This document shows positions 1 to 64,000 of a stretch of 64,000 nt of DNA, one piece after another. Location: positions 8,649 to 72,648 of the forward strand of contig CAZRML010000010.1 in the NCBI GenBank assembly GCA_964601205.1. Direction: 5' to 3'. The notes beneath the pieces were generated by a model that had not been told where the DNA came from, made no database searches, and worked only from the letters and a program-made list of their open reading frames with translations. This DNA is from an uncultured Actinomycetota bacterium (lineage in GTDB: Bacteria > Actinomycetota > Humimicrobiia > Humimicrobiales > Humimicrobiaceae). The position numbers and the translations under genes were made by a program. Positions within the stretch are counted from its first letter, which is position 1. Each line of letters begins with the position of its first letter.

Positions 1-1215
1 TATTGCAGATGCAGCTGCCACCGCAGGACCGCTCAGGTATACTTTACTTTCAGGATGTCCCATCCTTCCCACAAAGTTCCTATTGGTTGTGGAAACTGCT
101 ACCTCGCCTTCAGCCAGTACACCCATATGGCCTCCAAGGCAGGGTCCACAGGTAGGTGTGCTCACCGCGCAGCCGGAATTAATAAAAGTCTCAATATATC
201 CTTTCCTGAGAGCCTCAAGATATATATTCTGGGTCGCAGGAATTACTATGGTCCTTAAATTATCGTTCACTTTTTTATTTTTTAAGATTTCTGCGGCGAT
301 CCTCAGATCTTCAACCCTCCCATTGGTGCAGGAGCCTATCACCACCTGGTCAATTTTAACATCTGATAAATCCTTTGCATTCCTGGCGTTGGATGGAAGA
401 TGCGGGGTTGACACCTGGAGTTCTATATCTGAACAATCTATATTATATATTTTCTCATATTCTGCATCGGGGTCGCTATAAAATACTTTATAGTTTCCGT
501 CGGACCTTGACTCTAAAAACTCTTCTGTTTTTTTATCCACCCTGAATATCCCGAACTTTCCCCCTGCTTCTATTGCCATATTGGACATGGTAAATCTGGA
601 ATCCATAGAAAGTTTGTCTATGGCAGGCCCGCTGAATTCCATTGATTTATAAAGTGCTCCATCCACTCCAATCAAACCAATTGTGTACAGAATAAGGTCC
701 TTGCCGGTTATCCATTTCTTTAAATCTCCCGAATAAATAAATTTAATGCTGCCCGGAACCATAAACCAGAGCCTGCCTGTGGCCATTGCCACAGCAGCAT
801 CAGTGCTTCCAACTCCTGTTGAGGCGGCTCCGAGCGCGCCATATGTACAGGTATGTGAATCAGCTCCTACCACCAGATTACCCGGAAGCACCAGTCCTAA
901 CTCAGGCAGCAATGCATGCTCTATACCCATTCTGCCAACTTCAAAATAATTTTTAATATTATGCTTCCTGGCAAACTCCCTTATAAACTTGCACTGCTGT
1001 GCGGATTTTATATCTTTATTTGGAGCAAAATGGTCGGGCACTATAACCACCTTTTCCCTATCAAACACTTCCCCTTTCCCTATCTTCTCAAATTCTTCTA
1101 TGGCTATAGGCATGGTTATATCATTGGCAAGCACAATATCCACATTTGCATTTACTATCTCACCCACAGATACATACTCTCTTCCGCAGTGCTCTGCGAG
1201 TATCTTTTGTGCCAT
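1..1215 (-). CDS. leuC: 3-isopropylmalate dehydratase large subunit, archaeal/small-type LeuC; C-terminus runs off the window start
   Basis: My reverse-strand translation begins [38 protein letters not shown], with ATG at 1215-1213. It carries aconitase-family motifs ([16 protein letters not shown]) and ends ...[14 protein letters not shown] at base 1, with no stop. It was absent from the ORF track because it has no in-window stop. Confidence 0.8.
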
Positions 1216-1302
1216 TGTCTGCGGCTTATTTTTTTTGCTGTTCACTCTTATGTAATTCCTTTCTAATAATCTCACATGATAACAATATAAAACCTCAAAA
1301 GC

Positions 1303-2826
1303 TCAATTATTCTTCGTCTCTACAATCCTATTCATGGCTCCAATATATGCCTTTATACTGGCCTCAACTATATCCGTGCTTATACCGTTGCCCATGACTT
1401 CAACACCATTGGTACTTACCACTACCTTAACCGAGCCCAGGGCATCTTTCCCGCCGGATACGGCTTCTATATTATATTCCACCAACTTCACTTTCATTTT
1501 TGTTATTTTATCAATAGCTTTAAATGAAGAATCAACCGGCCCGTCTCCTTCTGAGGTACTCTCGTGTAGTTTACCATCTATTTCTATACCTACCGAAGAA
1601 GTAGCCTTAATATCTGAACCGCTTTTAACCCTGTAATATTTAAGCTGGAAATGCTCCTCAACCCCGCGTATTTCATTTTCTACTATCGCTTTTATATCCT
1701 GGTCATTTATAGCCCCTTTTTTTTCTGCTAGTTCTTTAAACCTCTCAAAAGCTTTTTCCATTTTTTTCCCGTCAAGCTGTATCCCTATTTCTGACAGTCT
1801 TCCTGCAAACGCATGCCTTCCTGAATGTTTGCCCAGTACAAGTTCCGATGACTTTAAACCAATATCTTCCGGTCTTATTATTTCATAAGTGGACCTGTCC
1901 TTTAGCATCCCGTCCTGATGTATGCCCGCTTCATGACTGAATGCATTTTTCCCTACTATCGCTTTATTGGGTGCAACAATATAACCGGTTAAAGACTTCA
2001 CCATACTGCTTGTCCTCGTAATCTCACCAATATTGATATCGGTATATAATCCCAGGTCTTTTTCCCTTGTGTCAATAACCATTACTATTTCTTCGAGTGA
2101 GGCATTGCCCGCTCTTTCACCAATACCATTTACCGCACACTCTACCTGTCTTGCGCCATGCTTGACAGCAGCAAGTGAATTGGCAACTGCAAGCCCAAGG
2201 TCATTATGACAGTGGACGCTGACCACAACATTTTCAACTCCGGAAGTATTCTCAAATATATAGTCTATTAACTGCCCGAACTCGTCGGGAATTGTATATC
2301 CAACCGTATCCGGAACATTTATCACGCTGGCCCCGTTTTTAATAGCAACTTCAAACAATTTGCAGAGAAATACACGGTCGCTCCTGGTTGCATCCATAGC
2401 TGAAAACTCAACCGTATCTGTATATTTAAGGCTCCTTTTTACTGCTTCAGCTGCAAGCTCAAGCACTTCTTCCCTGCTTTTTTTTAACTGATATTTAAGA
2501 TGAATATCAGACGATGATATAAAAGTATGTATTACCGGCAGGGCAGCTCCTTTAAGCGCTTCTCCCGCAGTATCTATATCCTTAAAATTGGCCCTGGCCA
2601 GGGCTGCCACTTTTCTGTCCTTAATTTTAGCCGATATTTCTTTTACAGAATTAAAATCGCTTTTTGATGAGATTGGAAAACCTGCCTCTATTATATCCAC
2701 ATTTAATTTAGCAAGCTGTTGCCCAATTTCTAATTTCTCCCCGGTATTTAGATGAATACCCGGTGCCTGCTCCCCATCACGAAGAGTAGTATCAAAGATA
2801 TGGACCTTATTTTTTACACTTTTCAT
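1303..2826 (-). CDS. leuA: 2-isopropylmalate synthase / (R)-citramalate synthase family (LeuA-type, 507 aa, with C-terminal LeuA-dimer regulatory domain)
   Basis: The N-terminus HIFDTTLRDGEQAPG is the DRE-TIM metallolyase signature. HCHNDLGLAVANSLAAV is the second metal-binding motif. The length fits and it is immediately upstream of leuC. Confidence 0.75.
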   Translation of the reverse strand: MKSVKNKVHIFDTTLRDGEQAPGIHLNTGEKLEIGQQLAKLNVDIIEAGFPISSKSDFNSVKEISAKIKDRKVAALARANFKDIDTAGEALKGAALPVIHTFISSSDIHLKYQLKKSREEVLELAAEAVKRSLKYTDTVEFSAMDATRSDRVFLCKLFEVAIKNGASVINVPDTVGYTIPDEFGQLIDYIFENTSGVENVVVSVHCHNDLGLAVANSLAAVKHGARQVECAVNGIGERAGNASLEEIVMVIDTREKDLGLYTDINIGEITRTSSMVKSLTGYIVAPNKAIVGKNAFSHEAGIHQDGMLKDRSTYEIIRPEDIGLKSSELVLGKHSGRHAFAGRLSEIGIQLDGKKMEKAFERFKELAEKKGAINDQDIKAIVENEIRGVEEHFQLKYYRVKSGSDIKATSSVGIEIDGKLHESTSEGDGPVDSSFKAIDKITKMKVKLVEYNIEAVSGGKDALGSVKVVVSTNGVEVMGNGISTDIVEASIKAYIGAMNRIVETKNN

Positions 2827-2943
2827 TACTAACCACTTACTTTCTATTCCAATAAACGCACCCCTGGATTTCTTTAATCCCTGTAATGCTTTTTAAATTA
2901 TTATCACCAGATATATCTTTTATCTCAAATTACTTAAAACTAT

Positions 2944-4542
2944 TCACTGGTAAAGATTGACTATCTTTATATTTTTAAAGCCTGTTAATCCCTTAAATTC
3001 TTCAAGTATCTCCGGAGTTACTTCGTTGTCCAGATTCAACCCCATGACTGCATCCCCGCTTAACTTCTTCCTGCCCACATGCATTGATGCAATATTTACT
3101 CCGAGTTTTCCAAAAGCAGTTCCTATTTTTCCTATCTGACCGGGGATATCCTTATATTTTATAAATGCCATATACCTGGAAGGAACCATATCTATTTCAA
3201 ATTTATCTATGGCTATAAATCTCGGGGTATCCTTTTTACCGGTAGTCGTCGCTGAAATAGAGAGCTCACCATTTCTGCCCTCTCCTGCCAGAGTGATCAA
3301 GTTCACATAATCTTTTGATTCGCCGCTTTTTTCCTCTTTCACCTTCAGGCCCATCCCCCTTGCCAGCAGGTCTGCATTTACCAGATTAACGTTCTCCGCT
3401 GAATATCTTTCAAGTATTTTTACCAGTATGAGGGAAGTCAGAATCCTTACATCAAATTCCGATACCCTGCCAAAATACCCTATTTTAAGGCTATTCAGAT
3501 TGCCCTCAAATAAATTTACAAAAAGGCTGCCCAGGTCTTCACACAGCTCAAAGAAAGGCCTGAGGATATCCATAAGTTCCGGCCTAATAGCAGGCGCATT
3601 TACAGGAAAGGCAGCTGTCCTTCCATTTAAAACATCTATAACCTGGTCAGCAATTATAGTTCCTGCCCTGTCCTGGGCTTCTTCCGTGGACGCTCCCAGA
3701 TGAGGGGTGCATACAACTTTTTCCAACTTAAAAACAGGCGAGTCAGTACATGGCTCTTTCTCGTAAACATCAAGCGCCGCTCCCCCTAACTGACCATCTT
3801 CAATGGCTTCTGCAAGATCTTTTTCAACTATAATTCCGCCTCTCGCTACATTCAGGACAATGGCCCCCTTTTTCATTTTATATAATTCCTTCTTATTAAA
3901 CATCCCTATAGTATCCTTATTCTTGGGAAGATGTATAGAAATAAAATCAGCTTCACTGTAAAGGTCCTCCAGTTTATTGGCTTTTTTTATCTCAAGCTGC
4001 CTGAACCTATCCTCGGAAACAAAAGGGTCATAGGCAATAACCTTTATACCCAGACAAATAGCTTTCCTGGCAACCAGCCCTCCTATTTGCCCGAAACCGA
4101 TTATTCCCAGGGTCTTTCCCTCAAGCTCTATGCCTTTAAATTTTGATTTTTCCCATTTTCCGCTTTTCAGAGAAAAATTAGCTTCTGGAATTTTTCTGGC
4201 AACTGAAAGCAGCAATGCTATTGTATGCTCTGCCACAGTAACTGCATTACTGGTAGGAGCATTAACCACCAGAATTCCTTTCCTGGTAGCAGTTGAGACG
4301 TCAATATTATCCACCCCTATCCCCGCTCTTCCTATAACTTCCAGCCTGTCAGAAGCTTCAATAATATCTGCTGTAAGCCTGGTGGCACTTCTTATAATTA
4401 CCGCATTTATACCTTTAATTACCTCTTTAAGCTTTTCTGGCGTAAGGTTCTTATTATCCTCCACCACAAAATGCTGCTCCAGCTTTTTCCTGGACTCTTC
4501 TGAAATACCGTCGGTAATTAATACTTTCTTATTCATATTCAT
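2944..4542 (-). CDS. serA: D-3-phosphoglycerate dehydrogenase, long form with ASB and ACT domains
   Basis: A 2-hydroxyacid dehydrogenase NAD-binding GxGxxG (GIIGFGQIGG) and a catalytic histidine region are present. The C-terminal ACT-like region and the 532-aa length are typical of type-I SerA. Confidence 0.8.
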   Translation of the reverse strand: MNMNKKVLITDGISEESRKKLEQHFVVEDNKNLTPEKLKEVIKGINAVIIRSATRLTADIIEASDRLEVIGRAGIGVDNIDVSTATRKGILVVNAPTSNAVTVAEHTIALLLSVARKIPEANFSLKSGKWEKSKFKGIELEGKTLGIIGFGQIGGLVARKAICLGIKVIAYDPFVSEDRFRQLEIKKANKLEDLYSEADFISIHLPKNKDTIGMFNKKELYKMKKGAIVLNVARGGIIVEKDLAEAIEDGQLGGAALDVYEKEPCTDSPVFKLEKVVCTPHLGASTEEAQDRAGTIIADQVIDVLNGRTAAFPVNAPAIRPELMDILRPFFELCEDLGSLFVNLFEGNLNSLKIGYFGRVSEFDVRILTSLILVKILERYSAENVNLVNADLLARGMGLKVKEEKSGESKDYVNLITLAGEGRNGELSISATTTGKKDTPRFIAIDKFEIDMVPSRYMAFIKYKDIPGQIGKIGTAFGKLGVNIASMHVGRKKLSGDAVMGLNLDNEVTPEILEEFKGLTGFKNIKIVNLYQ

Positions 4543-4569
4543 TCACCCTTAAATTCTATTTTTAAGTTT

Positions 4570-5736
4570 TCAAGAATCAAGATAATTATTTTCCATAAAT
4601 ATCTTTTCTGCTGCTGTAATTCCCGAGCCTATCTCAAATTTAAATCCGAGTTCTTCTAACGTCATCTCCAGTGCACTGATTGCAATAATAACATCAAACA
4701 TTCCAAAATATCCAAGATGCCCTATTCTTATTATTTTTCCCGAAAGTTTTCCCTGCCCTCCGGCAATGGTCACGCCATATTTTACTCTCATAATTTTAGT
4801 AAGTTCCCTGGCATCAATTCCTTCCGGAACATTAATGGAAGTTACCGAGTATCCCCTTTTATCTCTGTCTTTAACCAGAAGTTCCAGCCCGAGTTTTTCT
4901 GCTGCTTTCTGCGTGGCGAGTGCCATTACTCTGTGCCTGTTAAAGACTTTCTCCAGCCCTTCTTCCAGTAATAAATCCAGTGCCTTATTCATGGATACGA
5001 TTATTGATATGCCCGGAGTCCAGGGTGATTGCGGCGGTGTTTTATGTAAATAATTTCTTGCCGTTGCCAGATCAAAATAAAACCTGGGAATATCTGACTT
5101 TTCATTAAGCTTCCATGCTTTATCGCTAACGCTGATAAATGCAATTCCCGTTGGTGCGCTTAATGCCTTCTGGGAGCCGCCAATTACGACATCAAGGTTC
5201 CACTCGTCGGTCCTGAGGTCTGACGCTCCCAGGCCGCTTATGGCATCTACTATAAAAATTGCGGGATAATTTTTTACTATACCGGCTATAACTTCAACAT
5301 CATTTAAAGCTCCGGTTGATGTTTCACTAAACTGCAGTATTACTCCTTTTATCCCGGGATTTTCATCCAGAATCTTTTTAATATCACCGGGTTCTGCTGT
5401 ATCACCCCACTCATAATCAAGGGAAAATACCTCCAGACCGTATTTTACGGTCATCTTCTTAAATCTTTCACCAAAATTACCAATATTTACAACCAGAACT
5501 GCATCACCCCTGGAAAAGAAATTTACTATACTTGCCTCCATGGCGCCTGTCCCTGAAGAAGTCAGTATAAAAACATCATTTTTAGTTTGTAATAATCTCT
5601 TTAGCTTATCGGTCACCTCAACAAAAATTTTTGAAAATTCAGGAGACCTGTGATGCATAAGAGGCCTGGCATGTTCAAGTAAAACTTCCTCGGATATAGG
5701 CGTGGGTCCCGGAGTCATTACATATTTTTTTATCAT
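4570..5736 (-). CDS. class V aminotransferase (phosphoserine aminotransferase / serine-glyoxylate aminotransferase, AGXT-like)
   Basis: It has a class-V PLP aminotransferase fold (SSGTGAMEA; the GGSQKALSAPTG lysine region). It is adjacent and co-directional to serA, so a SerC-type role is inferred. Confidence 0.65.
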   Translation of the reverse strand: MIKKYVMTPGPTPISEEVLLEHARPLMHHRSPEFSKIFVEVTDKLKRLLQTKNDVFILTSSGTGAMEASIVNFFSRGDAVLVVNIGNFGERFKKMTVKYGLEVFSLDYEWGDTAEPGDIKKILDENPGIKGVILQFSETSTGALNDVEVIAGIVKNYPAIFIVDAISGLGASDLRTDEWNLDVVIGGSQKALSAPTGIAFISVSDKAWKLNEKSDIPRFYFDLATARNYLHKTPPQSPWTPGISIIVSMNKALDLLLEEGLEKVFNRHRVMALATQKAAEKLGLELLVKDRDKRGYSVTSINVPEGIDARELTKIMRVKYGVTIAGGQGKLSGKIIRIGHLGYFGMFDVIIAISALEMTLEELGFKFEIGSGITAAEKIFMENNYLDS

Positions 5737-5928
5737 ACTTTCCCCTTCTAAAAAAGTTTTTTACAATTTTTATTTAAAACAATGAAATCCAGAATAAATT
5801 CCTGACCTTTCAACCCGTACATTTTTCCTGCAATCTATTATTCTAACCGGGCTTTTATTTACCAGAACATAAATATTCCCATATTAATAATTACAAACTT
5901 CTCCGCGACCGTTCTATCCTAAATTGAT

Positions 5929-6411
5929 TTAATACTTGCTGCCTCTTGTACACGCTATTTTGCCCGTCCTTACCAGCTCAAGTATTCCAAAAGGCTTTAA
6001 CAGGTCTTCAAGGGCTTTAATCTTACTGGTGCTTCCAGTAATTTCAATTATTAGCGTCTTTTTACCCACATCCACTATATTTGCCCGGAAAATGCTTACA
6101 ATTTCCAGTATTTCTGGCCTGACTTTTGAATCGGCGTTGACTTTTATAAGCACCAGCTCTCTTTCCACAATATTTTTAGGGTCCAGTTCTTTAATTTTTA
6201 TTACATTGATTAGTTTGTACAGCTGTTTTATCACCTGTTCAATACTCTGTTCTTCAGCTTCAACCTCCATTGTAATCCTTGAAGTTTTCTCATTTTCTGT
6301 TGGACCTACCGCAAGGCTTTCAATATTAAATCCTCTCCTGCTAAAAAGGCCGGATATTTTTGCCAGTACGCCTGCCCTATTCTCAACTAAAACCGAAATA
6401 ATATGATTCAT
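5929..6411 (-). CDS. ilvH: acetolactate synthase small (regulatory) subunit
   Basis: The N-terminal ACT domain reads HIISVLVENRAGVLAKISGLFSRRGFNIESL. It is 160 aa and lies directly downstream of the large subunit. Confidence 0.8.
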   Translation of the reverse strand: MNHIISVLVENRAGVLAKISGLFSRRGFNIESLAVGPTENEKTSRITMEVEAEEQSIEQVIKQLYKLINVIKIKELDPKNIVERELVLIKVNADSKVRPEILEIVSIFRANIVDVGKKTLIIEITGSTSKIKALEDLLKPFGILELVRTGKIACTRGSKY

Positions 6412-6442
6412 AATATCACCTGCTATTCATATAAGTTTTTCT

Positions 6443-8137
6443 CTAAATACAATCTAACATATCACCTATTGAGGAACCCGGTGCTACCATAGGATATACG
6501 TTCTCCTCTTTTTCTATCCAGAAATCAACCAGAACTACCCTATCAATTTCAAGAGCTTTTTTGATGGCACCTTCTATTTCATCTTTTTTTGTAACCCTTA
6601 AACCGACTCCCCCATATGCCTCAATTAGTTTTACGAAATCAACACTTCCATCAATTGAGGTACTGGAATATCTCTTATTCCAGAATAACTCCTGCCACTG
6701 TCTGACCATGCCAAGATAACCATTGTTAAGAAGCATAATCTTAATATTTATTTTATTTGCAACTGCAGTAGCAAGCTCCTGGGAGACCATCTGTATGCTC
6801 CCATCACCGGCTATATCAACCACCACTTTATCCGGCATTCCTGCTTTTGCACCAATTGACGCAGGCAGACCAAAACCCATGGTTCCGAGCCCACCCGAAG
6901 TTATGAGTGTCCTTGGCCTGGTAAATTTATAAAACTGCGCTGCCCACATCTGGTTCTGGCCAACTTCTGTGCATACAATTGCATCTCCCCGGGTTAATTC
7001 ATATATTTTTTCCACAATATAAGCGGGTTTAACTCCGTCTGAATCTCTGTCGTATCTCAATGGATGATCCTCTTTTAATTTTTTAATTCTTGATAGCCAC
7101 CCTTTCCTGTCAGGCTTTCCCTTTTTGTCAGTATATTTTTCATATTCATTTTTTAAATCAGTAAGAACAACTTTTGCATCTCCTACAATAGGAATCAGGG
7201 CCCTGATATTTTTACCAATCTCTGCAGGGTCAATATCTATATGGATTATTTCCGCTTCCGGCGCAAACTCTGATAGCTTACCCGTGACTCTATCGTCAAA
7301 TCTAACCCCTACCGCGATAATGAGGTCTGTTTCTGTAAAAGCCAGATTCGCATACTTTGTCCCGTGCATTCCGGCCATGCTTAAAGATAAGGGGTCTGTT
7401 TCCGGAAAAGAGCCCATCCCCAGAAGTGAGTTTATTACCGGAATTTTACTGACTTCCACAAATTTTCGCAAAGCCTCACTTGCATTTGATAAAATTACCC
7501 CTCCACCTGAAAAAATTACAGGTTTTTTGCTCTTCGCTATTTTTTTTGCTGCTTCTTTAATCTGTTTGAGGTTACCTCTGAGAGTTGGCTTATATCCGGG
7601 TAGCTCTATAGCCACTTTAAAGTTCTCATCAATTAAATCAGTAGTCAGGTCAACGGGTATATCAACTAAAACCGGACCCGGCCTTCCGGTGGACGCGACT
7701 AAAAATGCTTCCTTTATAACCTGCGGTAAATCCCTAATATCTTTTACCAGATAATTCTGCTTGGTTATTGGAGCAGTTATGCCTGTTATATCTGCTTCCT
7801 GAAAAGCATCTGTTCCAATCAGGTTGGTTCTGACCTGTCCTGTTATAGCAACTACCGGTATTGAATCCATCTGGGCATTGGCAATTCCTGTTACCAGATT
7901 GGTCCCGCCCGGTCCTGATGTTGCTATACAAACACCGGTTTTCCCGGTTGCCCTGGCATAACCATCCGCTGCATGCACCGCTCCCTGTTCATGTCTTACC
8001 AGTATATGTCTGATATCACTTTCATATAATGCATCATACAGGGGAATGACTGCACCGCCGGGATAGCCAAATATGACCTCTACACCCTCTTGTTTTAAAC
8101 ATTTTACTATCATCTGTGCGCCACTTATTTTACTCAT
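6443..8137 (-). CDS. ilvB: acetolactate synthase large (catalytic) subunit, ThDP/FAD-dependent
   Basis: SGAQMIVKCLKQEGVEVIFGYPGG and GPGGTNLVTG are present, together with the ThDP-binding motif GDGSIQM...NN. It is 564 aa. Confidence 0.85.
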   Translation of the reverse strand: MSKISGAQMIVKCLKQEGVEVIFGYPGGAVIPLYDALYESDIRHILVRHEQGAVHAADGYARATGKTGVCIATSGPGGTNLVTGIANAQMDSIPVVAITGQVRTNLIGTDAFQEADITGITAPITKQNYLVKDIRDLPQVIKEAFLVASTGRPGPVLVDIPVDLTTDLIDENFKVAIELPGYKPTLRGNLKQIKEAAKKIAKSKKPVIFSGGGVILSNASEALRKFVEVSKIPVINSLLGMGSFPETDPLSLSMAGMHGTKYANLAFTETDLIIAVGVRFDDRVTGKLSEFAPEAEIIHIDIDPAEIGKNIRALIPIVGDAKVVLTDLKNEYEKYTDKKGKPDRKGWLSRIKKLKEDHPLRYDRDSDGVKPAYIVEKIYELTRGDAIVCTEVGQNQMWAAQFYKFTRPRTLITSGGLGTMGFGLPASIGAKAGMPDKVVVDIAGDGSIQMVSQELATAVANKINIKIMLLNNGYLGMVRQWQELFWNKRYSSTSIDGSVDFVKLIEAYGGVGLRVTKKDEIEGAIKKALEIDRVVLVDFWIEKEENVYPMVAPGSSIGDMLDCI

Positions 8138-8654
8138 AATAAAATCACCCCTGTACTTGTAACAACATTATAACAAATAATTTTGATAATTATATCACTT
8201 TTATCTGACTTTTTATAATTTATTTTTAAAAAATTTATAACCATAAAATATTTAAATATGATACTGCTCAATTTATCACCTGCCAGTTTTACTCCCTTTA
8301 TATTTTAGAATTATATTTTCAAAATATCCCGATTATAAGGTATACAGAAATAAGAGTTACTTATAAAAGAATTCTCAGGATTATTGCTTCTAATATGCTG
8401 GTAACAACTATCCTGAAAATTAGGATAGGATACCGACCAGAAGTAATAGACAGACTAAAATTAAAAGAATACAAACAGAAACGGTAGCAGCATTATTTAT
8501 ACTAATCCAGCCGCTCCGACTTTTAAAACAGTTATTAGAGAACCTGTTTCCCAATCTTTTCAAAAATACTTCTCTATTTGTATCCATAATAATTATTAAA
8601 AGTTTATTTGAGGAAATATAATAACATAGATAAATTACTAAAACAATTAGAAAA

Positions 8655-8707
8655 TAAAATAATTACAAAAAATAGAGTTTAAGCTTTTTATAAGCTTAAA
8701 CTCTATT
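8655..8707 (-). terminator. rho-independent terminator downstream of the protease gene
   Basis: A perfect 16-bp inverted repeat AATAGAGTTTAAGCTT/AAGCTTAAACTCTATT (8671-8686 and 8692-8707) flanks a 5-nt loop. On the minus strand it is followed by TTTTGTAATTATTTTATTTT. The upstream gene stop is at 8796. Confidence 0.55.
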
Positions 8708-8795
8708 TGCCAGGCTGCTCCTTATACTCTTTTACCCCTGATAGAATTACTTTATTTTTTTAGTCTGTATAATTTTTATTATTGTAACTAAAACA

Positions 8796-9920
8796 TTACT
8801 CAACAATATTAATTTCAGTCCCTTCTTTAAACTCCTCTTCTTCCTCTCTATTTATTGCTTCCTGGGATTTTGACCTGTACTCCTGCGCCAGCAGATGTCC
8901 CTGATTTAAATTCAATACTGCATTCAAATTTTCTATGGCTTCAGAGTAATATTTTAATCTGTACATAATTAGGCCCTGTTTAAATTCTTCATCCACCATT
9001 CCCTGTTCATTGGTAACTCCATTTTTACTCAACATGGCAGCAACATCAGAGCTGGGCCTTAAAAAATTTACATTTTCAGTCGTACCCATAGTAAGTACCC
9101 CGATCACTCCTCCGCTGTCATTTAAAACAGGACTTCCACTATTGCCGGGAGCTGCTGTTATATCAACCTGTATCACTTCAGTGCCACCCACCATCCTTTT
9201 TGCGCTGGTCACACCGGATGCCACAGTGGGGGTCATTATGCTTTCTACGCTTACCTCTGCTGTCCATGGATATCCAATAATGGTTATATTATCCTGAATC
9301 TCAGTCATTGAGGAATCACCGAGCATAATGCCGGAAAGGGACCTTCCTGTAACCGGTGTTGTCCTGAGAATGGCTAAATCCCGCTGTTCCCACGGGCTCA
9401 GATCAATCAGTTCAGCTCTGGTATAATTTTCATTGGTGTTGTCAGGCAGACCGGCGGTTGCAGTATTAAACTGTACCCAGATCTCTCTATCAGGATCGGG
9501 ACCATTCTCACCCTCAATCCTGAAAGTGTTAAAAGCATTATCCCAGTCCTCATCAGTAAATGTGGTTACATCATAATAATCATTTATATATGCTTCTATT
9601 ATAGTATATTTTATTTCATCAACAGGTGTATCCACAACATGGCCTGCTGTAACTATATGCCCCGTATTCGGGTTTACACAGAATCCTGTCCCCCCGAGAG
9701 GTCCATAATAGTATAATTCACTCCATTCATCATACCAGGCATCGTATACATAAGCATAATAGTATGTAGCTATATAACAGACAGAAGGTTGTGCCAGAAT
9801 AACTCTATCCTGGGAAGTAATTTCATATGAGATTTCTTTTGTGCATCCGAAGACAGAAATGCCAGAGATAAAAACCAGAATTAATAATGGAACAAACAAC
9901 TTAATTATTGTTTTATTCAT
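8796..9920 (-). CDS. secreted/lipoprotein trypsin-like (S1 family) serine protease with C-terminal TPR-like segment and acidic tail
   Basis: The likely start is ATG 9920, giving MNKTIIKLFVPLLILVFISGISVFGC, a signal peptide with a lipobox-like Cys. A G-rich RBS sits just upstream. A catalytic triad is suggested by TAGHVVD and GNSGSPV. A Tyr/Trp-rich segment follows the signal peptide. Confidence 0.6.
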   Translation of the reverse strand: MNKTIIKLFVPLLILVFISGISVFGCTKEISYEITSQDRVILAQPSVCYIATYYYAYVYDAWYDEWSELYYYGPLGGTGFCVNPNTGHIVTAGHVVDTPVDEIKYTIIEAYINDYYDVTTFTDEDWDNAFNTFRIEGENGPDPDREIWVQFNTATAGLPDNTNENYTRAELIDLSPWEQRDLAILRTTPVTGRSLSGIMLGDSSMTEIQDNITIIGYPWTAEVSVESIMTPTVASGVTSAKRMVGGTEVIQVDITAAPGNSGSPVLNDSGGVIGVLTMGTTENVNFLRPSSDVAAMLSKNGVTNEQGMVDEEFKQGLIMYRLKYYSEAIENLNAVLNLNQGHLLAQEYRSKSQEAINREEEEEFKEGTEINIVE

Positions 9921-10208
9921 TACCCCCCCCTGTAACCTGAAATTGATATTGATAACAATATTTATAATCATACATATATTATAATTTAAATTATATTTTC
10001 TTTTTTTTTGAGAGTCAATAAAATTATTAAATCATTATTATATTTTTAATAATACTTATTATAAAAAATTTATAAAAATAATTATGAATAGTTAAAAATT
10101 ATGAAAATAACTTTCCTTTTTTAATATATCTACTTTAAAGACAGTCGTAATGGAACTTTTTCACTTCCCATCTTTCCAGGTTTAAATAACTTTCAGAAGC
10201 ACAAGATT

Positions 10209-11762
10209 ATGAAATTAAATACTAATATGTATAATATTCTATATAATATACCGAATTACACTGACAGATACACTGAGATTATGAATAATTTAAACAGACA
10301 TTTTGAAAAAACTTATAGTACCGGTGAGATAAACGGGCCTGACGCTGCGGGAATAAGCAGAACTCCCCCTGTTACGGGCAACCGGGGTTATATAAAGCTA
10401 ACCGCAAAAATAACCGGAAATATAATAAGGGATATAAAATTTAAAGCAGAAGGTTGTAACCACACAAAAGCGGCGGCGGGTTGTCTTGCCGCTCTGGTTA
10501 AAAATAAAGATATACTTGATTCCACTCTTTTAACCGGAAAAGATATAGAACACCGTCTGGGAAAATTCCCTCCGGGGAAAAAGCATGTTCTTGATACTGC
10601 AATAAACGCCCTTAATAATCTTATTACAGATTATTTTTCGGGGCCCCTTTCTTCAAATATTTATAAAGAAAATAAGAATAAAGTAGTAGTAGCTATGAGT
10701 GGAGGTATTGACAGTTCAATGGCCGCAAAAATTTTAAAGGATAGGGGTCATCAACTAATAGGCGTAACCTTAAAATTACTTCCCGATGATTTTTACCGGA
10801 AAAAGCACAGAAACAATTTAATCCGGGAAAAAGATTTTAAAACAGCAAGGATGGTGGCATTAAAACTAAATATTCCCCATATAGTCCTGGATCTAACCCT
10901 GCCATTTAAGGATAAAATAATTGAGCCTTTCTACGCTAATTATATAAAAGGTCTCACCCCCAATCCCTGCGTGGAATGCAATAAGTATATTAAATTTGGG
11001 ATTCTTCTTGAAAAAGTTAAAAATTTTGGCGCGGCTTTTCTTGCTACCGGACACTATTGCAGGATTGAAAAATCAAAGGATTCAGGATTATACGAACTAA
11101 AAAAAGGCGCCGATGAAAATAAAGACCAGAGCTACATGCTTTGGAGACTGGGCCAGAAGCAGATATCAAAGATAAAAACCCCTCTGGGAGAATCTTCAAA
11201 AATTAACATAAAAAAGGAAACCAGAAAAATTTTCCCTTTCCTGGAAGAGAAAAATGAAAGCCAGGATATCTGTTTTATACCCGAAAATAATTATCATTCA
11301 TTCATAAAGTCCAGATTAATAAACATTAAAGAGGGGCTGATACTGGACACCGGGGGTAACATTATTGGTACCCATAAAGGATATTTTTTTTACACTATCG
11401 GACAGAGAAAAGGACTGGGCATAAGCCGCACTGAGCCTCTTTATGTAAAAGAGATATTACCGGATAAAAATATAATAGTAGCAGGCGATGAAAAAGATAT
11501 AATGCAAAAAACATTTAGTGTGACAAAAAGTAATTTTATTGCCGGAAACCCTCCCGGAAATATTTTCAGGGCAACGGTAAAAATAAGATATAAAAGCAAT
11601 GAATATCCAGCAGAAATAAAAATTACCGGCAAAAATACAGCTGCCATAATTTTCGATGAGTCGCAAAAAGCAATCACCCCGGGCCAATCTGCTGTTTTCT
11701 ATCATGGTGATATACTTTTAGGAGGAGGGGTAATTACAAAAATAGAATCTGATAGAGCCTGA
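10209..11762 (+). CDS. mnmA: tRNA-specific 2-thiouridylase MnmA fused to an N-terminal degenerate IscU/NifU-like domain
   Basis: The C-terminal ~360 aa carry the PP-loop VVAMSGGIDSS and the catalytic-Cys region NPCVECNKYIKFG of MnmA. The N-terminal ~150 aa align to the IscU pattern (IRDIKFKAEGCNHTKAAAGCLA; PPGKKHVLDTAINAL), but two of the three conserved cysteines are absent. Confidence 0.7.
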   Translation: MKLNTNMYNILYNIPNYTDRYTEIMNNLNRHFEKTYSTGEINGPDAAGISRTPPVTGNRGYIKLTAKITGNIIRDIKFKAEGCNHTKAAAGCLAALVKNKDILDSTLLTGKDIEHRLGKFPPGKKHVLDTAINALNNLITDYFSGPLSSNIYKENKNKVVVAMSGGIDSSMAAKILKDRGHQLIGVTLKLLPDDFYRKKHRNNLIREKDFKTARMVALKLNIPHIVLDLTLPFKDKIIEPFYANYIKGLTPNPCVECNKYIKFGILLEKVKNFGAAFLATGHYCRIEKSKDSGLYELKKGADENKDQSYMLWRLGQKQISKIKTPLGESSKINIKKETRKIFPFLEEKNESQDICFIPENNYHSFIKSRLINIKEGLILDTGGNIIGTHKGYFFYTIGQRKGLGISRTEPLYVKEILPDKNIIVAGDEKDIMQKTFSVTKSNFIAGNPPGNIFRATVKIRYKSNEYPAEIKITGKNTAAIIFDESQKAITPGQSAVFYHGDILLGGGVITKIESDRA

Positions 11763-11825
11763 ATAACTTTTGGAATAATAAACAATTCAACAACAAAAAA
11801 ATAAATAAAAAATTTTAAAATCCTA

Positions 11826-11854
11826 TTGACATAAATATTGGTATCTGCTATATT
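11826..11854 (+). promoter_or_regulatory. sigma-70-like promoter (TTGACA-17 nt-TATATT)
   Basis: TTGACA lies at 11826-11831, followed by a 17-nt spacer and TATATT at 11849-11854. This is a consensus -35 and a near-consensus -10 in an intergenic region. Confidence 0.45.
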
Positions 11855-11860
11855 AGGAGT

Positions 11861-12036
11861 TGCCTTGGAAAAGGAGGTAACTTTCAGAATTAACTGAAAT
11901 TTACAAACGAAAGAATGTAAAAAGTAAGTTTTAAATTCTAAAAGAACCTGAGAAAAGTTCTGAGGTTAAGGTCCCAAGATGTTAAGTAGCCTAAGGCGTG
12001 AGCTAAGGTAAAAGATAACTTGGGATCCTTTTTTTA
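11861..12036 (+). ncRNA. candidate small RNA or regulatory leader (~175 nt) of unknown family, from the promoter at 11826 to a hairpin plus T7 run near 12030
   Basis: A strong promoter lies immediately upstream. There is no ORF with a start codon. Internal stems include AGAAC/GTTCT and CCCAAG...CTTGGG. The motifs TAAGG/CTAAGG recur four times within 60 nt. The region ends GGGATCCTTTTTTT. ilvE starts 280 nt further on. Confidence 0.3.
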
Positions 12037-12315
12037 TATTAAGTTTTTCTTCATATCCATTTCAAAATTCCCGGAAGATAAATACTTTATTTTTATTTAC
12101 TTCCATAATTGCCGCCGCTTATCATAATTTTAATCACCATCCCCTGCAAACGGCTCCGGTATTAAACTGTAGATTATAAATATCAGATAAACCCGGCATC
12201 TTTTTTTATTCTTTTAAATAAAAATAATAAAAATTTCAATCTTAACCGTAAATTAATTGCAAAATAAAAGTAAAATAAGTAAAATAAAAAATTAAAATTT
12301 AAAAAAGAGGAAATC

Positions 12316-13236
12316 ATGGCTAATCCTGAATATGCTTTTTTTGAGGGAAAAATAATTCCAATCGGAGAAGCTAAAGTAGATATTAGAACCAATGCTCTCC
12401 AGTACGGAACGGCAGTTTTTGAAGGAATAAGAAGTTACTGGAACGAAAAAACAAAAACAAGTTATGTTTTTAGAATTAAGGACCATTATAAAAGGTTCCT
12501 TTCCAGCTGCAGGATAATGATGCTTGATATAAAATATTCTGTTGAAGAGCTCTCCAGCATAACTATAGAATTATTAAAGAAGGAAAAATACACAGAAGAT
12601 TGTTATATAAGACCATTTGCTTATAACAGCGGCCTGGACATAGGGCCTAAATTAGTTGGCAACAAACAGGACATTTTAATATATTCTATACCACTCGGTG
12701 AATACCTGGATATATCAAGACCCATAAATGTTTGTATATCTTCCTGGGAGCGCGTCTCAGATAACGCAATACCTCCCCGGGCAAAAATAGCCGGCTCTTA
12801 CGTAAATGCCGCATTCCAAAAAACAGAAGCTCTCCTTAACGGCTACGATGAAGCCCTTGTTCTGACAAATGATGGGAAACATGTAAGCGAAGGAAGTGCC
12901 ATGAATGTCTTCATGCTAAAAAATGGTAATTTAATCACCCCTCCCGTAACCGATGATATACTTGAAGGCATCACCCGTGATACAGTAATAAAACTTGCTG
13001 AAGAAGTCGAGAAAATTAAAGTCGTTGAACGGTCCATAGACCGGACAGAACTCTATATTGCCGATGAATTATTTTTCTGCGGAACAGGAGCCCAGATTTC
13101 ATCCATAGGAAGTGTTGATAAGCGGCCTGTTGGAGACGGGAAAATTGGCCCACTTACTAAAAGACTGCAGGAACTTTATTTTAATGTGGCAAAAAATGAA
13201 GTTGAAGAATATTCTAACTGGTGCACCAGAGTATAA
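12316..13236 (+). CDS. ilvE: branched-chain amino acid aminotransferase
   Basis: It is a fold-type IV PLP enzyme, 306 aa. Motifs include EGIRSY and FFCGTGAQISSIGSVD, typical of IlvE. Confidence 0.8.
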   Translation: MANPEYAFFEGKIIPIGEAKVDIRTNALQYGTAVFEGIRSYWNEKTKTSYVFRIKDHYKRFLSSCRIMMLDIKYSVEELSSITIELLKKEKYTEDCYIRPFAYNSGLDIGPKLVGNKQDILIYSIPLGEYLDISRPINVCISSWERVSDNAIPPRAKIAGSYVNAAFQKTEALLNGYDEALVLTNDGKHVSEGSAMNVFMLKNGNLITPPVTDDILEGITRDTVIKLAEEVEKIKVVERSIDRTELYIADELFFCGTGAQISSIGSVDKRPVGDGKIGPLTKRLQELYFNVAKNEVEEYSNWCTRV

Positions 13237-13347
13237 AAACTAATCTTTTTTAGGCCTATTTCTGAAATATATAACAACCTATAATTAACCTGCGTAGTAT
13301 ATATTTTTAAAAGATATCACCTGACACAAGAAATTGTTTTTGATACC

Positions 13348-16300
13348 CTAACCGTTCTTTTTGTTAATAATATTTGAACAAAATTCAGCATAATTACAGA
13401 ACTTCTTACAGCTGTTCTTGAAGTTAGCTTTAAAATTTTTATCTCTGATGTTTTTTATCTCGGCAAGAATATCCTTTTTCAGCTGTTTTATTTCATCACT
13501 ATTAACCGTAATTGATTTTTCTACCCCATCCCCCAGATAAAAAATGCATCCTTTTATATCACTTACCGGTTTACTGTAAATTTCTGATAACGCTGCTATA
13601 TAAGCTTTCATCTGGAACCCGGCAGAATTTTCGAGATTATTTTGATTTTTATTATTTTTATTTTTAGAATAAGAAGATAATTTATAATCAATAATCCTTA
13701 GCTTATTATCCGTCTTTATATCAACCCTATCAAACCTGCCAACAATATAGCAATCCTTGATCTTCCAGTAAAAAAGCTGCTCCAGCATTATTGAACTTAC
13801 TTCAGAAAAATTCCATAAATCACTGTTCAGAAAATTCTCCAGGTATTTTTCTATCTTTTTATCATCAAAATGGCCCATAACCTTTTCTTTTAAAATTTTA
13901 TTATGGAACCCGGTCAGAGTTATATTTTTTAAATACCCGTGGACTTCTTCTCCTCTGGCAAGTTGTTCGCTTTCTTTTTCAGGTATAAAATAAATATGTT
14001 TCCATCTGTATAGCAGCGGGCATTTTTTATGATCAATAATCCAGGTTAAAGGGAAAAATCTTCTGGTATTAATATTATCTTCTGGATAGCTTCCATAAGA
14101 TAATTCAAAATTAATTTTATCTACAATTTCCTGAACCCTGCTATTTTCTACCTGTGTATCCCCGGATTTTATAACCCTGTTTGCCAGAACCTTCTGATAA
14201 AGTTCCCACCGGTTCTCATCCTGTACCCTGATATTTTTACTATCTTTCTTATCAGAATTGATAAAGCTCAGGACATCTTTAAAGTTTTCATGATCTTTGT
14301 ATGATTTTTCATCGTAATTTGTTCTTATAAAATCCAGGCCTTCTTTATTTATAACCCTCAGGCTGTTACTGTTTACAATATCCTCAAAGAAAGGCATGAT
14401 TTCTTTTGGCTTAACGCTTTCACTGGCAGAAGCTAAATTATCTTCATATTCACTTGATGACAGAATGAGAATCTTCTTTGCTCTGCTGCATCCCACATAA
14501 AAAATTCTTCTTTCTTCTTCTATTTTTATATCTTTTAAAGACTCAGAAAAGCTCCTGGCACTATTAAAATCTTTTTTCCTCTTATATATGCTGTTATCTT
14601 TTCTCAGCTCTGAGGGGACCATAAATCCTCCGGACGAAATTCTTGCCTTATAATCATTTTTCCACAATCCCGGCAGGAAAACTACTTCAAATTCAAGCCC
14701 TTTAGCCGCGTGGATGCTCATTATTTTTACAGAATTCTCGCCTGAAAATTCCACGCTTTCCGGGTCATCATAATCTGTTTTCGCAACATCTTTAAGAAAA
14801 GTTATAAAGGCCCTAAGATTATTTTCTATATAACTTTTCTGAAAGTCAGAGGCCACTCTTATAATATTCTCAATATTTTTAATTTTTTTCCGGAATACTG
14901 GACCGGGACTTGATTTTAATTCATTTATTATGCCCGAATCTTCTATAATCAAGCTGATTAATTCCCTAAGCTCCAATTCTCCTGATTTACTTATATAAAG
15001 CTTCAGACTGGAAAGAAAACTGCCCAATCTTTCTTTTGTCTCTCTACTTAAATAAGTATTCTTTTTATAATCTGCTATCCCTTCAATTATATTTATACTT
15101 TCACTGGGATCCGTGTAATTTCTTTTAATAAAAAAAATATCCCTGTCGCAAATTTTATATTTTTCTGATTTAAGCAGATACACTATTGATATCTCATCAT
15201 TTATATTCTCTATAACCCTGAGCCATGAAATAATAAATAAAATCTCCGGCTCAAAGAAAAAATTCTTTCCCCCTATCAGCTCAAATTTAATACCGTTAGC
15301 TTCCAGTTCCCCGGTAATCTTTTCAAACTTTTTCCTTCTGGCAAGAATAGCCATTTGCTTTAATTTAATCCCTCCTGCCGACAGATACTTTATAATCCCT
15401 GCAATCTCCGCTGCCTCTTCCTCATGAGTTTTCTTATAATAAAATATAACCTCTGAGGGTTTACTTTTATCTTCAGACTTTAGCTCTTTTTTAAATCTTT
15501 TACTATTTGAAGAAATAACCCTGTTTATTGAGTTTATGATGTTATTCCCGGATCTGAAATTAGTGGTAAGAAAAAAATCATGCACATTACTGTTCTTAAA
15601 TTCTTCAAGCCTGTGAAAATTTAATATGTTCTCCACGCTGGCTCCCCGAAAAGAATAAATACCCTGGTCATCATCTCCCACAACCACTATTCTGTTGTTT
15701 CCGGGTTTATAAAGCATGGATAGAAGGTATGCCTGTGCTATATTGGTATCCTGGAATTCATCAACAAATATATATTCATATCTCTGCTGGTACCAGGCTC
15801 TCATTGACTTTCTCTCCCGGAGTAAAAGATAAGGCATAAATACCTGGTCGGGGTAATCTATACAATTACTTTCAATCTTCCTTCTTTCATATCGCTGATA
15901 AATAGTGAAAAGCTCTCGCTGGATATCTATTGATTTTTCTTCTTCATTTTTTAGAGCCTTACTTTTGTATCCGGAAAGAATTTTTTCATAATTATTTAGA
16001 TAATATTCAAATTCAGCCACAGATATAAGGTTGTTCTTTAAATTTTCTATGTAATTAAGTAACTTCTGAACGAATTCTCCAGCCTTTTTCCCGGGTTTTA
16101 AATACTTTAGATTGGACTCATTAAATATTTCATATAATATCTGCCAGGACTGGCTGTTATTTATAATTTTAAAATCTTTCCCTAGGCCAAACTCAAAACT
16201 GTGCTCGCTTATTATTTCATTTCCAAAAGAATTAAAGGTGAATACATTAATTCCTTCTATGTCTATGTCTTTCTTAACATTTTCCTTAATTCTTACTCTC

Positions 16301-16491
16301 ATATTCTCAGCAGCATTTCGGGTGAAAGTAAGCGCAAGTATTTTATCCGGACTGCATAACCCATCCTTTAGAATTTTTATAATATTACCGGTCAGAACCA
16401 TTGTTTTGCCGGAACCCGCACAGGCAATTATTCTTTTTATATCATCTGTGCTATTTACTATATCAAGCTGTTCTTTTGTTTCTTTAACCAT
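13348..16491 (-). CDS. addA: AddA/AdnB-like helicase-nuclease subunit (active UvrD/PcrA-type motor + C-terminal PD-(D/E)xK nuclease with Cys cluster)
   Basis: Walker A CAGSGKT is present, with motif Ia LTFTRNAAENM and motif II DEFQDTN. The C-terminal region has C-x3-C-x5-C (CKKFCNYAEFC). The likely ATG at 16491 overlaps the upstream gene's stop by 8 nt. The track's start at 16521 is a GTG. Confidence 0.65.
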   Translation of the reverse strand: MVKETKEQLDIVNSTDDIKRIIACAGSGKTMVLTGNIIKILKDGLCSPDKILALTFTRNAAENMRVRIKENVKKDIDIEGINVFTFNSFGNEIISEHSFEFGLGKDFKIINNSQSWQILYEIFNESNLKYLKPGKKAGEFVQKLLNYIENLKNNLISVAEFEYYLNNYEKILSGYKSKALKNEEEKSIDIQRELFTIYQRYERRKIESNCIDYPDQVFMPYLLLRERKSMRAWYQQRYEYIFVDEFQDTNIAQAYLLSMLYKPGNNRIVVVGDDDQGIYSFRGASVENILNFHRLEEFKNSNVHDFFLTTNFRSGNNIINSINRVISSNSKRFKKELKSEDKSKPSEVIFYYKKTHEEEAAEIAGIIKYLSAGGIKLKQMAILARRKKFEKITGELEANGIKFELIGGKNFFFEPEILFIISWLRVIENINDEISIVYLLKSEKYKICDRDIFFIKRNYTDPSESINIIEGIADYKKNTYLSRETKERLGSFLSSLKLYISKSGELELRELISLIIEDSGIINELKSSPGPVFRKKIKNIENIIRVASDFQKSYIENNLRAFITFLKDVAKTDYDDPESVEFSGENSVKIMSIHAAKGLEFEVVFLPGLWKNDYKARISSGGFMVPSELRKDNSIYKRKKDFNSARSFSESLKDIKIEEERRIFYVGCSRAKKILILSSSEYEDNLASASESVKPKEIMPFFEDIVNSNSLRVINKEGLDFIRTNYDEKSYKDHENFKDVLSFINSDKKDSKNIRVQDENRWELYQKVLANRVIKSGDTQVENSRVQEIVDKINFELSYGSYPEDNINTRRFFPLTWIIDHKKCPLLYRWKHIYFIPEKESEQLARGEEVHGYLKNITLTGFHNKILKEKVMGHFDDKKIEKYLENFLNSDLWNFSEVSSIMLEQLFYWKIKDCYIVGRFDRVDIKTDNKLRIIDYKLSSYSKNKNNKNQNNLENSAGFQMKAYIAALSEIYSKPVSDIKGCIFYLGDGVEKSITVNSDEIKQLKKDILAEIKNIRDKNFKANFKNSCKKFCNYAEFCSNIINKKNG

Positions 16492-19400
16492 AGTATTTTG
16501 GACATAAAATCTTAAATCCACAATTTAAACATGAATTATAACTTTTCGGTATGGCATTAAATTCTTCCTTCTTTATTTTAGCAATGCTCTCCCTCAGAAT
16601 ATCTTTAATTTCATTACCCTCATAATACTCATCGGCCACCACTGCCACTGGCTTCTTTAAATCTCCAGGGAAAATATATTGCATCTTTACACTCATAGAT
16701 TTAAAATCCCCGAAGTCTTTGCTCAGGCTCAGAGCCAGTCTGTACATTTTTAACTGAAGCTCTTCTCTAAGTTGCTTTTCATTATACGAAGATGAACTGG
16801 ATTTATAATCCACAAGCTCTATATTGTCTTTATCAGGAAAGTTAATCTGGTCTATCCTTCCAGTAATTTTTTCACCATCAAGACTAAAAGAAAATCCTTT
16901 CTCAACTATGGACTTATGGGGATTGGGAGGCATTTGGTTCTCAAAAAAATTTTTTAATTGTATCAGCGCTTTCTGTTTTAGATCCCTTTTTAAAAATTCA
17001 AATTCAAAATTAAACCTGTCAAATACATCCTCTATTATTTTCCTCAACCTCTCCCATTTGAAGTCTTTTTTATTTTTACTTTCAAAAAACAATTTTATTA
17101 TCTGGTGATAAATTTTCCCTATAATGAGGCTCAGGTTTTCCTCCTCCTTTAAACTAAAGTAATACTTTATCTTGTATTTAAAAGGGCATTCCCTGAAAGT
17201 ATTTATGCCACTGTAAGAAAATGATAATGGAAGTGCGCTGAAAGGGTTTTTATTATTTTTGGTAGGCTCAATAAAGCTCCACCACTCGCGGGGATTATAA
17301 AAATATTTTAAAATAATAATTTTATCCAGATAGCTATCATTTTCAACTTTTAAGTTTTTTTCTATCCTGGCAGAGGCAACCAGTGCCTTTTTTCTTACCA
17401 GCCACAAATTATTTAAATCTACATCAGACAGTATCCCTGGTTTAATTTTTTTCTTATCTTCAGGTGGCTTTTTTTTACTATTCTCTTCTTCTTTCTTTAT
17501 GTATTCATTACGCACGGAATTTTTAATTTTCTTATATTCAGGACCTAAATTTTTATAGATATCTTTTATATTCTCAAAGAAAATAGACTTCCCTCTTCCG
17601 CTTGAAGTTATATATAGATATTCTCCCGCCCTCGTGATTCCATTATAAAAAAGCCTCATTTCGTTATAAAGATGCTCTCTTTTTAGCTCTTCGGGCTCAA
17701 GAGTTTTTGCACCATTTAAATAATTAAATATCTGTACATCAAAAGCCTGGGTATAGGTAAACTTTGCAGGTAAGTAATTTTTGTTAATAAAAGGTATAAA
17801 TACGGCCCTGAATTCCAGTCCCTTGCACTGGTGAAAACTTAAGATACTGACTGAACCCTCCTGTATTATATCTTTTGTACTTTCTTCTATCTCTTCTGTA
17901 AATTTACTTTCTAAAATATAATCAATAAAATTAATATATGATTCAACATCATCGGGAGTATTATTGGCACAAAAATCTTTTACATCACTTAAAAAATCAC
18001 TTACATTACTCCACTGGTTTTTTTTATAGACCTTATTGTTGCCTCCTGTCAATAACTTAATGACACCTGCTTTTTTATTACGTACGAGCTCCAGTAAAAA
18101 ACCAAAAGCATCTTTTCTCTCCATGACCCCTGCCAATTTATAAACTTCCGAAATAAAGTCCCTGACTTTAGAAATCTCTTCATGCTCGCCATTCTTTTTA
18201 TTTCCCCGGGCACATTGAACTTTAAGATAATCCCACAGATTGCTGAAACCACCGCCACTGTTGACACTTTCCAGATAAGCTCCCTTAATCTTTTTAAAAT
18301 ATAATGGTTCCAGGTTTATTGATTCAGAGAGTACCACATTTTCCAGAAGATTATCAATTTTAGAAGTAAATTCTTTATCCATTTTATAATTAGGTTTACT
18401 GCTATTCTTATCATCCTCTGGAATTTTTCTGCCCGTATATTCTACTTTTCCCAGCGCGACAAGGAATCTTAAAAAGTTCAGCAGATATCTGACAAGCCCG
18501 TTATCAAGAATGCTTCTTGTCCCCCTTCTCAAAAAGGGAATTCCATTCTGCAACAGGGCATTTTCAATAATATGTGTCTCGTAGCCCAGCCCTTTGACAA
18601 TTATCGCCATTTCCTCAAATCTTACATCCCTGCTCAGTAATAGAAACTTAATTCTGCGACAGATGTAATTAGCTTCTTCCAGTAACGTTTGAAATTCCTT
18701 AACATGTAATTCGCCGGGGGATTTACTATAAGAAACACTGATATCTCTGGGTATTCTATTTCCAACCATGCTTATAAATTTTCTGGAGATTTCATTTATT
18801 ATGGGTATACTTCTGTAGTTCTTATTCAGGAAAAATATATTTTTAGAATCAAGACTGCTGTAAACTGATTCAAAAATATTCGTTGTAGAGCCTCTGAAAG
18901 AATAAATTGACTGGTCATTATTTCCAAAAAAAATACAGTTTGAATTTGAAATATAATTTATAATTTCAAATTGAGCCTTATTTACCTCATGAAGTTCATC
19001 AACCAGTATATATTCATAATTATCTTTATAGTAATCTCTTATTTCTTTCTGATTCTTAAGCAAGCTAACCGTTTCTTCCAGTAACATCCCGTAATTGTAC
19101 AGTTGATTTTTTTTGAGCTCTTCAACATATCTCATGTATATACCTGCCAGTTCTGAAAGCGCAGGATTTGAAAATGGTGTAAATTTCTTTAGCAGTTCTG
19201 CGGGAGTAAACAGGTTTTCCTGGGCACGAAGTATAAAATCAAATACCTCCTGGATGTAGCTATTTTCTATATAAGGATTGCGGTTTATATACCTGTATGT
19301 ATGGGAATATTTTCTTTTATCAAGTTTTTTTATAACTTCTTTAAGAAGTTTCCATTGCTGGACCGAATTTAATATTTTTATTTGTCCAAAGGGATTATCT

Positions 19401-19738
19401 CCGCTATTAATCCTTAAAGATTTATTACCCTTTGTCCCGTCACCGTATAAAAAAACTTTTGCTTCCTCTATAAAATGTGTACAAAAAGAATGAAATGTTT
19501 CTATGGGAATCTCAAATATACTACTGTTGATTAAAGAAGTCGTTTTTTCCCTGATTAATTTGGACCACCTGCGATTAAAACAAAAAACTAAAAGCTTTTC
19601 AGGATTTATCTTTCTGTCATTAATTAGATACCCGACCAGTTCTAAAAGTGTATGGGTCTTACCGGAACCGGGGGGACCAATTACCAGAAAACTGCCCCCT
19701 TTTTTCTTAATAACATCTATCAGTCTATCATCCAGCAT
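16484..19738 (-). CDS. addB: AddB/AdnA-like helicase-nuclease subunit (degenerate helicase motifs, C-terminal RecB-type nuclease with Fe-S-type Cys cluster)
   Basis: Walker A GPPGSGKT is present but motif II is degenerate (VDELHE). The C-terminus CLNCGFKILC is C-x2-C-x5-C, typical of AddB Fe-S nuclease domains. It is translationally coupled to the downstream subunit. Confidence 0.6.
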   Translation of the reverse strand: MLDDRLIDVIKKKGGSFLVIGPPGSGKTHTLLELVGYLINDRKINPEKLLVFCFNRRWSKLIREKTTSLINSSIFEIPIETFHSFCTHFIEEAKVFLYGDGTKGNKSLRINSGDNPFGQIKILNSVQQWKLLKEVIKKLDKRKYSHTYRYINRNPYIENSYIQEVFDFILRAQENLFTPAELLKKFTPFSNPALSELAGIYMRYVEELKKNQLYNYGMLLEETVSLLKNQKEIRDYYKDNYEYILVDELHEVNKAQFEIINYISNSNCIFFGNNDQSIYSFRGSTTNIFESVYSSLDSKNIFFLNKNYRSIPIINEISRKFISMVGNRIPRDISVSYSKSPGELHVKEFQTLLEEANYICRRIKFLLLSRDVRFEEMAIIVKGLGYETHIIENALLQNGIPFLRRGTRSILDNGLVRYLLNFLRFLVALGKVEYTGRKIPEDDKNSSKPNYKMDKEFTSKIDNLLENVVLSESINLEPLYFKKIKGAYLESVNSGGGFSNLWDYLKVQCARGNKKNGEHEEISKVRDFISEVYKLAGVMERKDAFGFLLELVRNKKAGVIKLLTGGNNKVYKKNQWSNVSDFLSDVKDFCANNTPDDVESYINFIDYILESKFTEEIEESTKDIIQEGSVSILSFHQCKGLEFRAVFIPFINKNYLPAKFTYTQAFDVQIFNYLNGAKTLEPEELKREHLYNEMRLFYNGITRAGEYLYITSSGRGKSIFFENIKDIYKNLGPEYKKIKNSVRNEYIKKEEENSKKKPPEDKKKIKPGILSDVDLNNLWLVRKKALVASARIEKNLKVENDSYLDKIIILKYFYNPREWWSFIEPTKNNKNPFSALPLSFSYSGINTFRECPFKYKIKYYFSLKEEENLSLIIGKIYHQIIKLFFESKNKKDFKWERLRKIIEDVFDRFNFEFEFLKRDLKQKALIQLKNFFENQMPPNPHKSIVEKGFSFSLDGEKITGRIDQINFPDKDNIELVDYKSSSSSYNEKQLREELQLKMYRLALSLSKDFGDFKSMSVKMQYIFPGDLKKPVAVVADEYYEGNEIKDILRESIAKIKKEEFNAIPKSYNSCLNCGFKILCPKYYG

Positions 19739-19741
19739 TAA

Positions 19742-19930
19742 TTACTTGGCATTAATTTGCTTAAGCTCAATTAATATTTCTTTTAAAAGAGTTAATTGAA
19801 GTCTCCTGAAATCAATATCACTTGAAAGTTTTGCCCACTTCCTCGGATTTCCCTCGGGTATATATTTATCAAGTTCCGATAGTATATCTGCCATATCATG
19901 CACTCCCTTCCTTACAACCAGTCCATTCAA
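19742..19930 (-). CDS. hypothetical 62-aa protein translationally coupled to the front of addB
   Basis: It is an ORF with ATG. Its stop TAA lies 3 nt before the addB ATG. It is predicted helical and charged, with no recognisable family. Confidence 0.25.
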   Translation of the reverse strand: MNGLVVRKGVHDMADILSELDKYIPEGNPRKWAKLSSDIDFRRLQLTLLKEILIELKQINAK

Positions 19931-20080
19931 TCCTGACGCGCCGGCTTATTTTATTCATTAAAAACTTTTTTTATATTACCTATAAACAAGACCCTTGAAA
20001 TTTAATTAATATCTGCTTAATTTTAAAATATGATCTTTATGTCAAAAAAATTTAACCCCGGATTTTTCCTTATTTCCTGA

Positions 20081-20154
20081 TGGAGCGGGCTACGGGAATT
20101 GAACCCGCCTCCTGAGCTTGGGAAGCTCATGTACTACCGCTGTACTAAGCCCGC
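20081..20154 (-). tRNA. tRNA-Gly (anticodon CCC), CCA encoded
   Basis: The reverse complement folds as a cloverleaf. The acceptor stem is GCGGGCT/AGCCCGC. The D arm is GTAC-AGCGGTA-GTAC. The anticodon stem is TGAGC/GCTCA with loop TTCCCAA. The T arm is GCGGG-TTCAATT-CCCGT. Discriminator U is followed by CCA. Confidence 0.85.
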
Positions 20155-20171
20155 TTTACAATATATCTTCT

Positions 20172-20801
20172 TTATTTATCGTTATCTTTTTCCTCAGAAA
20201 TCTCTTCGCCCCCACGGGGTTCTTCTTCCATTTCTATTTCACCGGTCTGAATTTTGCTTTCTTCTTTCCCCTCTTTACCCGGAGCCAGACCAGTAATAGT
20301 AAGATTGGTTTTCAGTACCTTAATACCCAGCTTTTCAGATACAACACCCCTGGCTACATTTATTATCTCCTGCATCTTACCGGGGATATCAACACTTTCA
20401 CCAAGCATGGCATTCATATTAATTATAATTCCGCCTGTTTTGGGAATTATTTTCACTTTTATATCCTTCAGGCCATCTACTTTTACTACTTCATTCCTGA
20501 TCTGGCTGGACACAGTTTCCAGGGTCACCATGGCATTACCTTCCCTGGAGCTGGAAATATTAGCGACTTTTATCCTTCTTCTATAAAACTCAATTAATAA
20601 TAAGAATACACTAATTACAAATATAGCCAGCAGAGCAAGGAAGCCAACGAATTTATTTACAGTAGTAGAAGGATCCAGAATTTTTGTAGACACATCTGCC
20701 CAGGTAAAATATCCTGCAAAAATATTTACCATAGAGACAACCGATATTCCGATTAAAAAGATTAATATCAGTACAACGATTATTTTATTAAAAATATTCA
20801 A
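20172..20801 (-). CDS. membrane-anchored Asp23/AmaP-like (alkaline-shock family) protein with acidic C-terminus
   Basis: An N-terminal TM segment is followed by a region (VDIPGKMQEIINVARGVVSEKLGIKV) that resembles the Asp23/DUF322 core. Weak call. Confidence 0.3.
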   Translation of the reverse strand: MNIFNKIIVVLILIFLIGISVVSMVNIFAGYFTWADVSTKILDPSTTVNKFVGFLALLAIFVISVFLLLIEFYRRRIKVANISSSREGNAMVTLETVSSQIRNEVVKVDGLKDIKVKIIPKTGGIIINMNAMLGESVDIPGKMQEIINVARGVVSEKLGIKVLKTNLTITGLAPGKEGKEESKIQTGEIEMEEEPRGGEEISEEKDNDK

Positions 20802-21063
20802 TTAGGTACCTCCTTCTTGAATTTTTTATAGACGAGAAACATCTAAAGATTATAATAGGCAAACTAAAAAGTCAATTAATATGACCCTCACTTTAATTAA
20901 TTTTTAAAAAATCTAAAACAATTATTTAAAAAAATAGTCATTTAAATTAAAATATCTCTCAATGCCCTTTAACATGTTATTTTGATTAGTATTAATTGCA
21001 GCATTAAAGGATGCATAAAGTAATGTTTTTAATTATGTCAAATTTAAAGGAAAGCTAACCGGT

Positions 21064-21942
21064 ATGAAAACTTTAATTATTTTAAATCCTTCCGCAGCCA
21101 GAGGCAGGGCAATGGAATTTAAAAGCCCTATTGAATCAGCATTTAAAAAGTACGGAATAGATTATCAACTTCATATAAGTAAAAGCTCCGATGATATCAT
21201 AAATGTTACAAAGGATAACCTCGGAAAAAATTTTTCTAATTTTATAGCTGTGGGAGGAGATGGAACAATCCATTACATGGCAAATGTTTTAGCCGGAACA
21301 GATAAAAAACTGGGTACAATACCAACAGGTTCAGGTAATGATATTGCTACCTGTCTCGGCATAACTCCTGATGTGGAAAAATGCTGTCAGATTATAAAAA
21401 AAGGCAACACAAAAAAAATTGATACGGGCCTAATAAATGACAGGTACTACTACTTATGCATCGCAGGTTCAGGATTTGATTCACAGGTAACCTACCTCGC
21501 AAATAATACAAGGCTTCCACTAAAAAGCGGGATAAAATATACCTATTCAGTTTACAAAACCCTGATTACATTTAAATCAAAGAAATTTTTCATAAACTAT
21601 AACTATAAGAATAGAGAAATTTATGGAATGATGATTACAGCTTCAAATATGCCCATGTATGGAGGCGGCATGAAGGTAACTCCTGACGCCAGTCCGGAAG
21701 ATGGTCTTTTCGATGTATGCATCATAAAAAAAATGAGCAAGATGCATTTTATAAAAATTTTCCCGAAAGTATATGAGGGTAAACACATAAATGATGAAAA
21801 AGTTGAAATTTTTAGAACCAAAACTCTGTCACTGGATAGCGAATATCCATTCAGTGTTTTTGCAGATGGAGAATATATATGCAAACTCCCATCTACTTTT
21901 AAGATGATCCCGAAGAACCTGAACTTTATAGTACCCGGTTAA
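21064..21942 (+). CDS. diacylglycerol/lipid kinase, YegS/BmrU (DAGK_cat) family
   Basis: NPSAARGRA, FIAVGGDGTIHYMANVL and IPTGSGNDIA are the DAGK catalytic-domain signatures. Confidence 0.75.
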   Translation: MKTLIILNPSAARGRAMEFKSPIESAFKKYGIDYQLHISKSSDDIINVTKDNLGKNFSNFIAVGGDGTIHYMANVLAGTDKKLGTIPTGSGNDIATCLGITPDVEKCCQIIKKGNTKKIDTGLINDRYYYLCIAGSGFDSQVTYLANNTRLPLKSGIKYTYSVYKTLITFKSKKFFINYNYKNREIYGMMITASNMPMYGGGMKVTPDASPEDGLFDVCIIKKMSKMHFIKIFPKVYEGKHINDEKVEIFRTKTLSLDSEYPFSVFADGEYICKLPSTFKMIPKNLNFIVPG

Positions 21943-23150
21943 TACCTTCCCCATGAACCATCTTTTACTATAAAAACTGTTGACTTCGGGTTTACTCTAT
22001 TACCACTAGAATCAAATTCAATGTTACCCACTATTCCATCATAAGATGTTGTTTTGAGTTCATCTATAAAATCACCGGGCAATATTGAATTAGCTTTTTT
22101 CATAGCCTCAATCAATACAAAAACAGCATCATAGCAATATGGTGCATACTGGCCCGGGCTCTCAATACTTATGTCCCCGTTATCCATCTCGCCCAGATAG
22201 CTGTTAAAGTCGTACCAGAAATCTACTGCCCTGGAATCCTGGGAATATTTAGCCAGCGAAGGAGGGTCTGGAATTATGGCGATTAAACCTTCCAGATATT
22301 GAGCCTCAGATAAAACAAAAATATTATCGTCCATCCCCATGGTTTCAGTTATAAACACTGTCTTCATACCGGCTTTTCTTGCTGCTGTTATAAGAGTAGC
22401 GAGTTCGTTATAACCCCCGCAAAAGAATATAGTATCGGGATTTTCTATCACAAGATTTTCGACAATAACTCCGGTGTCCTCCTCACCTATTTTTATTGAC
22501 ATCGGGTCCCCTGCTTCTATACCATAGTCAGATAATAACACATCAAGATAATCAACTAAATTTATGGAGTACTCTTCTCTGTTATTTATTAGCATAATTT
22601 TCTGTGGCTTAATTTCTTCAGCAATAAATCCGGCAATATTTTCTACTTTCTGTTCATTGTTAATTATCATTCTGAAAAAAAGACTCCCTTCTTCAGAAAT
22701 TTCAGCTTTCTGGGCAAATGGTGAAAGCAGCGGTATGCCATATCCTTCATAGACCGGTAATGAAACCTGTGTGGTCCCATCAAATGTAGAACCTATTGTA
22801 GCAGAAACCCCTTCATCCACCATCTCCTGAGCAACCAGAAAAGCCTTCTCGGGATTTCCCTCGTCATCTTTGGTGATTATTTCAATTTTATAATCAAATC
22901 CACCTATTCTAACCGGAGATAATTTAGAAGCAGCAAGTTCCATGCTAACCATTTGTTCTTCTCCAAATGATTTATATCCTCCGGTAAGGACACACTGGTT
23001 ACCGATTTTTATTATTCTTTCCCCGGAATCACAGGAACCAAGACTAACCGAGAAAAATAATAGTAACAGAACCAGCAGAGCCGGGAAAATGCACCTGGCT
23101 GCTCTAAAATTAACAGCTCTTCTATTATTTATAAACCTTTTAAAAATCAT
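21939..23150 (-). CDS. orphan type-I periplasmic binding protein (LivJ/LivK-like branched-chain amino-acid ABC substrate-binding lipoprotein)
   Basis: It has a signal peptide with LGSC lipobox, a PBP type-1 fold and a FFRM motif resembling LivJ YPYFFRT. No permease or ATPase genes are adjacent. Confidence 0.55.
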   Translation of the reverse strand: MIFKRFINNRRAVNFRAARCIFPALLVLLLLFFSVSLGSCDSGERIIKIGNQCVLTGGYKSFGEEQMVSMELAASKLSPVRIGGFDYKIEIITKDDEGNPEKAFLVAQEMVDEGVSATIGSTFDGTTQVSLPVYEGYGIPLLSPFAQKAEISEEGSLFFRMIINNEQKVENIAGFIAEEIKPQKIMLINNREEYSINLVDYLDVLLSDYGIEAGDPMSIKIGEEDTGVIVENLVIENPDTIFFCGGYNELATLITAARKAGMKTVFITETMGMDDNIFVLSEAQYLEGLIAIIPDPPSLAKYSQDSRAVDFWYDFNSYLGEMDNGDISIESPGQYAPYCYDAVFVLIEAMKKANSILPGDFIDELKTTSYDGIVGNIEFDSSGNRVNPKSTVFIVKDGSWGRY

Positions 23151-23754
23151 TTATTTCCCAGAACAACTATCACATAATAATTAAATAACCAAAAAATTAA
23201 AAAGCAACCAGCGTAGAGAAGTAATAAAAAGTTATTATACCAGAAAAAGCCAAAATATTAATTATTTTTAATTAAAGATACGCTAAAATTTAAGAAAATA
23301 CTTCATCTATGATTTGAGTACCTTTTTTTAAATAAAATAGCCGGTTTTTCTGAATAAAGAAAAATTAAAGAAACAGCCAACTACCTGAACCCTCATATAC
23401 CCATAAAAGAAGCAAAGATACTGTCCTTAAAATAAAAACATTGTATGCGCTGGAATAATGTGGCATGTACTTGAAACAAAAGCTAAAATAAAATGTCTTT
23501 TTAAGTTAGAGCTAATTCAGTTTGAATGGCAGTCATTAAACACGTCATAATGGCAAAATTTTTTAAAAATAATAGTTCGCAGTTTCTCACATACAGGGAA
23601 TGCGGTGGATTACAATGACTATAGCATTAAAAGATTTTTTCATAAGAGAGATATTGGAAAAGAAGACACCGCAGGTAAAAGATCCGGCTAATTAATTGAA
23701 AATATTTTAAAAAAAGCATAAATTATAATAATTAAAAAATAAAAAGGAGGAAAA

Positions 23755-24603
23755 ATGAGCAAGGTAGCAATAGTTACCGATAGCACTTCTGATATACCAA
23801 AAGAACTGGTAAATAAACTTAACATAACGGTTGTCCCTCTCAAAGTAATTTTTGGTGAAGAGAGTTTCTTAGAGGATGGAAAAGAAATAACTCTGGATGA
23901 ATTTTACAAAAAAATCAGGACATCAGAGAAACTTCCTACCACCACTCAGCCCACCCCGAAAGATTTTATTGAAACATACACAGACCTTCTTAAAGAAAAC
24001 GAAAGTATAATATCCATTCATATATCAAAAAAAATGTCGGGCACGATAAATTCTGCAGAGCTTGCCAGCAAGGAAATGCCCGGAAAGGATATTAATATAA
24101 TAGACACCGGGTATGTCTCATATCCTCTTGGTTTTATAGTTATAAAAGCAGCCAGGCTGGTAAATGAGGGGGGTACAAAAGAAGAGATTTTAAGAAGCAT
24201 AAATGACTTAAAGCCAAAAATTAATGTATTATTTGTACCAAGCACGCTGGAGTACCTAAAAAAGGGTGGCAGAATAGGAAAGGCCAAGGGGCTTATCGCT
24301 TCACTTCTTGAAATTAAACCGATACTTACTATTCAGGGAGGTGAGGTATCACAGTTTAAAACCACCAGAAGATGGAATCAGGCTAAAACTGAGCTTATTA
24401 ATTCAATGGAAACCATGATAAAAAACCCTCAGAATCTCATAGTATCGGTGGGAGACTCGGATGCCAGAGAAGAAGGTGCGGAAATGTATAAGAGAATAAA
24501 AGAAACTTTTAACCCAAAAGAAATATCAAGGTTTGATATTGGAGTTATCGTTGGAACTCATCTTGGGCCCGGGGGTCTTTGCTCAACATTTTATGAAGAA
24601 TAA
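23755..24603 (+). CDS. DegV-family fatty-acid binding protein (FakB-like)
   Basis: The N-terminus VAIVTDSTSDIP is classic for DegV. It is 282 aa. Confidence 0.8.
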   Translation: MSKVAIVTDSTSDIPKELVNKLNITVVPLKVIFGEESFLEDGKEITLDEFYKKIRTSEKLPTTTQPTPKDFIETYTDLLKENESIISIHISKKMSGTINSAELASKEMPGKDINIIDTGYVSYPLGFIVIKAARLVNEGGTKEEILRSINDLKPKINVLFVPSTLEYLKKGGRIGKAKGLIASLLEIKPILTIQGGEVSQFKTTRRWNQAKTELINSMETMIKNPQNLIVSVGDSDAREEGAEMYKRIKETFNPKEISRFDIGVIVGTHLGPGGLCSTFYEE

Positions 24604-25192
24604 AAATAGTCATAGAAAAATTAAACTCCTTAAAAAAAATATTAGAAAAGAAATCCTGGGAAAAAGAGATACCCTCCTACCAGAATACAGGAAGGAAAGC
24701 AGCAGATTAATATCTGAAAAATTTCTAAATACTTATTACTACAATAATTCAGATAATATTCTGACCTACTGTTCATTTGGAAGTGAAGTTGATACAAATT
24801 TAATTATTAAAAAAGCGTTAAATGATAAAAAAAATATAATCTTGCCCAGGGTTCAGGGTAATAAGCTGGAACTTTTTTTTGTAAATGACCCTTTAAAACA
24901 ACTGGAAAAAGGAACATACGGAATAATGGAGCCAATTATAAATCTGTGCATCCCTGCAAAAACTTCATATATCGACCTTGTAGTTGTGCCGGGAGTGAGT
25001 TTTGACACAAACTTAAATCGTCTGGGGTACGGCTCCGGATATTTTGATAGAATTTTCCAGGATATCTCTGAAAAAGCGACAAAGATAGCACTCTGTTTTG
25101 ACATTCAACTGGTCGACAGCATCCCTGTACTCGATCATGACGTTAAGGTTGATATATTGATAACAGAATCTAAAATCTATTATTCTAAATAA
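24593..25192 (+). CDS. 5-formyltetrahydrofolate cyclo-ligase
   Basis: KKNIRKEILGKRDTL, LPRV and the GYGSGYFDR motif are present. I chose ATG 24593 (MKNKN...), which overlaps the DegV stop by 11 nt, over the track's 24533 start. Confidence 0.7.
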   Translation: MKNKNSHRKIKLLKKNIRKEILGKRDTLLPEYRKESSRLISEKFLNTYYYNNSDNILTYCSFGSEVDTNLIIKKALNDKKNIILPRVQGNKLELFFVNDPLKQLEKGTYGIMEPIINLCIPAKTSYIDLVVVPGVSFDTNLNRLGYGSGYFDRIFQDISEKATKIALCFDIQLVDSIPVLDHDVKVDILITESKIYYSK

Positions 25193-25224
25193 TTTTTTAT
25201 ATGCCAGAAGACAGACTATAAAAT

Positions 25225-25998
25225 ATGGAACAGGAAATTACAAAATTAAAAAGAAAAAATACGGGTACCGAAATTGCCATTCTTATTCCCGCATACAATG
25301 AAGAAAAATATATAAAAAAAGTTATAAATGGCTGCTCTAAATATGTCATTGATATAATTGTCGTAGATGACGGCTCAACCGATAATACATTAAAGGTGAT
25401 AAAATCAATCCCGGCCCCGGAAAATTTCAGAATAATTTCCCTGAAGCACAAAATAAATAAAGGAAAGGGTAAATCACTAAAAACAGGCTTCAACTATATT
25501 ATCAAGAATAATTACTCGGGGGTTATAACCCTTGATGCTGATGCGCAGCATAATACTGAAGAAATTAAAAATTTCTTAAAAATTATAAAAAAGGGGAAAC
25601 CTGATTTAATAATTGGAAACAGGCTGGAAAACACTGTTCACATGCCCTTTATAAGACTGGCTACAAATGTTATCACCTCACGTATTATTTCAGCTATAGC
25701 AGGTAAAAAAGTAAGTGATGTGCAATCAGGCTACAGATATATCAGAACAGAGGTTCTAAAAAATATCAAACTGGAAACAGGTAACTTTGATACCGAACCG
25801 GAGCTAATAATAAAATCAGGCTGGTCCGGCTACAGTATTAGAAATATTCCTATCAGTACCATTTATCATAAAAATTTTATAAGCCATGTTAATCCTATTA
25901 GTGATACCATTAAATTTTTTAAACTGGTTTTTAACAGCATAAGATGGAAAAGAGAATTCTTTAAAAATAAAGAGAAACCCGGTCAATTAAAAATCTGA
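25225..25998 (+). CDS. family-2 glycosyltransferase (DPM1/GtrB-like, polyprenyl-phosphate sugar transferase type)
   Basis: IPAYNEEKYI, VVDDGSTDNT and the DAD motif (LDADAQH) are present. Confidence 0.7.
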   Translation: MEQEITKLKRKNTGTEIAILIPAYNEEKYIKKVINGCSKYVIDIIVVDDGSTDNTLKVIKSIPAPENFRIISLKHKINKGKGKSLKTGFNYIIKNNYSGVITLDADAQHNTEEIKNFLKIIKKGKPDLIIGNRLENTVHMPFIRLATNVITSRIISAIAGKKVSDVQSGYRYIRTEVLKNIKLETGNFDTEPELIIKSGWSGYSIRNIPISTIYHKNFISHVNPISDTIKFFKLVFNSIRWKREFFKNKEKPGQLKI

Positions 25999-26501
25999 TA
26001 AAGTTCATAAAAAACCGCAGCAGTAAACATGACAGATATTATAATTATAGAAATAATCGGTATAGCCTTATTTTTAAATTTATTCCGTTTTATATGCTCC
26101 CCTGTGGCTAAAGCCACAATCCGATAGATCATTTCGACAGAAGATAGGATCACAACCTCTCCGGGTACAGCAATTCCATGCCTTATGGTTCCGGTAAATA
26201 AAAACATTGTTATAAAAATACCGCTGACAAAGCTTACCGGAAGAGATACCCCTAAATAGCCGAGGGTAAAATAGCCAAGAGTAGAAAGTAAATTCCCTAT
26301 AAAAATAGCCGCAAATACGTAACCACAGGACATCCCTTCCTGATATGGCCGTATTCCAAAAATACTCTGGAGGGATGAGAATTTTTCCATAATAAAGGTA
26401 CTTGCATCTCTGAAGAAATAAAAAAACAAAAACCCTGCAGCCGCTCCCGCCAGAAAAAAGATAAGATTTTTTGCAAGAACTAAAAAATATTTTTTTAGCA
26501 T
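25983..26501 (-). CDS. integral membrane protein, possibly SpoIIM/DUF95-like
   Basis: It has 4-5 predicted TM helices and is 172 aa. Family assignment is weak. Confidence 0.3.
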   Translation of the reverse strand: MLKKYFLVLAKNLIFFLAGAAAGFLFFYFFRDASTFIMEKFSSLQSIFGIRPYQEGMSCGYVFAAIFIGNLLSTLGYFTLGYLGVSLPVSFVSGIFITMFLFTGTIRHGIAVPGEVVILSSVEMIYRIVALATGEHIKRNKFKNKAIPIISIIIISVMFTAAVFYELYQIFN

Positions 26502-26502
26502 C

Positions 26503-27753
26503 CTAACTAATGCCCGAACTTTCCTCCTTAATTATTTCAATCATTGCTCCGGTAATTTTTTCGTCAAAAGTATTACCGGCACATCTCTTTAATTCTTTTA
26601 TAGCTTCGTCTTTTGTAAGAGCTTTTCTGTAAGGTCTGTCAGTGGTCATAGCGTCATAAGAATCCGCTACAGAAATTATCCTGGCAAAAAGAGGTATGCT
26701 TTCTCCTTTAATTTTCTCCGGATAACCCGAACCGTCTGCCCGTTCATGGTGATAAAGTACCGCACTGGCATATTTTTTTAAAAAGATAATTTCCTTAACT
26801 ATTTCATAACCCACCCGGGGATGTTTTTTCATCTCTACCCAGTCAGAATCATTAAATTTTCCCTTTTTATTTAAAACACTTAAATCTATCTGTACCTTTC
26901 CTATATCATGTAAATTGGCCAGGTTTTTTAATAAATCAACATCGTACTCGTTTAACCCCAGCTTTCTCCCTATCTTTTCAGTATATTCTGCCACTCTTAC
27001 CGAGTGCCCGGCGGTATAGGGGTCCTTGGCATCTATTATCCTCACAATCTGGAAAATACTATTTATAAGTGCTTTTCTTTCTCTCACCCTCAGCATATAG
27101 GCATACTGGGCAATAATTAAGGGAAGAGAGGTCAATATAATTGTCAGGGGACTATATAATTTATACAAAAAGGATATAAAAATGGCCATTACAGCTAAAA
27201 AGAATGTAAAAGGTATCAACCAGGTAAAATTATAAACCCAGATGTTTATAAAATGCTTTCTTTCACTTATAGAAATGGCTCCTGCGGTAAGAAGAGTATT
27301 TATAAAAAATCCTATATATGCCGCTAAAAAAATATAACCTATATTGGCAAGATTAAAAAAGTTTTCGATATCCCTATTATAGGTCATTTCAAATATAATG
27401 CTCGCAACTCCTACTGATATTAAAAACTGGCCTGCATTAAAAAAGTGTTTATAGTAAGGAAGTTTTTTAAGAAATTCTCTTATATTAAAAAAAGAAATTA
27501 GTGCAACAAGCACCGCTGTAGATGGACCAAAGAGGATAAGACTGGTAATAAATATAGTAGTATTCACTGAAACGCTACCTTTTTGTGGAAGCGACGCTGA
27601 TAAATTATCAGCAATAAAAGCCAATAATCCAAATACTACCACTCCAAGAACAGATATATTTCTGTATATTAAAAGTATATATATAAATACAGATATACCG
27701 GCCAAAAATATAAAAAATACATATATATTTAAAACCAGTCTTCTTTGTTCCAA
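26503..27753 (-). CDS. 7TM-receptor HD-GYP domain c-di-GMP phosphodiesterase
   Basis: An N-terminal multi-TM domain is followed by an HD domain (HSVRVAEY...LHDIGK) and the HHERADGSGYP signature. The start is a TTG with an AGGAAA RBS. Confidence 0.7.
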   Translation of the reverse strand: MEQRRLVLNIYVFFIFLAGISVFIYILLIYRNISVLGVVVFGLLAFIADNLSASLPQKGSVSVNTTIFITSLILFGPSTAVLVALISFFNIREFLKKLPYYKHFFNAGQFLISVGVASIIFEMTYNRDIENFFNLANIGYIFLAAYIGFFINTLLTAGAISISERKHFINIWVYNFTWLIPFTFFLAVMAIFISFLYKLYSPLTIILTSLPLIIAQYAYMLRVRERKALINSIFQIVRIIDAKDPYTAGHSVRVAEYTEKIGRKLGLNEYDVDLLKNLANLHDIGKVQIDLSVLNKKGKFNDSDWVEMKKHPRVGYEIVKEIIFLKKYASAVLYHHERADGSGYPEKIKGESIPLFARIISVADSYDAMTTDRPYRKALTKDEAIKELKRCAGNTFDEKITGAMIEIIKEESSGIS

Positions 27754-27855
27754 CGGTTTCCTAACTTTTGATTACCAAAAAATATACAGTATTATATCAG
27801 AAAACCCCCATAATAAATATTTTTTTATATTGTATATACTCTTTATATACTTTTA

Positions 27856-27930
27856 TTAACCCCATCTAACCCAAGAAGCTATTCCAATTAAGGAAGCCAG
27901 AGCCAGAAAGATTCTGAATAACTTTTTCAT
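27856..27930 (-). CDS. possible 24-aa hydrophobic micropeptide (MKKLFRIFLALASLIGIASWVRWG)
   Basis: A perfect RBS AGGAGGTG sits 8 nt upstream of the ATG. It is too short for the track. Speculative. Confidence 0.2.
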   Translation of the reverse strand: MKKLFRIFLALASLIGIASWVRWG

Positions 27931-28003
27931 TATTTTCACCTCCTCTAAAATTTATTTCTTTAACCAATTAACTTTCTCAATTAAGTAATCTATTTAACTA
28001 ATC

Positions 28004-28159
28004 CTATCCTGGTAACCAGGTCCCAAGCACCTCTATGTAATCCCTTATATCCCGGTAAAAAACCAGAATTATTATAATAATTATCAAAATTACAATGACT
28101 GCTATCGCTATCTTTTCCCATACAGTAAAAAAACTTTTTCTCTTCCTGTTTGCAATCAT
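28004..28159 (-). CDS. small single-TM membrane protein (about 51 aa from internal ATG)
   Basis: It lies just downstream of the HTH gene stop at 28171. The hydrophobic core reads IAIAVIVILIIIIIILVF. No family. Confidence 0.3.
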   Translation of the reverse strand: MIANRKRKSFFTVWEKIAIAVIVILIIIIIILVFYRDIRDYIEVLGTWLPG

Positions 28160-28170
28160 TAAAATAAAAA

Positions 28171-28557
28171 CTAATTCGTTTGTCTGGTTCTTGTTTTTAT
28201 AAAATCCTCCAGGCTGCCTGCAGGTATTCTCCATGAACTCCTGCCTTCTCTTACCTTAAAACCCTTCAGACTTCCTGTCTTCAGTAAATTCCATATATTG
28301 TCCACTGAAAGTTTTAAAATTCTGGCTACCTGCTCTGCTGTATATAAAACCGGTTCTCTGTAGCCAGCCGCTGATTCTTCTTTAACCATAAAACCATTTA
28401 AAAATTCATTCAGGTCATCCTCTTTTATTCTTATGGCTTTGCCAAGCCTTATAACCGGTAATTTTTTTAACATAACCATTCTTATTACTTCGGATTCACT
28501 GATCCCGGCAAGTTCCGAAACCTCTTTTATAGTAAATAATTTTTTTTCTCCAGCCAT
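28171..28557 (-). CDS. tandem excisionase/MerR-type HTH (HTH_17 x2) DNA-binding protein
   Basis: There are two copies of the helix-turn-helix pattern (FTIKEVSELAGISESEVIRMV... and YTAEQVARILKLSVDNIWNLL...). It is 128 aa and directly abuts the upstream ATPase gene. Confidence 0.55.
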   Translation of the reverse strand: MAGEKKLFTIKEVSELAGISESEVIRMVMLKKLPVIRLGKAIRIKEDDLNEFLNGFMVKEESAAGYREPVLYTAEQVARILKLSVDNIWNLLKTGSLKGFKVREGRSSWRIPAGSLEDFIKTRTRQTN

Positions 28558-29640
28558 TTAAAAAATTGATTTTACAAGATTTGACATTTCAGATTGTAAA
28601 TTCAGTATGTTAAAAGATTCCCTGCCATTTAATATTGCTTCCCTGCTTTCTTCAGGGATTAAAGATATCCTGTCATATACCGGTATGCCAGTTATATTAT
28701 TAAACTCATCCATATATGATTTATCGCCTGCGCTAACTTTATTAAAAATAATTCCTTTTTTCTGCCTTTCGGGGAGGAATTTCTTAAAATTATTTATTCT
28801 GGGTACAAGTTTTATGTCCGGAGATAACACCATAATTGACGCAGTGGAAAGGTTTAACATTTCCAGTGAAATATTATCATAACGGAATGGTATATCTGCT
28901 ATAATCAGGCCATATTTATTTCTTGCTGAATATACTATGCTGTCCAGCATATCAATATTAAATTTATCACTCTGATATATAGAAAGAGGCGGCTGGAGTA
29001 TGTCTATTTTATTATCACCATCAAGACTTACCACAGAGCTATCAAAACAATCTCTGCCATCCGTAATTTTCTCAATAAAGACGCTTAAATTTGGTGACGC
29101 GTTTAAATCCAGATTTATAGCTAAGTCTGACGGGCCCTCACAAAAGTTTAAATCTACAATTAATATTTTACCTTCAATAATTTTCCTGGCATACCAGGCA
29201 AAATTAAAGACTATACTTGTTTTGCCCACCCCTCCCTGAATTGAGCAAAATGAAATTACCTGCTGACCTATTAACTTATAATTTTTTCCTGTTTCCTCAT
29301 CCACAACAGAGTTCAAATTATCAACGGCACGTAAAACTCTTTCAATATCATTGGTGCTTCTTATCCCACCCAGGTATATTTCCCTGAAAAGATTGCCTCT
29401 GCTTTCTTCCGGACCAACAGTTAACAATTCGCTGCGGGTATTATCGCAGACATACTCTGCTATTTCTCTATAATTCTTTAATTCTGACGATAATATAATA
29501 TATTCCGGCATATATTCTTCTAAATAGTGTTTAAAAAAGTTTATATTATTGAGGACTACCAGATTGTGGTTCTCTAAATTTATTGATGATACATCTTTTG
29601 ATATTTTTTTATCCGGAGTTATAAACAGTATTATTTTCAT
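28558..29640 (-). CDS. CpaE/TadZ-like ParA/MinD-family P-loop ATPase with N-terminal pseudo-receiver domain
   Basis: The N-terminal ~110 aa are receiver-like but lack the phospho-acceptor Asp. The C-terminal MinD/ParA fold has a deviant Walker A SIQGGVGKTS in which the signature Lys is replaced by Gln. Confidence 0.55.
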   Translation of the reverse strand: MKIILFITPDKKISKDVSSINLENHNLVVLNNINFFKHYLEEYMPEYIILSSELKNYREIAEYVCDNTRSELLTVGPEESRGNLFREIYLGGIRSTNDIERVLRAVDNLNSVVDEETGKNYKLIGQQVISFCSIQGGVGKTSIVFNFAWYARKIIEGKILIVDLNFCEGPSDLAINLDLNASPNLSVFIEKITDGRDCFDSSVVSLDGDNKIDILQPPLSIYQSDKFNIDMLDSIVYSARNKYGLIIADIPFRYDNISLEMLNLSTASIMVLSPDIKLVPRINNFKKFLPERQKKGIIFNKVSAGDKSYMDEFNNITGIPVYDRISLIPEESREAILNGRESFNILNLQSEMSNLVKSIF

Positions 29641-30053
29641 TTTATTTTTTTATATATTAAAAATTAAGCAATAACCACTTTATCTACCCGGATTTCTTCT
29701 CTCTTGCTAACAATTCTAATCTACGATAATTATATTATAAAAATATCATAAATTTTTAATACAACATTTATAATATGTTCATAAATATATGATAGAATTA
29801 TAAAATTTAATTGTCAACTGATTATTATGGTTAAATAAGGTTAACAACGGCTTGTTCGGGATTTTTAAGCAAAAAATTTCCCCTCATTATTTTCTTATGA
29901 AACGCAGGGACAAATGTACAGATTAGATAAATCTGATTTGATTAAAGATGCATGCGGCTGATAGGTATTTTTAAATGCGGTAATCTTTTAAATAATACAA
30001 TAACTGAGCAATTAAGTAATTATTTTAATAGATTCACTGAGTGTTCAATTGAT

Positions 30054-30341
30054 TTAGCCTGAAAGAAGCATTGAAGTTAAATCTAAATCTTTATCATGCT
30101 TTATACTGACTTCTTTATAGATTGATTTTTCGCCATCAATAATCTTTATATTTTTCCTTGGCACACCTGTCTTAATTGAGATAAAATTTATAAGTTCTTT
30201 ATTGGCCCTGCCTTTTTCCGGAATAGAATTTAACTTAATTTTTATCCTGTTTCTATAAACTCCATATACCCCACTTACGGCAGAGTTGGGTTTTACAATT
30301 AGCTTAATGTTTTCAATCTTCATCAGTTTTAAAGAAATCAT
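30054..30341 (-). CDS. yggU: YggU/DUF167 (UPF0235) family protein
   Basis: MKIENIKLIVKPNS...KGRANKELINFISIKTGVPRKNIKIIDGEKS matches the DUF167 pattern. The likely start is the internal ATG at 30323. Confidence 0.6.
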   Translation of the reverse strand: MISLKLMKIENIKLIVKPNSAVSGVYGVYRNRIKIKLNSIPEKGRANKELINFISIKTGVPRKNIKIIDGEKSIYKEVSIKHDKDLDLTSMLLSG

Positions 30342-31173
30342 TGATTATATCAGGATTTGCTATATCAATTTTCTTCTTCATCCTTTTGGGCTGATAATTA
30401 TCATCAATTTCTTCAATTTCCTCCGAATCACCGTGAACTCCTATTTTCCCCTCACTATCCTGCACTATGTCTTCTTCGCCTTCATCTTCTTTTTCTTCTT
30501 CTTCTTTCAGATTCTCTAATTCAGGATTCTCTTTCTTGTTTTCTTCCGATCCTTCCTTTTCTTCTGATTCTTCTTCACTTTTAAAAACTTCAAACTCATC
30601 CTCTGACTCCGGCGAATATATTAAATCTTTACCCTGTTTACTCTCTCCAGCAGTTTCCTCGCTTATTTCTTCTACAAGATCAGGGCTCTCTTCCTCTTTT
30701 ATCCCGGATATACCAGAGAGCTTACCTTCTTCTAATTTTGAGGCAGATTCTTTAAAATCATCCACAAGTCTGGTAATTTTCCCCCTGAAGTTTTCATACT
30801 CCCTGTCTAATCTCTTAATTTCTTCTTCCAGCTTCAGCTTCCTGGCCAGCATTTTTTTATAGTGTTCCTCTTCTTCAACTACTTTTGACTTCACCATTTC
30901 CTCTGCTTCCTGTTGTGCCTTTCTCTTTATATCCTCAGCAACCCTGTGAGCTGACACAAGCGCATCCTGTATAACTTTCTTCATTTCTACGGATTCTTTA
31001 TCCCCCTCATACTTAAACCTTTCCATATTATCCATAAGCTCGCGGTTATTTTTCTGTAACCTATCAAATTCTACTGCAAGAATATCTAAAAATTTATCAA
31101 CTTCCTCGGGCTTATAACCCTTAAATACAACATGAAATTCTTTTTTCTGTATACTTTCTGAATTTATATTCAT
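30313..31173 (-). CDS. divIVA: DivIVA-domain cell-division protein with long acidic low-complexity C-terminus
   Basis: The N-terminus reads KKEFHVVFKGYKPEEVDKFLDILAVEFDRL. Coiled-coil and E-rich tails follow. Confidence 0.75.
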   Translation of the reverse strand: MNINSESIQKKEFHVVFKGYKPEEVDKFLDILAVEFDRLQKNNRELMDNMERFKYEGDKESVEMKKVIQDALVSAHRVAEDIKRKAQQEAEEMVKSKVVEEEEHYKKMLARKLKLEEEIKRLDREYENFRGKITRLVDDFKESASKLEEGKLSGISGIKEEESPDLVEEISEETAGESKQGKDLIYSPESEDEFEVFKSEEESEEKEGSEENKKENPELENLKEEEEKEDEGEEDIVQDSEGKIGVHGDSEEIEEIDDNYQPKRMKKKIDIANPDIINDFFKTDED

Positions 31174-31196
31174 AATTACCTCCTGATTTTTTTTAA

Positions 31197-31481
31197 CTAC
31201 ATAAATCTAACTCTTATATATTGTAACAAAATTATCAATAATTCAATTAATATAATTGCTACAATGTATGAGAGGTCTATATAAACCCTTCCTGTCCTTA
31301 CCAGCGGTATAATTTTCCTAAATATTATTAAAAATGGTTCTGTTATGTCAAACAAAAATTTATTTACTTTGTTCAACAAGCCAGTTAGATTTAACCTCAG
31401 CCAGGATATAATAACTCTAATAATTATCAGACCGATATATACCCTCAGGAAAAAAATAACTATTTCAATAAAAAATCCCAT
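31197..31481 (-). CDS. yggT: YggT-family membrane protein
   Basis: It is 94 aa with 2 TM and the FDITEPFLIIFRKIIP motif characteristic of YggT/Ycf19. Confidence 0.7.
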   Translation of the reverse strand: MGFFIEIVIFFLRVYIGLIIIRVIISWLRLNLTGLLNKVNKFLFDITEPFLIIFRKIIPLVRTGRVYIDLSYIVAIILIELLIILLQYIRVRFM

Positions 31482-32312
31482 TTATCTATCCCGGTTAAGA
31501 AATCCCTGTAATTCATATGCTCTTTTTTTTGCACTTTCTACCGCTTTTTTTATTATTTCACCTATCCTTTCACTCTCAAATTTCTTTAACGCCATTTCAG
31601 TAGTTCCACCGGGAGACGCAACTTTTTTAATTAAGCTATCCGGTTCACTTCCCGACTTTTTTAAAGTTATACCTGCTCCAATCATTGTATCTATTACCAG
31701 CTTTCTTGATATCTCCGGTTCCAGTCCATTCTCAATACCGGCTTCTATAAGGTATTTGCAAAAAAGAAAAAAATAAGCCGGTCCGCTGCCGCTCAGGGCA
31801 GTAACAGTATTCTGGTACTTCTCCTCTACCAGTACGTAATCTCCGACACTTTCTATCAACTTTCTTGCAAACGATAAATCTTTATTTTTTGTAAACTTAC
31901 CACTGCTTACCGCGGCAATACCCTTGCCATACAATGCAGGAGTATTGGGCATTATCCTCACCACAGAAGAATTTGGACCCAGTATTTTCTCTATATAAAA
32001 AGTTGGTATTCCGGCCACAATACTTATAATTGAATTCTTTTTATAATTAAAGTTAATCTTAACCTGTTCCAGTACAGAATTCAGGTCCTGTGGTTTCACT
32101 GCCATCAGTATATTCTTTGCCTGCCTGACAAGTCCGGGAATATCATCAGCAGCAGTTACTTTATAGTTATCAATGATATATTTTTTACGGGAAGAATTCT
32201 TATCATAGAATATTACCCGGTTTTCTTTTAAGAAACAACTGCCCAGTGTTCCCCTGAGTATTGCCTCTCCCATATTTCCACAACCTATTATCCCCAGTTC
32301 ATAACCTTCCAA
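31482..32312 (-). CDS. proC: pyrroline-5-carboxylate reductase
   Basis: The Rossmann GIIGCGNMG and C-terminal dimerisation-domain motifs (SPGGTT) are present. I favour a TTG start at 32312, preceded by AAAGGAG, which removes the overlap with sepF. The track ORF extends to 32357. Confidence 0.75.
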   Translation of the reverse strand: MEGYELGIIGCGNMGEAILRGTLGSCFLKENRVIFYDKNSSRKKYIIDNYKVTAADDIPGLVRQAKNILMAVKPQDLNSVLEQVKINFNYKKNSIISIVAGIPTFYIEKILGPNSSVVRIMPNTPALYGKGIAAVSSGKFTKNKDLSFARKLIESVGDYVLVEEKYQNTVTALSGSGPAYFFLFCKYLIEAGIENGLEPEISRKLVIDTMIGAGITLKKSGSEPDSLIKKVASPGGTTEMALKKFESERIGEIIKKAVESAKKRAYELQGFLNRDR

Positions 32313-32328
32313 GAATGCTCCTTTTTTA

Positions 32329-32841
32329 TTAGAAATTATTATAAAAGCCTTCCTCACGTAATAATTCTTTTTCTTCTGAGCTGACCTCTACATTATACGG
32401 AGTTATAAGAAACACTTTTTCTGCTACTTTTTTTATACTCCCTTCCAACGCATATGTGAGGCCGCTACAAAAGTCAATTACCCTTTTGGCCAGGTCCTGG
32501 TCAGCTTTTTGAAGGTTAATTATAACAGGAATATTTTCCTTAAAATTATCCGCTATTATCTGTATCTCCTCAAATTCCCCTGGCTCGGCAACAAAAACTC
32601 TTGATTTTATTCCCTCTCTGCCTGAACTCAGTAATGAAACTTTTCGTGCTGGTTTAGGCGTCATGCTGTGCCCCCTTTTAAAAAACCCTTTTTCCTGTTC
32701 TTTTTCTAATTTATTATCCTCAACCTTTAACTTCTTTCCCCTTCTACTCACTATATCCCTTTTTTCTTCATCATCCAGGCTTATCTCATCTTCATCTGAT
32801 AAACCCAGAAAAGAAAGTGTTTTTTTAAAAAATTTATTCAT
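32329..32841 (-). CDS. sepF: cell division protein SepF
   Basis: The conserved C-terminal core reads VFVAEPGEFEEIQIIADNFKENIPVIINLQKADQDLAKRVIDFCSGLTYALEGSI. The start is ATG 32841, preceded by AAGGGG. Confidence 0.75.
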   Translation of the reverse strand: MNKFFKKTLSFLGLSDEDEISLDDEEKRDIVSRRGKKLKVEDNKLEKEQEKGFFKRGHSMTPKPARKVSLLSSGREGIKSRVFVAEPGEFEEIQIIADNFKENIPVIINLQKADQDLAKRVIDFCSGLTYALEGSIKKVAEKVFLITPYNVEVSSEEKELLREEGFYNNF

Positions 32842-32931
32842 TAATATACCCCTTTTCAATTATAAAAATTAATAAAAAAATTTTTATACTCTATAAAACT
32901 CCTGTCCTTCAATAAATACCAGCTTATAGCC

Positions 32932-33732
32932 TTATAAAATTATTGCTACTGCCGCCTGCCTTCCCGTTATCCTGTTCCTCCTGTATGAAAAAAAACTATG
33001 GTTGCAATAAGTGCATTCTCCGCAATCAAAAATATTACTTTCACTTATACCTTCATCCTTTAACTGCATATAATTAATACTCACCAGATCCAAAAAGAAA
33101 TATCCATCTACGTTTGAATAAAACCCTTTATCTCCAAATTTTTTTACGAACTTTTCTACAATAAGTCTATCAACTTTATAACAGCACTTCCTTATACTGG
33201 GCCCAAAAGCTACCATAATATCTTCCCTGTTGCTTTTAAACTTATTTACCATATATATAATTACTTTTGCTGCTATCTCTTTTAAAGTTCCCATCCATCC
33301 AGCGTGAACGGCAGCAATTACTTTTTTTTCTTTATCCGCTACCAGTATTAAGTTACAATCAGCTCCCATTACCATTACCGGTGTTTTCTTTAAACCGGTT
33401 ATCAGACAATCTGCTTCCCGGTAAATACTATCCACATCCCAATCCAGACTTTTATCTATATTTAATATCCTGTTTCCATGAACCTGCTTTACAGAATATA
33501 TTCTTTTCACATCATTTAAATTAAGCTTTTTTAATATCAACTTCCTATTTCTGCTAACATTCTTCTTACTATCGCCCGTATAATAATCCACATTCAAAGA
33601 CTCAAACTTACCCCTGCTGTATCCTCCATTCCTCGTAGTGAAACAAAAAATTATCCCATACTTTTCTTTCAGGTAAGGCAATAAATACGCAGTAAAACCT
33701 TTATTAATTAATGTCTTTTCTATTCCAATCAT
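32932..33732 (-). CDS. pgeF: YfiH/PgeF (DUF152, laccase-domain) purine nucleoside-processing enzyme
   Basis: The CCY...HAGW...GADC pattern (MGADCNLILV, AAVHAGWMG) is present. Its position between ftsZ and sepF corresponds to ylmD. Confidence 0.7.
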   Translation of the reverse strand: MIGIEKTLINKGFTAYLLPYLKEKYGIIFCFTTRNGGYSRGKFESLNVDYYTGDSKKNVSRNRKLILKKLNLNDVKRIYSVKQVHGNRILNIDKSLDWDVDSIYREADCLITGLKKTPVMVMGADCNLILVADKEKKVIAAVHAGWMGTLKEIAAKVIIYMVNKFKSNREDIMVAFGPSIRKCCYKVDRLIVEKFVKKFGDKGFYSNVDGYFFLDLVSINYMQLKDEGISESNIFDCGECTYCNHSFFSYRRNRITGRQAAVAIIL

Positions 33733-33743
33733 TTACTTTTATT

Positions 33744-34925
33744 TTATTCCTTGCTTTTTCTTAAGAATGTAGGTATGTCAAGGTAATCATCTTCTTCAAG
33801 AGAAGCAAAGTCTTTTTCTGATATTTTCCTGAATTCCTTTTTATCTTTTTCTTTATCCTTCCTCTCCGCAACCAGGTCTTTTTCAAACTCAAATAATTTT
33901 TTCTCTACTTCTTTTTCCCTTTTCTTCTCATCATCTACTTTTGTTTTACTATCAGCTTTAACCTTTTTAGCTTTTCCTGATTCAAATCCTGTAGCAATAA
34001 CGGTAACCTTCACACTGTCATTAATACTCTCATCAATAACGGCACCAAATATAATATTCGCATTTGGGCTGGAGGCATTTCTTATAATTTCCGCTGCCTG
34101 ATTAACCTCAAATAACTTTAAATCAGAACCACCGGATATGTTTAAAAGAATACCGCTTGCACCTTCTATTGAAGTTTCAATAAGAGGACTTGCGATGGCA
34201 TTTTGTGCAGCTTTTATTGCCCTGCTTTCGCCCGATGCCATTCCGTCTCCCAGTATTGCATTTCCTGCATTTTTTATAACTGACTTTACATCCGCAAAAT
34301 CAAGATTAATAAGTCCGGGTAGAGTAATCAGATCGGTAACTCCCCTTACCCCGGCTTTAAGTACATTATCAGCGAGCCTGAAAGCACTAAGTAGCGTGGT
34401 ATTATCATCTGAAATCTCCAGCAGCCTGTCATTGGGTATAATAATTAAAGTATCCACCTTGTCCCCCAAATCCTCTATACCTTCTTCTGCCTGGCACATT
34501 CTCTTTTTACCCTCAAAAGAGAATGGCTTCGTTACAACTGCAACTGTAAGGCAACCTGCCTCTCTGGCGGCTGCAGCTATAACAGGAGCTGCCCCTGTTC
34601 CCGTTCCCCCTCCTTCTCCTACTGTCAGGAATATCATATCCGCATCTTTTACTATTTCTTTTATTGATTCTATAGATTTCTCGGCAGCGACCCTGCCTAT
34701 TTCTGGATTGGAACCTGCGCCCAGACCCGTTTCACCAATTAATACTTTTTTGTCTGCGGTAGACATCATAAGAGCCTGCGCATCAGTGTTTACAGCCATA
34801 AATTCGCATCCGCTTAAATTATCCTCCATCATCCTGTTAACCGCGTTACTCCCACCACCTCCTATACCTATAACTCTTATAACCGCATAATAACTTTTAT
34901 CAAAATTTAAACTCAAAATAATCAC
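33744..34925 (-). CDS. ftsZ: cell division GTPase FtsZ
   Basis: GIGGGGSNAVNRM is the tubulin signature. A C-terminal conserved peptide is also present. Confidence 0.9.
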   Translation of the reverse strand: MIILSLNFDKSYYAVIRVIGIGGGGSNAVNRMMEDNLSGCEFMAVNTDAQALMMSTADKKVLIGETGLGAGSNPEIGRVAAEKSIESIKEIVKDADMIFLTVGEGGGTGTGAAPVIAAAAREAGCLTVAVVTKPFSFEGKKRMCQAEEGIEDLGDKVDTLIIIPNDRLLEISDDNTTLLSAFRLADNVLKAGVRGVTDLITLPGLINLDFADVKSVIKNAGNAILGDGMASGESRAIKAAQNAIASPLIETSIEGASGILLNISGGSDLKLFEVNQAAEIIRNASSPNANIIFGAVIDESINDSVKVTVIATGFESGKAKKVKADSKTKVDDEKKREKEVEKKLFEFEKDLVAERKDKEKDKKEFRKISEKDFASLEEDDYLDIPTFLRKSKE

Positions 34926-36172
34926 CTGCTTTCATTTTTTAAAATTTTAAAGATAAACTCTCTGAATTTATTTAAGAAACTATTTTTTTCTCTCGCTCCG
35001 CCAGCCTGGCTAATATTACTATAGTTTTCTAACTGATAAGCATATTTTAATAAACCCACACCTGTAGAATAGATGGGATTGTCGACCACTTCAGGCGGCC
35101 CTTCCACATCACAGGAAGTCCCCAGTCTCACAGGTAAATTAAATACAGAGTTTGCCAGCGGAGCTATCCCCCTGAGCAGGGAGGTACCGCCTGTTATCAC
35201 CAGACCGCAGGGGACCTGGTGCATAAAATTATAACCTTCAATTTTTTGTTTAACTAAATCCAGAAGTTCCTTAACCCTTGAGTTTACTATATTATATAAC
35301 CTTATATTTAAGGTTGTCTTATTACTGTCAATTTTAACATCCCCTATATTTAACCTGTTTAGAGTATCATAGAAATTGTAATCAACATTAGCAAACTTCT
35401 TTTTAATCTCCTCTGCCTTTGAAAAGGGCACATTTAGACCTATTGATATATCATTGGTTATTAAATCCCCGCCTACGGGAAGACAGTAAGTAAATATCAT
35501 TTTTTTATTTTTATATACTGCAACATCAGTAGTTCCCCCTCCTATATCAATGAGTATTACTCCACTATCCCTTTCTTCTGGAGTAAGGACAGCTTCGCTT
35601 GATGCAAGAGCTTCAACAATAATATCTTCTATTTCTATTTTAGCAGCTTTTATACTATTAACTACATTACTTATTAAAGAAGCCGAGCCATAAACTACCA
35701 GCAATTCTACCGCCAGCTTACTTGCCGACAGACCTATGGGATCTACAATGCCGCCTTCCCCATCAATGACAAACTGCTTGATAAGAGTGTGTATAATTTC
35801 ATGCTGGGCCGGTATATTTACTTTATTGGCCATAGAAATCAGTTTATCTACATCAACTTTTCTTACTATACTATTTGGTGAAGTAATATTTATTTCACTC
35901 CAGTTGCTCAGAAAAGAAATGTGTTTGCCGGTAACTCCTATATAGGCATTATTTATAAATATTTTAGTAGATTTTTCAGCAACCTCGATGGAGTTAAGAA
36001 TAGATTTAGTAGCTTCGTTTATATCTATAACCAGACCTTTTTTAATACCTTTTGAGCCAGAAATTCCAAAACCCTTTATCTTCAATGAATTCTTTTCTAC
36101 TTTTCCGATTAAAGTAGTAACCTTGGTGGTTCCTATATCAATACCCACGATATGTTCATCATTAGCTACCAA
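34922..36172 (-). CDS. ftsA: cell division protein FtsA
   Basis: The actin-like ATPase motifs VGIDIGTTKV and LIDIGGGTTDVAV are present. Confidence 0.85.
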   Translation of the reverse strand: MVANDEHIVGIDIGTTKVTTLIGKVEKNSLKIKGFGISGSKGIKKGLVIDINEATKSILNSIEVAEKSTKIFINNAYIGVTGKHISFLSNWSEINITSPNSIVRKVDVDKLISMANKVNIPAQHEIIHTLIKQFVIDGEGGIVDPIGLSASKLAVELLVVYGSASLISNVVNSIKAAKIEIEDIIVEALASSEAVLTPEERDSGVILIDIGGGTTDVAVYKNKKMIFTYCLPVGGDLITNDISIGLNVPFSKAEEIKKKFANVDYNFYDTLNRLNIGDVKIDSNKTTLNIRLYNIVNSRVKELLDLVKQKIEGYNFMHQVPCGLVITGGTSLLRGIAPLANSVFNLPVRLGTSCDVEGPPEVVDNPIYSTGVGLLKYAYQLENYSNISQAGGAREKNSFLNKFREFIFKILKNESR

Positions 36173-36196
36173 TCAAACCTCCGCTTCTCCGCATTT

Positions 36197-36985
36197 TTAC
36201 TTTAATACCGGACTCTCGGGACTTTTTATTTCTATTATATTACAATTTGTTCCTTCTTTTAACAATTGTTTTAACACTTCAACCTTTTCAATTAAAAAAT
36301 TACTATCGCCAAAAATAATTTTCTTCCCATCAATGGTAATGAAAACTATATCCCCTGAGATATTGTTTTCTATTCTTGCTTCTTTAATTATAGATTTTAA
36401 TTCAATATCAAAAATTTTATAAATTTCAGCACAGCTTAGTACGTTCCTTTTCGCTATTTTCTCCCCTATCTCAATGCTATAGTCCACTGCATTACTTACC
36501 AGAACAAGATTTTCATATTCACTTAGATCTTCCTTTTTAATTCTTTCCAGTACCGCACCTTCATTATCTATCAAAAAATATTCATTTTTGTATACTATCT
36601 TAAGATATGGCTTTCTCTCTATAAGTTTTATAATCACTTTATCCGGGAATACTTTATTTAATTCAGCATCCTTAACCCAGTTTAATTCATCTGATACTGT
36701 ATCTTCTATTTCCTTTTTATTGACCTCAAATATATTTGCTCCCATTATTTCCTTAACCATCTCTATAATTTCTTCATCTCTATAATGTGTATTATCCTGT
36801 ATGTCTATATTTTTAATCTTAAAATATTCACTGTTATAAAAAAAATTTAACCCCCACACTGCCATAGCGAAAAATCCAGCAATCAACACCAGCTTTAAAA
36901 AATCCCATATTTTCCTTCTGATTATCTTTCTTTTTCTTCTTTTGAGTATATCGTCATTTTTTTTAATTTTATTACCCTTAATCAC
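36197..36985 (-). CDS. ftsQ: cell division protein FtsQ/DivIB (POTRA domain)
   Basis: It has an N-terminal TM, a POTRA domain and an FtsQ beta domain. It is correctly placed between ddl and ftsA. Confidence 0.7.
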   Translation of the reverse strand: MIKGNKIKKNDDILKRRKRKIIRRKIWDFLKLVLIAGFFAMAVWGLNFFYNSEYFKIKNIDIQDNTHYRDEEIIEMVKEIMGANIFEVNKKEIEDTVSDELNWVKDAELNKVFPDKVIIKLIERKPYLKIVYKNEYFLIDNEGAVLERIKKEDLSEYENLVLVSNAVDYSIEIGEKIAKRNVLSCAEIYKIFDIELKSIIKEARIENNISGDIVFITIDGKKIIFGDSNFLIEKVEVLKQLLKEGTNCNIIEIKSPESPVLK

Positions 36986-37959
36986 ACTTTTAGACTGGCT
37001 AAATCCAGCATTATTTCTATTAAATGGTCAAAATCAATACCCACAGCTTTTGCGGCTTTGGGGACCAGGCTGGTGGCTGTCATGCCGGGCATGGTATTTA
37101 ATTCAATAACATAAGCATCATTATTTTTATTTAGTATAAAATCAACCCTTGATATACTTTTGCACTGAAGAATTTTATGGCATTTTACTGCTGCATTTGA
37201 AATTTGCCTGCTAATTGTCCCGTCCAGCTTTGCCGGAACTATATATTTCGTCATATTCTTAGTATATTTAGCTTTATAATCATAGAATCCACTTTTTGGC
37301 TTTATTTCAATAATTGGCAGGGCAACAGGTTCATTACCAATAATACTTACAGTCAGCTCCCTGCCCTTTATATATCTTTCAATCAGAATTTTATTATCAT
37401 ATTTTAATGCATCTCTTATCGCATACTCCAGTTTATCATGTTCATAAACTATATTTATTCCTATAGTTGAACCTTCGCTATTTGGCTTTACTATCACGGG
37501 AAATGATAATTTTTTATTAATTGACTCTTTGATTTCCAGAAAGTTCTTATTTTCATTAAAATCTATGGCAATATAGTCAGGAGTAAGAATATTTTTACAT
37601 TTTAAAATCTCTTTTGATAATATTTTATTAATACTTATAGCGCTCCCCGGCACTCCCGAACCGGTATAGGGAATCTTCATATATTCAAGTAAACCCTGAA
37701 TAGTTCCATCCTCGCCATACCTTCCATGAAGAGCAAGAAAGGCTAAATTTATTTTTCTGAGGTCGCCCAAAATATCTTTTTTGGTGTCTATAAAAATAAC
37801 ATCGTAGCCTGACTTTATCAAAGACTGATAAATATTTTTCCCGGTTAAAAGAGAAATTTCTCTCTCAGAAGAAATACCTCCAGCAATAACCCCTATTCTC
37901 AATAATTTCTTTTTACTCCTCACCGACAGGCTCTGAAATTTTTTCAGATTATCTTTCAT
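36982..37959 (-). CDS. ddl: D-alanine--D-alanine ligase
   Basis: It has an ATP-grasp fold and the SSEREISLLTG N-terminal motif. Confidence 0.8.
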   Translation of the reverse strand: MKDNLKKFQSLSVRSKKKLLRIGVIAGGISSEREISLLTGKNIYQSLIKSGYDVIFIDTKKDILGDLRKINLAFLALHGRYGEDGTIQGLLEYMKIPYTGSGVPGSAISINKILSKEILKCKNILTPDYIAIDFNENKNFLEIKESINKKLSFPVIVKPNSEGSTIGINIVYEHDKLEYAIRDALKYDNKILIERYIKGRELTVSIIGNEPVALPIIEIKPKSGFYDYKAKYTKNMTKYIVPAKLDGTISRQISNAAVKCHKILQCKSISRVDFILNKNNDAYVIELNTMPGMTATSLVPKAAKAVGIDFDHLIEIMLDLASLKV

Positions 37960-37960
37960 T

Positions 37961-38911
37961 CTAAAATCCTACCAGCTTAACCTCGTAATCCAGTTTTTTA
38001 TTAAATTTATCCATAACTATTTCACTTACTATTCTTGAAAGTACGAATATGTCCTGCGAACTGGCATTTTTAAAATTTTCAATAAAATTCGCATGTTTAT
38101 CTGAGATCCTTGCCCCTCCATAAATAAATCCCTTAAGGCCGCATTCTTCTATTAACTGACCCGTAGACTTAGGGTAACCATCTATATTCTTAAAAAAACA
38201 GCCGGAACTTCTGGAACTAATTGGCTGGGCCTTTTTCTTTTTTTTTATTTTTTTTGCTATTTTTTTAATAATATCTTTCTCGTTAGATTTTTTAGCACCA
38301 AAAATTATTTCAGTTATAGCTACCAGACCTGTTATATCCAGGTGTCTATAACCAAAATTACTTTTATCTAAATTTATGGTCTCTTCTACGATATCGTCCT
38401 TATGATACGCAATAATCCTTATTTTCTTTACAAAATCACAAATTCCAGCTTCCCTGCTACCGCTGTTGCCCCTGATGCTTCCGCCCAGGGTTCCGGGTAT
38501 TCCGGAAAACTCCGAAAAATCATATCCCCTGCCGGCAGCCCTGGCTATAAATTTTGAAAGATTACACCCGGCACCTGCTATAATATTGCCTTTTATTATG
38601 TTGTCTTCATGTCCGAACTTTATATAATCAAAGCCTTTCCCCAATTTTATAAGAACCATATTTTCATAATTATCGCTGAATAATATATTTGTACAATCAC
38701 CAATAATCATAAATTCAAGCTCATTTATCAGGCAGGCCCTTATCATCTTTTTTAAATCCTCAATACCTCCAGCAACAAAATAACACAGTGCTCTACCGCC
38801 TGCTTTAATAGAAGTTATCTTTGATGTATCAATATCAAATATTACATTTTTAAGTCCGGTCTTTTTAATAATTTTTACAGCTTCCTTCACCGACGGTTTT
38901 CTTCCGGCCAT
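37961..38911 (-). CDS. murB: UDP-N-acetylenolpyruvoylglucosamine reductase
   Basis: An FAD-binding PCMH domain (IKAGGRALCYF) and the MurB C-terminal domain are present. Confidence 0.8.
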   Translation of the reverse strand: MAGRKPSVKEAVKIIKKTGLKNVIFDIDTSKITSIKAGGRALCYFVAGGIEDLKKMIRACLINELEFMIIGDCTNILFSDNYENMVLIKLGKGFDYIKFGHEDNIIKGNIIAGAGCNLSKFIARAAGRGYDFSEFSGIPGTLGGSIRGNSGSREAGICDFVKKIRIIAYHKDDIVEETINLDKSNFGYRHLDITGLVAITEIIFGAKKSNEKDIIKKIAKKIKKKKKAQPISSRSSGCFFKNIDGYPKSTGQLIEECGLKGFIYGGARISDKHANFIENFKNASSQDIFVLSRIVSEIVMDKFNKKLDYEVKLVGF

Positions 38912-38962
38912 GATAAATCTCCATCATCCATTATGTAACTTAATACAGCGTAAATAACCAGC

Positions 38963-40363
38963 TCAATGTTTTAATATTTCATCAGTAACCCTGGTTATAT
39001 CTCCTGCTCCCATCATCAGAACCATATCATCTTTTCTCATATTCAGCTCCAGGTATTCTGTTACATCCCTTAGCTTTGGAATATATATTATCTTCCTATT
39101 AAACCCGTTATCCACCAGACTATCCACCAGAACTTTACCCGTAATGCCAGGGATGGGCTGCTCACCCGAGCCATATACATCAGTAATAATTAAAATATCA
39201 CCTTTATCAAAACAGCCATTAAACTTATCTTTTAAATTAGCCAGCCTTGAATATCTATGCGGCTGAAAAACTATAATTACTCTTTTGCCCCCCTCTTCTG
39301 CAGCTGCCTCAAGAGTTGCCTTTACTTCAGTAGGATGATGCGCATAATCATCAAAGAGAACCGCCCCATTCTTTTCACCTCTTTTTTCAAACCTCCTCTT
39401 TACCCCGGTAAAAAATTTTAATATTTCAGCAGCTTTTCTCATGTCCATATTCAATACCCTGCACACGGCAAAAGCTGCCAGGCTATTCTTAATATTATGA
39501 ATGCCGGGTATATTTAAATGAATCTTTAACTTCTCTGTATTTTTCCCCCTGCCAGAAACAAGTGTGTAGTAAGAAGTAAAATTAGAAAATTTTATTTTTT
39601 CAGCATAAATATTGTTCCAGGGGTCAATTCCATAGTATATAATCTTTCTATTATCTGATTCAAAGATGTTACTAAAACCCCTGAGATTTTTTTCATCGCC
39701 ATTTAAAATTAAGAAACCGTTTGATTTCGTATTAAGGATAAATTTTTTGAAACTCTCTCTTATCTCTTCTATATCCTTATAGAAATCAAAATGGTCACCT
39801 TCAATATTAGTAACTATACTTATGAATGGACTATATTTAAGAAAAGAACCATCACTCTCACATGCTTCAGCAATAACATAATTACCGTTTCCGTATCTTG
39901 CATTTGAGCCAAGTTCATTCAACTCACCACCGACCATTATAATCGGGTCCAGACCCATACCCCGCAGGAGCAGGGCGACCATGGAGGTTGTTGTGGTCTT
40001 TCCATGAGTTCCGGATATAGCTATACCCTCTCTGGAGTTCAATACCCATGCTAATACATCCGAACGTGCCAGCATAGGGATCCCTCCCCTCCTGGCGGCT
40101 ATCATTTCTACATTAGTATCAGGTATTGCATTAGAGTAAACAATCACATCAGCGCCCCGGATATTGCCTCCGCTATGCCCTGTAAATATTTCTATATTTT
40201 TACTTCTTAAAACATTTGTATAACGTGATTCTTTTATATCGGAGCCGGACACTTCAAAACCCATGCCTTTAAGGACCTGGGCTATTGCACTCATACCCGC
40301 CCCACCTATACCAACCAGGAAAATTTTTTTGCTCTTTTTTAAAATATTATCGTAAATGGCCAA
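38963..40363 (-). CDS. murC: UDP-N-acetylmuramate--L-alanine ligase
   Basis: VGIGGAGMSAIAQVL and GTHGKTTTTSM are Mur ligase motifs. Confidence 0.85.
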   Translation of the reverse strand: MAIYDNILKKSKKIFLVGIGGAGMSAIAQVLKGMGFEVSGSDIKESRYTNVLRSKNIEIFTGHSGGNIRGADVIVYSNAIPDTNVEMIAARRGGIPMLARSDVLAWVLNSREGIAISGTHGKTTTTSMVALLLRGMGLDPIIMVGGELNELGSNARYGNGNYVIAEACESDGSFLKYSPFISIVTNIEGDHFDFYKDIEEIRESFKKFILNTKSNGFLILNGDEKNLRGFSNIFESDNRKIIYYGIDPWNNIYAEKIKFSNFTSYYTLVSGRGKNTEKLKIHLNIPGIHNIKNSLAAFAVCRVLNMDMRKAAEILKFFTGVKRRFEKRGEKNGAVLFDDYAHHPTEVKATLEAAAEEGGKRVIIVFQPHRYSRLANLKDKFNGCFDKGDILIITDVYGSGEQPIPGITGKVLVDSLVDNGFNRKIIYIPKLRDVTEYLELNMRKDDMVLMMGAGDITRVTDEILKH

Positions 40364-40364
40364 C

Positions 40365-41495
40365 TCAAACCTCCATCAATTTAGAAGCAATGAGGCCGGC
40401 ACTATTTTTTTTGATATCCCCGAGCTCCAATTTTTTCATCTCTTTATATTTATGCCAGTTGTTCCCGGCCAGCTCCTTTATCACCTCAACTAATTTTCTC
40501 TCACTCAAAAATTTGTCTTCAATCATTACAGCCTTCCCCCTGGAGACTAAAAAATCTGCATTATAAAACTGATGATTATCTACTGCGCGGGGATAGGGTA
40601 TAAGTATTGAAGGAATATTATATTCAATTATCTCGGATACTGTATTGGCTCCTGCTCTTGAAATTATTAAATCGGACATACTGTATACTTCATTCATTTC
40701 ATTTATATATTCAAAAATCTTAAAAATCAGTTTGCCTTCAGACCTTATAATATTGTTTTTACTTTCCACCAGCTGTCTGTAGAAGCGTTTACCGGAAATA
40801 AGTAAAATCTGAATTTTATCATTATCTTTAAAATAATTATATAAATTAATAACCGCATTATTTATCTTCTCCGCGCCCAGACTACCCCCAAATGCAACTA
40901 TGGTAAATCTTTTCTTTTTAAGACCCCATTTCTCAAATTCAAACCCGGTATTCCCTGATTTCTTTATCATTTTTCTTAGAGGATTGCCGGTAAATATTAT
41001 CCTTTTCTTATCCATCTTAAAATATTTAGCTGTATCACTGAAACTTATAAAAATATACCTGGCAAATTTTGAAAAAACCCTGTTCAACCTTCCCGGTATA
41101 TAATTCTGTTCATGCAGAGTTATTTTAACACCTGTAAAAATACCTGCAGATAGAACAGGTGCACATATATAACCACCCATACCAATTATTATATCAGGTT
41201 TAAACTCCAGCACTATCTTTAATGACTGGAAAAAACCATAAAAAAAGAAAAAAGCAAACTTTATTATATTTAAAACTTTTTTAAATAAATTTACATTTAA
41301 AACAAGCCCGCATGATTTAATTATCCTGTAATTCAGGTTGACCTTTTCTAAAAGAGTTCTGTCCAGACCTCTTTCACCGCCAATAAAAAGAATATCAACT
41401 GAATAGTGGTTATCTTTAATAAATTCTATTACAGCCAGAGCAGGATATATATGACCTCCAGTTCCTCCGGCACATACCAGTATCTTTTTTTTCAT
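40365..41495 (-). CDS. murG: UDP-GlcNAc:lipid I GlcNAc transferase
   Basis: AGGTGGHIYPALAV is the GT28 signature. Confidence 0.85.
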   Translation of the reverse strand: MKKKILVCAGGTGGHIYPALAVIEFIKDNHYSVDILFIGGERGLDRTLLEKVNLNYRIIKSCGLVLNVNLFKKVLNIIKFAFFFFYGFFQSLKIVLEFKPDIIIGMGGYICAPVLSAGIFTGVKITLHEQNYIPGRLNRVFSKFARYIFISFSDTAKYFKMDKKRIIFTGNPLRKMIKKSGNTGFEFEKWGLKKKRFTIVAFGGSLGAEKINNAVINLYNYFKDNDKIQILLISGKRFYRQLVESKNNIIRSEGKLIFKIFEYINEMNEVYSMSDLIISRAGANTVSEIIEYNIPSILIPYPRAVDNHQFYNADFLVSRGKAVMIEDKFLSERKLVEVIKELAGNNWHKYKEMKKLELGDIKKNSAGLIASKLMEV

Positions 41496-41533
41496 TTATT
41501 ATATCCGATACTATAACTCATAATTACTTTAAA

Positions 41534-42700
41534 TTACTTTAATTGTCCCCTGTCATTATTAATTGCCCCGGACAGAGTATTACGCCTGGATATATTTAAT
41601 AATATTCCTACTGCTATCATATTAACAAAAAGGGATGACCCCCCGGAGCTTATAAAGGGCAGAGTCAGACCTGTAACAGGCGACAGGCCGACAACAACAA
41701 AAATATTAATAATTGCCGGTATTATTATAATACTTATTAGGCCTGCAGCCATAACCCTGCTGAAATAATCCCTGGCTTTTATGCAGACCCTTACACCAAA
41801 ATACATAAGTAAAATAAACAAAACTACTACAATGAGAGTACCCACCAGCCCCAATTCTTCCCCAATAATGGCAAATATAAAATCGGTATGTGCTTCGGGA
41901 AGATAAGAATATTTTTGTATACTGTTGCCCAGGCCCACTCCTGTCAGATTTCCTGAACCCAGCGCAACCAGTGCCTGATATGATTGAAAATTAGCTCCCT
42001 CACTTTGTGACGTTCTGTTAATAAAAGCAAAAAGTCTTTCTCTCCTATATTCCTCCATAAATAAATAACTGACTGTCACTATCAGTCCCATAAGCCCCAG
42101 GCCAAATAAATGTTTTATCCTTACTTCTCCCATAAACATTACTACAAATGCAACCAGCCATATGATTATTACTGCCCCAAGGTCGGGCTCAAAGAATATC
42201 AATATAGTAATTACAAATAATACAAAAAAAGACGGAAAAATTAAATTTTTAAACAGTCTGCCGTATCTATATTTACGTTCAAGATTATCACAGAAAAAAA
42301 TAACAATGGCTATCTTTACAAATTCTGAGGGCTGTATGTTGAAAAACCATAAATCAAGCCATCTTCTGGAACCACCTACCTCAACCCCAAAACCCGGAAT
42401 AACAACCAGAGCAAGTAAACCTATTAATATTAAGATTATAAAGTTAGAAAACTTTCTGTAAATATTATAATTTATCTTTGAAGCCAGGATAAAAAAACCA
42501 AAAGATATGACCCACCATATCACCTGTCTCCTGATAAACCAGTATGGGTCCCCAAAATATCTTTCCCCAACTGACATAGAGGCGCTTGACACCATTACCA
42601 GACCAATTATTGACAGCATTAAAGTCAGTATGAATAAAAAATAATATTCTATCTCAACTTTTAAGAAATTATATCTTTTAATATTGCCTTCTTCTTCCAT
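41534..42700 (-). CDS. ftsW: SEDS-family peptidoglycan glycosyltransferase FtsW
   Basis: It is polytopic with SEDS conserved loops (GxxxxGxxRW, PEAHTDFIFA). Confidence 0.8.
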   Translation of the reverse strand: MEEEGNIKRYNFLKVEIEYYFLFILTLMLSIIGLVMVSSASMSVGERYFGDPYWFIRRQVIWWVISFGFFILASKINYNIYRKFSNFIILILIGLLALVVIPGFGVEVGGSRRWLDLWFFNIQPSEFVKIAIVIFFCDNLERKYRYGRLFKNLIFPSFFVLFVITILIFFEPDLGAVIIIWLVAFVVMFMGEVRIKHLFGLGLMGLIVTVSYLFMEEYRRERLFAFINRTSQSEGANFQSYQALVALGSGNLTGVGLGNSIQKYSYLPEAHTDFIFAIIGEELGLVGTLIVVVLFILLMYFGVRVCIKARDYFSRVMAAGLISIIIIPAIINIFVVVGLSPVTGLTLPFISSGGSSLFVNMIAVGILLNISRRNTLSGAINNDRGQLK

Positions 42701-42773
42701 TTATTTTATTTGCCTCTTTTTATCACATTCTTATTTATGTGCTAATTTTCATTTTCCCCGCTATTTTTACCTT

Positions 42774-44249
42774 TTATTTAGCTTTTTTACTATTTTTTGA
42801 AAATACCAGGTCTTTAAATTTATTACCTCTCTCTTTATAATCACTAAACATATCCATACTGGCGCATGCGGGAGACAGCATTAATACTTCACCCTGCCCG
42901 GTTACTTTAAATCCTTTTTCAACTGCCTCTTTTAGAGTTTCACATTTAAATATCTTATAATCATAGCCATATTTTATTATCTGCCCATAAATTCTGTCAG
43001 CAGATTCTCCTATTAAAATAAGATTTTTAACTTTTTTATTTATAGCATTAATCAGCCCGGAAAAATCCATATTTTTATCCCTGCCGCCCAGCATCAAAGT
43101 AACTTCCCTGCCAAAGTCATTAAGAGCTGCTATAGTAGCGTCCGGATTGGTTGACTTTGAATCATTAAAGCATCTTATCCCACTTACACAACCCAGATAT
43201 TCAAGTCTATGGCTCAAAGGCTTAAAATTTATTACCGCTTTCTCAATATACTTTTTATTTACTCCCATCAGTAAAGCAACAGCAGCTGAAGCCATGATAT
43301 TGGAAATATTATGCTCACCCTTAAAAAGAGCATTTTCTACATTTATTTTGCCTTTTTCCCCGTAAATGTTGTAAAAGATATGACTGTCACTATAAAAAAT
43401 ACCTGTTCCTTTTTCCGGATGCAGGCTATATCCTATGAATTCCGGTATATCTTTCCTCCCGCTGGATATAAGATTAATTTTACTGTTTATAAAACGGTCA
43501 TCCATATTAATAACTGCCCTGTCATTTCTATCCTGATTTACCAGCAGTCTTAATTTCAAATTAACATAGTTTTTAAAGGTTTTGTGCCTGTCAATATGGT
43601 CACTCGTTATGTTCAAAATTACGCTTATAAAAGGCTTGAATTCAAATGTTCTTTCCAGCTGGAAACTGCTTACTTCTATTATCCTGACCGGGCTTTCAAC
43701 TTCTTTTTTTAAGGCTTCACCACCTGGATTCAATCCTTTATTATTAAAACTTATGGTATCAATTAACGGCAATCCTACATTCCCGCAGACCACACAGTTT
43801 TTACCCGAGGCACTTAAAATCTCCCCGATTAATGTAACCACTGTTGTCTTACCATTGGTTCCGGTTACCGCGATAGTACTTTTTTTCTCTTCATCGTCCA
43901 GCAATCTCCATGCCAGCTCCAGCTCGCTCCAGACAGGAATTTTATTTTTTTCAGCAAGTTGAACCAGCGGTATATCCCCGGGAACTCCGGGACTCATTAC
44001 CACCAGATTAATTTTTTCTAAAATTTTCTTTTCCGCAAAACCGCCGCTGCCCAGAATTATTTTCAGTTTACTCCGGTTCCCGGGCTCAATGTTCTCTAAC
44101 GCACCTTTTAAATCAAGGCCGGTATTATTATCCAGTGCAATTATGGACGAGCTCAGACCAAGTATTTTTTTTATTACCGATATCCCTGTCTTCCCGAGGC
44201 CAATTACTATAAAATTCTTATTTTTTATTAAATCAATACTTCTTCCCAT
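42774..44249 (-). CDS. murD: UDP-N-acetylmuramoylalanine--D-glutamate ligase
   Basis: Mur ligase motifs GTNGKTT and the murD N-terminal Rossmann GLGKTG are present. Confidence 0.85.
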   Translation of the reverse strand: MGRSIDLIKNKNFIVIGLGKTGISVIKKILGLSSSIIALDNNTGLDLKGALENIEPGNRSKLKIILGSGGFAEKKILEKINLVVMSPGVPGDIPLVQLAEKNKIPVWSELELAWRLLDDEEKKSTIAVTGTNGKTTVVTLIGEILSASGKNCVVCGNVGLPLIDTISFNNKGLNPGGEALKKEVESPVRIIEVSSFQLERTFEFKPFISVILNITSDHIDRHKTFKNYVNLKLRLLVNQDRNDRAVINMDDRFINSKINLISSGRKDIPEFIGYSLHPEKGTGIFYSDSHIFYNIYGEKGKINVENALFKGEHNISNIMASAAVALLMGVNKKYIEKAVINFKPLSHRLEYLGCVSGIRCFNDSKSTNPDATIAALNDFGREVTLMLGGRDKNMDFSGLINAINKKVKNLILIGESADRIYGQIIKYGYDYKIFKCETLKEAVEKGFKVTGQGEVLMLSPACASMDMFSDYKERGNKFKDLVFSKNSKKAK

Positions 44250-44253
44250 ATTC

Positions 44254-45267
44254 TTAATCTATAAATTTTAAATAATAAATAAAAAATCCCACCCCTGCAA
44301 AAAGCATACATACTATCCAGAATCTTATAATAATTTTTATTTCGGGCCAACCGAGAAGTTCAAAATGATGATGGATGGGAGCCATTTTAAATACCCTTCT
44401 TTTAAAAGTTTTGAACCATAGAACCTGAATTATTACCGATAATGCTTCAATTACAAAAAGCCCACCTATTATAATTAATAAAATTTCCTGCTTTAAAACT
44501 ATGGCCACTGCTGCTATCAGCCCTCCCAGTCCAAAAGACCCGGTATCCCCCATAAAAATCTCAGCCGGGGCTGTATTCCACCATAAAAATCCTATACAGG
44601 CGGCAAGTACTCCTCCACTTACCACTGCAACATCAACCGTATAAGAAATATCAAGCACAGACCATTCCAGAAATGCTATGAAACTGAACACGGCAAGAAC
44701 AATTGATGCTGTCCCCGCGGCAAGACCGTCAAGACCATCGGTCAGATTAACCGCATTGGTGGTGCTTATTATTACGAGCACTACAACTGCATAATACCAG
44801 CTGCCCATCTCTACTTTTATAGCTGTAAAAGGTATGGTTATATATGTGGCAGTATTAAGTAAATACTTGGAAAATAATATAAAATATAAGCATACAATAG
44901 CAAGAAGAAACATCTTGACCCACCACCTGAGGCCCAGAGACCTCTGCATTTTAAGTGCCATATAATCATCAATAAATCCTATAAAACTGCACAGAAGAAA
45001 TATAGAAATTACGAATATACCCTCTATGCTGTAGACATTATGCCTGTAATACTTAATCAGGCTTACCACTGAAAAGGCAGCCATTGAAGACACAACAAAT
45101 ATTAAACCTCCCATAGTAGGGGTACCTGATTTTACGGAATGAGTCCTCGGTCCATCTATTCGGATTCTTTCTCCAATTTGTTTATTTTTCTGAAACTTTA
45201 TAAACAGTGGCGTCAACAGAAGCGATGTCAGGCCTCCGATTATAATTGATAAAAATATCCAGGTCAT
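44254..45267 (-). CDS. mraY: phospho-N-acetylmuramoyl-pentapeptide transferase
   Basis: DDxxD-type motifs (GFIDDY) and the MAPIHHHFEL signature are present. Confidence 0.9.
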   Translation of the reverse strand: MTWIFLSIIIGGLTSLLLTPLFIKFQKNKQIGERIRIDGPRTHSVKSGTPTMGGLIFVVSSMAAFSVVSLIKYYRHNVYSIEGIFVISIFLLCSFIGFIDDYMALKMQRSLGLRWWVKMFLLAIVCLYFILFSKYLLNTATYITIPFTAIKVEMGSWYYAVVVLVIISTTNAVNLTDGLDGLAAGTASIVLAVFSFIAFLEWSVLDISYTVDVAVVSGGVLAACIGFLWWNTAPAEIFMGDTGSFGLGGLIAAVAIVLKQEILLIIIGGLFVIEALSVIIQVLWFKTFKRRVFKMAPIHHHFELLGWPEIKIIIRFWIVCMLFAGVGFFIYYLKFID

Positions 45268-45281
45268 GTGTTAATTCCTAT

Positions 45282-46724
45282 CTATAATAAATTGATAATA
45301 TCCTCCATTTTTACTGCCCTTGAACCTTTCACAAGCACCAGGTCCCCGGCTTCAACTAAATTACTTATTTCTTTTCTCAATTCACTTTTGTCGTTAAAAT
45401 AATAAGACTTATTTTTATAAAAATTATCAGTGCTCCTGTAACCATGGTAAATATTTTCAGCAAAGCTGCCAACAGCTACCAGCACATCCACACCTTTTCT
45501 GGATAAATACCTGCCAATTTCTTCATGGAGAGCTGACGAGTTTTCCCCAAGTTCCAGCATATCTCCCAGTACCGCCACGCTTCTCATACCTCTCTTTTCT
45601 GAAATTAAAACCAGCGTATCAACAGCTTTTTTTACAGAAACAGGGTTCGCATTATAACAATCATCTATAATTATCTTATCTTTCTTTTCTATAATATCCA
45701 TTCTTGACTTTTCAATAACCGCCTCTTCTATCCCGCTTTTAACGTCTTTCGCACTCACATTTAAATGTAAGGCCACCGCTGCAGCACAGCATGCATTATA
45801 AATATTATGATAGCCGGGAACATTTAACTTTATAGTTGTAACCTTTTTTTTATCTTTAAACAAATCAAATTTAAATCTACCCATATTATCCATCTCTTTT
45901 TCCATAAAGTTAAAGGGTATGTCTCTGTCTTTCCCGAATTTCATAACCCTGCAGTTAACTTTTTCTTCTATAAATCCAGTATGTCTGTCATCATTATTTA
46001 AAAATAAAATTCCCTTATTTTTAAAAAGAATTTCCGCTATCTCCGCTTTCGTAAGTGCTATTTCCTTTAAATCTTTAAAAAAAATTGTATGGGATTGACC
46101 AACTGCGGTAATTGCACCCAGATTCAAATTACACATATCTGCCAGTATTTTTATCTGCCCCTTTCCTCTCATCCCCAGCTCGGCTACAAAAAATTCTGTA
46201 TCCCTTTTAATTTCAAGAATTGATTTTGATACCCCAATTTCTGTATTATAGTTTTTTGGGGTAAATTCAACTTTATTTCCTCTGCTCAATATACTTACCA
46301 GGAAATTTCTGGTGGTGGTCTTCCCGACACTACCGGTAATTCCTATAACAAAGGGTTTAAACTTTCTTATATAGCTATAGGCTATTTTTTTTAAGAAATT
46401 TAAATTATCCCCTGATTCAAGAATTGTAATTTCACCTAAAGCACTATCTTTTATCTTCTTTCTCCATAATTTTAGGTTCTTAACATATTCTGATTCAAAC
46501 ACAAACCCACCGGCTTTCCTCTCCAGGGCCATCCCTATAAAATCATGCCCGTTATAATTCTCTCCTTCAAGGGGGACAAAAAAATCTCCTTCATTCAGGG
46601 TCCTGGAATCAGTAGAAATATTGTGAATATAACTTTCCCCGTCCCCTGAAATCAATTTAGAACCTGACCAGGATAATATATCTCTAATTTTTATTTTTTC
46701 TCTCATTTTTTCTTTTCTGCCCAC
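45282..46724 (-). CDS. murF: UDP-MurNAc-tripeptide--D-alanyl-D-alanine ligase
   Basis: The Mur ligase P-loop GITGSVGKTTT is present. Its position fits. Confidence 0.85.
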   Translation of the reverse strand: MGRKEKMREKIKIRDILSWSGSKLISGDGESYIHNISTDSRTLNEGDFFVPLEGENYNGHDFIGMALERKAGGFVFESEYVKNLKLWRKKIKDSALGEITILESGDNLNFLKKIAYSYIRKFKPFVIGITGSVGKTTTRNFLVSILSRGNKVEFTPKNYNTEIGVSKSILEIKRDTEFFVAELGMRGKGQIKILADMCNLNLGAITAVGQSHTIFFKDLKEIALTKAEIAEILFKNKGILFLNNDDRHTGFIEEKVNCRVMKFGKDRDIPFNFMEKEMDNMGRFKFDLFKDKKKVTTIKLNVPGYHNIYNACCAAAVALHLNVSAKDVKSGIEEAVIEKSRMDIIEKKDKIIIDDCYNANPVSVKKAVDTLVLISEKRGMRSVAVLGDMLELGENSSALHEEIGRYLSRKGVDVLVAVGSFAENIYHGYRSTDNFYKNKSYYFNDKSELRKEISNLVEAGDLVLVKGSRAVKMEDIINLL

Positions 46725-48187
46725 TCCTCAACCACTTTCCAATCACAAAAGAGCACCCTGTAATTTTTAAACTCCTGATAATCCTCATGTCCCTTACCTG
46801 CTATTATAACCAGGTCATTTTTCCCTGCCATACTGAGAGCTTTAAATATTGCTTCTTTCCTGTCAATTTCCTTAATATAATTCCCTGTATTCGTTCTTGA
46901 TATCCCTTCCTCTATCATATCAATTATTGAAGCAGGCTCCTCAGACCTTGGATTATCTGAAGTTATGATCGTATAATCAGCGTATCTGCCGGATATCTGG
47001 CCCATTATACTTCTTTTACCTTTATCCCTATCCCCGCCACAACCAAAAACACAGATTATTCTCCCTCTGTCATGCAATATATCACGTGCGGTCTTAAGCA
47101 CATTCTCAAGACCATCGGGTGTGTGCGCATAATCTATTATTACCGAAAATTTACCATCCGAATATACCTTCTCAAACCTGCCCTTTACCCCGCGCATAGA
47201 ACTTATACCTTCCGCTATATAGCCTTCATCTATACCCATATCCATGCACACTGCTACCGCTGCCATAATATTATATACATTAAAAAAACCACACAGTGGA
47301 GAATGAACATTAAACTTTACTCCATTAGAATTATTTATAGTCATCTTAATTCCTGAAATAGAATTTTCAACTTCAGTGGGCCAGATATCTGCTTTACCCG
47401 GCTCCAGAGAATAGGATATCGTTTCCAGGTCAGTTTCTCTAAAAATTACTTTTCCGTAACTATCGTCAATATTTATAACCGCTTTTTTACCACCGAATAA
47501 ATCCCTGTTTTCTTTTAAAAATAATTTTTCCTTTGCGCTAAAATAACTTTTCATGCTTTTATGATAATCCAGATGGTCCCGGGAAAGATTTGTAAATACT
47601 AAATATTCAAAATTGAGGTAATCAACCCTGTGTAAATCCACCGAATGGGAAGATATCTCCATAGAGATGGCATTAACTTTCTTTTTACTACTCTTATTAA
47701 AAAAACTATTAAGGTCGCTTGATTCGGGTGTAGTCCGGGTAAATAAAACTTTACCTCCATCCAGGAAAGATTCAACAGTAGTAATAAGTGAAGTCCTGAT
47801 TCCCGCACTTCTTAAAATAGAATCTATAAGATAACAGGTAGTAGTCTTGCCGTTGGTCCCGGTAACCCCGATTAATTTAAAGGACCCGGTAGGGTCTTTA
47901 TAAAAATTTTTGCATAACAGAGGCAATACTTCCCTGGTATTACTTACCACAACTTGAGCCACAGATGAGGAAACACTCACTTTACGCTGAATTACCAGCC
48001 CGGCAGCTCCGGCAGAAATTGCCTCTTCTGCAAAATCGTGCCCGTCATTCCTGAAACCCTTAATAGCCACAAAAAGGCTGCCTCCTATTATATTTTTAGA
48101 ATTTATAGAAATATCTTTAATCTTAATATCGGTATCCCCATAAATTTCTTTATAATTTACTTTTTTGATTAAATCTTTTAATTTCAT
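46703..48187 (-). CDS. murE: UDP-MurNAc-L-Ala-D-Glu--2,6-diaminopimelate (or L-Lys) ligase
   Basis: GVTGTNGKTTT is present, with the DNPR motif (SDNPRSE) that suggests meso-DAP specificity. Confidence 0.85.
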   Translation of the reverse strand: MKLKDLIKKVNYKEIYGDTDIKIKDISINSKNIIGGSLFVAIKGFRNDGHDFAEEAISAGAAGLVIQRKVSVSSSVAQVVVSNTREVLPLLCKNFYKDPTGSFKLIGVTGTNGKTTTCYLIDSILRSAGIRTSLITTVESFLDGGKVLFTRTTPESSDLNSFFNKSSKKKVNAISMEISSHSVDLHRVDYLNFEYLVFTNLSRDHLDYHKSMKSYFSAKEKLFLKENRDLFGGKKAVINIDDSYGKVIFRETDLETISYSLEPGKADIWPTEVENSISGIKMTINNSNGVKFNVHSPLCGFFNVYNIMAAVAVCMDMGIDEGYIAEGISSMRGVKGRFEKVYSDGKFSVIIDYAHTPDGLENVLKTARDILHDRGRIICVFGCGGDRDKGKRSIMGQISGRYADYTIITSDNPRSEEPASIIDMIEEGISRTNTGNYIKEIDRKEAIFKALSMAGKNDLVIIAGKGHEDYQEFKNYRVLFCDWKVVEEWAEKKK

Positions 48188-48324
48188 TTCTTAATTAAAT
48201 TAAAACAAATATCAGAAAATATTAGAACAGACCCGTAATATATCTTACGTTTATTTAATTTAACATAATACCCATGCATTTATAAATCATTATAAATTGT
48301 CTGCTGTATTATTTTCTCTTTTTT

Positions 48325-50031
48325 TTAATATAGCCTTAATCTATTTAATGAAAATTCCATAATTTCTTTAAAAGCCGGAGCAGCAACAGTCCCGCCCCAG
48401 ACTTCATTACTCCCCCCCTGTGGCTCATCAACTATCACAATTACTGCAATCCCGGGGTTTTCATATGGGGCAAACCCAACAAAAGAAGTTATTTGCCTTC
48501 CTTCACTATATCCCACTCCATTTTTATTTGCCTTTTCAGCAGTACCGGTTTTTCCACAGACCTTTACTCCCTCTATCTGGGCCCTCGTCCCGGTTCCTCC
48601 TTCCACCACAGCGAGCATCATGTCCTTAACCGCATCTGCTGTTTCCTGTCTTATAATCCTATTAGTCTCATCTAAATTTAAATTATTCCGCTCACTTTCC
48701 AGTGATTCTATCTCCTTTATGATAGTGGGGGTAACGAGATAACCTCCGTTAGCAACAGCACAAACTGCCCTCAGCAGCTGGACAGGAGTTACTGAAATAC
48801 TCTGGCCTATAGCCAGAGCCCCTATGGTTGATGATGGCCAGGTTTTATAATCATAAAAAATTCCCTTCTCCTCACCGGGTAATTCTATTCCTGTAACATC
48901 ACCAAATCCAAATTCTTTTATTGCCTCCCAGAATTTTTTTTCGCCCATGCTCAGCGCAATAGTAACTGCTCCGACATTACTGGAGTGTTTTATTATCTCT
49001 TCAGTGGTGTAATCTATACTATATGTTCTAAATATTTCTTTGATTGTTCTGTCACCAACCCTTATTGAGGGAGCAAGATTGAAAAGCTGGTACCTGCCGA
49101 CCGAATTATTTTCCAGCGCAGAAGCTACATTAATAATTTTAAAAGTTGAACCCGGCTCGTAGGTAAACGATATGCCGTGAATAGTATATATTAATTCCTG
49201 GTCGGCCTGCTGGTAATTATTTAAATCAAAGCCCGGATAAGATGCCATTGCATAAATCTCGCCGCTTCTGGTATCCATTACTACGGAAATCGCCCTCAAA
49301 GCATTATACTCTTCTACAATCTCTTCCAGCTTCTTCTGTACTATATATTGAATCTGGGAATCAAGGGTTAAAATAACATCACTGCCATCTATTGGCTCCG
49401 TATAGCTATCCTCTTCTGCAGGAATTATATTTCCAAAAACATCTTTTTCAGCGCTGACAGTTATATCAATTCCTCTTAAAACCTTTTCATATTGCAGTTC
49501 AATACCTGAAAGACCAACATTATCCACACCGGTAAACCCGACTACCGAAGCAGCAATGTCATTCAGAGGGTAGTATCTTCTGGATTCATTCTGTGTATAT
49601 ATACCCGGGAGGTTATGCTCCGTAACTTCTTCAGCTTTTTCTGCCGAAACTTTCCTCTGTATGTATACAAACCCCAGATCAGTATTATCCAGTTTCTCCT
49701 TTATTTCTCCGGCATCGAGCTCCAGTATTTCTGATAAAACCTCTGACTCGTACTGTGAATCAATAACCTGCTTTGGATTTGCATATACAGTTCTTTCATT
49801 CAGGCTTATCGCCAGTTCAACACCGTTTCTATCCAGTATTTCACCCCTTTTTGCACTCAGGGTAAACTGGCCCGTATGCTGGTACTCAGCAAAACTCTTA
49901 TACTCTGAAGCATTTAAATACTGGATTGTAACCAGTCTGTAAATTATTAACGAAAAAGCTATCAAAAATAAAATAAACAGGAAGTATATTCTTTTCCTGT
50001 TTACCTTAATATTATTATTTTTTCTAAGCAT
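48325..50031 (-). CDS. ftsI: class B penicillin-binding protein (FtsI/PBP2B transpeptidase)
   Basis: SxxK is STFK, SxN is SSN, and KTG is KTGT. Confidence 0.85.
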   Translation of the reverse strand: MLRKNNNIKVNRKRIYFLFILFLIAFSLIIYRLVTIQYLNASEYKSFAEYQHTGQFTLSAKRGEILDRNGVELAISLNERTVYANPKQVIDSQYESEVLSEILELDAGEIKEKLDNTDLGFVYIQRKVSAEKAEEVTEHNLPGIYTQNESRRYYPLNDIAASVVGFTGVDNVGLSGIELQYEKVLRGIDITVSAEKDVFGNIIPAEEDSYTEPIDGSDVILTLDSQIQYIVQKKLEEIVEEYNALRAISVVMDTRSGEIYAMASYPGFDLNNYQQADQELIYTIHGISFTYEPGSTFKIINVASALENNSVGRYQLFNLAPSIRVGDRTIKEIFRTYSIDYTTEEIIKHSSNVGAVTIALSMGEKKFWEAIKEFGFGDVTGIELPGEEKGIFYDYKTWPSSTIGALAIGQSISVTPVQLLRAVCAVANGGYLVTPTIIKEIESLESERNNLNLDETNRIIRQETADAVKDMMLAVVEGGTGTRAQIEGVKVCGKTGTAEKANKNGVGYSEGRQITSFVGFAPYENPGIAVIVIVDEPQGGSNEVWGGTVAAPAFKEIMEFSLNRLRLY

Positions 50032-50050
50032 TTTTAAGCTAACATATTAA

Positions 50051-50587
50051 TCAGGGAATAAAAAATGTCAATACACCTTCGGATACTACCAGCACTATAT
50101 CCTGAATATAGTAAATAGTTCCCAGAAAACTATCATAATTTGCAGCAACCCTGTCTGTATTCTTAGCTATATAATCATTTATTTTTTCATTATTTTCAAG
50201 CCCGCTATTTGATATTTTAATAACCTTAGAATCTCCGGCAAAATCCATATTCAAATTATTCTCTGCAGCTTCAATAATCCTTGAGGGCGATTTCAACTCG
50301 GATATTTTTAATTCCAGGCGGTCATTCCTTTCATTTTCAAGCAAAATCATTTCATTAATTTCATTTATCTCTTCCTGGTAATTTATACCCTGTATCTTTA
50401 AACCAACATTCAGGAGAAAACCCATGCAGGCAAAAATTATAACCAGAACAAATATATAGAATAACCCGCCACCTGTATATATTATATTTTTATCTATTCT
50501 GCCGTCATCTTCTGTTTTTACCAGATACAAAAGCGGCTTTGTTCTACTTTTATAAATTTGCTGTTTTTCTGCTAATCTTAAACTCAT
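50051..50587 (-). CDS. ftsL: FtsL-like septum formation initiator (single TM, coiled coil)
   Basis: Its position lies between rsmH and ftsI. It has a TM helix followed by a coiled coil. Confidence 0.55.
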   Translation of the reverse strand: MSLRLAEKQQIYKSRTKPLLYLVKTEDDGRIDKNIIYTGGGLFYIFVLVIIFACMGFLLNVGLKIQGINYQEEINEINEMILLENERNDRLELKISELKSPSRIIEAAENNLNMDFAGDSKVIKISNSGLENNEKINDYIAKNTDRVAANYDSFLGTIYYIQDIVLVVSEGVLTFFIP

Positions 50588-50634
50588 TTTCTCAAAAGTT
50601 ATTAATCAAACATTTATAATAAATAAATATAAAC

Positions 50635-51579
50635 TTATATTTTTTCCATAACTCTTAATCTTGCACTTCTTGACCGCGGATTCAATTTTATTTCTTCATC
50701 CGATGGTTTTATGGCTTTCCTGCTAACTATCCTGGCTTTCTTTTCTCTGTCGCATTTACATTCAGGAAAATCAGGAGGACATACACAGACTCCTTCATAC
50801 TCTAAAAAACTTTTCTTCACCAGCCTGTCTTCCAGAGAATGGTAAGATATTACAACCATCCTTCCTCCACTTCTGAGAACCTCAAAACCATCTTTAATAG
50901 CCTTCTCTAAATTCTCTATCTCCTCATTAACTTCCATCCTGATCGCCTGGAATACTCTTTTTGCCGGATGCCCCTTCCTTTTATACCTAAACTTACCAGG
51001 AATGGAACTTTTTATAATATCCACAAGCTCTTCAGTTGTTTCAATAGATTTATCTGACCTGTAATTAGCAATATTCCTGGCAATAAATCTGGACCATCTC
51101 TCTTCACCATATTTCCAAAAAATCTCCGCCAGCTTCTCCATTGAATAATTATTTACCACATAACAGGCATCCATTTTATTTTTATCTCCGTACCTCATAT
51201 CTAACTTTTCATTTTTTAGATAACTAAATCCTCTTCCTGATTTCTCAATCAGAAAAGAAGACAGACCCAGGTCAAGAAGTAACCCATCAATATTTTTAAC
51301 ATTTATTTTATTTAAAATTTCCTTTATATTCGCAAAGTTATCATTTACCAGAGTTACTCTGTTAGAAAAACCTTTCAGCTTAATGGCGGCGGTGCTTATA
51401 GCCTGGCTATGAAGATCAACTCCAATGACTCTGCCTGTGGGGGCAATTGCTTTAATAATTTCTACGGTATGACCAGCACCGCCAAGTGTTCCATCAAAAA
51501 TGATATCGCCCTGCTTTAAGTTTAAATAATATAAAGCCTCCTTTAAAAGAACCGGTTTATGAAACTCTTCCTGGTTCAT
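50635..51579 (-). CDS. rsmH: 16S rRNA m4C1402 methyltransferase RsmH (MraW)
   Basis: HKPVLLKE and DGTLGGAGH are SAM-MTase motifs. Confidence 0.85.
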   Translation of the reverse strand: MNQEEFHKPVLLKEALYYLNLKQGDIIFDGTLGGAGHTVEIIKAIAPTGRVIGVDLHSQAISTAAIKLKGFSNRVTLVNDNFANIKEILNKINVKNIDGLLLDLGLSSFLIEKSGRGFSYLKNEKLDMRYGDKNKMDACYVVNNYSMEKLAEIFWKYGEERWSRFIARNIANYRSDKSIETTEELVDIIKSSIPGKFRYKRKGHPAKRVFQAIRMEVNEEIENLEKAIKDGFEVLRSGGRMVVISYHSLEDRLVKKSFLEYEGVCVCPPDFPECKCDREKKARIVSRKAIKPSDEEIKLNPRSRSARLRVMEKI

Positions 51580-51590
51580 TACAACACTCT

Positions 51591-52025
51591 TTAGAAACGT
51601 AATTGTTCAAATGCATTTTTATCACCCATAAATTGAGCGTCAGCCTGCCTGTAGTATTCCTCCCATATCTCCCCTGACCATATTTCTGCTCTATCTGAGA
51701 CACCCACCATAACAATATCCTTTTTAAGCCCCGCATATTCTATTAAATTCTGCGGTATTCTGGTTCTTCCCTGCTGGTCCATTGTTTCCTCGGTTGCGGA
51801 AGAGAAGAACCAGCGAGAAAAACTCTGAATGCTTCTTTCAGCAATTTTATTCGCCATTATCTTTTCTTCAAGTCTATTCCAGCTTTCCTTTGAAAATAAA
51901 AAAAGGCACTTCTCATCAAATCCCTTTGATATTACAATGCCTTTTATTAAATCTTCCCTGAATTTTGCCGGAATAAAGATTCTTCCTTTATTATCAATTG
52001 TCCTGTGATATTCGCCTAAAAACAT
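51591..52025 (-). CDS. mraZ: division/cell wall cluster transcriptional regulator MraZ
   Basis: The tandem DXXXR motifs of MraZ are present (TIDNKGRIFIPAKFRE, MDQQGRTRIPQNL). Confidence 0.85.
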   Translation of the reverse strand: MFLGEYHRTIDNKGRIFIPAKFREDLIKGIVISKGFDEKCLFLFSKESWNRLEEKIMANKIAERSIQSFSRWFFSSATEETMDQQGRTRIPQNLIEYAGLKKDIVMVGVSDRAEIWSGEIWEEYYRQADAQFMGDKNAFEQLRF

Positions 52026-52321
52026 CTTTTACCCCATTTACTAACCAATTAAAGGGCATTTACTCATTTTCCCTCCACTTTCCCCCACATCACACCAATA
52101 AAATATCACATTATTAACGATTTGTAAACTATTATTTAAAAAAATATAAATTTATTTATGATTATTTAATTTAATATTTGTTTAATATTATTATATAACT
52201 ATATATAGTTAATTTCATAATTAATGATTAAGATATGCACTATATATTGATTAAGGTTATAAAGGAGAAATTACATATATACCTATTGAAGAAAATTAAA
52301 TTTTTATTTTTTAAAAAAAAA

Positions 52322-52561
52322 TTAATTTTCTTTCTCTAAATTAAGCTCTTTCGTGATCAACTTTCCATCCTCTGATTTGACCAGCTCTTCTATTTTGTTC
52401 TCAGCTTCATTTAATTTTTTAAGGCAGTTAGAAGACAGTTTAATTCCCATCTCAAACTTTTCCATTGATTCTTCCAGAGATATATTTTCATCCTCCAGTT
52501 CTTTCACAATCTCTTCTAACTTTTTAATGGACTCCTCAAAATTCATTTCTTCAATTTTCAT
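52322..52561 (-). CDS. xseB: exodeoxyribonuclease VII small subunit
   Basis: FEESIKKLEEIVKELE...LEESMEKFEMGIKL matches XseB. Confidence 0.8.
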   Translation of the reverse strand: MKIEEMNFEESIKKLEEIVKELEDENISLEESMEKFEMGIKLSSNCLKKLNEAENKIEELVKSEDGKLITKELNLEKEN

Positions 52562-53933
52562 TTTTTAAACCCGGTTCTATTTTTTTATATATTTTATCAA
52601 ATATTTTTGCACTGAGTATACCGTCCTTTAATAATATATTAACAACCTGATTAATACCTGCTTCTTTTATACTCTTAATATTCTTCTTCCTCTCTGCATC
52701 ATATAATAAAGCAAAACCACGCTCAAGAACATTAACAGGATTCTTATCCCCTACTTTTTCCAGAATATATTTTATTTTGTTTTTCTTCAGGTTAATATAG
52801 TACTGCATAATTGAAAGCAATCTCGTGTTAATATTCCCTATTGCCATTCTATAAAAATGAATTTTTTTAATTATATTTTTTTTATCAATCATCCTGTACA
52901 GATTAACCAATTTTTCTACCCCTGTCCGAATATATTCTTTAATACTATCTTTTAATCTTACATTTAGATCACCCGCATTTTGATTAAATCTGTCAAGAAG
53001 TGTTTCTGGTTTAGTAAAGATTCTCCTTTTAATCAAAAAAAAGATTTCTTTTTTATACGCTCTGACTTTTGATTTTGTAAGACCTTCGGCTCTCTTAATC
53101 ATACCCTTCAGGTTCTCAACTGCTTCTCTCTTATTTAATATTACAAGCTCCCCGGCAACTGAAGGTGTAGCTGCTCTTTTATCGGCAACAAAATCAGATA
53201 TTGTATAATCTGTCTGGTGGCCAATTGCCGATATCACAGGGACAGGACATCTAAAAATCTTCCCGGCAATTTTCTCGGTATTAAATGCCCATAAATCTTC
53301 CAGCGACCCTCCACCTCTGGCTATTATTATTACATCAACACCATACCCGCAGAGATCATCTATTGCTTCACATATTTCATCGCTTGAAGTAATCCCCTGC
53401 ACGTTGACATCTCTTACTATAAGGTGAAAATTTTCAAAACGCTGTTTTAAAACCTGAATTATATCTTTTATTACAGCACCGCCAATTGAGGTCACCAGGC
53501 CAATTCTTCCCGGAAGGAGAGGTATGCTTCTTTTGTGGGTAATATCAAAATAACCCTTTTTTTCTAATTTATCCTTTAACTGCTCAAAGGCAAGAATCAG
53601 CGCGCCTTTGCCTACCGGCCTGGCGTCCAGAGCTATTATCTGATATTCTCCTCTCTTTTCATATAAAGAGATGTAACCATTTATCAGAATATGCAGGCCT
53701 TCTTCTATTTTAAAAATCAAGTTTCTGTTGCTGTGATAAAACATAACTACTTTAATTTTAGAATTCTCATCTTTTAAATCAAAGTACATATGTTTTCTGT
53801 CATGGAAATAAAAATTACTTACTTCTCCTTCTACCCAGATGTCCGGATAGCCGGATTCAAGATTTTTTTTAATTTCCTGATTAAGCTCACTGACGGTGTA
53901 GATTTTTGTTTTTAGAACAGTGTAGTCTTCCAT
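52551..53933 (-). CDS. xseA: exodeoxyribonuclease VII large subunit
   Basis: The N-terminal OB-fold (VSELNQ...VWVEGEVSN) and the catalytic domain RGGGS are present. Confidence 0.8.
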   Translation of the reverse strand: MEDYTVLKTKIYTVSELNQEIKKNLESGYPDIWVEGEVSNFYFHDRKHMYFDLKDENSKIKVVMFYHSNRNLIFKIEEGLHILINGYISLYEKRGEYQIIALDARPVGKGALILAFEQLKDKLEKKGYFDITHKRSIPLLPGRIGLVTSIGGAVIKDIIQVLKQRFENFHLIVRDVNVQGITSSDEICEAIDDLCGYGVDVIIIARGGGSLEDLWAFNTEKIAGKIFRCPVPVISAIGHQTDYTISDFVADKRAATPSVAGELVILNKREAVENLKGMIKRAEGLTKSKVRAYKKEIFFLIKRRIFTKPETLLDRFNQNAGDLNVRLKDSIKEYIRTGVEKLVNLYRMIDKKNIIKKIHFYRMAIGNINTRLLSIMQYYINLKKNKIKYILEKVGDKNPVNVLERGFALLYDAERKKNIKSIKEAGINQVVNILLKDGILSAKIFDKIYKKIEPGLKNEN

Positions 53934-53940
53934 TTAAAAT

Positions 53941-54510
53941 TTACTGAAGTTCCAGGTACAGTATCATTATCCGGCTCCTGTTTTCTTCAAGTCCTTTTAT
54001 CAGTACGTTTACAACTTTATCTTTATCATTACTGTAGTAGGTGAATTTATAAACAGGAATATTTTCATTCTCTTCCTCATCGAGGAATTCTTCTTCAACA
54101 CCTTCTTTACTTTCTTCAAATATTACTGAGCGACTCCAGATTGATTGAATTTTTTTGCTTTTATAAAATTCCTCCACTGTCTCAGGGCATTCGGGTGTTT
54201 CTAATAAAATATAGAGGAGCTCCTCGCTTCCTTCCATCTTCTTTACTTCTTTTATCTCAGAACCCTCGTAGTAGAAACTATTAAATACCTCAAGAAAACC
54301 TTCACTCTCCAGGAGCTGATCAAAATTTTCCTCAGAATTCTCCTCTGAACTATTATTACTCCCTGCGGTATTTTCTATTTCTGCACCTTCCGCTGCCTGG
54401 CTTTCTGTGCTTCCCTGCGTATTATTTATAGAAAAACAGGAAACTGTGACAAATGGCACTAAAAATAAACCAACAGCCAATAATAAAATAGTTATTCTCT
54501 TCTTTTTCAT
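53941..54510 (-). CDS. acidic lipoprotein of unknown function
   Basis: It has a signal peptide with a VSC lipobox and is Glu-rich. No family. Confidence 0.4.
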   Translation of the reverse strand: MKKKRITILLLAVGLFLVPFVTVSCFSINNTQGSTESQAAEGAEIENTAGSNNSSEENSEENFDQLLESEGFLEVFNSFYYEGSEIKEVKKMEGSEELLYILLETPECPETVEEFYKSKKIQSIWSRSVIFEESKEGVEEEFLDEEENENIPVYKFTYYSNDKDKVVNVLIKGLEENRSRIMILYLELQ

Positions 54511-54516
54511 AATTAT

Positions 54517-54990
54517 CTAACCTGCTAAAATAAAATTAATAAAAATTTTAAATGTTACATAAAGACAGAACACTATTTCTATCGAAATCATTATATAGCT
54601 CAAAACAATTTCAAGACCCTGATTCTTTTCTTTTAAATATAACAACGGCTTACTTATGAATTTTTTTATTTTCGGTAAAAATTGTATCATAGAATAGAGA
54701 GTATAACCAATAAGTATTGAACTCCCAACTGTAACTATCATCTCATCAAAAAAACAATTACTGTATAGGAAATAACCTATTTCTATCATGTTCAAAATCA
54801 CTATTACCGAAAAGGACAGAACTACGGAGATAGCACTCGGCGTCCTATCACCCTGACCATCCGACATATAATCTTCCAGTTTTTGAATTTCTCTATGGAC
54901 AATATAATTATTACTGGTTCTAATCATAAACCTCAAACTTGAAATATATAACCCCAGTAATATTATAGATAAAATTAGTAATAAAAACAT
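54517..54990 (-). CDS. hypothetical 4-TM membrane protein
   Basis: It is hydrophobic and stops 6 nt before the lipoprotein gene. Confidence 0.35.
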   Translation of the reverse strand: MFLLLILSIILLGLYISSLRFMIRTSNNYIVHREIQKLEDYMSDGQGDRTPSAISVVLSFSVIVILNMIEIGYFLYSNCFFDEMIVTVGSSILIGYTLYSMIQFLPKIKKFISKPLLYLKEKNQGLEIVLSYIMISIEIVFCLYVTFKIFINFILAG

Positions 54991-55117
54991 TAATTATTAA
55001 ATAAAAAATAAATTATGAATATCTGATTTATTATTATAATCCTTTATGGCCCGCGATACCTTATGCTTTAAGGCTCCGGGTAGAGTCTACTGTGCTGTGA
55101 TATCCAGCAAGTAATAT

Positions 55118-55486
55118 TTATGACCTGGCGGTTTTATCCAAAACGGCACTGGATTCTTTGCCCGGTTTTTCCCTGTCTGATTTTTTATTATCAATTTTCT
55201 TACTATCCGGAGCCTTTTCCTCAGATTTATTGGGATTACTTTCAAACTTCTTTAATCCTTTTCCTTCCGGCAAATTACTGCCCGACTTGACCGAATTTGA
55301 CCTGTAATCCGTTTTATAAAATCCAGAGCCCTTAAAAATTATTCCGGCAGGCAAAAACAATCTCTTGGCATTAGAATTACAATAAATACATTTTGTAGTA
55401 CTATTATTTCCGTTGCCGTCGCTTGCTTTTTGAAACTTATCAAAAACCCTGCCGCACTTTTCACATTTATAACTATATATTGGCAT
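55118..55486 (-). CDS. FmdB-family zinc-ribbon protein
   Basis: MPIYSYKCEKCGRVFD...CIYCNS has the CxxC...CxxC pattern. The likely start is at 55486. Confidence 0.6.
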   Translation of the reverse strand: MPIYSYKCEKCGRVFDKFQKASDGNGNNSTTKCIYCNSNAKRLFLPAGIIFKGSGFYKTDYRSNSVKSGSNLPEGKGLKKFESNPNKSEEKAPDSKKIDNKKSDREKPGKESSAVLDKTARS

Positions 55487-55630
55487 ATGCACTCTTCCTT
55501 TTAATAAAAATCATTCAGAAAATATATATCAATTAATAATTTTAGTCAAATATTTGATTAATCTATGGCTAACACAGAAAAATAATTTTATAATAACTCT
55601 TATTAAATAACTAATTGCAGCCGGGATAAT

Positions 55631-56074
55631 ATGAAAAATAGAGATATCATTATAATAATCATCCTTACCATAATTTTAGTAATAGTTATAACAGCTTCCA
55701 TACAGAAAAAGCAGGAAATAGAAGATATTTATCTCAGTAACAGCAAAGATTCCACCTTTGAGGAATTACAGTCCGGTAAATCATACAATTTCAAAAATAA
55801 CGATTCCGATATATACCTTATAATGAAAGTAAAAAATTTAAAGGAAGATGATGAAATAAAAGTGAAATGGTCCAGAATAGAAAAAGACCATAACAAAAAT
55901 GATAATTATATCACAATACAGCAAAATACTATTAATCCCGGGCAAAACGGCTCTGGTAAAATTGTAGTAATGATGTTAAAAAGAGACAACACTTATGCTG
56001 AAGGAAAATACTGTGTTGAAGCTTACTTAAACGCTGACCACAAGATAACCAAAACTTTTTCTATAGATTCCTGA
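55631..56074 (+). CDS. hypothetical membrane-anchored protein
   Basis: It has an N-terminal TM followed by a beta-rich domain. No family. Confidence 0.35.
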   Translation: MKNRDIIIIIILTIILVIVITASIQKKQEIEDIYLSNSKDSTFEELQSGKSYNFKNNDSDIYLIMKVKNLKEDDEIKVKWSRIEKDHNKNDNYITIQQNTINPGQNGSGKIVVMMLKRDNTYAEGKYCVEAYLNADHKITKTFSIDS

Positions 56075-56148
56075 TCTTAACTGGTTTTGTACAAACTCTA
56101 TATAATTAAATAACAGTCTGTTTAAATTATATGGTTGAATTTCACCGG

Positions 56149-57111
56149 TTAAGACTTATCCTTCTTTTTAAATTCGGACCCGACTTTGCTAAATTCGTTT
56201 TTTACTCTGTATAATATTAATTCAAGTATCCTGCTTACTACATTATCAAGATTATAATTTTCTATTATCTTAACCTTTTTTTCATCTGCCAGTTTTTCTA
56301 TGTAACTTTGAATCATAACAATTTTATCCAGATGCTTTATATATCTGTTCATGGGTCTGGAACCCTGAGTCTCAACTGTCCTTTTAGCAAAGTGTTCCTT
56401 ATGTATATCCTTATCGGGAACAGATATAACTATCTGCTGAATTATAGCCTTGGGCAGAAACTCTTTAAGGTCTAGATAACCGGGTACTACATGCGCCCCT
56501 TCTATAACAATATCAGATTTTTCTTCTACACTTCTCTTTATTATCGCTTCTATGCCCACGCTTACTGCCAGAACCTGTTCTCTGAAACCGAGGATTACCG
56601 GCTCTACACCCGATGGAGGCAGGGTTAGATTTTTATAAGCACTGTAAGAAGAGCCTCTGAGCGGCCTTATCAACTTATCAGAAACCGAAGCTCGCATAAC
56701 CTCTCTAATAGCATCGGTAGAAGCAACCCTGGTTATATTTAATCTATTTGCAAGTATAGTCGCTATTGTGGATTTCCCCACACCCGTTGAGCCGCCAATA
56801 AGTATTATAATAGGTTTTTCAAGCCTTCCAACAGATTGCCACAATAAATATCTCTCGGCATATTCCATATTAACTTTATCTTTTATAAACCTGAATGCAA
56901 TGGTTCTTAAATCACTCAGGGATAAAGAATATATCTTATTTTTTAGAAAATACTCCTGTATTTCAACAGCTATTTTATAGGCAGTGAGTATATCCAGACC
57001 TGTTACTGAAATAGATGAAGCAAGAATTCCCTTTGAAAAAGGAAGACCGCTCTTCTTATCTGATATTACAACTATTCTCGGACTTACTTCTTCTTTATTT
57101 TCTATTTCCAA
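56149..57111 (-). CDS. 2-phosphoglycerate kinase (ATP-cone + P-loop kinase, COG2074-like)
   Basis: An N-terminal ATP-cone-like region is followed by the P-loop ILIGGSTGVGKSTIA. This architecture and length match archaeal 2PGK. Confidence 0.5.
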   Translation of the reverse strand: MEIENKEEVSPRIVVISDKKSGLPFSKGILASSISVTGLDILTAYKIAVEIQEYFLKNKIYSLSLSDLRTIAFRFIKDKVNMEYAERYLLWQSVGRLEKPIIILIGGSTGVGKSTIATILANRLNITRVASTDAIREVMRASVSDKLIRPLRGSSYSAYKNLTLPPSGVEPVILGFREQVLAVSVGIEAIIKRSVEEKSDIVIEGAHVVPGYLDLKEFLPKAIIQQIVISVPDKDIHKEHFAKRTVETQGSRPMNRYIKHLDKIVMIQSYIEKLADEKKVKIIENYNLDNVVSRILELILYRVKNEFSKVGSEFKKKDKS

Positions 57112-57113
57112 GT

Positions 57114-58475
57114 TTATTTATTCTCCTTTAAAAAAAATTTTTTCAATTCTTTTTTAAAAACATTTTCGTCATCTATCATAACAGGTATATTATTCAAATA
57201 TATTATATCTTTATTATTTTTATATGCATAATCTGTCAGAACATCTACCGAGGCTGCTTTTAATTCTGAAAGTATGGTTTCGTAATTTCTACTTACCTTA
57301 AGGTCTTCTTTTAGCTTTTTTCTATCCGCGAGGTTAAAACTCATTTTTACCACCTTGCAACCATAATGCTTCTCCAGGTAATCTTTTATTTTAGATTCAA
57401 TGACTCTACTTGATGTCATTGCCACAAATATTCTTTTCCCATATATATCAGATAATGGCTCGGGTCTAAAAATTGTCTTAAAAACTGGAGCCCCTGGATT
57501 TATCTTCTTTATCTCTCTTTCCATAAAATCTATTTTATCCTTATCTGCCACCGGCTCCTCGCACATGGTTAATATTATTAAATCAGCAGACATTATCCTG
57601 TAAGTTCCGAGATACCCCACAATGCTTTCCCACTTCTGGCCTGCGCCTATTACGCATATGCAGAAATCGGTCTTCACATCCGGAACAGAGGCACCGCTGC
57701 CTTCCACTATAATCAAATCAGGATTTAGTTTCTCAGCAATACTTATGCCCTCTTTTATATTGCTCATAAATATCTTACCTCCAAAACCCCCTCCGCATCT
57801 CCTGCATCCAACAGTAGTAACTCTCCCGGTCAGCGCATCTTCTATATAGTCGGAACTTGCATGCATGCCTTTATTATTAATCTCAAGCAGATATTCTGAG
57901 TCAACATTTATATTGCCCCCTTCTATTACATGTGGTTTCGCGGGGCCACCCCTGCCCATAGCAACCACGCAGACATCAACATTCTCACTCTTAAATATTT
58001 TTGATACATATGAGCTGATTGCCGTTTTGCCGATTCTCTTTCCGGTTCCGATAATACTCACAGAAGGCTTCATGCAAATGATATCTTCCTTTTCGTAAGA
58101 AAATAAAAAATCCGGTCCCATGTAGCTGCACTTATGGTCAAGACAGAAAGAAGCTATTTTCATCCTTATAATATAATTTACCACCGGTTCATCGCTTAAG
58201 TCATAAACTATATCCGGTTTAAAATATTCAAGTGCATTCTTAAAATCTATATCAAGATCCCTGATTATATAGACCTTTTCTCCAAAAAAATCCTCCATAT
58301 CATCCAGTATTAATTTCTCGGTCCCTCCGAGAAAAATAATACCCTTAAAATTACCGGTATAGATTTTCCTGAGCATACTAACCGCATCATAGGTTACCTG
58401 GGGATAGTGTTCACCATCAATTAATGCTACGAGATTTTTACCTTTATTATTTTTTTTCTTCAATAAATTTATCAC
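57114..58475 (-). CDS. putative cyclic 2,3-diphosphoglycerate synthetase (cDPGS-like P-loop protein)
   Basis: It is 453 aa, with the double-lysine P-loop IIGTGKRIGKTAIS. It sits 3 nt upstream of the 2PGK gene. The size and architecture are as in Methanothermus cDPGS. Confidence 0.4.
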   Translation of the reverse strand: MINLLKKKNNKGKNLVALIDGEHYPQVTYDAVSMLRKIYTGNFKGIIFLGGTEKLILDDMEDFFGEKVYIIRDLDIDFKNALEYFKPDIVYDLSDEPVVNYIIRMKIASFCLDHKCSYMGPDFLFSYEKEDIICMKPSVSIIGTGKRIGKTAISSYVSKIFKSENVDVCVVAMGRGGPAKPHVIEGGNINVDSEYLLEINNKGMHASSDYIEDALTGRVTTVGCRRCGGGFGGKIFMSNIKEGISIAEKLNPDLIIVEGSGASVPDVKTDFCICVIGAGQKWESIVGYLGTYRIMSADLIILTMCEEPVADKDKIDFMEREIKKINPGAPVFKTIFRPEPLSDIYGKRIFVAMTSSRVIESKIKDYLEKHYGCKVVKMSFNLADRKKLKEDLKVSRNYETILSELKAASVDVLTDYAYKNNKDIIYLNNIPVMIDDENVFKKELKKFFLKENK

Positions 58476-59244
58476 AGAGCTTACTTTTTTCCTCTTTTCT
58501 TTTTATTCCTAAAATCTTTTCAATTTTATCGAATGGTGATCTTCTATAAATATCAATTTCCTTATCCCTTACATATATAATATTATAGCTCGGCTCAATT
58601 CTACCCCTTAATCTCAAACAGGAAACTGTTCCGGCAGTAACTACCAGCATATCTTCTACTCTCCATAGATAGGGTACGTGCTTGTGCCCACAAAGCACCA
58701 GGTCTACCCCCGCGTCAACCACCGTTTCAAGAACATCACCGGCATCATTTACAATATTCCTCTCTCTTCCTGTGTTAGGGACCGATATCAGGTGATGGTG
58801 CATGGCAAATATCTTAAAATTACCTGGATTGCTCTTGCTGAATTCATTTTTTATCCAGTCGTAATGCTCCCTTCCTATCTGACCGTTGTCAAGATCAGGC
58901 TCGCTTGAATCAGCTGCAACAATTGTAATTTTATCATTATTAAACGAAATATATCTACTGCCAAAAATATCTTCAAAATGCATATATCCTACATTTCTTG
59001 AATCATGGTTTCCCAGCTGAACCAGCAAATTTTTACACTTAATAGGTGACAGATAATTTTTTACCGTATCATATTCTCTTCTGAAACCATTGGCGGTAAG
59101 GTCTCCGGTAATTATTACCACATCGGGACCAAGTTCGTTAATTTCATCGATACATCTGGTTAACAGGCTGGGCACAAAATGTTGTTCGCCAACATGGATA
59201 TCAGATATCTGAACTATCACTGTTTCTTTTTTACTGGCTGTCAT
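58447..59244 (-). CDS. calcineurin-like metallophosphoesterase
   Basis: The MPP motifs are DIHVG, GDLTANG, GNHD, HHH and GHKH. It overlaps the next gene by 29 nt. Confidence 0.7.
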   Translation of the reverse strand: MTASKKETVIVQISDIHVGEQHFVPSLLTRCIDEINELGPDVVIITGDLTANGFRREYDTVKNYLSPIKCKNLLVQLGNHDSRNVGYMHFEDIFGSRYISFNNDKITIVAADSSEPDLDNGQIGREHYDWIKNEFSKSNPGNFKIFAMHHHLISVPNTGRERNIVNDAGDVLETVVDAGVDLVLCGHKHVPYLWRVEDMLVVTAGTVSCLRLRGRIEPSYNIIYVRDKEIDIYRRSPFDKIEKILGIKRKEEKSKLCDKFIEEKK

Positions 59245-59655
59245 TGATTCCCTTTCTTGAAATTATTTTTTAAATCCGGTTAGCTCTAATTATATATAAT
59301 TTAAATATAAAAATATGTTTCATTATCCTATTCTTTAATACAAATTATAACATGGAAGTTCATTATTGCTTTATTAAATTATCATACTTTTTAAAATCAT
59401 GTTATTCTGGCCATTTATTCCCCTTTTCCATAATCAATTATTTATCCTGCCGGAGCTACTTTTTAATTCTATAAAAAGTTAAAATAAAGTACAATACAGC
59501 ATAATTATAATAAATCTTTCCCTTACATCAGAAATCTAAAAAAATATTACAGGTTAAATTCAGTTTGAAAAACATCACCATTTGCCATATCTAATCGTTT
59601 TTTTTACTTAAAAAAGCATTTTTAAAAAAATAATTAATAAATAAATATCAACTGC

Positions 59656-59715
59656 TTGACTTCGTAAAAAGCCTGTTTTAAAATAATGAACACGAGTTTA
59701 TAAACGCGAGTTTAT
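59656..59715 (+). promoter_or_regulatory. promoter (TTGACT-17-TAAAAT) with overlapping operator-like direct repeats CGAGTTTAT x2
   Basis: TTGACT is at 59656-59661 and TAAAAT at 59679-59684. CGAGTTTAT repeats at 59693-59701 and 59707-59715, inside a near-palindrome GAGTTTATAAAC. All lie upstream of the sugar-binding protein gene. Confidence 0.35.
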
Positions 59716-59794
59716 GAAGAAAGGGGGTGAATCTAACTAACAAGCTTTTGGGCCATTACTTAAATACCAAAAACCTTAAAAAGGAGGCTAAAGA

Positions 59795-61177
59795 GTGAAA
59801 AAAGTATTTTTATGGCTAATTGTAATATCAATTATTACTGTATTTTCTGTAGTAGGCTGTGCTGCAGAAGCTGAAGAGGCTGAAGAAGCTGCTCCCGAGG
59901 AAGAAGCAGAAGAGGTAGCTGAAGAAGCTGAGCCAGCTGAAGAAGAAGAAGAAGAAGAAATGCCTGCCGAAACTATAACTTTCTGGGCTATGCCTAATGC
60001 TCCCGCCGAACCTCATCAGGCCTGGATGGAGGAGAAAGCAGCTGCCTTTAAGGAAGAGACCAATATTACTGTTGAGTTTGAGGAAGTTGGTTGGGGCGAT
60101 GTTGTATCCAAAGTATCAACAGCATGTGTAACTCCGATTTGTGATGTCTCTCAGGTGGGTACCACGCAGAATCCACAGTTTGGTGCTACCGGTGGATTGC
60201 TAAACCTTGATATAGATGAATTTGGTGGAGCTGATTCCTTCCTATCTGCAAACTTAGAATCCTGCACTCTCGATGGTAATTATTATGGTGTACCATGGTT
60301 TGCTGAATCAAGAGTTTTATTCATAAACAAGGATATGTTTGAAAAAGCAGGAGCAACAGTACCAACCACCTGGGATGAATTACTAACTGCAGGAGAGAAA
60401 ATCGTAGAAGAATACGGAGAAGGCAAAGCAATTGCTATGGCAGGAACCAATGCCTGGGATTTAATACACAACTTCGCTGCACTCTTATGGCAAAATGGAG
60501 GAAGTATATTAAATGAAGATAATACTGAAGCTACATTCAACAGCCCCGAGGGAGTTGAAGCCATGACGTACTATATAAACTGGCTGGCAAAAGGACTGGC
60601 AGATCCCTCCTGCGCTGAGTACAATCAGCCACAGGCTGACGCTGCTTTCATAGCCGGTAATGTAGCTATGGTAGTTATGGGACCCTGGAATATTTCCGGT
60701 ATCAATGCCGATAATCCTGATCTTAACTACGAAGTTGTCGAGCTTCCAGTAGGTCCGGCAGGAGTAAAAGGTGCTTTCTCTGGTGGAAGTAACCTGGTTA
60801 TATTTGCCGAGAGTGAACATAAGGAAGCAGCAAAGAAATGGATAAACTATCTCATAAGCGATGATATCCTTATTAGTTATAACCAGCCGGACATCGCCAA
60901 CATGATACCGGCAAAGCTCAGCGCTCTGGAAGATCCTTACTATCAGACCCCTGAGATGCAGACTTTTATAACAAGTCTGGGATATGCTACTGCTTATCCC
61001 CCATTAGCATCCTGGGTAGATATTGAGACTGCAATAGTCGGCGAATTCAAAAATATTATGACTGCCTATGTTGGAAAGGCCGAGGCAGGAACAGTAACTG
61101 AAGAGGAAATAGAAACTATTGCTAAGGAATACCTGGATTCAGCTGCAGCTAAAGTTAACGAGGCTTTAGCTCAATAG
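59795..61177 (+). CDS. sugar ABC transporter substrate-binding lipoprotein (family-1 SBP) with E/A-rich linker
   Basis: It has a signal peptide with a VVGC lipobox and an MalE-like fold. An AGGAGG RBS is present. Confidence 0.75.
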   Translation: MKKVFLWLIVISIITVFSVVGCAAEAEEAEEAAPEEEAEEVAEEAEPAEEEEEEEMPAETITFWAMPNAPAEPHQAWMEEKAAAFKEETNITVEFEEVGWGDVVSKVSTACVTPICDVSQVGTTQNPQFGATGGLLNLDIDEFGGADSFLSANLESCTLDGNYYGVPWFAESRVLFINKDMFEKAGATVPTTWDELLTAGEKIVEEYGEGKAIAMAGTNAWDLIHNFAALLWQNGGSILNEDNTEATFNSPEGVEAMTYYINWLAKGLADPSCAEYNQPQADAAFIAGNVAMVVMGPWNISGINADNPDLNYEVVELPVGPAGVKGAFSGGSNLVIFAESEHKEAAKKWINYLISDDILISYNQPDIANMIPAKLSALEDPYYQTPEMQTFITSLGYATAYPPLASWVDIETAIVGEFKNIMTAYVGKAEAGTVTEEEIETIAKEYLDSAAAKVNEALAQ

Positions 61178-61310
61178 ATTATATTTTTTCTATTTCAGGA
61201 CAGGTAATCTTTTTGAAGTGAGGAAGCAGTTAATTGCCAAAAGTGAAAAACTGTTTCCTCACTTCTTTAAAACGCCTATAATTCAAGTATAAGGATAAGA
61301 GGAAGTATTT

Positions 61311-62258
61311 ATGAAAAATACCAGAAGTATGTTAGGTTCCATATCCAGAGTAATGGGCAATATAAGAAGATACAGGATTGCCTATTATTTACTTATTCCT
61401 GCTCTCATCCTTATGTTATTGGTTCACTTTATTCCTATGATATGGGGAATTACTATTAGCTTTCTTGACTTTGACGTACACACCATCAATGATTGGAGCA
61501 AGGCTACTTTTATAGGCTTAGATAATTATATAAACGGTTTGAACCCCATTACTACTATAGGAGAACGCTTCCTGCGTTCCTTATGGAATGTAACTTTCTA
61601 TGCAATAGTGGTCCTCTCTCTGGGTTATCTTATTGCCATGGGGGTAGCTCTGCTTTTAAATCGGAAATTTAAGGGAAGGACAATCGTTAGAGGTTTAATA
61701 CTTTTACCTTATATTATTCCAGACACAGTAGCTTTCGCGGTCTGGCGGTTTATGTTCCAGAGCAGGATAGGTATAGTGAATAAATACCTGCTGGACTGGG
61801 GCTGGATTAAAGAACCAACACTCTGGTTAATCGGCGATAAGTCCATTTATGCTGTGATGATAGCCAGTATCTGGAAAGGATGGCCTTTTACCTGTTTAAT
61901 GCTGCTGGCCGGATTGCAAAGCATTCCAGATGATTTGTATGATGCAGCCAAGATTGATGGCGCTTCTGCCTGGCAACAATTTAAATCTATTACCTTCCCT
62001 CTTCTTATCCCCGTTACTACTGTACTCTTACTCTTATCCACCATATGGACTTTCTATGCCTTTAATCAGTTTTATGTAATGCTGGGTTCAGACCCGGGAT
62101 ATCAAGCAGATGTTCCCTCTACTCTTATTCTAAGAGAGGCTTTTACCTCCCTGCACTATGGAATTGGTTCAGCTATGTCAGTAATCCTGATGCTAATTAT
62201 GGTAGTCTTTTCTATACTTTATATTAAAAGAATCAAGCCCGGGGAAGAGATTTCATGA
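61311..62258 (+). CDS. sugar ABC transporter permease (MalF/UgpA-like)
   Basis: It has 6 TM and an EAA loop (AAKIDGASAWQQFKSITFP). Confidence 0.8.
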   Translation: MKNTRSMLGSISRVMGNIRRYRIAYYLLIPALILMLLVHFIPMIWGITISFLDFDVHTINDWSKATFIGLDNYINGLNPITTIGERFLRSLWNVTFYAIVVLSLGYLIAMGVALLLNRKFKGRTIVRGLILLPYIIPDTVAFAVWRFMFQSRIGIVNKYLLDWGWIKEPTLWLIGDKSIYAVMIASIWKGWPFTCLMLLAGLQSIPDDLYDAAKIDGASAWQQFKSITFPLLIPVTTVLLLLSTIWTFYAFNQFYVMLGSDPGYQADVPSTLILREAFTSLHYGIGSAMSVILMLIMVVFSILYIKRIKPGEEIS

Positions 62259-63133
62259 TGAATACCAGAATAAAAAAAATTATAAAAAGGGTATTCTTTT
62301 ACCTTACTATAGCACTGGTCCTGGCATGGGTGCTTATGCCCTTCTTCTGGATGGTCTCCGGTTCGTTTAAATCCACATTAGAAATCCAGGCTTCGGATAT
62401 TAAGACAGCGGGCCAGGAACCCACCTGGATCCCCCGCCGTCCTACTTTAGAGAACTATCTAACCGTAAATAAAGTGGTAAAAATAGCAGATTATTTTAAA
62501 AACAGTGTGATAATAAGTCTGGGAACTATGATTTTTTGTCTTATTATTGCCGTTCTGGCCGGATACTCCATCTCCCGTTTCAGGTTCCCCGGTAGATCAC
62601 CCTACACTGTAGCAGTATTGTCTACCCAGATGTTTCCAGGAATTCTCTTCCTCATTCCTTATGCTGTAATGTTTATCGGTGTAACCAGATTAACAGGTCT
62701 TCCTATGAGAAATACATACTGGGGAATGATTTTTACCTACACATCTTTTGCCCTTCCTTTTTCCATCTGGATGTTGAGGGGTTACTTTAACACTATCCCC
62801 AGAGAGATAGATGAACAGGCTCAAATTGATGGATGCAACAAAATAGGGGCTCTTTTTAGAGTCATTATTCCTCTTGCTAAACCAGGTCTTATCGCTGTCG
62901 GTATATATGGATTTATGATGGCCTGGGGCGAGATATTATTCGCTTCCGTCCTTACAGGAAAAGACACCACTACACTGGCTATCGGCATTTTGAGATACAT
63001 CACTACTCAAGAAAACCGATGGGGTGGAATGATGGCCGCCTGCGTGTTAACATCTCTTCCCGTACTGGCATTTTTTACCCTGTTACAGAAACATATGATC
63101 AGCGGTCTGACATCTGGAGCATTAAAAGAATAA
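62255..63133 (+). CDS. sugar ABC transporter permease (MalG/UgpE-like)
   Basis: The EAA loop reads EQAQIDGCNKIGALFRVIIPLAKP. Its start overlaps the upstream stop by 4 nt. Confidence 0.8.
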   Translation: MMNTRIKKIIKRVFFYLTIALVLAWVLMPFFWMVSGSFKSTLEIQASDIKTAGQEPTWIPRRPTLENYLTVNKVVKIADYFKNSVIISLGTMIFCLIIAVLAGYSISRFRFPGRSPYTVAVLSTQMFPGILFLIPYAVMFIGVTRLTGLPMRNTYWGMIFTYTSFALPFSIWMLRGYFNTIPREIDEQAQIDGCNKIGALFRVIIPLAKPGLIAVGIYGFMMAWGEILFASVLTGKDTTTLAIGILRYITTQENRWGGMMAACVLTSLPVLAFFTLLQKHMISGLTSGALKE

Positions 63134-63322
63134 CCTGCAACTTATAATATGCTTGAATTGTGGAGTTTACGCCGGGCCGAATCCCCGACCGAAGAGAGTG
63201 GTCATCTGGGAAATACCATGAAGTTTTCTAAATTTATTACTGCGACCATACAAAATATATTTTTTAAGTACTCGCCTAGATTTTAAAAAGGATATGATTT
63301 AATACTTATAAAAAGGAGCAAA

Positions 63323-64000
63323 ATGAAAAAAATAGGGAAAGTCAGTCCATTTTTAATTGCAATCTTTACTGCAGCATTTACTATTTTTTGCTTTATTATT
63401 TTTTGTATATATCCAGCTTCCCTTGCAGCCGACCAGCCAGGGGGAATGAATACAAAATTAATAAAGGCAGACCGGATAAATATAGACGGACTTATAGAGG
63501 AAGAAGAGTGGGGCGAGGCCATTCCCAATTATCTTAATCAGAATGAGCAGGTTGTAACAGGGAAGTCAAAGTGGAGCGGTCTGGATGACCTGAGTGCTAC
63601 TATATGGGTAATGTGGGATGAAGAAAACTTATATCTGGGAGCAGTAGTAAGGGATGATTTTCCCCTGGTCAATAACTATGAAGGCACAGACCTATACAAA
63701 GGAGATTCTATTGAGCTTTATATCGGTTTTGAGCCTGAGGAATCGGGAACTTCCTATTCTCCTTATGATTTTCAATTAGGATTTGCTCCTGCAGATAAAA
63801 GTGAAAAGCCAGCCTCCTGGATCTGGTCACAGACCAGCAAAGGAGGAGTTAGAGATGCCCCGGTGGAAGGAATAGAAATAGGAGTAGGAAAAACTGATTT
63901 TCCTGGCTATAGCCTGGAAGTAAAGATTCCTTTGACTAATTTAGGCGAGATTGCTCTTAAGGTGCCACAGCGAGTTCGTTTTGACCTGGCAGTAGACGAT
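63323..64000 (+). CDS. secreted CBM9/DOMON-like carbohydrate-binding protein, 3' end truncated by window
   Basis: ATG 63323 follows AAAGGAG. A signal peptide is present, then motifs LIKADRINIDGLIEEEEWGEA, WDEENLYLGAVVRDD and GDSIELY, typical of CBM9-type modules. There is no stop before the window end. Confidence 0.5.
   Translation, partial: MKKIGKVSPFLIAIFTAAFTIFCFIIFCIYPASLAADQPGGMNTKLIKADRINIDGLIEEEEWGEAIPNYLNQNEQVVTGKSKWSGLDDLSATIWVMWDEENLYLGAVVRDDFPLVNNYEGTDLYKGDSIELYIGFEPEESGTSYSPYDFQLGFAPADKSEKPASWIWSQTSKGGVRDAPVEGIEIGVGKTDFPGYSLEVKIPLTNLGEIALKVPQRVRFDLAVDD

Follow-up and report, generated by a model that had tools for sequence, protein, structure and literature searches.

The window analysed here, a 64-kb stretch of a contig from an uncultured Actinomycetota bacterium, contains on its forward strand an uninterrupted open reading frame of 517 aa plus stop (10209..11762), in which an IscU-like domain is fused to the tRNA thiolase MnmA; all features described below lie on this strand and residue numbers follow the 517-aa frame. 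The frame is present as the preliminary description had it, although its start codon probably is not: because relatives at 92% and 73% identity begin at the equivalent methionine (MENLNRHF and MKNFERHS, respectively), Met25 (10281..10283) is the probable true start, giving a protein of 493 aa. Homologues are 486–490 aa long. A Pfam NifU_N domain and three Pfam MnmA domains (aa 158–358, 365–426 and 434–509) fall within this single frame, and the IscU-like/MnmA fusion is genuine. The protein has six cysteines in all, at positions 83, 92, 254, 257, 284 and 355. Rfam, promoter and terminator scans of the gene's flanks returned nothing relevant.

An artificial fusion of two ORFs through sequencing errors had been raised at the outset as a possible refutation; more broadly, an artefact of faulty sequencing or assembly, or of a frameshift joining two genes, now carries virtually no weight. 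The frame is continuous, an identical protein is found on an independent JGI record (a 77.6-kb contig), and the same architecture recurs in ~80 clusters among the 120 best database matches (38–92% identity), with over 13 genome assemblies showing it independently; this family survey refutes the artefact reading. The linker joining the two parts (aa 144–157, 10638..10679, SGPLSSNIYKENKN) is likewise conserved in fused proteins, and is partly kept in unfused relatives. Among MnmAs as a whole the fusion is rare; uncultured Humimicrobiia-like Actinomycetota carry it, as do a few further lineages. Searches of the accessible literature for a NifU/IscU–MnmA fusion found no description of one.

The MnmA body is intact, to judge by its domains and motifs. 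The PP-loop (HUP) catalytic domain (10680..11282; Pfam tRNA_Me_trans, 207.8 bits), the PRC-barrel middle domain (11301..11486; tRNA_Me_trans_M, 65.2 bits) and the C-terminal beta-barrel domain (11508..11735; tRNA_Me_trans_C, 78.5 bits) are all present; the protein passes both the NCBIfam MnmA equivalog NF001138 (384.2 bits, cut-off 284) and TIGR00420 (327 bits, cut-off 236.95), and Foldseek matches it to E. coli MnmA (2der/2det) with a TM score of 0.91 and an rmsd of 1.8–1.9 Å. The ATP-binding/adenylation motif of the PP-loop, SGGIDS (aa 164–169, 10698..10715), is invariant in 72 aligned family members. What had been described as a normal MnmA with catalytic cysteines is instead of the C type. 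Alignment to solved MnmA puts Cys254 and Cys257 of the family-invariant NPCVECN (Cys254-Val-Glu-Cys257, 10968..10979) at the positions of E. coli Asp99 and Cys102, forming the CxxC of C-type enzymes, and Cys355 (SQDICF, 11271..11273, also family-invariant) at that of E. coli Cys199; these three residues are predicted to be [4Fe-4S] ligands and not catalytic cysteines that bear a persulfide, and the CxxC...C pattern is present in 84/85 fused proteins. In C-type MnmA CxxC...C replaces DxxC...C, and the Thermus enzyme is [4Fe-4S]-dependent (Shigi 2020, PMC7025502). By motif identity with T. thermophilus MnmA (TtMnmA), the window protein would also bind a cluster, and it is predicted to be a complete, [4Fe-4S]-dependent C-type tRNA 2-thiouridine-34 synthase.

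The window protein resembles TtMnmA in its SGGxDS motif, its three-domain fold and the CxxC...C at cluster-binding positions, but differs from it in three respects. An IscU-like domain of ~125 aa precedes its MnmA part. The loop KKHRNNLI (aa 198–205, 10800..10823), with pLDDT below 50 in the AF2 model, stands where other C-type MnmAs have the ‘CC’ motif (Cys55/Cys56 in TtMnmA), which is absent. Finally, it possesses a clade-specific cysteine, Cys284 (GHYC, 11058..11060): 76/79 fused members of the clade and all nested unfused ones (23/23) have Cys at this position, while distant fusions carry Val or Ala there, as do 34/37 other MnmAs. The CC cysteines of C-type MnmA are conserved yet ‘dispensable’ (Shigi 2020, PMC7025502). 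A C-type variant without CC is known in Campylobacter and Helicobacter (Shigi 2020), so the missing CC is compatible with C-type membership. Na2S was the sole donor assayed with the CC mutants of TtMnmA.

The N-terminal domain (aa 30–143, 10296..10637) has the IscU/NifU fold. Pfam NifU_N matches it with 50.1 bits, or 53.5 bits (E=3.4e-14) counting the domain alone, against a gathering cut-off of 22 bits, which bears out the assignment made from the letters of the sequence. The AF2 model of the fusion protein is confident (pLDDT 89.5, pTM 0.88), and Foldseek aligns it with IscU structures at TM scores of 0.74–0.90 and rmsd values of 1.4–2.5 Å. With IscU and clostridial-type NifU (7c8m, 4eb5_C, 2z7e, 3lvl_A) the domain shares, besides the fold, the N-terminal helix, the GC motif containing the second scaffold cysteine (C2), and FPPGKKHV (10566..10589), the FPPGK of which resembles LPPVK, with Lys124 and His126 corresponding to E. 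coli Lys103 and His105. Unlike those scaffolds, it is fused covalently to MnmA, has no adjoining desulfurase gene, and has lost most of its ligands. HMMER alignments to solved IscU structures (7c8m, 4eb5 and 2z7e) show that PVCGD has become PVTGN, so that at the degenerate C1 motif (Thr56-Gly57-Asn58, 10374..10382; IscU Cys37-Gly-Asp39) C1 is replaced by Thr56 and the aspartate by Asn58, and that HC has become HV, with Val127 in place of C3. The loop bearing the C1 motif is hypervariable among close relatives. From the cluster-ligand set (E. coli Cys37, Cys63, Cys106, Asp39 and His105), only the equivalents of Cys63 and His105 are present, as Cys83 (10455..10457), the sole scaffold cysteine left, and His126.

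Scores against the dedicated scaffold families are correspondingly far below their cut-offs: 52.5 bits for NifU_clost (TIGR03419; cut-off 187.9), 30.1 for IscU (192.4), 24.1 for NifU_proper (273.3) and 26.6 for SUF_scaf_2, the SufU equivalog (92.5). The suggestion that the canonical scaffold site is dead is therefore upheld, and with none of C1, the aspartate, C3 and CC left, the IscU-like domain is unable to act as a cluster scaffold and is a degenerate accessory domain. Both cysteines of the GC...AAAGC segment had been noted as retained, and here only half of the observation carries over to the family: Cys83 is conserved, while the second, Cys92, is mostly Tyr in relatives. Another reading is that the domain still binds metal or an Fe-S cluster in some non-canonical way: Cys83 might cap the iron left open in the MnmA cluster, or else a cluster could bridge a dimer or be bound by Cys83, His85, Cys92 and His126. 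Cys83 and His126 are indeed retained, the high pTM of the model suggests a fixed arrangement of the two domains, and relatives with C1, C2 and CC would offer four thiolates; against these points, neither Cys92 nor His85 is conserved, the equivalents of His105 are mostly Tyr or Asp, the window protein's His126 notwithstanding, and N-domains free of cysteine occur. We consider metal binding of this kind quite improbable.

Loss of the first scaffold cysteine is coupled to a change in the MnmA body. Amongst 78 clade members, C1 and CC were both present in 34 and both absent in 40 (hereafter the null state), C1 alone was found in four, and CC alone in none. Neighbour-joining trees combined with parsimony gave 5–7 same-branch co-changes of C1 and CC, whether the tree was built from the MnmA domain or from the N-domain, and the two were lost together on at least five independent branches within the clade. 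The nearest relatives of null lineages are both-present proteins of their own sub-clade; a single recombined null 5′ allele as the source of the co-loss was rejected by the N-domain tree and the nearest-neighbour analysis. This joint loss of the IscU-like C1 and the MnmA CC within a clade is the new observation made here, and the window protein is among those that have lost both. Since the two disappear together, and CC never occurs without C1, the pattern implies that C1 and CC work jointly, putatively as a sulfur relay or as a shared site. In the AF2 model of a both-present relative (P0004), the C1 and CC loops were of low confidence, as they are in the window protein.

It had been proposed that the N-domain serves as a persulfide relay or an IscS-docking domain, in place of separate TusA/IscU-type sulfur carriers. 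Applied to the window protein, this would mean that the domain docks an IscS/NifS-type desulfurase and hands the persulfide to MnmA by way of its remaining cysteine, Cys83. In its favour, 79/85 fused proteins have a cysteine at C2; a disulfide between Cys63 of E. coli IscU and Cys328 of IscS is possible, as cited in Shi 2010; and the N-domain is under purifying selection (below). The relay nevertheless fares poorly across the family. C2 is missing in five fused relatives (P0003, P0013, P0086, P0094 and P0099), of which P0013 and P0094 have N-domains without any cysteine, and the whole domain has been deleted at least three times in sister lineages. Co-variation between the N-domain and MnmA involves C1 and CC, and neither is in the window protein. 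No acceptor cysteine is strictly conserved in the fused carrier domain, given the count for C2 and the presence of C1 in only 38/78 clade members. Moreover, C2 loss is confined to lineages already without C1 and CC, and Cys83 may thus be no more than a remnant whose loss lags behind. We regard docking followed by relay through Cys83 as unlikely in the window protein, and its N-domain has probably ceased to be an obligatory carrier of sulfur or persulfide.

Docking of IscS by itself is possible. The N-terminal helix that IscS binding requires is retained, as are equivalents of several contact residues: among fused proteins, Lys103 is K/R in 81/85 and Lys59 in 75/85, Gly62 is kept in 80/85, and Tyr11 is replaced by Phe in 70/85. 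In E. coli IscU, Lys103 contacts both IscS and HscA (Shi 2010). Gly38, Val40 and Gly64 of the IscS-binding surface are not retained, however, and a permutation test gave the contact positions no significant excess of conservation over the domain's other residues (P=0.17), so that the residues kept only hint at possible docking of IscS. No NifS-like gene turned up across the 64-kb window, nor in the ±10 kb around 27 related loci, which tells against the relay as well. An Aminotran_5 gene at 4570–5736 was considered as the missing desulfurase and rejected, being a glyoxylate/SerC-type aminotransferase next to PGDH.

Might the N-domain instead be a relic that has no function and is being lost, retained solely since misfolding or partial deletion of the N-terminus would harm the essential MnmA body? 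Its ligands appear to have decayed stepwise, first C3, then C1 with CC, then C2, and omega (dN/dS) of the N-domain is raised in null lineages, at 0.18–0.49 in null pairs (0.41 for the window protein and relative L008, 0.49 for L011 and L018) compared with 0.10–0.25 in both-present pairs. In at least three independent cases among close relatives in sister lineages, one of them an organism from the same metagenome, the domain has been cleanly deleted altogether, the deletions stopping at differing points around the linker. Against this, omega was below 1 in every pair (P=0.029 to 6e-8), and ranged over 0.20–0.41 between the window protein and its close relatives (0.20, P=6e-8, for L007). Some 40 null-state proteins, at 45–92% identity, show neither frameshifts nor internal deletions, the motifs FxxPxNxG, IxDIxFxAxGC and LGxFPxxK are still conserved, and the predicted fold is confident (as given above). 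It is clear that the window N-domain is under purifying selection, though relaxed, and we think a mere relic as doubtful as the Cys83 relay. Because C2 is conserved in 35/40 null-state proteins, and given this selection, some cysteine-dependent function may persist in the window protein.

In the three verified unfused loci, a bacillithiol cluster lies upstream of mnmA in each. The idea that the presence of bshA-bshB-bshC substitutes for the N-domain was rejected, since many fused loci have the same bacillithiol cluster; in the bacillithiol paper, MnmA appears merely as a blot control.

The fusion itself most likely arose by the joining of adjacent nifU and mnmA genes in an operon of the iscR-nifS-nifU-mnmA type. 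Such an operon is found in Clostridium sediminicola (L026), where nifU stops 3 nt before mnmA, and an iscR-nifS-mnmA arrangement is found in Halanaerobium. C. sediminicola was considered as a cultured carrier of the fusion and rejected, its nifU and mnmA being separate, adjacent ORFs. The clostridial operon shares with the window gene the order nifU-then-mnmA and a C-type MnmA, but there the genes are separate, the NifU triad is complete and NifS is encoded alongside, whereas in the window a single polypeptide includes a degenerate NifU portion and NifS is missing from the neighbourhood. Early and distant members of the fusion family retain the entire IscU cysteine triad (P0109, P0110, P0114, P0119, P0121, P0123 and P0124).

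The zinc-dependent sulfurtransferase SufU (5xt5) shows that a protein of the IscU fold can turn from scaffolding to an accessory role in desulfurase sulfur transfer, although SufU binds zinc through C1, C2, C3 and the aspartate, with C1 as the persulfide acceptor, and the window domain has only C2. Sulfur modules operate near PP-loop thiolases in YrvO-MnmA of B. subtilis, in the IscS-TusA-TusBCD-TusE-MnmA relay of E. coli and in ThiI, where a sulfur-carrier domain, the rhodanese, is likewise fused to the enzyme. None of these systems has an IscU-fold module, and in the window protein the candidate carrier cysteines (C1 and CC) are missing.

These observations suggest a sequence of events for the Humimicrobiia-like Actinomycetota clade. 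C3 would have been lost first, and the exposed C1 of the IscU-like domain would then have paired functionally with CC in the flexible MnmA loop. The likeliest role is a built-in hand-off, in which persulfide from a desulfurase, or a nascent cluster, would pass to C1 (with or without C2), from there to CC, and finally to the iron site that stands open in MnmA's [4Fe-4S] cluster. The window protein would represent one of at least five sub-lineages in which the path has been dismantled, with C1, the aspartate, C3 and CC gone; its N-domain would be a folded, non-catalytic accessory module, possibly for partner docking or for structural support of MnmA, and its MnmA presumably takes sulfide or persulfide directly at the cluster. 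To the fusion, the hand-off path in the family and its dismantling in the window lineage, taken together, we give an even chance. A stronger version, which we put forward tentatively as possible rather than probable, is that the family comprises ‘self-servicing’ MnmAs, in which C1 and CC would form a built-in path loading sulfur or a cluster onto the [4Fe-4S] site, and that lineages of the window type abandoned this path, perhaps owing to an ability to use sulfide directly, and retain a cysteine-stripped domain.

Were that version correct, the CC motif would gain a function, and the maturation or supply of MnmA would have one explanation. In E. coli lacking ISC and SUF, s2U persists (Zhou 2021). 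More generally, the fusion series bears on the maturation of the MnmA [4Fe-4S] cluster and on the role of the C-type CC cysteines: it runs naturally from proteins with the complete triad, through those with C1, C2 and CC, to the cysteine-stripped form and to clean deletions of the domain, and makes both questions testable with a few recombinant proteins and point mutants. Within that series the window gene is a real but degenerate member, a natural ‘relay-null’ control, and it exemplifies the decay of an Fe-S scaffold domain after fusion.

The fusion ORF (10209..11762, + strand) is uninterrupted and encodes 517 aa. Pfam recognised both of the halves for which the preliminary description had proposed a search: NifU_N at aa 30–143 (50.1 bits, gathering cut-off 22; 53.5 bits, E=3.4e-14, in a scan limited to aa 1–160), and three MnmA domains at aa 158–358, 365–426 and 434–509. 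Both NCBIfam MnmA equivalogs were passed (384 bits, cut-off 284; 327 bits, cut-off 237). An AF2 model of the protein, built from 72 family sequences, was confident (pLDDT 89.5, pTM 0.88), and Foldseek paired its MnmA body with E. coli MnmA (TM 0.91) and its first 120 residues with structures of IscU (TM 0.74–0.90, rmsd 1.4–2.5 Å). The true start is probably Met25 (nt 10281), because relatives at 92% and 73% identity start at its counterpart and homologues are 486–490 aa long; the 24 codons ahead of it (10209–10280, MKLNTNMYNILYNIPNYTDRYTEI) have no counterpart in relatives and are probably an untranslated leader, outside the protein.

The N-terminal IscU/NifU-like part (N-domain) belongs to the NifU_N superfamily but fails the ligand and equivalog tests for IscU/NifU, as it does those for SufU, all scaffold cut-offs being missed widely (NifU_clost, 52.5 vs 187.9 bits; IscU, 30.1 vs 192.4; SufU, 26.6 vs 92.5). 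HMMER alignment to solved IscU proteins gave PVCGD→PVTGN, GC→GC and HC→HV: the equivalents of E. coli IscU C37 (C1), Asp39 and C106 (C3) are replaced, and those of C63 (C2, here Cys83) and His105 are retained. This agrees with the earlier reading of a cysteine-depleted domain with its first and third Cys motifs replaced; of the central GC…AAAGC cysteines, Cys83 is indeed the C2 equivalent, but Cys92 is not conserved in the family. The whole protein has six cysteines (83, 92, 254, 257, 284 and 355).

The MnmA half, first described as normal, is complete, but its cysteines (NPCVECN…SQDICF) form the CxxC…C pattern of C-type MnmAs and are predicted cluster ligands: the three are invariant across the family and fall on the ligand positions of MnmA structures. 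The C-type MnmA of T. thermophilus binds an essential [4Fe-4S] cluster (Shigi et al. 2020, PMC7025502). The window protein lacks CC, the extra double-cysteine motif that C-type MnmAs typically have. All sequence and fold criteria tested place it as a C-type MnmA of a CC-less variant. By sequence, the MnmA half is closest to recent MnmA depositions (PDB 9hln, 9i7r, 9hlv, 9hm3 and 9hmj), the 9hln chain reading NPCVMCNK (CxxC). Cys284 (11058–11060, MnmA motif GHYC) is clade-specific, being Cys in 76/79 fused clade members and 23/23 nested unfused MnmAs (those without an N-domain), and Val/Ala in distant complete-triad fusions and 34/37 other MnmAs; it follows lineage, not fusion.

The fusion is real, conserved and uncommon. 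An artificial joining of two ORFs by sequencing error, raised in the preliminary description, is contradicted by the continuous ORF and by the NifU_N+MnmA architecture of ~80 among the 120 top-ranking database clusters (38–92% identity). Species-representative genomes carrying it are uncultured Actinomycetota, Ca. Hydromicrobium or Humimicrobiaceae (class Humimicrobiia), together with one Solirubrobacterales MAG. When the fusion profile was run against 1.84 billion 50%-identity representatives, yielding 8,685 MnmA-like proteins at E<1e-30, just 7 of the best 150 matches covered both halves. No published account of a NifU/IscU–MnmA fusion was found in the literature searched. P0264 (527 aa) is a rare MnmA fusion of a different, unrelated kind, joining an N-terminal peptide deformylase (EGCLS…HEIDH) to a C-type MnmA.

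Distant fusions P0109, P0110, P0114, P0119, P0121, P0123 and P0124 keep the complete IscU triad, and others lack C3 (P0197, L075) or C2 (P0122, P0126). Among 85 fused proteins, C2 is Cys in 79, C1 in about half and C3 in only 4. Because the N-domain is wholly cysteine-free in P0013 and P0094, and C2 is missing in several more, no N-domain cysteine is indispensable for retention of the domain; the same proteins argue against the suggested persulfide relay through the remaining C2 as an obligatory function. Loss of C2 is confined to lineages already without C1 and CC.

The most telling finding is that C1 and CC co-vary. Of 78 fused clade members, 34 have the C1-loop cysteine together with CC and 40, the window protein included, have neither; C1 occurred alone in 4 and CC alone in none. 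Parsimony mapping on an NJ tree of the MnmA domain gave ~7 changes per character, 5–7 of them on a shared branch, and an N-domain NJ tree built without the C1 loop gave the same outcome. Spread of one recombining null allele was ruled out as the source of co-loss by the N-domain tree and by nearest relatives: each lineage lacking both motifs has, as its closest N-domain relatives, proteins of its own sub-clade with both (for example, P0075/P0082, with ANRN and KPCSPP/KDSAAP, adjoin P0076/P0080, with SCRN and KTCCSP). On these sequence relationships, the co-losses are therefore independent and in situ. CC is kept in 10/23 nested unfused MnmAs and in most ordinary C-type MnmAs, so the combinations seen are an N-domain with C1 and CC, CC without an N-domain, and neither; an N-domain lacking C1 yet with CC was never seen among the 78. 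This is the pattern expected if, in fused proteins, supply to CC goes via C1. IscU C37 has been argued to be the most exposed cysteine and likeliest first persulfide acceptor (Shi et al.). The CC cysteines were dispensable in the assays of Shigi et al. (PMC7025502), but the standard assay supplied 0.1 mM Na2S as sulfur source, which would leave room for a role in persulfide or cluster delivery. Both loops are low-confidence in AF2 models of the window protein and of P0004, which has both motifs.

Pairwise Nei–Gojobori dN/dS for the N-domain was 0.10–0.25 in C1-retaining pairs and 0.18–0.49 in C1-lacking pairs (window/L008, 0.41; window/L007, 0.20), against a uniform 0.11–0.18 for the MnmA body. 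The N-domain is not neutral, since omega lay significantly below 1 for all pairs (P=0.029 to 6e-8); constraint looks relaxed in cysteine-poor lineages, as a trend only in a small sample. Unfused MnmAs 64–69% identical to the window MnmA half, one from the same metagenome, occupy the syntenic site. As the three verified unfused forms were never monophyletic in 60 bootstrap trees and have three distinct deletion end-points, the N-domain has been cleanly deleted at least three times.

A fusion-like tblastn match in Clostridium sediminicola proved to be an iscR-nifS-nifU-mnmA operon of separate genes, the nifU having a full CGD/GC/HCS triad and stopping 3 nt before a C-type mnmA. In Halanaerobium spp. 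(L028–L039), an unfused C-type mnmA directly follows iscR-nifS, nifU being absent between them, a dedicated desulfurase–MnmA operon in cultured organisms. Given these arrangements, joining of adjacent nifU and mnmA genes would be the simplest origin of the fusion. The search for an iscS or nifS partner came back empty: the parts of the window that were scanned encode no cysteine desulfurase, scaffold or carrier, and nothing NifS-like is encoded within ±10 kb at any of 27 related fusion loci or next to the more distant fused members. The window's Aminotran_5 gene (4570–5736, − strand) was rejected as a desulfurase; its best match is a BhcA-like aspartate/serine–glyoxylate aminotransferase (303 bits, under the 650 cut-off), and, adjoining phosphoglycerate dehydrogenase (2944–4542, − strand), it is probably a SerC substitute.

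At L089:178–6719 the complete-triad fusion P0110 lies divergently beside a sulfur-assimilation cluster of sulfite reductase, TusA, PAPS reductase, ATP sulfurylase, TauE, JAB protease, a ThiS–PALP (CysO/CysM-like) fusion and another PALP enzyme. The bacillithiol genes bshA-bshB-bshC are divergent from mnmA, ~60–100 nt upstream of it, in most Humimicrobiia-like relatives, fused or unfused alike (L010:6362–9950, L012–L017, L090:3462–6942), a conserved bshC/mnmA pairing; they are absent from the site in the window's sub-lineage (window 9972–10280, L007, L008, L005/L011). Between the fusion and ilvE, a gap of 553 nt (11763–12315) has no Rfam match and lacks the minus-strand DUF5661 gene of relatives; a strong sigma-70-like site precedes ilvE (11826–11854, 11/12 matches, TG extension). 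Two overlapping − strand genes (13348–16521 and 16484–19738; ~1,050–1,080 aa) each combine a UvrD-helicase domain with a PDDEXK_1 nuclease domain and form an AddAB-like pair syntenic in all relatives. ORFs of 147–453 aa at 57114–58475, 53941–54510, 54517–54990, 55631–56074, 50051–50587 and 20172–20801 had no Pfam match; that at 50051–50587 occupies the expected ftsL place in the mraZ-mraW…ftsA-ftsZ cluster, and the 453-aa ORF has a Metallophos gene on one side and an AAA/Zeta-toxin-like one on the other.

In the window protein, C1, Asp, C3 and CC are lost; the N-domain retains the IscU fold, C2 and the FPPGK motif with its Lys103 equivalent, and the C-type MnmA is complete. The best-supported reading, which we consider an even call, is that the hand-off proposed for its relatives has been dismantled in this lineage, with the N-domain staying on as a non-catalytic accessory for docking or structural support and the predicted MnmA cluster being supplied directly. 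A role in IscS docking, as first suggested, is possible, if weak: the counterparts of Lys103, Lys59, Gly62 and Tyr11 (as Phe) survive, but conservation of the contact set does not exceed the mean of the domain (0.65 vs 0.59, P=0.17), and the ligand positions that were lost fall below it (P=0.044). In its working the protein would most resemble ThiI–rhodanese or the YrvO–MnmA pairing, in which a delivery module is attached to a PP-loop thiolase; here, that module is stripped of its reactive residues. The window gene itself is of moderate interest; the family-level coupling of C1 and CC provides a testable lead on sulfur and cluster supply to MnmA.

Follow-up and report, generated by a model that had tools for sequence, protein, structure and literature searches.

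A conserved, structured RNA of ~176 nt, probably an independent gene, upstream of ilvE in Candidatus Humimicrobiia-like Actinomycetota

Introduction

Orphan structured non-coding RNAs of bacteria, exemplified by the raiA motif and OLE RNA, are the described RNAs to which the RNA reported here is most readily compared. With these it has in common a stand-alone gene, loops that are as conserved as stems, several helices, signatures of tertiary structure, restriction to a lineage and its orphan status; it differs from them in having no match in Rfam 15, in being smaller than OLE, in belonging to another phylum-level lineage and in that copies of it also occur in hypervariable, recombinase-associated DNA. 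A further point of comparison is the classical 11-nt GAAA-tetraloop receptor (CCUAAG...UAUGG), which is known from group I and group II introns, RNase P and several riboswitches. A C-GAAA-G cap and a CCUAAG...UAUGG loop in a second helix are likewise found within the RNA described here; this module is, however, a motif and not a family, and it is canonical only in some members of the present RNA family.

The RNA was recognized in a 64-kb stretch of DNA (hereafter the window, meaning the whole stretch that was analysed), where it precedes ilvE on the same strand. An earlier note on this DNA had offered two readings of the segment, a stand-alone sRNA or an attenuator-type leader of ilvE. The analysis presented here upholds the former and speaks against the latter, as the neighbouring genes vary and ilvE has a promoter of its own. 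We consider it likely that positions 11826-12036 are a gene in their own right, whose product is a conserved, structured, non-coding RNA of ~176 nt; this RNA would act in trans and exert no cis control of ilvE. No paper on non-coding RNAs of this lineage was found in the literature devoted to it.

Results

Within positions 11000-13500, the best promoter-like site identified by scanning was the TTGACA-17-TATATT sequence already pointed out in the earlier note, which additionally carries a TG extension (Table 1). At the -35 position TTGACA, TTGATG or TTTACA is present in most of 58 loci, and TGCTATATT at the extended -10 is near-invariant in group-1 as well as group-2 loci (the latter located on sister contigs, see below). 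Judging from the promoter spacing, transcription is predicted to start at around 11860-11862. The predicted 3' end of the RNA is formed by CTTGGGATCCTTTTTTT (12019-12036), leaving 279 nt to the ilvE ATG at 12316, in agreement with the terminated end previously placed ~280 nt before this gene. A simple terminator scan returned no call at this position, because the stem holds a structured insert of 40 nt instead of a loop of 3-8 nt; the G+C-rich stem of 8-9 bp and the U-run that follows it are nevertheless conserved and covary in relatives. The RNA accordingly has what marks an independent sRNA, namely its own promoter and its own intrinsic terminator, both of them conserved along with the body.

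As had also been noticed before, the segment lacks a start-codon open reading frame: none of at least 20 aa is present on the + strand between 11763 and 12019, and no short open reading frame is conserved across the 58 homologues. The longest recurrent small one (12 codons, TTG start) begins 5' of the predicted start site and is not conserved.

Table 1. Features of the RNA gene and of the downstream ilvE gene, in window coordinates
Feature	Position	Strand	Remarks
-35 hexamer of RNA promoter, TTGACA	11826..11831	+	promoter scan, 11/12 match; invariant in 9 synteny-derived loci
Extended -10 of RNA promoter, TGcTATATT	11846..11854	+	TG at 11846-11847, TATATT at 11849-11854
Primary transcript, structured sRNA, ~176 nt	11861..12036	+	predicted; covariance model R1 202.6 bits, E = 2e-44
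Domain 1, irregular rod, ~105 nt	11862..11966	+	revised structure, 58 sequences
Helix P1	11862-11870/11958-11966	+	covariation-supported
Shine-Dalgarno-like GGAGGTAA	11873..11880	+	invariant (columns A53-A61, alignment A1); partly paired in P1b; no start codon after it
Helix P1b	11875-11878/11946-11949	+	AGGT/ACCT; domain 1
Helix P2	11881-11884/11941-11944; 11886-11891/11934-11939	+	CTTT/AAAG; AGAATT/AATTCT; covariation-supported
Helix P2a	11892-11895/11927-11930	+	AACT/AGTT; domain 1
Internal loop, GAAA strand	11896..11899	+	faces AAGTA; both strands invariant in A1, nearly so in A3/A4
Helix P3	11900-11905/11916-11921	+	TTTACA/TGTAAA; domain 1
Rod apex, GAAA tetraloop and closing C-G pair	11908..11913	+	invariant in 11 synteny-derived sequences
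Internal loop, AAGTA strand	11922..11926	+	within invariant block AAAGTAAGT
Internal-loop strand GAGAAAAG, 8 nt, between P1b and P1	11950..11957	+	invariant A132-T140 in A1; conserved in A3/A4
Domain 2, long hairpin, intrinsic terminator stem	11970..12027	+	GGTCCCAAG 11970-11978/CTTGGGATC 12019-12027
Receptor-like loop, 5' strand, GCCTAAG	11989..11995	+	AGTAGCCTAA invariant; relatives CCUAAG or CCUAAA
Receptor-like loop, 3' strand, CTAAGGT	12003..12009	+	many relatives CUAUGG (canonical UAUGG); group 2 CCAGGG
U-tract of intrinsic terminator, TTTTTTTA	12029..12036	+	T-run after stem in nearly all homologues
Promoter of ilvE, TTGCAA-17-TAAAAT	12257..12285	+	31-59 nt before ATG, 3' of RNA terminator
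ilvE, branched-chain amino acid transaminase	12316..13236	+	Pfam Aminotran_4; NCBIfam NF005146 367.6 bits, cut-off 279

Searches against Rfam 15 gave no match for the RNA across the whole window at the gathering threshold and no real match for 11700-12400 at E <= 10, where those to Trp_leader_2, Plastid-rps18 and mir-7359 (E > 2) are attributable to chance; the previous statement that the segment is not a T-box is in keeping with both searches. Eight other member loci likewise had no match at E <= 1, and at the gathering threshold ~183 kb of related loci together with the window yielded tRNAs and RNase P RNA only. Covariance model R1, by comparison, detects ~100 copies, carried by metagenome and MAG contigs from Candidatus Humimicrobiia-like Actinomycetota (56 + 38 on metagenome loci, scoring 95-219 bits, plus 4 more synteny-derived loci), a biased sample in that most members were gathered with a pattern fixing 20 nt of the RNA. 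A search with nhmmer located the RNA upstream of ilvE in eight of ten related MAG loci. Promoter, body and terminator are kept in all recovered mnmA- or ilvE-linked relatives except L015 and L016, which are the most distant and lack the RNA, and the same unit is kept in ~85 further metagenome loci, so that its conservation goes far beyond chance. As far as sampled, the family is confined to this uncultured Candidatus Humimicrobiia-like lineage.

According to R1 the 64-kb window has only one copy of the RNA; neither there nor at rnpB/PGI in group-1 organisms was a second copy found. The identical locus is contained in JGI samples such as 3300077522, 3300077317 and 3300001335. A phage origin was considered and discarded: the sole match to the search pattern in IMG/VR has a 28-nt spacer (26 in members) and is not matched by R1, and a pattern taken from the 3' domain of the RNA had no match.

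In line with the several stems seen earlier, the segment folds far more stably than its shuffled counterparts (11855-12037, -53.4 kcal/mol, z = -4.76; 11861-12036, z = -4.71). The revised structure, evaluated on 58 sequences, comprises two domains, an irregular rod and a long 3' hairpin that is at the same time the terminator stem. Under this structure 91.5% of the cells are paired compared to 89.7% in shuffles, a modest excess among closely related sequences in which most helices are largely invariant; double changes affect 22 pairs and 65 cells where shuffles give 10.2 and 23.3, respectively, none of 500 shuffles reaching 22 pairs, and slid controls show 27-57% pairing. Pair 39:96 of helix P2, for example, reads CG (32), UA (10), UG (2) or AU (1). 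The region is conserved in relatives and displays the covariation that the earlier note had proposed looking for in homologous intergenic regions. The internal loops of domain 2 are conserved; its apex is of the GNRA type (GTGA, 11998-12001), with CG/UA covariation of the apex pair, and its terminator stem (helix 7) is 96.5% paired, with double changes in five of eight pairs.

For one relative (L098), the plain minimum-free-energy structure is the rod fold. The thermodynamic optimum of the window's own sequence differs from the covariation-supported fold, forming two local hairpins instead of P1 and lying ~4-7 kcal/mol below it, and the rod may therefore not be the sole conformation. Several local hairpins were discarded across the family. 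The 5' hairpin GCCUU:AAGGAGG of the window's minimum-free-energy fold is only 60% paired family-wide and its outer part is probably untranscribed; the local P2 hairpin UUUCAG/CUGAAA of the first RNAalifold model has no compensatory changes and is disrupted by variation of its 5' strand, its replacement partner being the downstream UUCUGAAA, with which pairing covaries; and the covariation of a local X2:X3 hairpin, viewed as a switch partner of P1, is not significant. The X1/X2/X3 repeats do allow alternative helices within domain 1, none of which touches the terminator.

Loop columns are as invariant as stem columns (49 of 70 unpaired versus 59 of 96 paired columns), a property that would fit sequence-specific tertiary or protein contacts. 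The GAAA/AAGTA internal loop of the rod bears what we take to be a resemblance, and a resemblance only, to the loop-E or sarcin-ricin motif (GAA/AGUA).

The earlier note had counted four (C)TAAGG copies within 60 nt. Three are exact (11967, 11992 and 12004) and the remaining one is TAAGT (11983), all of them falling within 42 nt; at no other site in the 64-kb window are three TAAGG copies found within 60 nt. The full repeat set is not a conserved feature: of the nine synteny-derived sequences in alignment A1, only those of the window, L008 and L009 keep it. The third and fourth TAAGG (the CCUAAGG and CUAAGG copies) form the opposite strands of a receptor-like internal loop in domain 2. This loop is canonical (CCUAAG...UAUGG) in L013, L060 and L079. 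L010-L012 and L017 have CCUAAA...UAUGG, the window has CCUAAG...UAAGG and group 2 has CCUAAA...CAGGG. The GAAA tetraloop that caps the rod is invariant in the synteny-derived sequences (Table 1); its invariance in the pattern-derived set is uninformative, because the tetraloop belongs to the 20 nt that the search pattern prescribes. On the strength of these sequence motifs, we propose that the tetraloop probably docks in the receptor, clamping both domains.

The downstream gene is indeed ilvE, as previously assigned, scoring above the cut-off of its NCBIfam model. Its own promoter is conserved at 13 loci, among them L015 and L016, in which no RNA is found upstream of ilvE, and sets ilvE and the RNA apart as transcription units. 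Among the ~85 RNA-bearing metagenome loci, mnmA or ilvE is present in 23 (about a quarter); the remaining loci differ in the genes to either side of the RNA, and in many of them the downstream neighbour is convergent. The spacer between terminator and ilvE ranges from ~140 to 380 nt and is unalignable in half of the relatives. Structure analysis revealed no antiterminator conserved among relatives that would compete with the terminator stem, and the only candidate for a T-box UGGN bulge, AGGU in the window but UGGU or GGGU elsewhere, lies inside the internal loop of the terminator hairpin itself.

On the sister contigs (group 2), the RNA copies lie within hypervariable DNA that contains a tyrosine recombinase of 190 aa and attC-like palindromes, and the cargo abutting the RNA gene includes toxin-antitoxin, TIR, SIR2, AbiE and restriction-modification genes. 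In at least 15 group-2 loci, the gene for this small Xer-like recombinase, whole or reduced to fragments of the 3' end, lies 0.8-10 kb downstream in the orientation of the RNA. These recombinases (188-215 aa) consist of the catalytic domain only, and a 188-aa representative scores below the cut-offs of both the integron-integrase model (105.6 bits, cut-off 265) and XerA (163 bits, cut-off 220). Sites of the attC type are imperfect palindromes framed by RYYYAAC and GTTRRRY. The attC-like palindromes of group 2 have a fixed start, 45 nt past the terminator; in L020, L040 and L081 a GTATAAC, a bulged hairpin and GTTAGCT, GTTAGAA or GTTAGAG follow the RNA, other loci being less clear, and a crude ungapped attC scan found none. 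On some contigs RNA copies are duplicated, truncated or interrupted, and L025 has a copy which is absent from L144, although the two are 93-98% identical. Neither tRNA genes as integration sites beside group-2 copies nor partial 3' repeats of the RNA flanking group-2 cargo were found. Variable DNA is also bordered by the 3' end of rnpB in these organisms.

Discussion

The arrangement in the window, with promoter, structured RNA, intrinsic terminator and a same-strand amino-acid gene in this order, is that of T-box and other amino-acid leaders, and an RNA sensing branched-chain amino acid status, with its terminator gating read-through into ilvE, would account for its constant position between mnmA and ilvE, on the ilvE strand, in the window's clade, for the ilvD, ilvBN and leuA genes beside the locus in relatives and for the alternative helices that the X1/X2/X3 repeats permit. 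Yet the RNA has no T-box sequence and no match to T-box or other riboswitch models, no conserved pairing was found to compete with the terminator, the covariation of the local alternative hairpin is not significant, about three quarters of the family reside away from ilvE, many of them facing a convergent gene, and the spacer is variable and unalignable. The ilvE gene retains its own conserved promoter between terminator and gene, even in relatives devoid of the RNA. Such a leader is already largely refuted and, in our estimation, very improbable. We likewise reject the titration of a CsrA-like or ribosome-associated factor by reiterated (C)TAAGG/Shine-Dalgarno-like motifs, as put forward in the earlier note and known in kind from the CsrB and RsmZ sponges. 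The likeness to those sponges, repeated purine-rich AAGG motifs, is seen in the window's sequence alone, where the cluster of three TAAGG and one TAAGT is unique and an invariant GGAGG lies near the 5' end. Unlike sponge motifs, the repeats are neither conserved, reading GTAGTAAC, TGAGTA, CTAAAG or CTATGG/CCAGGG elsewhere, nor shown in hairpin loops; they sit in helix and internal-loop strands, two of them building the receptor-like loop, and they lack a GGA core in a loop context, there being just one GGAGG. We see hardly any likelihood for this proposal.

The stand-alone unit with promoter and terminator could also encode a classical base-pairing sRNA, in which a conserved single-stranded seed would recognize mRNAs and the remainder would serve as scaffold and terminator, and conserved unpaired A/U-rich segments such as AAAGUAAGU and GAGAAAAG would offer such seeds; however, conservation extends over nearly all 176 nt instead of one seed, and seed-type sRNAs do not usually have signatures of tertiary motifs or a long rigid rod, making this an unlikely account. 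Lower still we place the chance of a divergent housekeeping RNA missed by the Rfam models, 6S RNA (ssrS) or, less likely, SRP RNA. It would suit this reading that the RNA measures ~180 nt, that its promoter is strong and of the housekeeping type, that its rod-like helix has conserved internal loops and ends in a GNRA-capped apex, that the stand-alone gene is present as one copy in fixed synteny in the window's clade, and that variable DNA abuts the RNA copies as it does the RNase P RNA gene of the same organisms. However, 6S and SRP models have no match even at E <= 10, the ends are unpaired with no 5'-3' closing stem, a large central bubble is lacking, and the 3' third folds separately as an independent hairpin. 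SRP domain IV motifs are missing, the apex-adjacent loops being AA/AA and GAAA/AAGUA, some contigs have two copies or truncated ones, and L015 and L016 have no RNA at the syntenic place.

As the sister copies reside in recombinase-associated DNA, the role of the RNA could be tied to that system and not to general physiology. The RNA would then serve a recombination or gene-capture system as promoter or attachment platform, boundary element or recombinase cofactor, with the window copy as a solitary relative. The recombinase or its fragments beside the RNA in at least 15 group-2 loci, the palindromes at a fixed 45 nt from the terminator, the duplicated, truncated and interrupted copies and the presence and absence in L025 and L144 point in this direction, and in group 2 the RNA gene adjoins variable cargo, a tyrosine recombinase and attC-like palindromes, an arrangement comparable to stable-RNA genes (tRNA, tmRNA, rnpB) at genomic-island borders and to integron cassette arrays. 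The system departs from these in its recombinase, which remains below the XerA and IntI cut-offs, and in having no partial 3' RNA repeats, and the window has none of its components: no recombinase homologue, no second RNA copy, no such modules. Moreover, the window's clade holds the RNA in fixed synteny although MnmA is only 57-69% identical, and a conserved RNA gene could simply be a favoured insertion site, like tRNA, tmRNA and rnpB genes. We therefore give only an outside chance to the RNA serving gene capture, and a similarly small one to the view that the family is the RNA or DNA landmark of an integron-like system for gene capture, so far undescribed, in Candidatus Humimicrobiia, with the window copy as its solitary chromosomal version. 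If this were true, a strong promoter and an RNA gene would border arrays of defence and toxin-antitoxin cassettes delimited by attC-like palindromes, and a tyrosine recombinase of ~190 aa, made up of the catalytic domain only, would service these arrays, with the RNA as attachment platform, boundary or cofactor.

Overall, we favour a model in which the RNA is the product of an independent gene. It would be transcribed from its own near-consensus extended -10 promoter and released at its own intrinsic terminator, and would fold into two domains, a GAAA-capped rod of ~105 nt with invariant internal loops and a 3' hairpin with an internal loop of the tetraloop-receptor type, which a tertiary contact between tetraloop and receptor probably clamps together. 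Its action would be in trans, and a structural or protein-binding function is the most likely one, more so than simple antisense regulation.

The locus also illustrates an annotation trap, in that a promoter and a terminator before a biosynthetic gene need not be an attenuator. The sister copies hint that gene capture may be linked to a stable-RNA gene. Taken together, these findings add a well-defined, highly conserved structured RNA family, absent from Rfam 15, to a class of Actinomycetota known from metagenomes only, and its clear signals, its covariation-supported fold and the probable clamp make it a tractable candidate for Rfam as well as for structural and RNP work.

A structured transcription unit in the mnmA-ilvE spacer

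A promoter scan of 11000-13500 returned TTGACA-17-TATATT (11826-11854) as the top sigma-70-like site (11/12), with a TG one base ahead of the -10 element, confirming the promoter that the earlier note had read; it lies within the 553-nt spacer between the NifU_N-MnmA fusion gene and the aminotransferase gene. From this site, transcription would start at ~11861. The downstream segment, described in that note as structured and lacking an ORF, contained no ORF of at least 20 aa on the + strand from ~11861 to 12020 and no conserved short ORF on either strand of the RNA, and its folding was well below that of shuffles (z = -4.76 for 11855-12037; z = -4.71 for 11861-12036). The RNA ends in GGTCCCAAG...CTTGGGATC followed by T7 (12029-12036), 279 nt before the ATG of ilvE; a simple scan for terminators did not list it, since 40 nt of structured sequence, and not a short loop, separate the two stem strands. 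The four TAAGG copies previously counted proved to be three exact copies (11967, 11992, 12004) and one TAAGT (11983), a cluster that is unique within the 64-kb window.

The aminotransferase scores above the curated NCBIfam cut-off for branched-chain amino acid transaminase. MnmA, the tRNA 2-thiouridine synthase, is a 517-aa fusion with an N-terminal NifU/IscU-like domain of ~145 aa, an arrangement kept in the window's close relatives; the form at the related locus L140 has 350 aa, and the domain is absent.

Conservation of the RNA in related genomes

JGI and Logan metagenome contigs (samples including ML8 and MLSed) encode an identical ilvE protein and have a spacer that is 100% identical. Homologues of 70-97% identity are labelled, where labels are given, as MAGs of Actinomycetota, Candidatus Humimicrobiaceae and Candidatus Hydromicrobium, an uncultured class for which a literature search found no ncRNA literature. 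Using the ilvE protein as query for a genome scan, we obtained ten related MAG loci, and nhmmer located the promoter-to-terminator segment 5' of ilvE in eight of them; the rest of the spacer could be aligned in just half. The RNA was absent, and the gene arrangement different, in the two most distant loci (ilvE 75% identical); two more relatives, reached via ilvE homologues (77% identical), carry the RNA between mnmA and ilvE. Alignment of nine sequences showed invariant promoter hexamers, long invariant RNA blocks (GGAGGTAA, AACTGAAATTT, CGAAAGAATGTA-AAAGTAAGT, GAGAAAAGTT, AGTAGCCTAA and GGTAAAAG-TAACTTGGG) and variable TAAGG copies. A 21-codon ORF in the RNA-ilvE spacer (12134-12199, -), where a JGI gene call of 26 aa exists on two contigs, is probably spurious, since this spacer is not conserved in relatives.

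Rfam 15 at gathering threshold matched nothing in the whole window except a tRNA (20084-20154), gave chance matches only (E > 2) in 11700-12400, and matched none of eight other member loci at E <= 1. We built a covariance model, R1, and scanned a metagenome collection with a 20-nt pattern from two invariant RNA blocks; among the pattern matches listed (120 stretches), R1 confirmed at least 56 plus 38, with up to 216 bits. The element makes up a new RNA family, and its general kind is a familiar one.

Covariation supports a two-domain fold

From nine sequences, RNAalifold predicted long-range pairing of the 5' end with UUCUAAGG and a 3' hairpin with covarying pairs. Individual helices were evaluated on 58 sequences (53 distinct), which are closely related, aligned by fitting to the model and fixed at 20 positions by the collecting pattern. 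Under these conditions, the long-range helix P1 showed changes on both sides at six pairs. A local hairpin UUUCAG/CUGAAA, the first prediction, showed no double-sided changes and is broken where its 5' strand varies; this strand instead covaries with downstream UUCUGAAA (39:96, CG 32, UA 10, UG 2, AU 1; 41:94, GC 42, AU 4). Neither a local alternative to P1 nor the 5' hairpin that minimum free energy predicts for the window sequence found support.

The revised model (see table) is 91.5% paired, compared with 27-57% in slid controls, and contains double changes at 22 pairs (65 cells) versus 10.2 pairs (23.3 cells) in shuffles, a level reached by 0 of 500. For L098, a locus outside the mnmA/ilvE context, the unconstrained minimum-free-energy structure is exactly this fold. 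The optimum of the window sequence has local hairpins in place of P1 and lies 4-7 kcal/mol below the revised fold, which would allow the window RNA a second conformation.

Features of the RNA locus and of related loci (L numbers; P1, P1b, P2, P2a and P3 are helices of the domain 1 rod)
Feature	Position	Strand	Details
NifU_N-MnmA fusion gene	10209-11762	+	Upstream neighbour of RNA spacer
Domain 1, rod	11862-11966	+	Revised fold
Domain 1, outer part			P1, internal loop AAGG/GAGAAAAG, P1b (AGGU/ACCU); revised fold
Domain 1, middle part			P2 (CUUU/AAAG + AGAAUU/AAUUCU), P2a (AACU/AGUU); revised fold
Domain 1, internal loop	between P2a and P3		GAAA/AAGUA, loop-E-like by resemblance
Domain 1, tip	11908-11913 (apex)		P3 (UUUACA/UGUAAA), AA/AA loop, C-GAAA-G apex
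Domain 2, terminator hairpin	11970-12027	+	Internal loops AUGUUAAGUA/AAAAGAUAA, then GCCUAAG...CUAAGGU around GC-GUGA-GC apex
Class IV aminotransferase gene ilvE	12316-13236	+	Downstream neighbour of RNA spacer
Conserved recombinase loci	L092:955-1518, L059, L036, L024, L062, L131, L136, L114, L112, L119
45-nt module	L020, L024, L032, L040, L045, L059, L060, L081, L083, L093, L095		First ~150 nt past terminator, following palindromes included
~130-nt module, 5' of RNA	many group-2 copies, e.g. L081, L083, L098, L037, L022, L025
~130-nt module, 3' of RNA	L098, L049, L096, L075, L051
RNase P RNA gene	L025:9011-9390, L144:7156-7535, L146:7416-7790	-	Class A, ~300 bits

In many relatives, the last loop of domain 2 places CCUAAG or CCUAAA opposite UAUGG, which we take to be the well-known 11-nt GAAA tetraloop receptor, and the GAAA loop is invariant in 11/11 synteny-found members. 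Two of the TAAGG copies form both strands of this receptor-like loop; on this ground, and for their lack of conservation, the earlier suggestion that they could titrate a protein, such as a CsrA-like or ribosome-associated factor, is rejected. Invariant columns are about as frequent among unpaired (49/70) as among paired positions (59/96), a distribution to be expected more of an RNA with sequence-specific tertiary or protein contacts than of a seed-type antisense RNA. In the mechanism that we propose, the 3' hairpin would be transcription terminator and functional domain at once, the GAAA loop of the rod would dock into the hairpin receptor, and the compact RNA would act in trans, probably protein-bound.

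The RNA is independent of ilvE

The transcript had been considered either a stand-alone sRNA or an attenuator-type leader of ilvE. Among the matches listed, mnmA or ilvE is present at only 23 of ~85 R1-confirmed loci (group 1, copies linked to these genes). At the others (group 2), flanking ORFs are diverse, belonging to many unrelated clusters, and the next downstream ORF is frequently on the opposite strand. For a housekeeping protein beside one of the group-2 copies, an 80% identical homologue is encoded on a 137-kb contig that also carries a group-1 locus, which places both groups in one lineage. Moreover, ilvE has its own promoter, TTGCAA-17-TAAAAT (12257-12285), 31-59 nt before its ATG and also listed by the window promoter scan; in an alignment of the 120 nt 5' of the start codon, this promoter and the Shine-Dalgarno sequence are conserved in 13 loci, including two without the RNA. 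The variable RNA-to-ilvE spacer (about 140-380 nt), the non-ilvE contexts and the lack of any conserved helix competing with the terminator remove the case for attenuation.

Taken together, the results show a self-contained transcription unit, conserved and folded, that has no coding potential and does not depend on ilvE, and we regard the stand-alone structured RNA, taken as a whole, as quite probable, its individual inferred steps being less certain.

In the relatives L140 (1-6100) and L142 (1-5500), ilvD, ilvB/ilvN, a class V aminotransferase gene, a serA-like gene and leuA lie on the opposite strand just past a trypsin-like protease gene, so that the mnmA-RNA-ilvE locus adjoins a cluster for the biosynthesis of branched-chain amino acids.

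Group-2 copies in variable neighbourhoods

Among 132 group-2 neighbour ORFs, the commonest Pfam family is Phage_integrase, followed by AbiEii, TIR, SIR2, HD, restriction and methylase domains. The integrase is a 188-215-aa Xer/IntI-like tyrosine recombinase comprising the catalytic domain only and scoring below the XerA and IntI cut-offs; in at least 15 loci, its gene or 3'-end fragments thereof follow the RNA at a distance of 0.8-10 kb and share its orientation. Short 3'-end fragments are repeated several times within the same loci. At L092 (340-845), the sole cargo between RNA and recombinase is two genes that by eye look like an RHH antitoxin and a RelE/ParE-type toxin.

Many loci share a 45-nt module after the RNA terminator, CTTAAAGAATTATTTTATATGTCTTCTAYCACTTTTTGCTGTATAAC, ending GTATAAC. 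Inter-locus homology stops exactly at ...ATAAC, and differing bulged palindromes ending GTTAGNN follow (GTTAGCT, GTTAGAA or GTTAGAG in the clearest loci L020, L040 and L081; GTTGGGC in L059), which resemble integron attC sites. A second repeated module of ~130 nt (GGGGTATATAAATGTATCCC...GCTTCTAGGGGCATTCTAGCGCTTCAT...CCAGTTAAAAATTGCTGAAAGAAAG), without a match in Rfam, occurs repeatedly both upstream and downstream of RNA copies.

On some contigs the RNA is present in two copies, in 5' partial form or with an interruption. At L131 (5380-7060, -), and also at L116, L119 and L040, a ~1.2-kb coding insert is flanked by two direct copies of the stretch that runs from the -10 element to RNA position ~62. 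The sRNA promoter is complete in the upstream partial copy and would therefore drive the inserted genes. At L112 (7476-7984, -), a ~345-nt insertion replaces positions 66-73. At L024, L030, L049, L057, L085 and L095, the RNA copy starts at the stop codon of a gene for a secreted-looking protein of ~430 aa that has repeats of the WVDTSYTVSQGYW type; these six copies are without promoter and P1 5' strand and may either have decayed or form the 3' UTR of a transcript.

At L025, a 3'-truncated copy and the 3' end of the RNase P RNA gene are ~200 nt apart. From this 3' end onward, L144 matches L025 at 93-98% identity; beyond it, the two are unrelated and L144 is devoid of the RNA copy, indicating that the rnpB 3' end borders variable DNA, with the truncated sRNA copy in L025. 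Stable-RNA genes often serve as mobile-DNA borders, and the conserved RNA gene may likewise be a favoured border for mobile DNA. That the RNA takes part in the recombinase-associated system we consider less likely than such a border role. The window itself holds a single RNA copy, without a recombinase homologue, palindromes, partial copies or modules of the group-2 kind.

The RNA is of moderate interest in itself, and would be of greater interest if its link to recombinase-associated arrays proves functional.

Follow-up and report, generated by a model that had tools for sequence, protein, structure and literature searches.

A candidate three-gene cycle for cyclic 2,3-diphosphoglycerate in an operon of uncultured Actinomycetota

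A 64,000-nucleotide stretch of DNA (hereafter the window) from a Candidatus Humimicrobiaceae metagenome-assembled genome (MAG; Actinomycetota) carries an operon predicted to encode a metallophosphoesterase (MPE), a cyclic 2,3-diphosphoglycerate (cDPG) synthetase (CpgS or cDPGS) and a 2-phosphoglycerate kinase (2PGK). We consider it probable that these genes make up a three-gene cDPG cycle, synthesis plus breakdown, in which the MPE hydrolyzes cDPG or 2,3-diphosphoglycerate (2,3-DPG). cDPG is not known to have been reported from any bacterium; in the literature it is described as exclusive to hyperthermophilic methanogens (De Rose et al., 2023, PMC10690619), and a second paper likewise restricts it to these organisms (PMC12136491). 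An earlier note, made from the sequence alone, had regarded the bacterial system as undescribed. That view holds for publications, as no paper on a bacterial cDPG system or on an MPE partner was found in the literature searched, but not for databases, where JGI and NCBI already auto-annotate bacterial genes as cDPG synthase and 2PGK and a Pfam family, PF27272, exists; the new element is the MPE partner.

Setting and architecture of the operon

Proteins of the window cluster at 90% identity with those of Candidatus Humimicrobiaceae / Hydromicrobium MAGs, and the nearest genome locus (L001, from an Actinomycetota MAG) shows 95-97% amino-acid identity to them. The GC content of the operon (0.34-0.36) is in line with its surroundings (0.31-0.42 over the window), and its neighbors are bacterial (XseA, an AddAB-like pair and an ABC transporter), with the flanking genes having functions unrelated to cDPG. 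The low-GC bacterial setting described in the earlier note is thus confirmed, and a check of open reading frames recovered the three co-directional minus-strand genes where they had been placed. The features are as follows.

58447..59244, minus strand: MPE, first gene; 265 aa, ATG start; Pfam Metallophos; candidate cDPG or 2,3-DPG hydrolase
57114..58475, minus strand: cDPGS (CpgS), second gene; 453 aa, GTG start; match to M. fervidus cDPGS 8ork
56149..57111, minus strand: 2PGK, third gene; 320 aa, TTG start; match to NCBIfam PRK04220
58447..58475, minus strand: MPE/cDPGS overlap of 29 nt, the end of the MPE gene lying over the cDPGS GTG start; read from the sequence
57123..57128, minus strand: AAGGAG Shine-Dalgarno for the 2PGK TTG, inside the last cDPGS codons; read from the sequence
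59245..59794, no strand assigned: divergent intergenic region of 550 nt, 5' of the operon; presumed promoter region

The MPE ATG is preceded at about 5 nt by a ribosome-binding site, GAAAGGGAA. The 29-nt overlap had been correctly noted before and suggests translational coupling of MPE and cDPGS; the GTG start on which it depends is supported by the conservation of the N-terminal peptide MINLLKKK in homologues. The same geometry is present in L001 (MPE end at 6026 plus stop, cDPGS start at 6001) and recurs in related loci. At the second junction the TAA stop of cDPGS (57116-57114) and the TTG start at 57111 are separated by a 2-nt gap; the 3-nt overlap previously given here was wrong, although the tight coupling that it was meant to illustrate still holds. 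As read from the sequence, the overlap and the gap with its internal Shine-Dalgarno would couple all three genes. In the intergenic region 27 promoter-like sites were counted against 19.6 +/- 4.5 in shuffled sequence, which is not above expectation; the promoter was not located, and no Rfam family matched there at E <= 1.

Orthology and distribution of the synthetic enzymes

The top matches of the 453-aa protein are the M. fervidus cDPGS structures 8ork and 8oru (E 1e-119), and not unrelated GTPases or kinases, in agreement with its earlier designation as a cDPG synthetase. In the phmmer alignment to 8ork (E 1.3e-119) query residues 12-437 match chain residues 4-437. The two proteins are 46% identical from end to end, and the match takes in the N-terminal domain of about 127 aa that is unique to the enzyme. 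Eleven of the 12 published M. fervidus ligand residues are identical in the alignment: those for 2,3-DPG (E45, K46, K145 and R146, corresponding to window E53, K54, K146 and R147), for Mg (T150 and D208; window T151 and D209) and for ATP (K149, E305, T353, E404 and K406; window K150, E306, T354, E404 and K406). The twelfth, published as P335, aligns with F at that number, and the surrounding FRPxP motif is conserved. In the M. fervidus enzyme E45 and K46 contact 2,3-DPG from the partner subunit (De Rose et al., 2023, PMC10690619). The double-lysine P-loop GTGKRIGKT pointed out in the earlier note is present at residues 143-151, where G143-T144-G145-K146-R147-I148-G149-K150-T151 conforms to the Walker A pattern GxxGxGK[T/S]; these residues, together with E53 and K54, are invariant across an alignment of 11 CpgS sequences. 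Close homologues carry Pfam PF27272 (CpgS_N), and the protein itself returned zero Pfam matches because the Pfam copy used was without that model. Judged from its sequence, the 453-aa protein is a clear orthologue of archaeal CpgS.

The 320-aa protein matches NCBIfam PRK04220 (2-phosphoglycerate kinase; COG2074) with E 1.4e-89 and 300.5 bits, below the equivalog cutoff of 343 bits, and related kinase models score far lower (PRK12338, 146 bits; PRK12339, 94 bits). The match covers residues 13-310 and profile positions 5-299 of 306, so that the 2PGK-specific C-terminal region is present. Of the ATP-cone/P-loop architecture previously ascribed to this protein, the P-loop (GGSTGVGKST) stands, while the ATP-cone match is only weak (PF03477, E 0.0063; 17.5 bits, with the cutoff at 25.8; residues 14-92, profile positions 2-83 of 88); the Thermococcus barophilus 2PGK orthologue has an unmarked ATP-cone match. 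The window protein is 40% identical to the T. barophilus 2PGK, which adjoins its CpgS, and its occurrence next to CpgS at over 45 loci lends the assignment further support. We regard the predicted kinase as a probable orthologue of archaeal 2PGK. Both enzymes of the M. fervidus pathway (8ORK/8ORU; PMC10690619) have predicted counterparts in the window; it differs from that system in that cDPGS and 2PGK share their operon with the MPE as a third gene, and in that its host is a bacterium of about 34% GC which is neither a hyperthermophile nor a methanogen.

Very improbably, in our estimation, the bacterial enzymes have a different end product or a role outside storage: 2,3-DPG might serve a phosphoglycerate mutase as its cofactor, or the product might be a signaling small molecule or a defense nucleotide. 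2PGK alone would yield 2,3-DPG, and the signal idea had been raised in the earlier note; however, CpgS retains every residue for 2,3-DPG binding and for catalysis, arguing for the same reaction, and the neighborhoods of the cDPG loci, in the window and in further bacterial loci, consist of housekeeping genes. A PADLOC defense search gave no significant match (VakA, E 1e-3, through the P-loop only; PDC-S10, E 2e-6, through the generic MPE domain). With the cAMP-phosphodiesterase model also far below its cutoff on the MPE, the proposed nucleotide-like signal finds no support.

At least 564 species genomes carry a member of the CpgS family, many mesophilic Methanobrevibacter among them, and the family is neither rare nor hyperthermophile-specific. 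This bears on the possibility that the operon was recently acquired from archaea and supplies a thermoprotectant, with an incidental MPE, which we regard as improbable. It was first found in hyperthermophilic methanogens that cells make cDPG by this pathway, and the triad is carried by Ca. Hakubella thermalkaliphila, thermophilic by its name. A crude proteome-composition estimate of about 57 C from 52 window ORFs would also allow some thermophily, but this value is inflated by AT bias and lies far below those of hyperthermophiles. Against an import, the closest archaeal CpgS are only 43-47% identical to that of the window, and the bacterial sequences form several deep clades that are not nested in the methanogen clade, in a tree that cannot be rooted. 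Moreover, many Methanobrevibacter of the rumen, which are mesophilic, have CpgS, the GC content of the operon is in keeping with that of its surroundings, and the bacterial triad shows lineage-specific conserved synteny, which implies long vertical inheritance. The description of the operon as archaeal-type in the earlier note stands as regards enzyme orthology but not as regards origin, and an archaeal origin is not demonstrated.

A metallophosphoesterase linked to the cDPG genes

The attached phosphoesterase is borne out by a match to Pfam Metallophos (PF00149, E 1.6e-17, above cutoff) and by all five metal-binding motifs of the superfamily, which are invariant in 18 homologues (D15-x-H17, G47-D48, G78-N79-H80-D81, H149-H151 and G186-H187-K188-H189). 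An AF2 model (pLDDT 82.5) confirmed the metallophosphoesterase fold; the protein has no evident membrane segment and looks soluble and cytoplasmic. Among solved structures GpdQ and Rv0805 come closest in fold, with sequence identities of 16-21%, and purple acid phosphatases are also among the top fold matches; GpdQ and Rv0805, both phosphodiesterases, are the nearest characterized relatives as well. In addition to the general motifs, the subfamily has invariant motifs of its own (EPDLDxG, TGRER, DAGD and RxRG) that are absent from Rv0805. We define the cDPG-linked MPE subfamily, which the window protein fits, by genomic adjacency to CpgS and 2PGK together with the signature set GNHDxRNVG, (E/I)PD(L/x)xxG, TGRER, DAGDVL and GHKHVP, invariant or near-invariant in bacterial members.

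The order MPE-CpgS-2PGK is a recurring one. In 43 of 44 Actinomycetota-type loci the gene immediately upstream of cDPGS is the MPE; these loci span Humimicrobiia, Coriobacteriia, Thermoleophilia and Gaiellales, and the CpgS-MPE linkage is kept across at least five actinobacterial classes; the same order was found in all three further bacterial loci (Aquicultor, Hakubella and a Firmicutes-labelled MAG). The triad occurs in two different conserved chromosomal contexts and hence persists as a unit. In every Humimicrobiia locus the MPE is better conserved than CpgS (72-91% against 56-79% in L002-L032).

A profile search in archaea found tandem double MPEs of about 500 aa with the same signature motifs, which sit in the N-terminal halves. 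In Thermococcus barophilus MP the genes run CpgS-2PGK-CBS-double MPE, all on one strand, with identities to the window of 46% for CpgS and 41% for the MPE; in a Promethearchaeota (Asgard) MAG the double MPE lies right next to 2PGK and CpgS (identities of 43% for CpgS, 35% for 2PGK and 32% for the MPE). Clustering of the cDPG genes in Thermococcales is known from Pyrococcus yayanosii (PYCH_14390-400; PMC4890121). Thermococcales thus resemble the window in the adjacency of CpgS and 2PGK, to which T. barophilus adds an MPE of the same subfamily; there, however, a CBS-domain protein precedes the MPE, and the second half of the tandem duplication lacks DxH, GNHD and GHxH, whereas the window MPE is single.

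The linkage is not found throughout the archaea. Two of the five archaeal double-MPE loci sampled adjoin cDPG genes, while in the other three CpgS was absent within 6 kb. Of the 31 archaeal loci in a first genome set, nearly all from Methanobacteriales (the order that includes known cDPG producers), none had an MPE within 6 kb of CpgS, so the MPE is not a universal component of the pathway. The Methanobacteriales loci examined have CpgS alone, with neither 2PGK nor MPE within 6 kb, unlike the window. In those lineages where the linkage does occur, comparative genomics shows the predicted MPE to belong to the same pathway as CpgS and 2PGK, and the earlier idea that the phosphoesterase marks a turnover cycle is strengthened by the bacterial and archaeal loci together.

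The gene linkage also argues against the view that the MPE is a conventional phosphodiesterase of 3',5'-cAMP or other cyclic nucleotides (CpdA/Icc), co-located with the cDPG genes without sharing their pathway. JGI annotates it as CpdA/Icc, its best PDB sequence match is the cyclic-nucleotide phosphodiesterase Rv0805, and it shares with Rv0805, CpdA/Icc and GpdQ the fold and all five metal-binding motifs. Yet the NCBIfam cAMP phosphodiesterase model PRK11148, with its cutoff at 225 bits, reaches only 34.1 bits, so that filing under CpdA is unwarranted, and its genomic context is one of cDPG genes, not of cyclic-nucleotide signaling. The 29-nt overlap, the motifs missing in Rv0805, the retention of the CpgS linkage across classes and in both chromosomal contexts, and its recurrence in Thermococcus and the Promethearchaeota MAG with another domain architecture and gene order leave this explanation with very little probability. 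The model for SpdA (2',3'-cNMP phosphodiesterase) scores 39.4 bits against a cutoff of 400.

A proposed cDPG cycle and its implications

In the proposed cycle, 2PGK would convert 2-phosphoglycerate and ATP to 2,3-DPG, and CpgS would spend a further ATP on joining the 2- and 3-phosphates, so that the cyclic pyrophosphate cDPG forms and ADP and Pi are set free. Both steps are supported by orthology, and the ring-closing mechanism has been worked out on the enzyme of M. fervidus (De Rose et al., 2023, PMC10690619). The binuclear metal center of the MPE may then open the phosphoanhydride of cDPG to give 2,3-DPG, or take phosphate off 2,3-DPG, and in either case carbon and phosphate would re-enter glycolysis or gluconeogenesis. 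We infer the substrate only from the linkage of the genes and the conserved motifs; a polyanionic compound would suit the invariant arginines and the flexible signature loops. The computed evidence fits cDPG and 2,3-DPG alike, and nothing in it discriminates between them.

An unlikely alternative keeps the pathway assignment but makes the MPE a phosphatase acting on 2,3-DPG (yielding 3-PG or 2-PG and Pi), or a house-cleaner of a dead-end pyrophosphorylated intermediate, with ring opening left to reversal of CpgS or to another enzyme. Gene linkage fits it as well as it fits the hydrolase, metallophosphoesterases include phosphomonoesterases, and the top fold matches extend to purple acid phosphatases. 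M. fervidus cDPGS is, moreover, reported to be reversible (Roberts, 2005, PMC1224877), so that the ring could in principle be opened without a dedicated enzyme. The closest relatives, Rv0805 and GpdQ, are on the other hand diesterases acting on cyclic or bridging phosphates.

For cDPG hydrolysis by the MPE there is a biochemical precedent in Methanothermobacter thermautotrophicus, where a membrane-bound cDPG hydrolase activity inhibited by K+ and Pi is described in a review that names no gene for it (Roberts, 2005, PMC1224877). This activity is the reaction proposed here, cDPG to 2,3-DPG, with carbon and phosphate passing back to central metabolism; it is, however, membrane-bound whereas the window MPE looks soluble, which counts against the proposal, and no MPE lies near CpgS in the Methanobacteriales loci. 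The two are probably non-orthologous if the MPE is indeed a cDPG hydrolase.

Under the proposed cycle cDPG would be a dynamically turned-over anionic solute and a reserve of phosphate, energy and carbon, and would not act here as a hyperthermophile-specific thermoprotectant. The operon may be likened to ppk-ppx or the glg operon, storage systems in which the enzymes for making and degrading the reserve are encoded together. If cDPG synthesis and hydrolysis were co-expressed without regulation, ATP would be wasted in a futile cycle; this analysis identified no regulator.

If the proposal is correct, the conserved phosphoesterase would be a concrete candidate for the cDPG catabolic step, known in the review as an activity only. 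Thermococcus barophilus, which is cultivable and genetically tractable, carries the candidate hydrolase. cDPG is under development as an industrial extremolyte; CpgS and 2PGK from mesophilic or moderately thermophilic bacteria could ease its enzymatic production, and producer strains might need the hydrolase removed.

More tentatively, and at somewhat less than even odds in our judgment, the TGRER-type MPE may be the long-missing cDPG hydrolase and the three-enzyme cycle an ancient, vertically inherited one in deep-branching Actinomycetota, present also in Thermococcales and Asgard archaea; cDPG would then be widespread among anaerobic prokaryotes of the subsurface, as a buffer of phosphate, energy and osmotic balance, and not exclusive to hyperthermophilic methanogens. 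Whole classes of uncultured Actinomycetota would carry a complete, vertically inherited cDPG pathway with intact catalytic residues, which would overturn the assumed distribution of the compound and shift its presumed role away from pure thermoprotection.

Organization of the operon and its surroundings

Three co-directional genes on the minus strand encode a metallophosphoesterase (MPE), a cyclic 2,3-diphosphoglycerate (cDPG) synthetase (CpgS, cDPGS) and a 2-phosphoglycerate kinase (2PGK), and were found at exactly the coordinates reported in the earlier note, which had proposed an archaeal-type cDPG pathway operon from the sequence alone.

Open reading frames of the MPE-CpgS-2PGK triad in the window
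58447-59244, minus strand, MPE, 265 aa
57114-58475, minus strand, CpgS, 453 aa, GTG start
56149-57111, minus strand, 2PGK, 320 aa, TTG start

The 29-nt overlap noted between the MPE and CpgS genes can be read directly from the sequence; the supposed 3-nt overlap between CpgS and 2PGK is instead a 2-nt spacer (TAA ending at 57114, TTG start at 57111), with an AAGGAG ribosome-binding site for 2PGK lying within the final codons of the CpgS gene. The 29-nt overlap, together with the 2-nt gap and its AAGGAG inside the upstream gene, bears out the proposed tight coupling of the three genes. The GTG start of CpgS is supported by the conservation of the N-terminal peptide MINLLKKK among its homologues.

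The operon unit consists of these three genes, and its neighbours are unrelated. On the 3' side follow an opposite-strand gene for a 147-aa protein, a zinc-ribbon protein, two small ORFs and XseA, with no Pfam match for the 147-aa protein or for the two further small ORFs; on the 5' side a divergent ABC sugar transporter lies beyond a 550-nt gap. Promoter-like sites were no more numerous than the shuffled expectation, terminator-like sites were not found, an Rfam scan of the 550-nt upstream region returned no family at E <= 1, and a hairpin in the 74-nt convergent gap was not significant (z = -1.6). The 147-aa protein (55631-56074, plus strand) carries an N-terminal membrane anchor and is found on the opposite strand directly 3' of 2PGK in most Humimicrobiia loci, at 25-90% identity.

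The GC content of the window is 0.39-0.42 in 1-8000 and 60001-64000 and 0.31-0.36 elsewhere. The sugar transporter falls in the 60001-64000 high-GC stretch. Conservation of the transporter beside the triad is confined to L001, the nearest relative, a pattern that may reflect recent insertion or transfer. In the solute-binding protein at 59795-61177 (plus strand), a lipoprotein-like signal sequence is followed by a long acidic linker of low complexity (AEEAEEAAPEEEAEEVAEEAEPAEEEEEEE). Farther away, at 13348-19738 (minus strand), two overlapping ORFs (1057 and 1084 aa), each with UvrD-type helicase domains and a C-terminal PD-(D/E)XK nuclease, are an ordinary AddAB/AdnAB-type helicase-nuclease pair.

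Identity, distribution and origin of the biosynthetic enzymes

For the 453-aa protein, neither Pfam nor NCBIfam gave a useful match, the Pfam version used predating PF27272. A sequence search of the PDB returned the cDPG synthetase of Methanothermus fervidus (8ork/8oru; E 1.3e-119, residues 12-437; 46% identity), and the top matches were CpgS enzymes rather than unrelated GTPases or kinases, as the earlier assignment had anticipated. The residues of the M. fervidus enzyme that bind 2,3-diphosphoglycerate (2,3-DPG), Mg2+ and ADP have been listed (De Rose et al. 2023, PMC10690619), and we transferred them to the window CpgS by aligning it with the M. fervidus enzyme and nine homologues. All 11 mapped window residues (E53, K54, K146, R147, K150, T151, D209, E306, T354, E404 and K406) are the same as in M. 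fervidus and invariant across the alignment. The sole mismatch is 'P335' of PMC10690619, which is F at the same number in the alignment, the surrounding FRPxP motif being kept; the chain numbering puts F at 335 and prolines at 337 and 339 and matches the other published residues exactly, and 'P335' may be a typographical error. A third solved cDPG synthetase chain of different sequence (PDB 9sxb_A, 436 aa) matches the window CpgS at E 1e-107.

The 320-aa protein fits the NCBIfam model for 2-phosphoglycerate kinase (PRK04220; E 1.4e-89; profile positions 5-299 of 306), scoring much lower against related kinase models; the match reaches the C-terminal region and so agrees with the original identification as 2PGK. 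Its score of 300 bits is below the equivalog cutoff of 343 bits, which fits a bacterial orthologue that has diverged. The N-terminal ATP-cone attributed to this protein is a weak match (E 0.0063), although one that covers almost all of the profile. Elsewhere, a 393-aa 2PGK homologue (L053, 4808-5989) has two tandem N-terminal ATP-cone-like domains before the kinase domain.

The host belongs to the class Humimicrobiia of the phylum Actinomycetota; the window proteins fall in 90%-identity clusters with named members from Candidatus Humimicrobiaceae and Candidatus Hydromicrobium MAGs, and the nearest species-representative genome is L001, at 95-97% protein identity. Among 8,000 candidates scored, 6,473 clusters belong to the CpgS family at E <= 1e-10. 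These clusters are marked by Pfam PF27272 (CpgS_N), and databases already label many of them '2,3-diphosphoglycerate synthetase' (NCBI) or 'cyclic 2,3-diphosphoglycerate synthetase' (JGI). At least 564 species-representative genomes have a CpgS relative, and the best 80 include several Actinomycetota classes, Bacillota, many mesophilic Methanobrevibacter and Methanobacterium, one Altiarchaeota, one Thermoplasmatota and one Methanolliviera; because of this range of mesophilic methanogens and bacterial groups, CpgS is neither rare nor confined to hyperthermophiles. A growth temperature of ~57 C was estimated from IVYWREL content, a crude measure confounded by AT bias.

Neighbour joining of 84 CpgS sequences gives a compact clade of Methanobacteriales and several bacterial clades that branch deeply, with the Humimicrobiia clade outside the methanogen clade under a midpoint root and query-biased sampling; such a tree, having no outgroup, does not settle the direction of inter-domain transfer. 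The GC content of the operon is in line with that of its surroundings. The term 'archaeal-type' is fair for where the pathway was discovered, but an archaeal origin is not demonstrated.

A metallophosphoesterase linked to the pathway

The 265-aa protein matches the Pfam metallophosphoesterase family (E 1.6e-17), all five metal-binding motifs are invariant in 18 homologues, and it is a genuine metallophosphoesterase. Its nearest solved relatives, by both sequence and fold, are Rv0805 and GpdQ (16-21% identity), and a fold search with an AF2 model (pLDDT 82.5) returned generic metallophosphoesterase relatives alone, with no indication of substrate. The existing annotation as a cAMP phosphodiesterase (CpdA/Icc) is unsupported because the protein reaches 34 bits with the curated model, whose cutoff is 225. 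The subfamily is marked by the invariant motifs EPDLDxG, TGRER, DAGD and RxRG, which Rv0805 lacks; two of them fall in low-confidence loops of the AF2 model that are probably mobile. A role in defence or signalling (the earlier note had raised a nucleotide-like signal) was rejected, PADLOC giving weak generic P-loop and MPE matches only. One 364-aa MPE homologue (P0201) has an exact internal repeat of ~100 residues and is probably an assembly or gene-calling artefact rather than a true fusion.

Linkage was counted in the best 80 CpgS genome loci within a reach of 6 kb. In Actinomycetota-type loci MPE lies directly 5' of CpgS in 43 of 44, the exception (L055) being a contig that stops 218 nt upstream of CpgS, and 2PGK follows CpgS in 42 of the 43 MPE-linked loci, the contig of the remaining one (L030) ending within CpgS. 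MPE was within 6 kb of CpgS in none of the 31 archaeal loci, mostly Methanobacteriales, and neither MPE nor 2PGK was seen in the four Bacillota loci, one of which (L036) offers only 336 nt upstream. Where MPE is absent (Bacillota, Altiarchaeota, Thermoplasmatota, Methanolliviera, Methanobrevibacter), no analogous hydrolase was found beside CpgS. MPE is better conserved than CpgS in every Humimicrobiia locus (72-91% versus 56-79% in L002-L032), and three more distant MPE homologues on long contigs (52-58% identity; Ca. Aquicultor, Ca. Hakubella and one Firmicutes-labelled MAG) again show the order MPE-CpgS-2PGK. The triad lies 5' of a zinc-ribbon / membrane-protein / xseA block in Humimicrobiia, including the window, and between thrB and transaldolase-rho-rpmE in other classes; these two conserved chromosomal settings indicate that it persists as a unit with long vertical inheritance within each lineage.

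In two Bacillota MAGs (L054, 5035-11213; L037, 40-5927) the CpgS homologue has a GntR/UTRA-type regulator on one side and a three-gene ABC importer (binding protein, ATPase and fused permease) on the other, without 2PGK or MPE. Such an arrangement could serve to take up and catabolise cDPG, or a phosphorylated acid related to it, possibly via a reversible CpgS reaction.

A search of 1.84 billion representative proteins with an MPE-subfamily profile gave 314 matches at E <= 1e-30, and prominent among the best were ~500-aa proteins matching in two stretches. These double MPEs are tandem duplications, with cluster members named from Thermococcus barophilus, other Thermococcus, Promethearchaeota, Hermodarchaeota and one Acidobacteria-labelled MAG. 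The N-terminal half retains GNHDxRNVG, TGRER, DAGDVL and GHxH; the C-terminal half (degenerate in P0267-P0276, P0280, P0285 and P0416) lacks DxH, GNHD and GHxH while keeping fold-level similarity and 30% identity to the window MPE. From its sequence the C-terminal half looks like a pseudo-enzyme domain, which could imitate the second subunit of a homodimer.

The complete T. barophilus MP genome carries CpgS, 2PGK, a CBS-domain protein and a double MPE in that order on a single strand, and the double MPE of a Promethearchaeota MAG adjoins a convergent 2PGK-CpgS pair (tblastn identities to the window CpgS, 2PGK and MPE of 46, 40 and 41% and of 43, 35 and 32%, respectively). The T. barophilus double MPE is protein WP_013466724.1, its gene lying within 365728-379251 of CP002372.1. 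Three other double-MPE loci had no CpgS within 6 kb, the small CBS partner being kept in two of them. The linkage in archaea is thus recurrent, not universal; since it occurs in two archaeal phyla with differing architecture and gene order, a chance association of MPE with cDPG genes is very unlikely.

Archaeal loci pairing a small CBS protein (132-135 aa) with a double MPE
5588-7524, L087 (T. barophilus MP)
5514-7545, L090
5564-7500, L091

The CBS protein accompanies the double MPE in 3 of 5 archaeal loci; the two genes run in the same direction in T. barophilus and diverge in L090 and L091. Further CBS proteins occur after 2PGK in a Thermoplasmatota locus (L077) and downstream of CpgS in L053, and may be adenylate-sensing regulators of the cDPG pathway.

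A candidate cDPG cycle

By orthology, 2PGK would convert 2-phosphoglycerate and ATP to 2,3-DPG, and CpgS would convert 2,3-DPG and ATP to cDPG, ADP and Pi by the mechanism described in PMC10690619. Comparative genomics shows that the MPE subfamily belongs functionally with the CpgS and 2PGK genes. MPE would catalyse a return reaction, most probably by hydrolysing the cyclic pyrophosphate of cDPG to give 2,3-DPG. Among metallophosphoesterases, LpxH and ApaH are examples of enzymes that hydrolyse pyrophosphate bonds. A cDPG-hydrolysing activity occurs in membranes of M. thermautotrophicus, for which the review names no gene (PMC1224877). Alternatively, MPE might dephosphorylate 2,3-DPG. In ppk-ppx, the glycogen operon and similar storage systems, synthesis and breakdown are encoded together. 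A comparable co-encoding here would fit the proposal that cDPG is a reserve of carbon, phosphate or energy (PMC1224877). As a speculation, the 2PGK ATP-cone and the archaeal CBS proteins, acting as adenylate sensors, could avert a futile cycle.

The cDPG literature consulted calls the compound exclusive to hyperthermophilic methanogens (PMC10690619). Our search found no paper on a cDPG system in bacteria and none under the KO numbers K05715 and K05716; a 2005 comparative-genomics paper notes only COG2074 (2PGK) in Thermus and Deinococcus, and the pathway goes unmentioned in papers on Humimicrobiia, Aquicultoria and Hakubella. The original observation and its core interpretation are right, and the two biosynthetic enzymes, including their occurrence in bacterial MAGs, are already known and annotated. 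What appears to be new is that the cDPG pathway is a stable, vertically inherited trait of whole actinobacterial classes, and that it comes with a highly conserved phosphoesterase of its own, the archaeal relatives of which likewise lie in clusters with CpgS and 2PGK. The phosphoesterase is a testable candidate for the breakdown step in cDPG metabolism.
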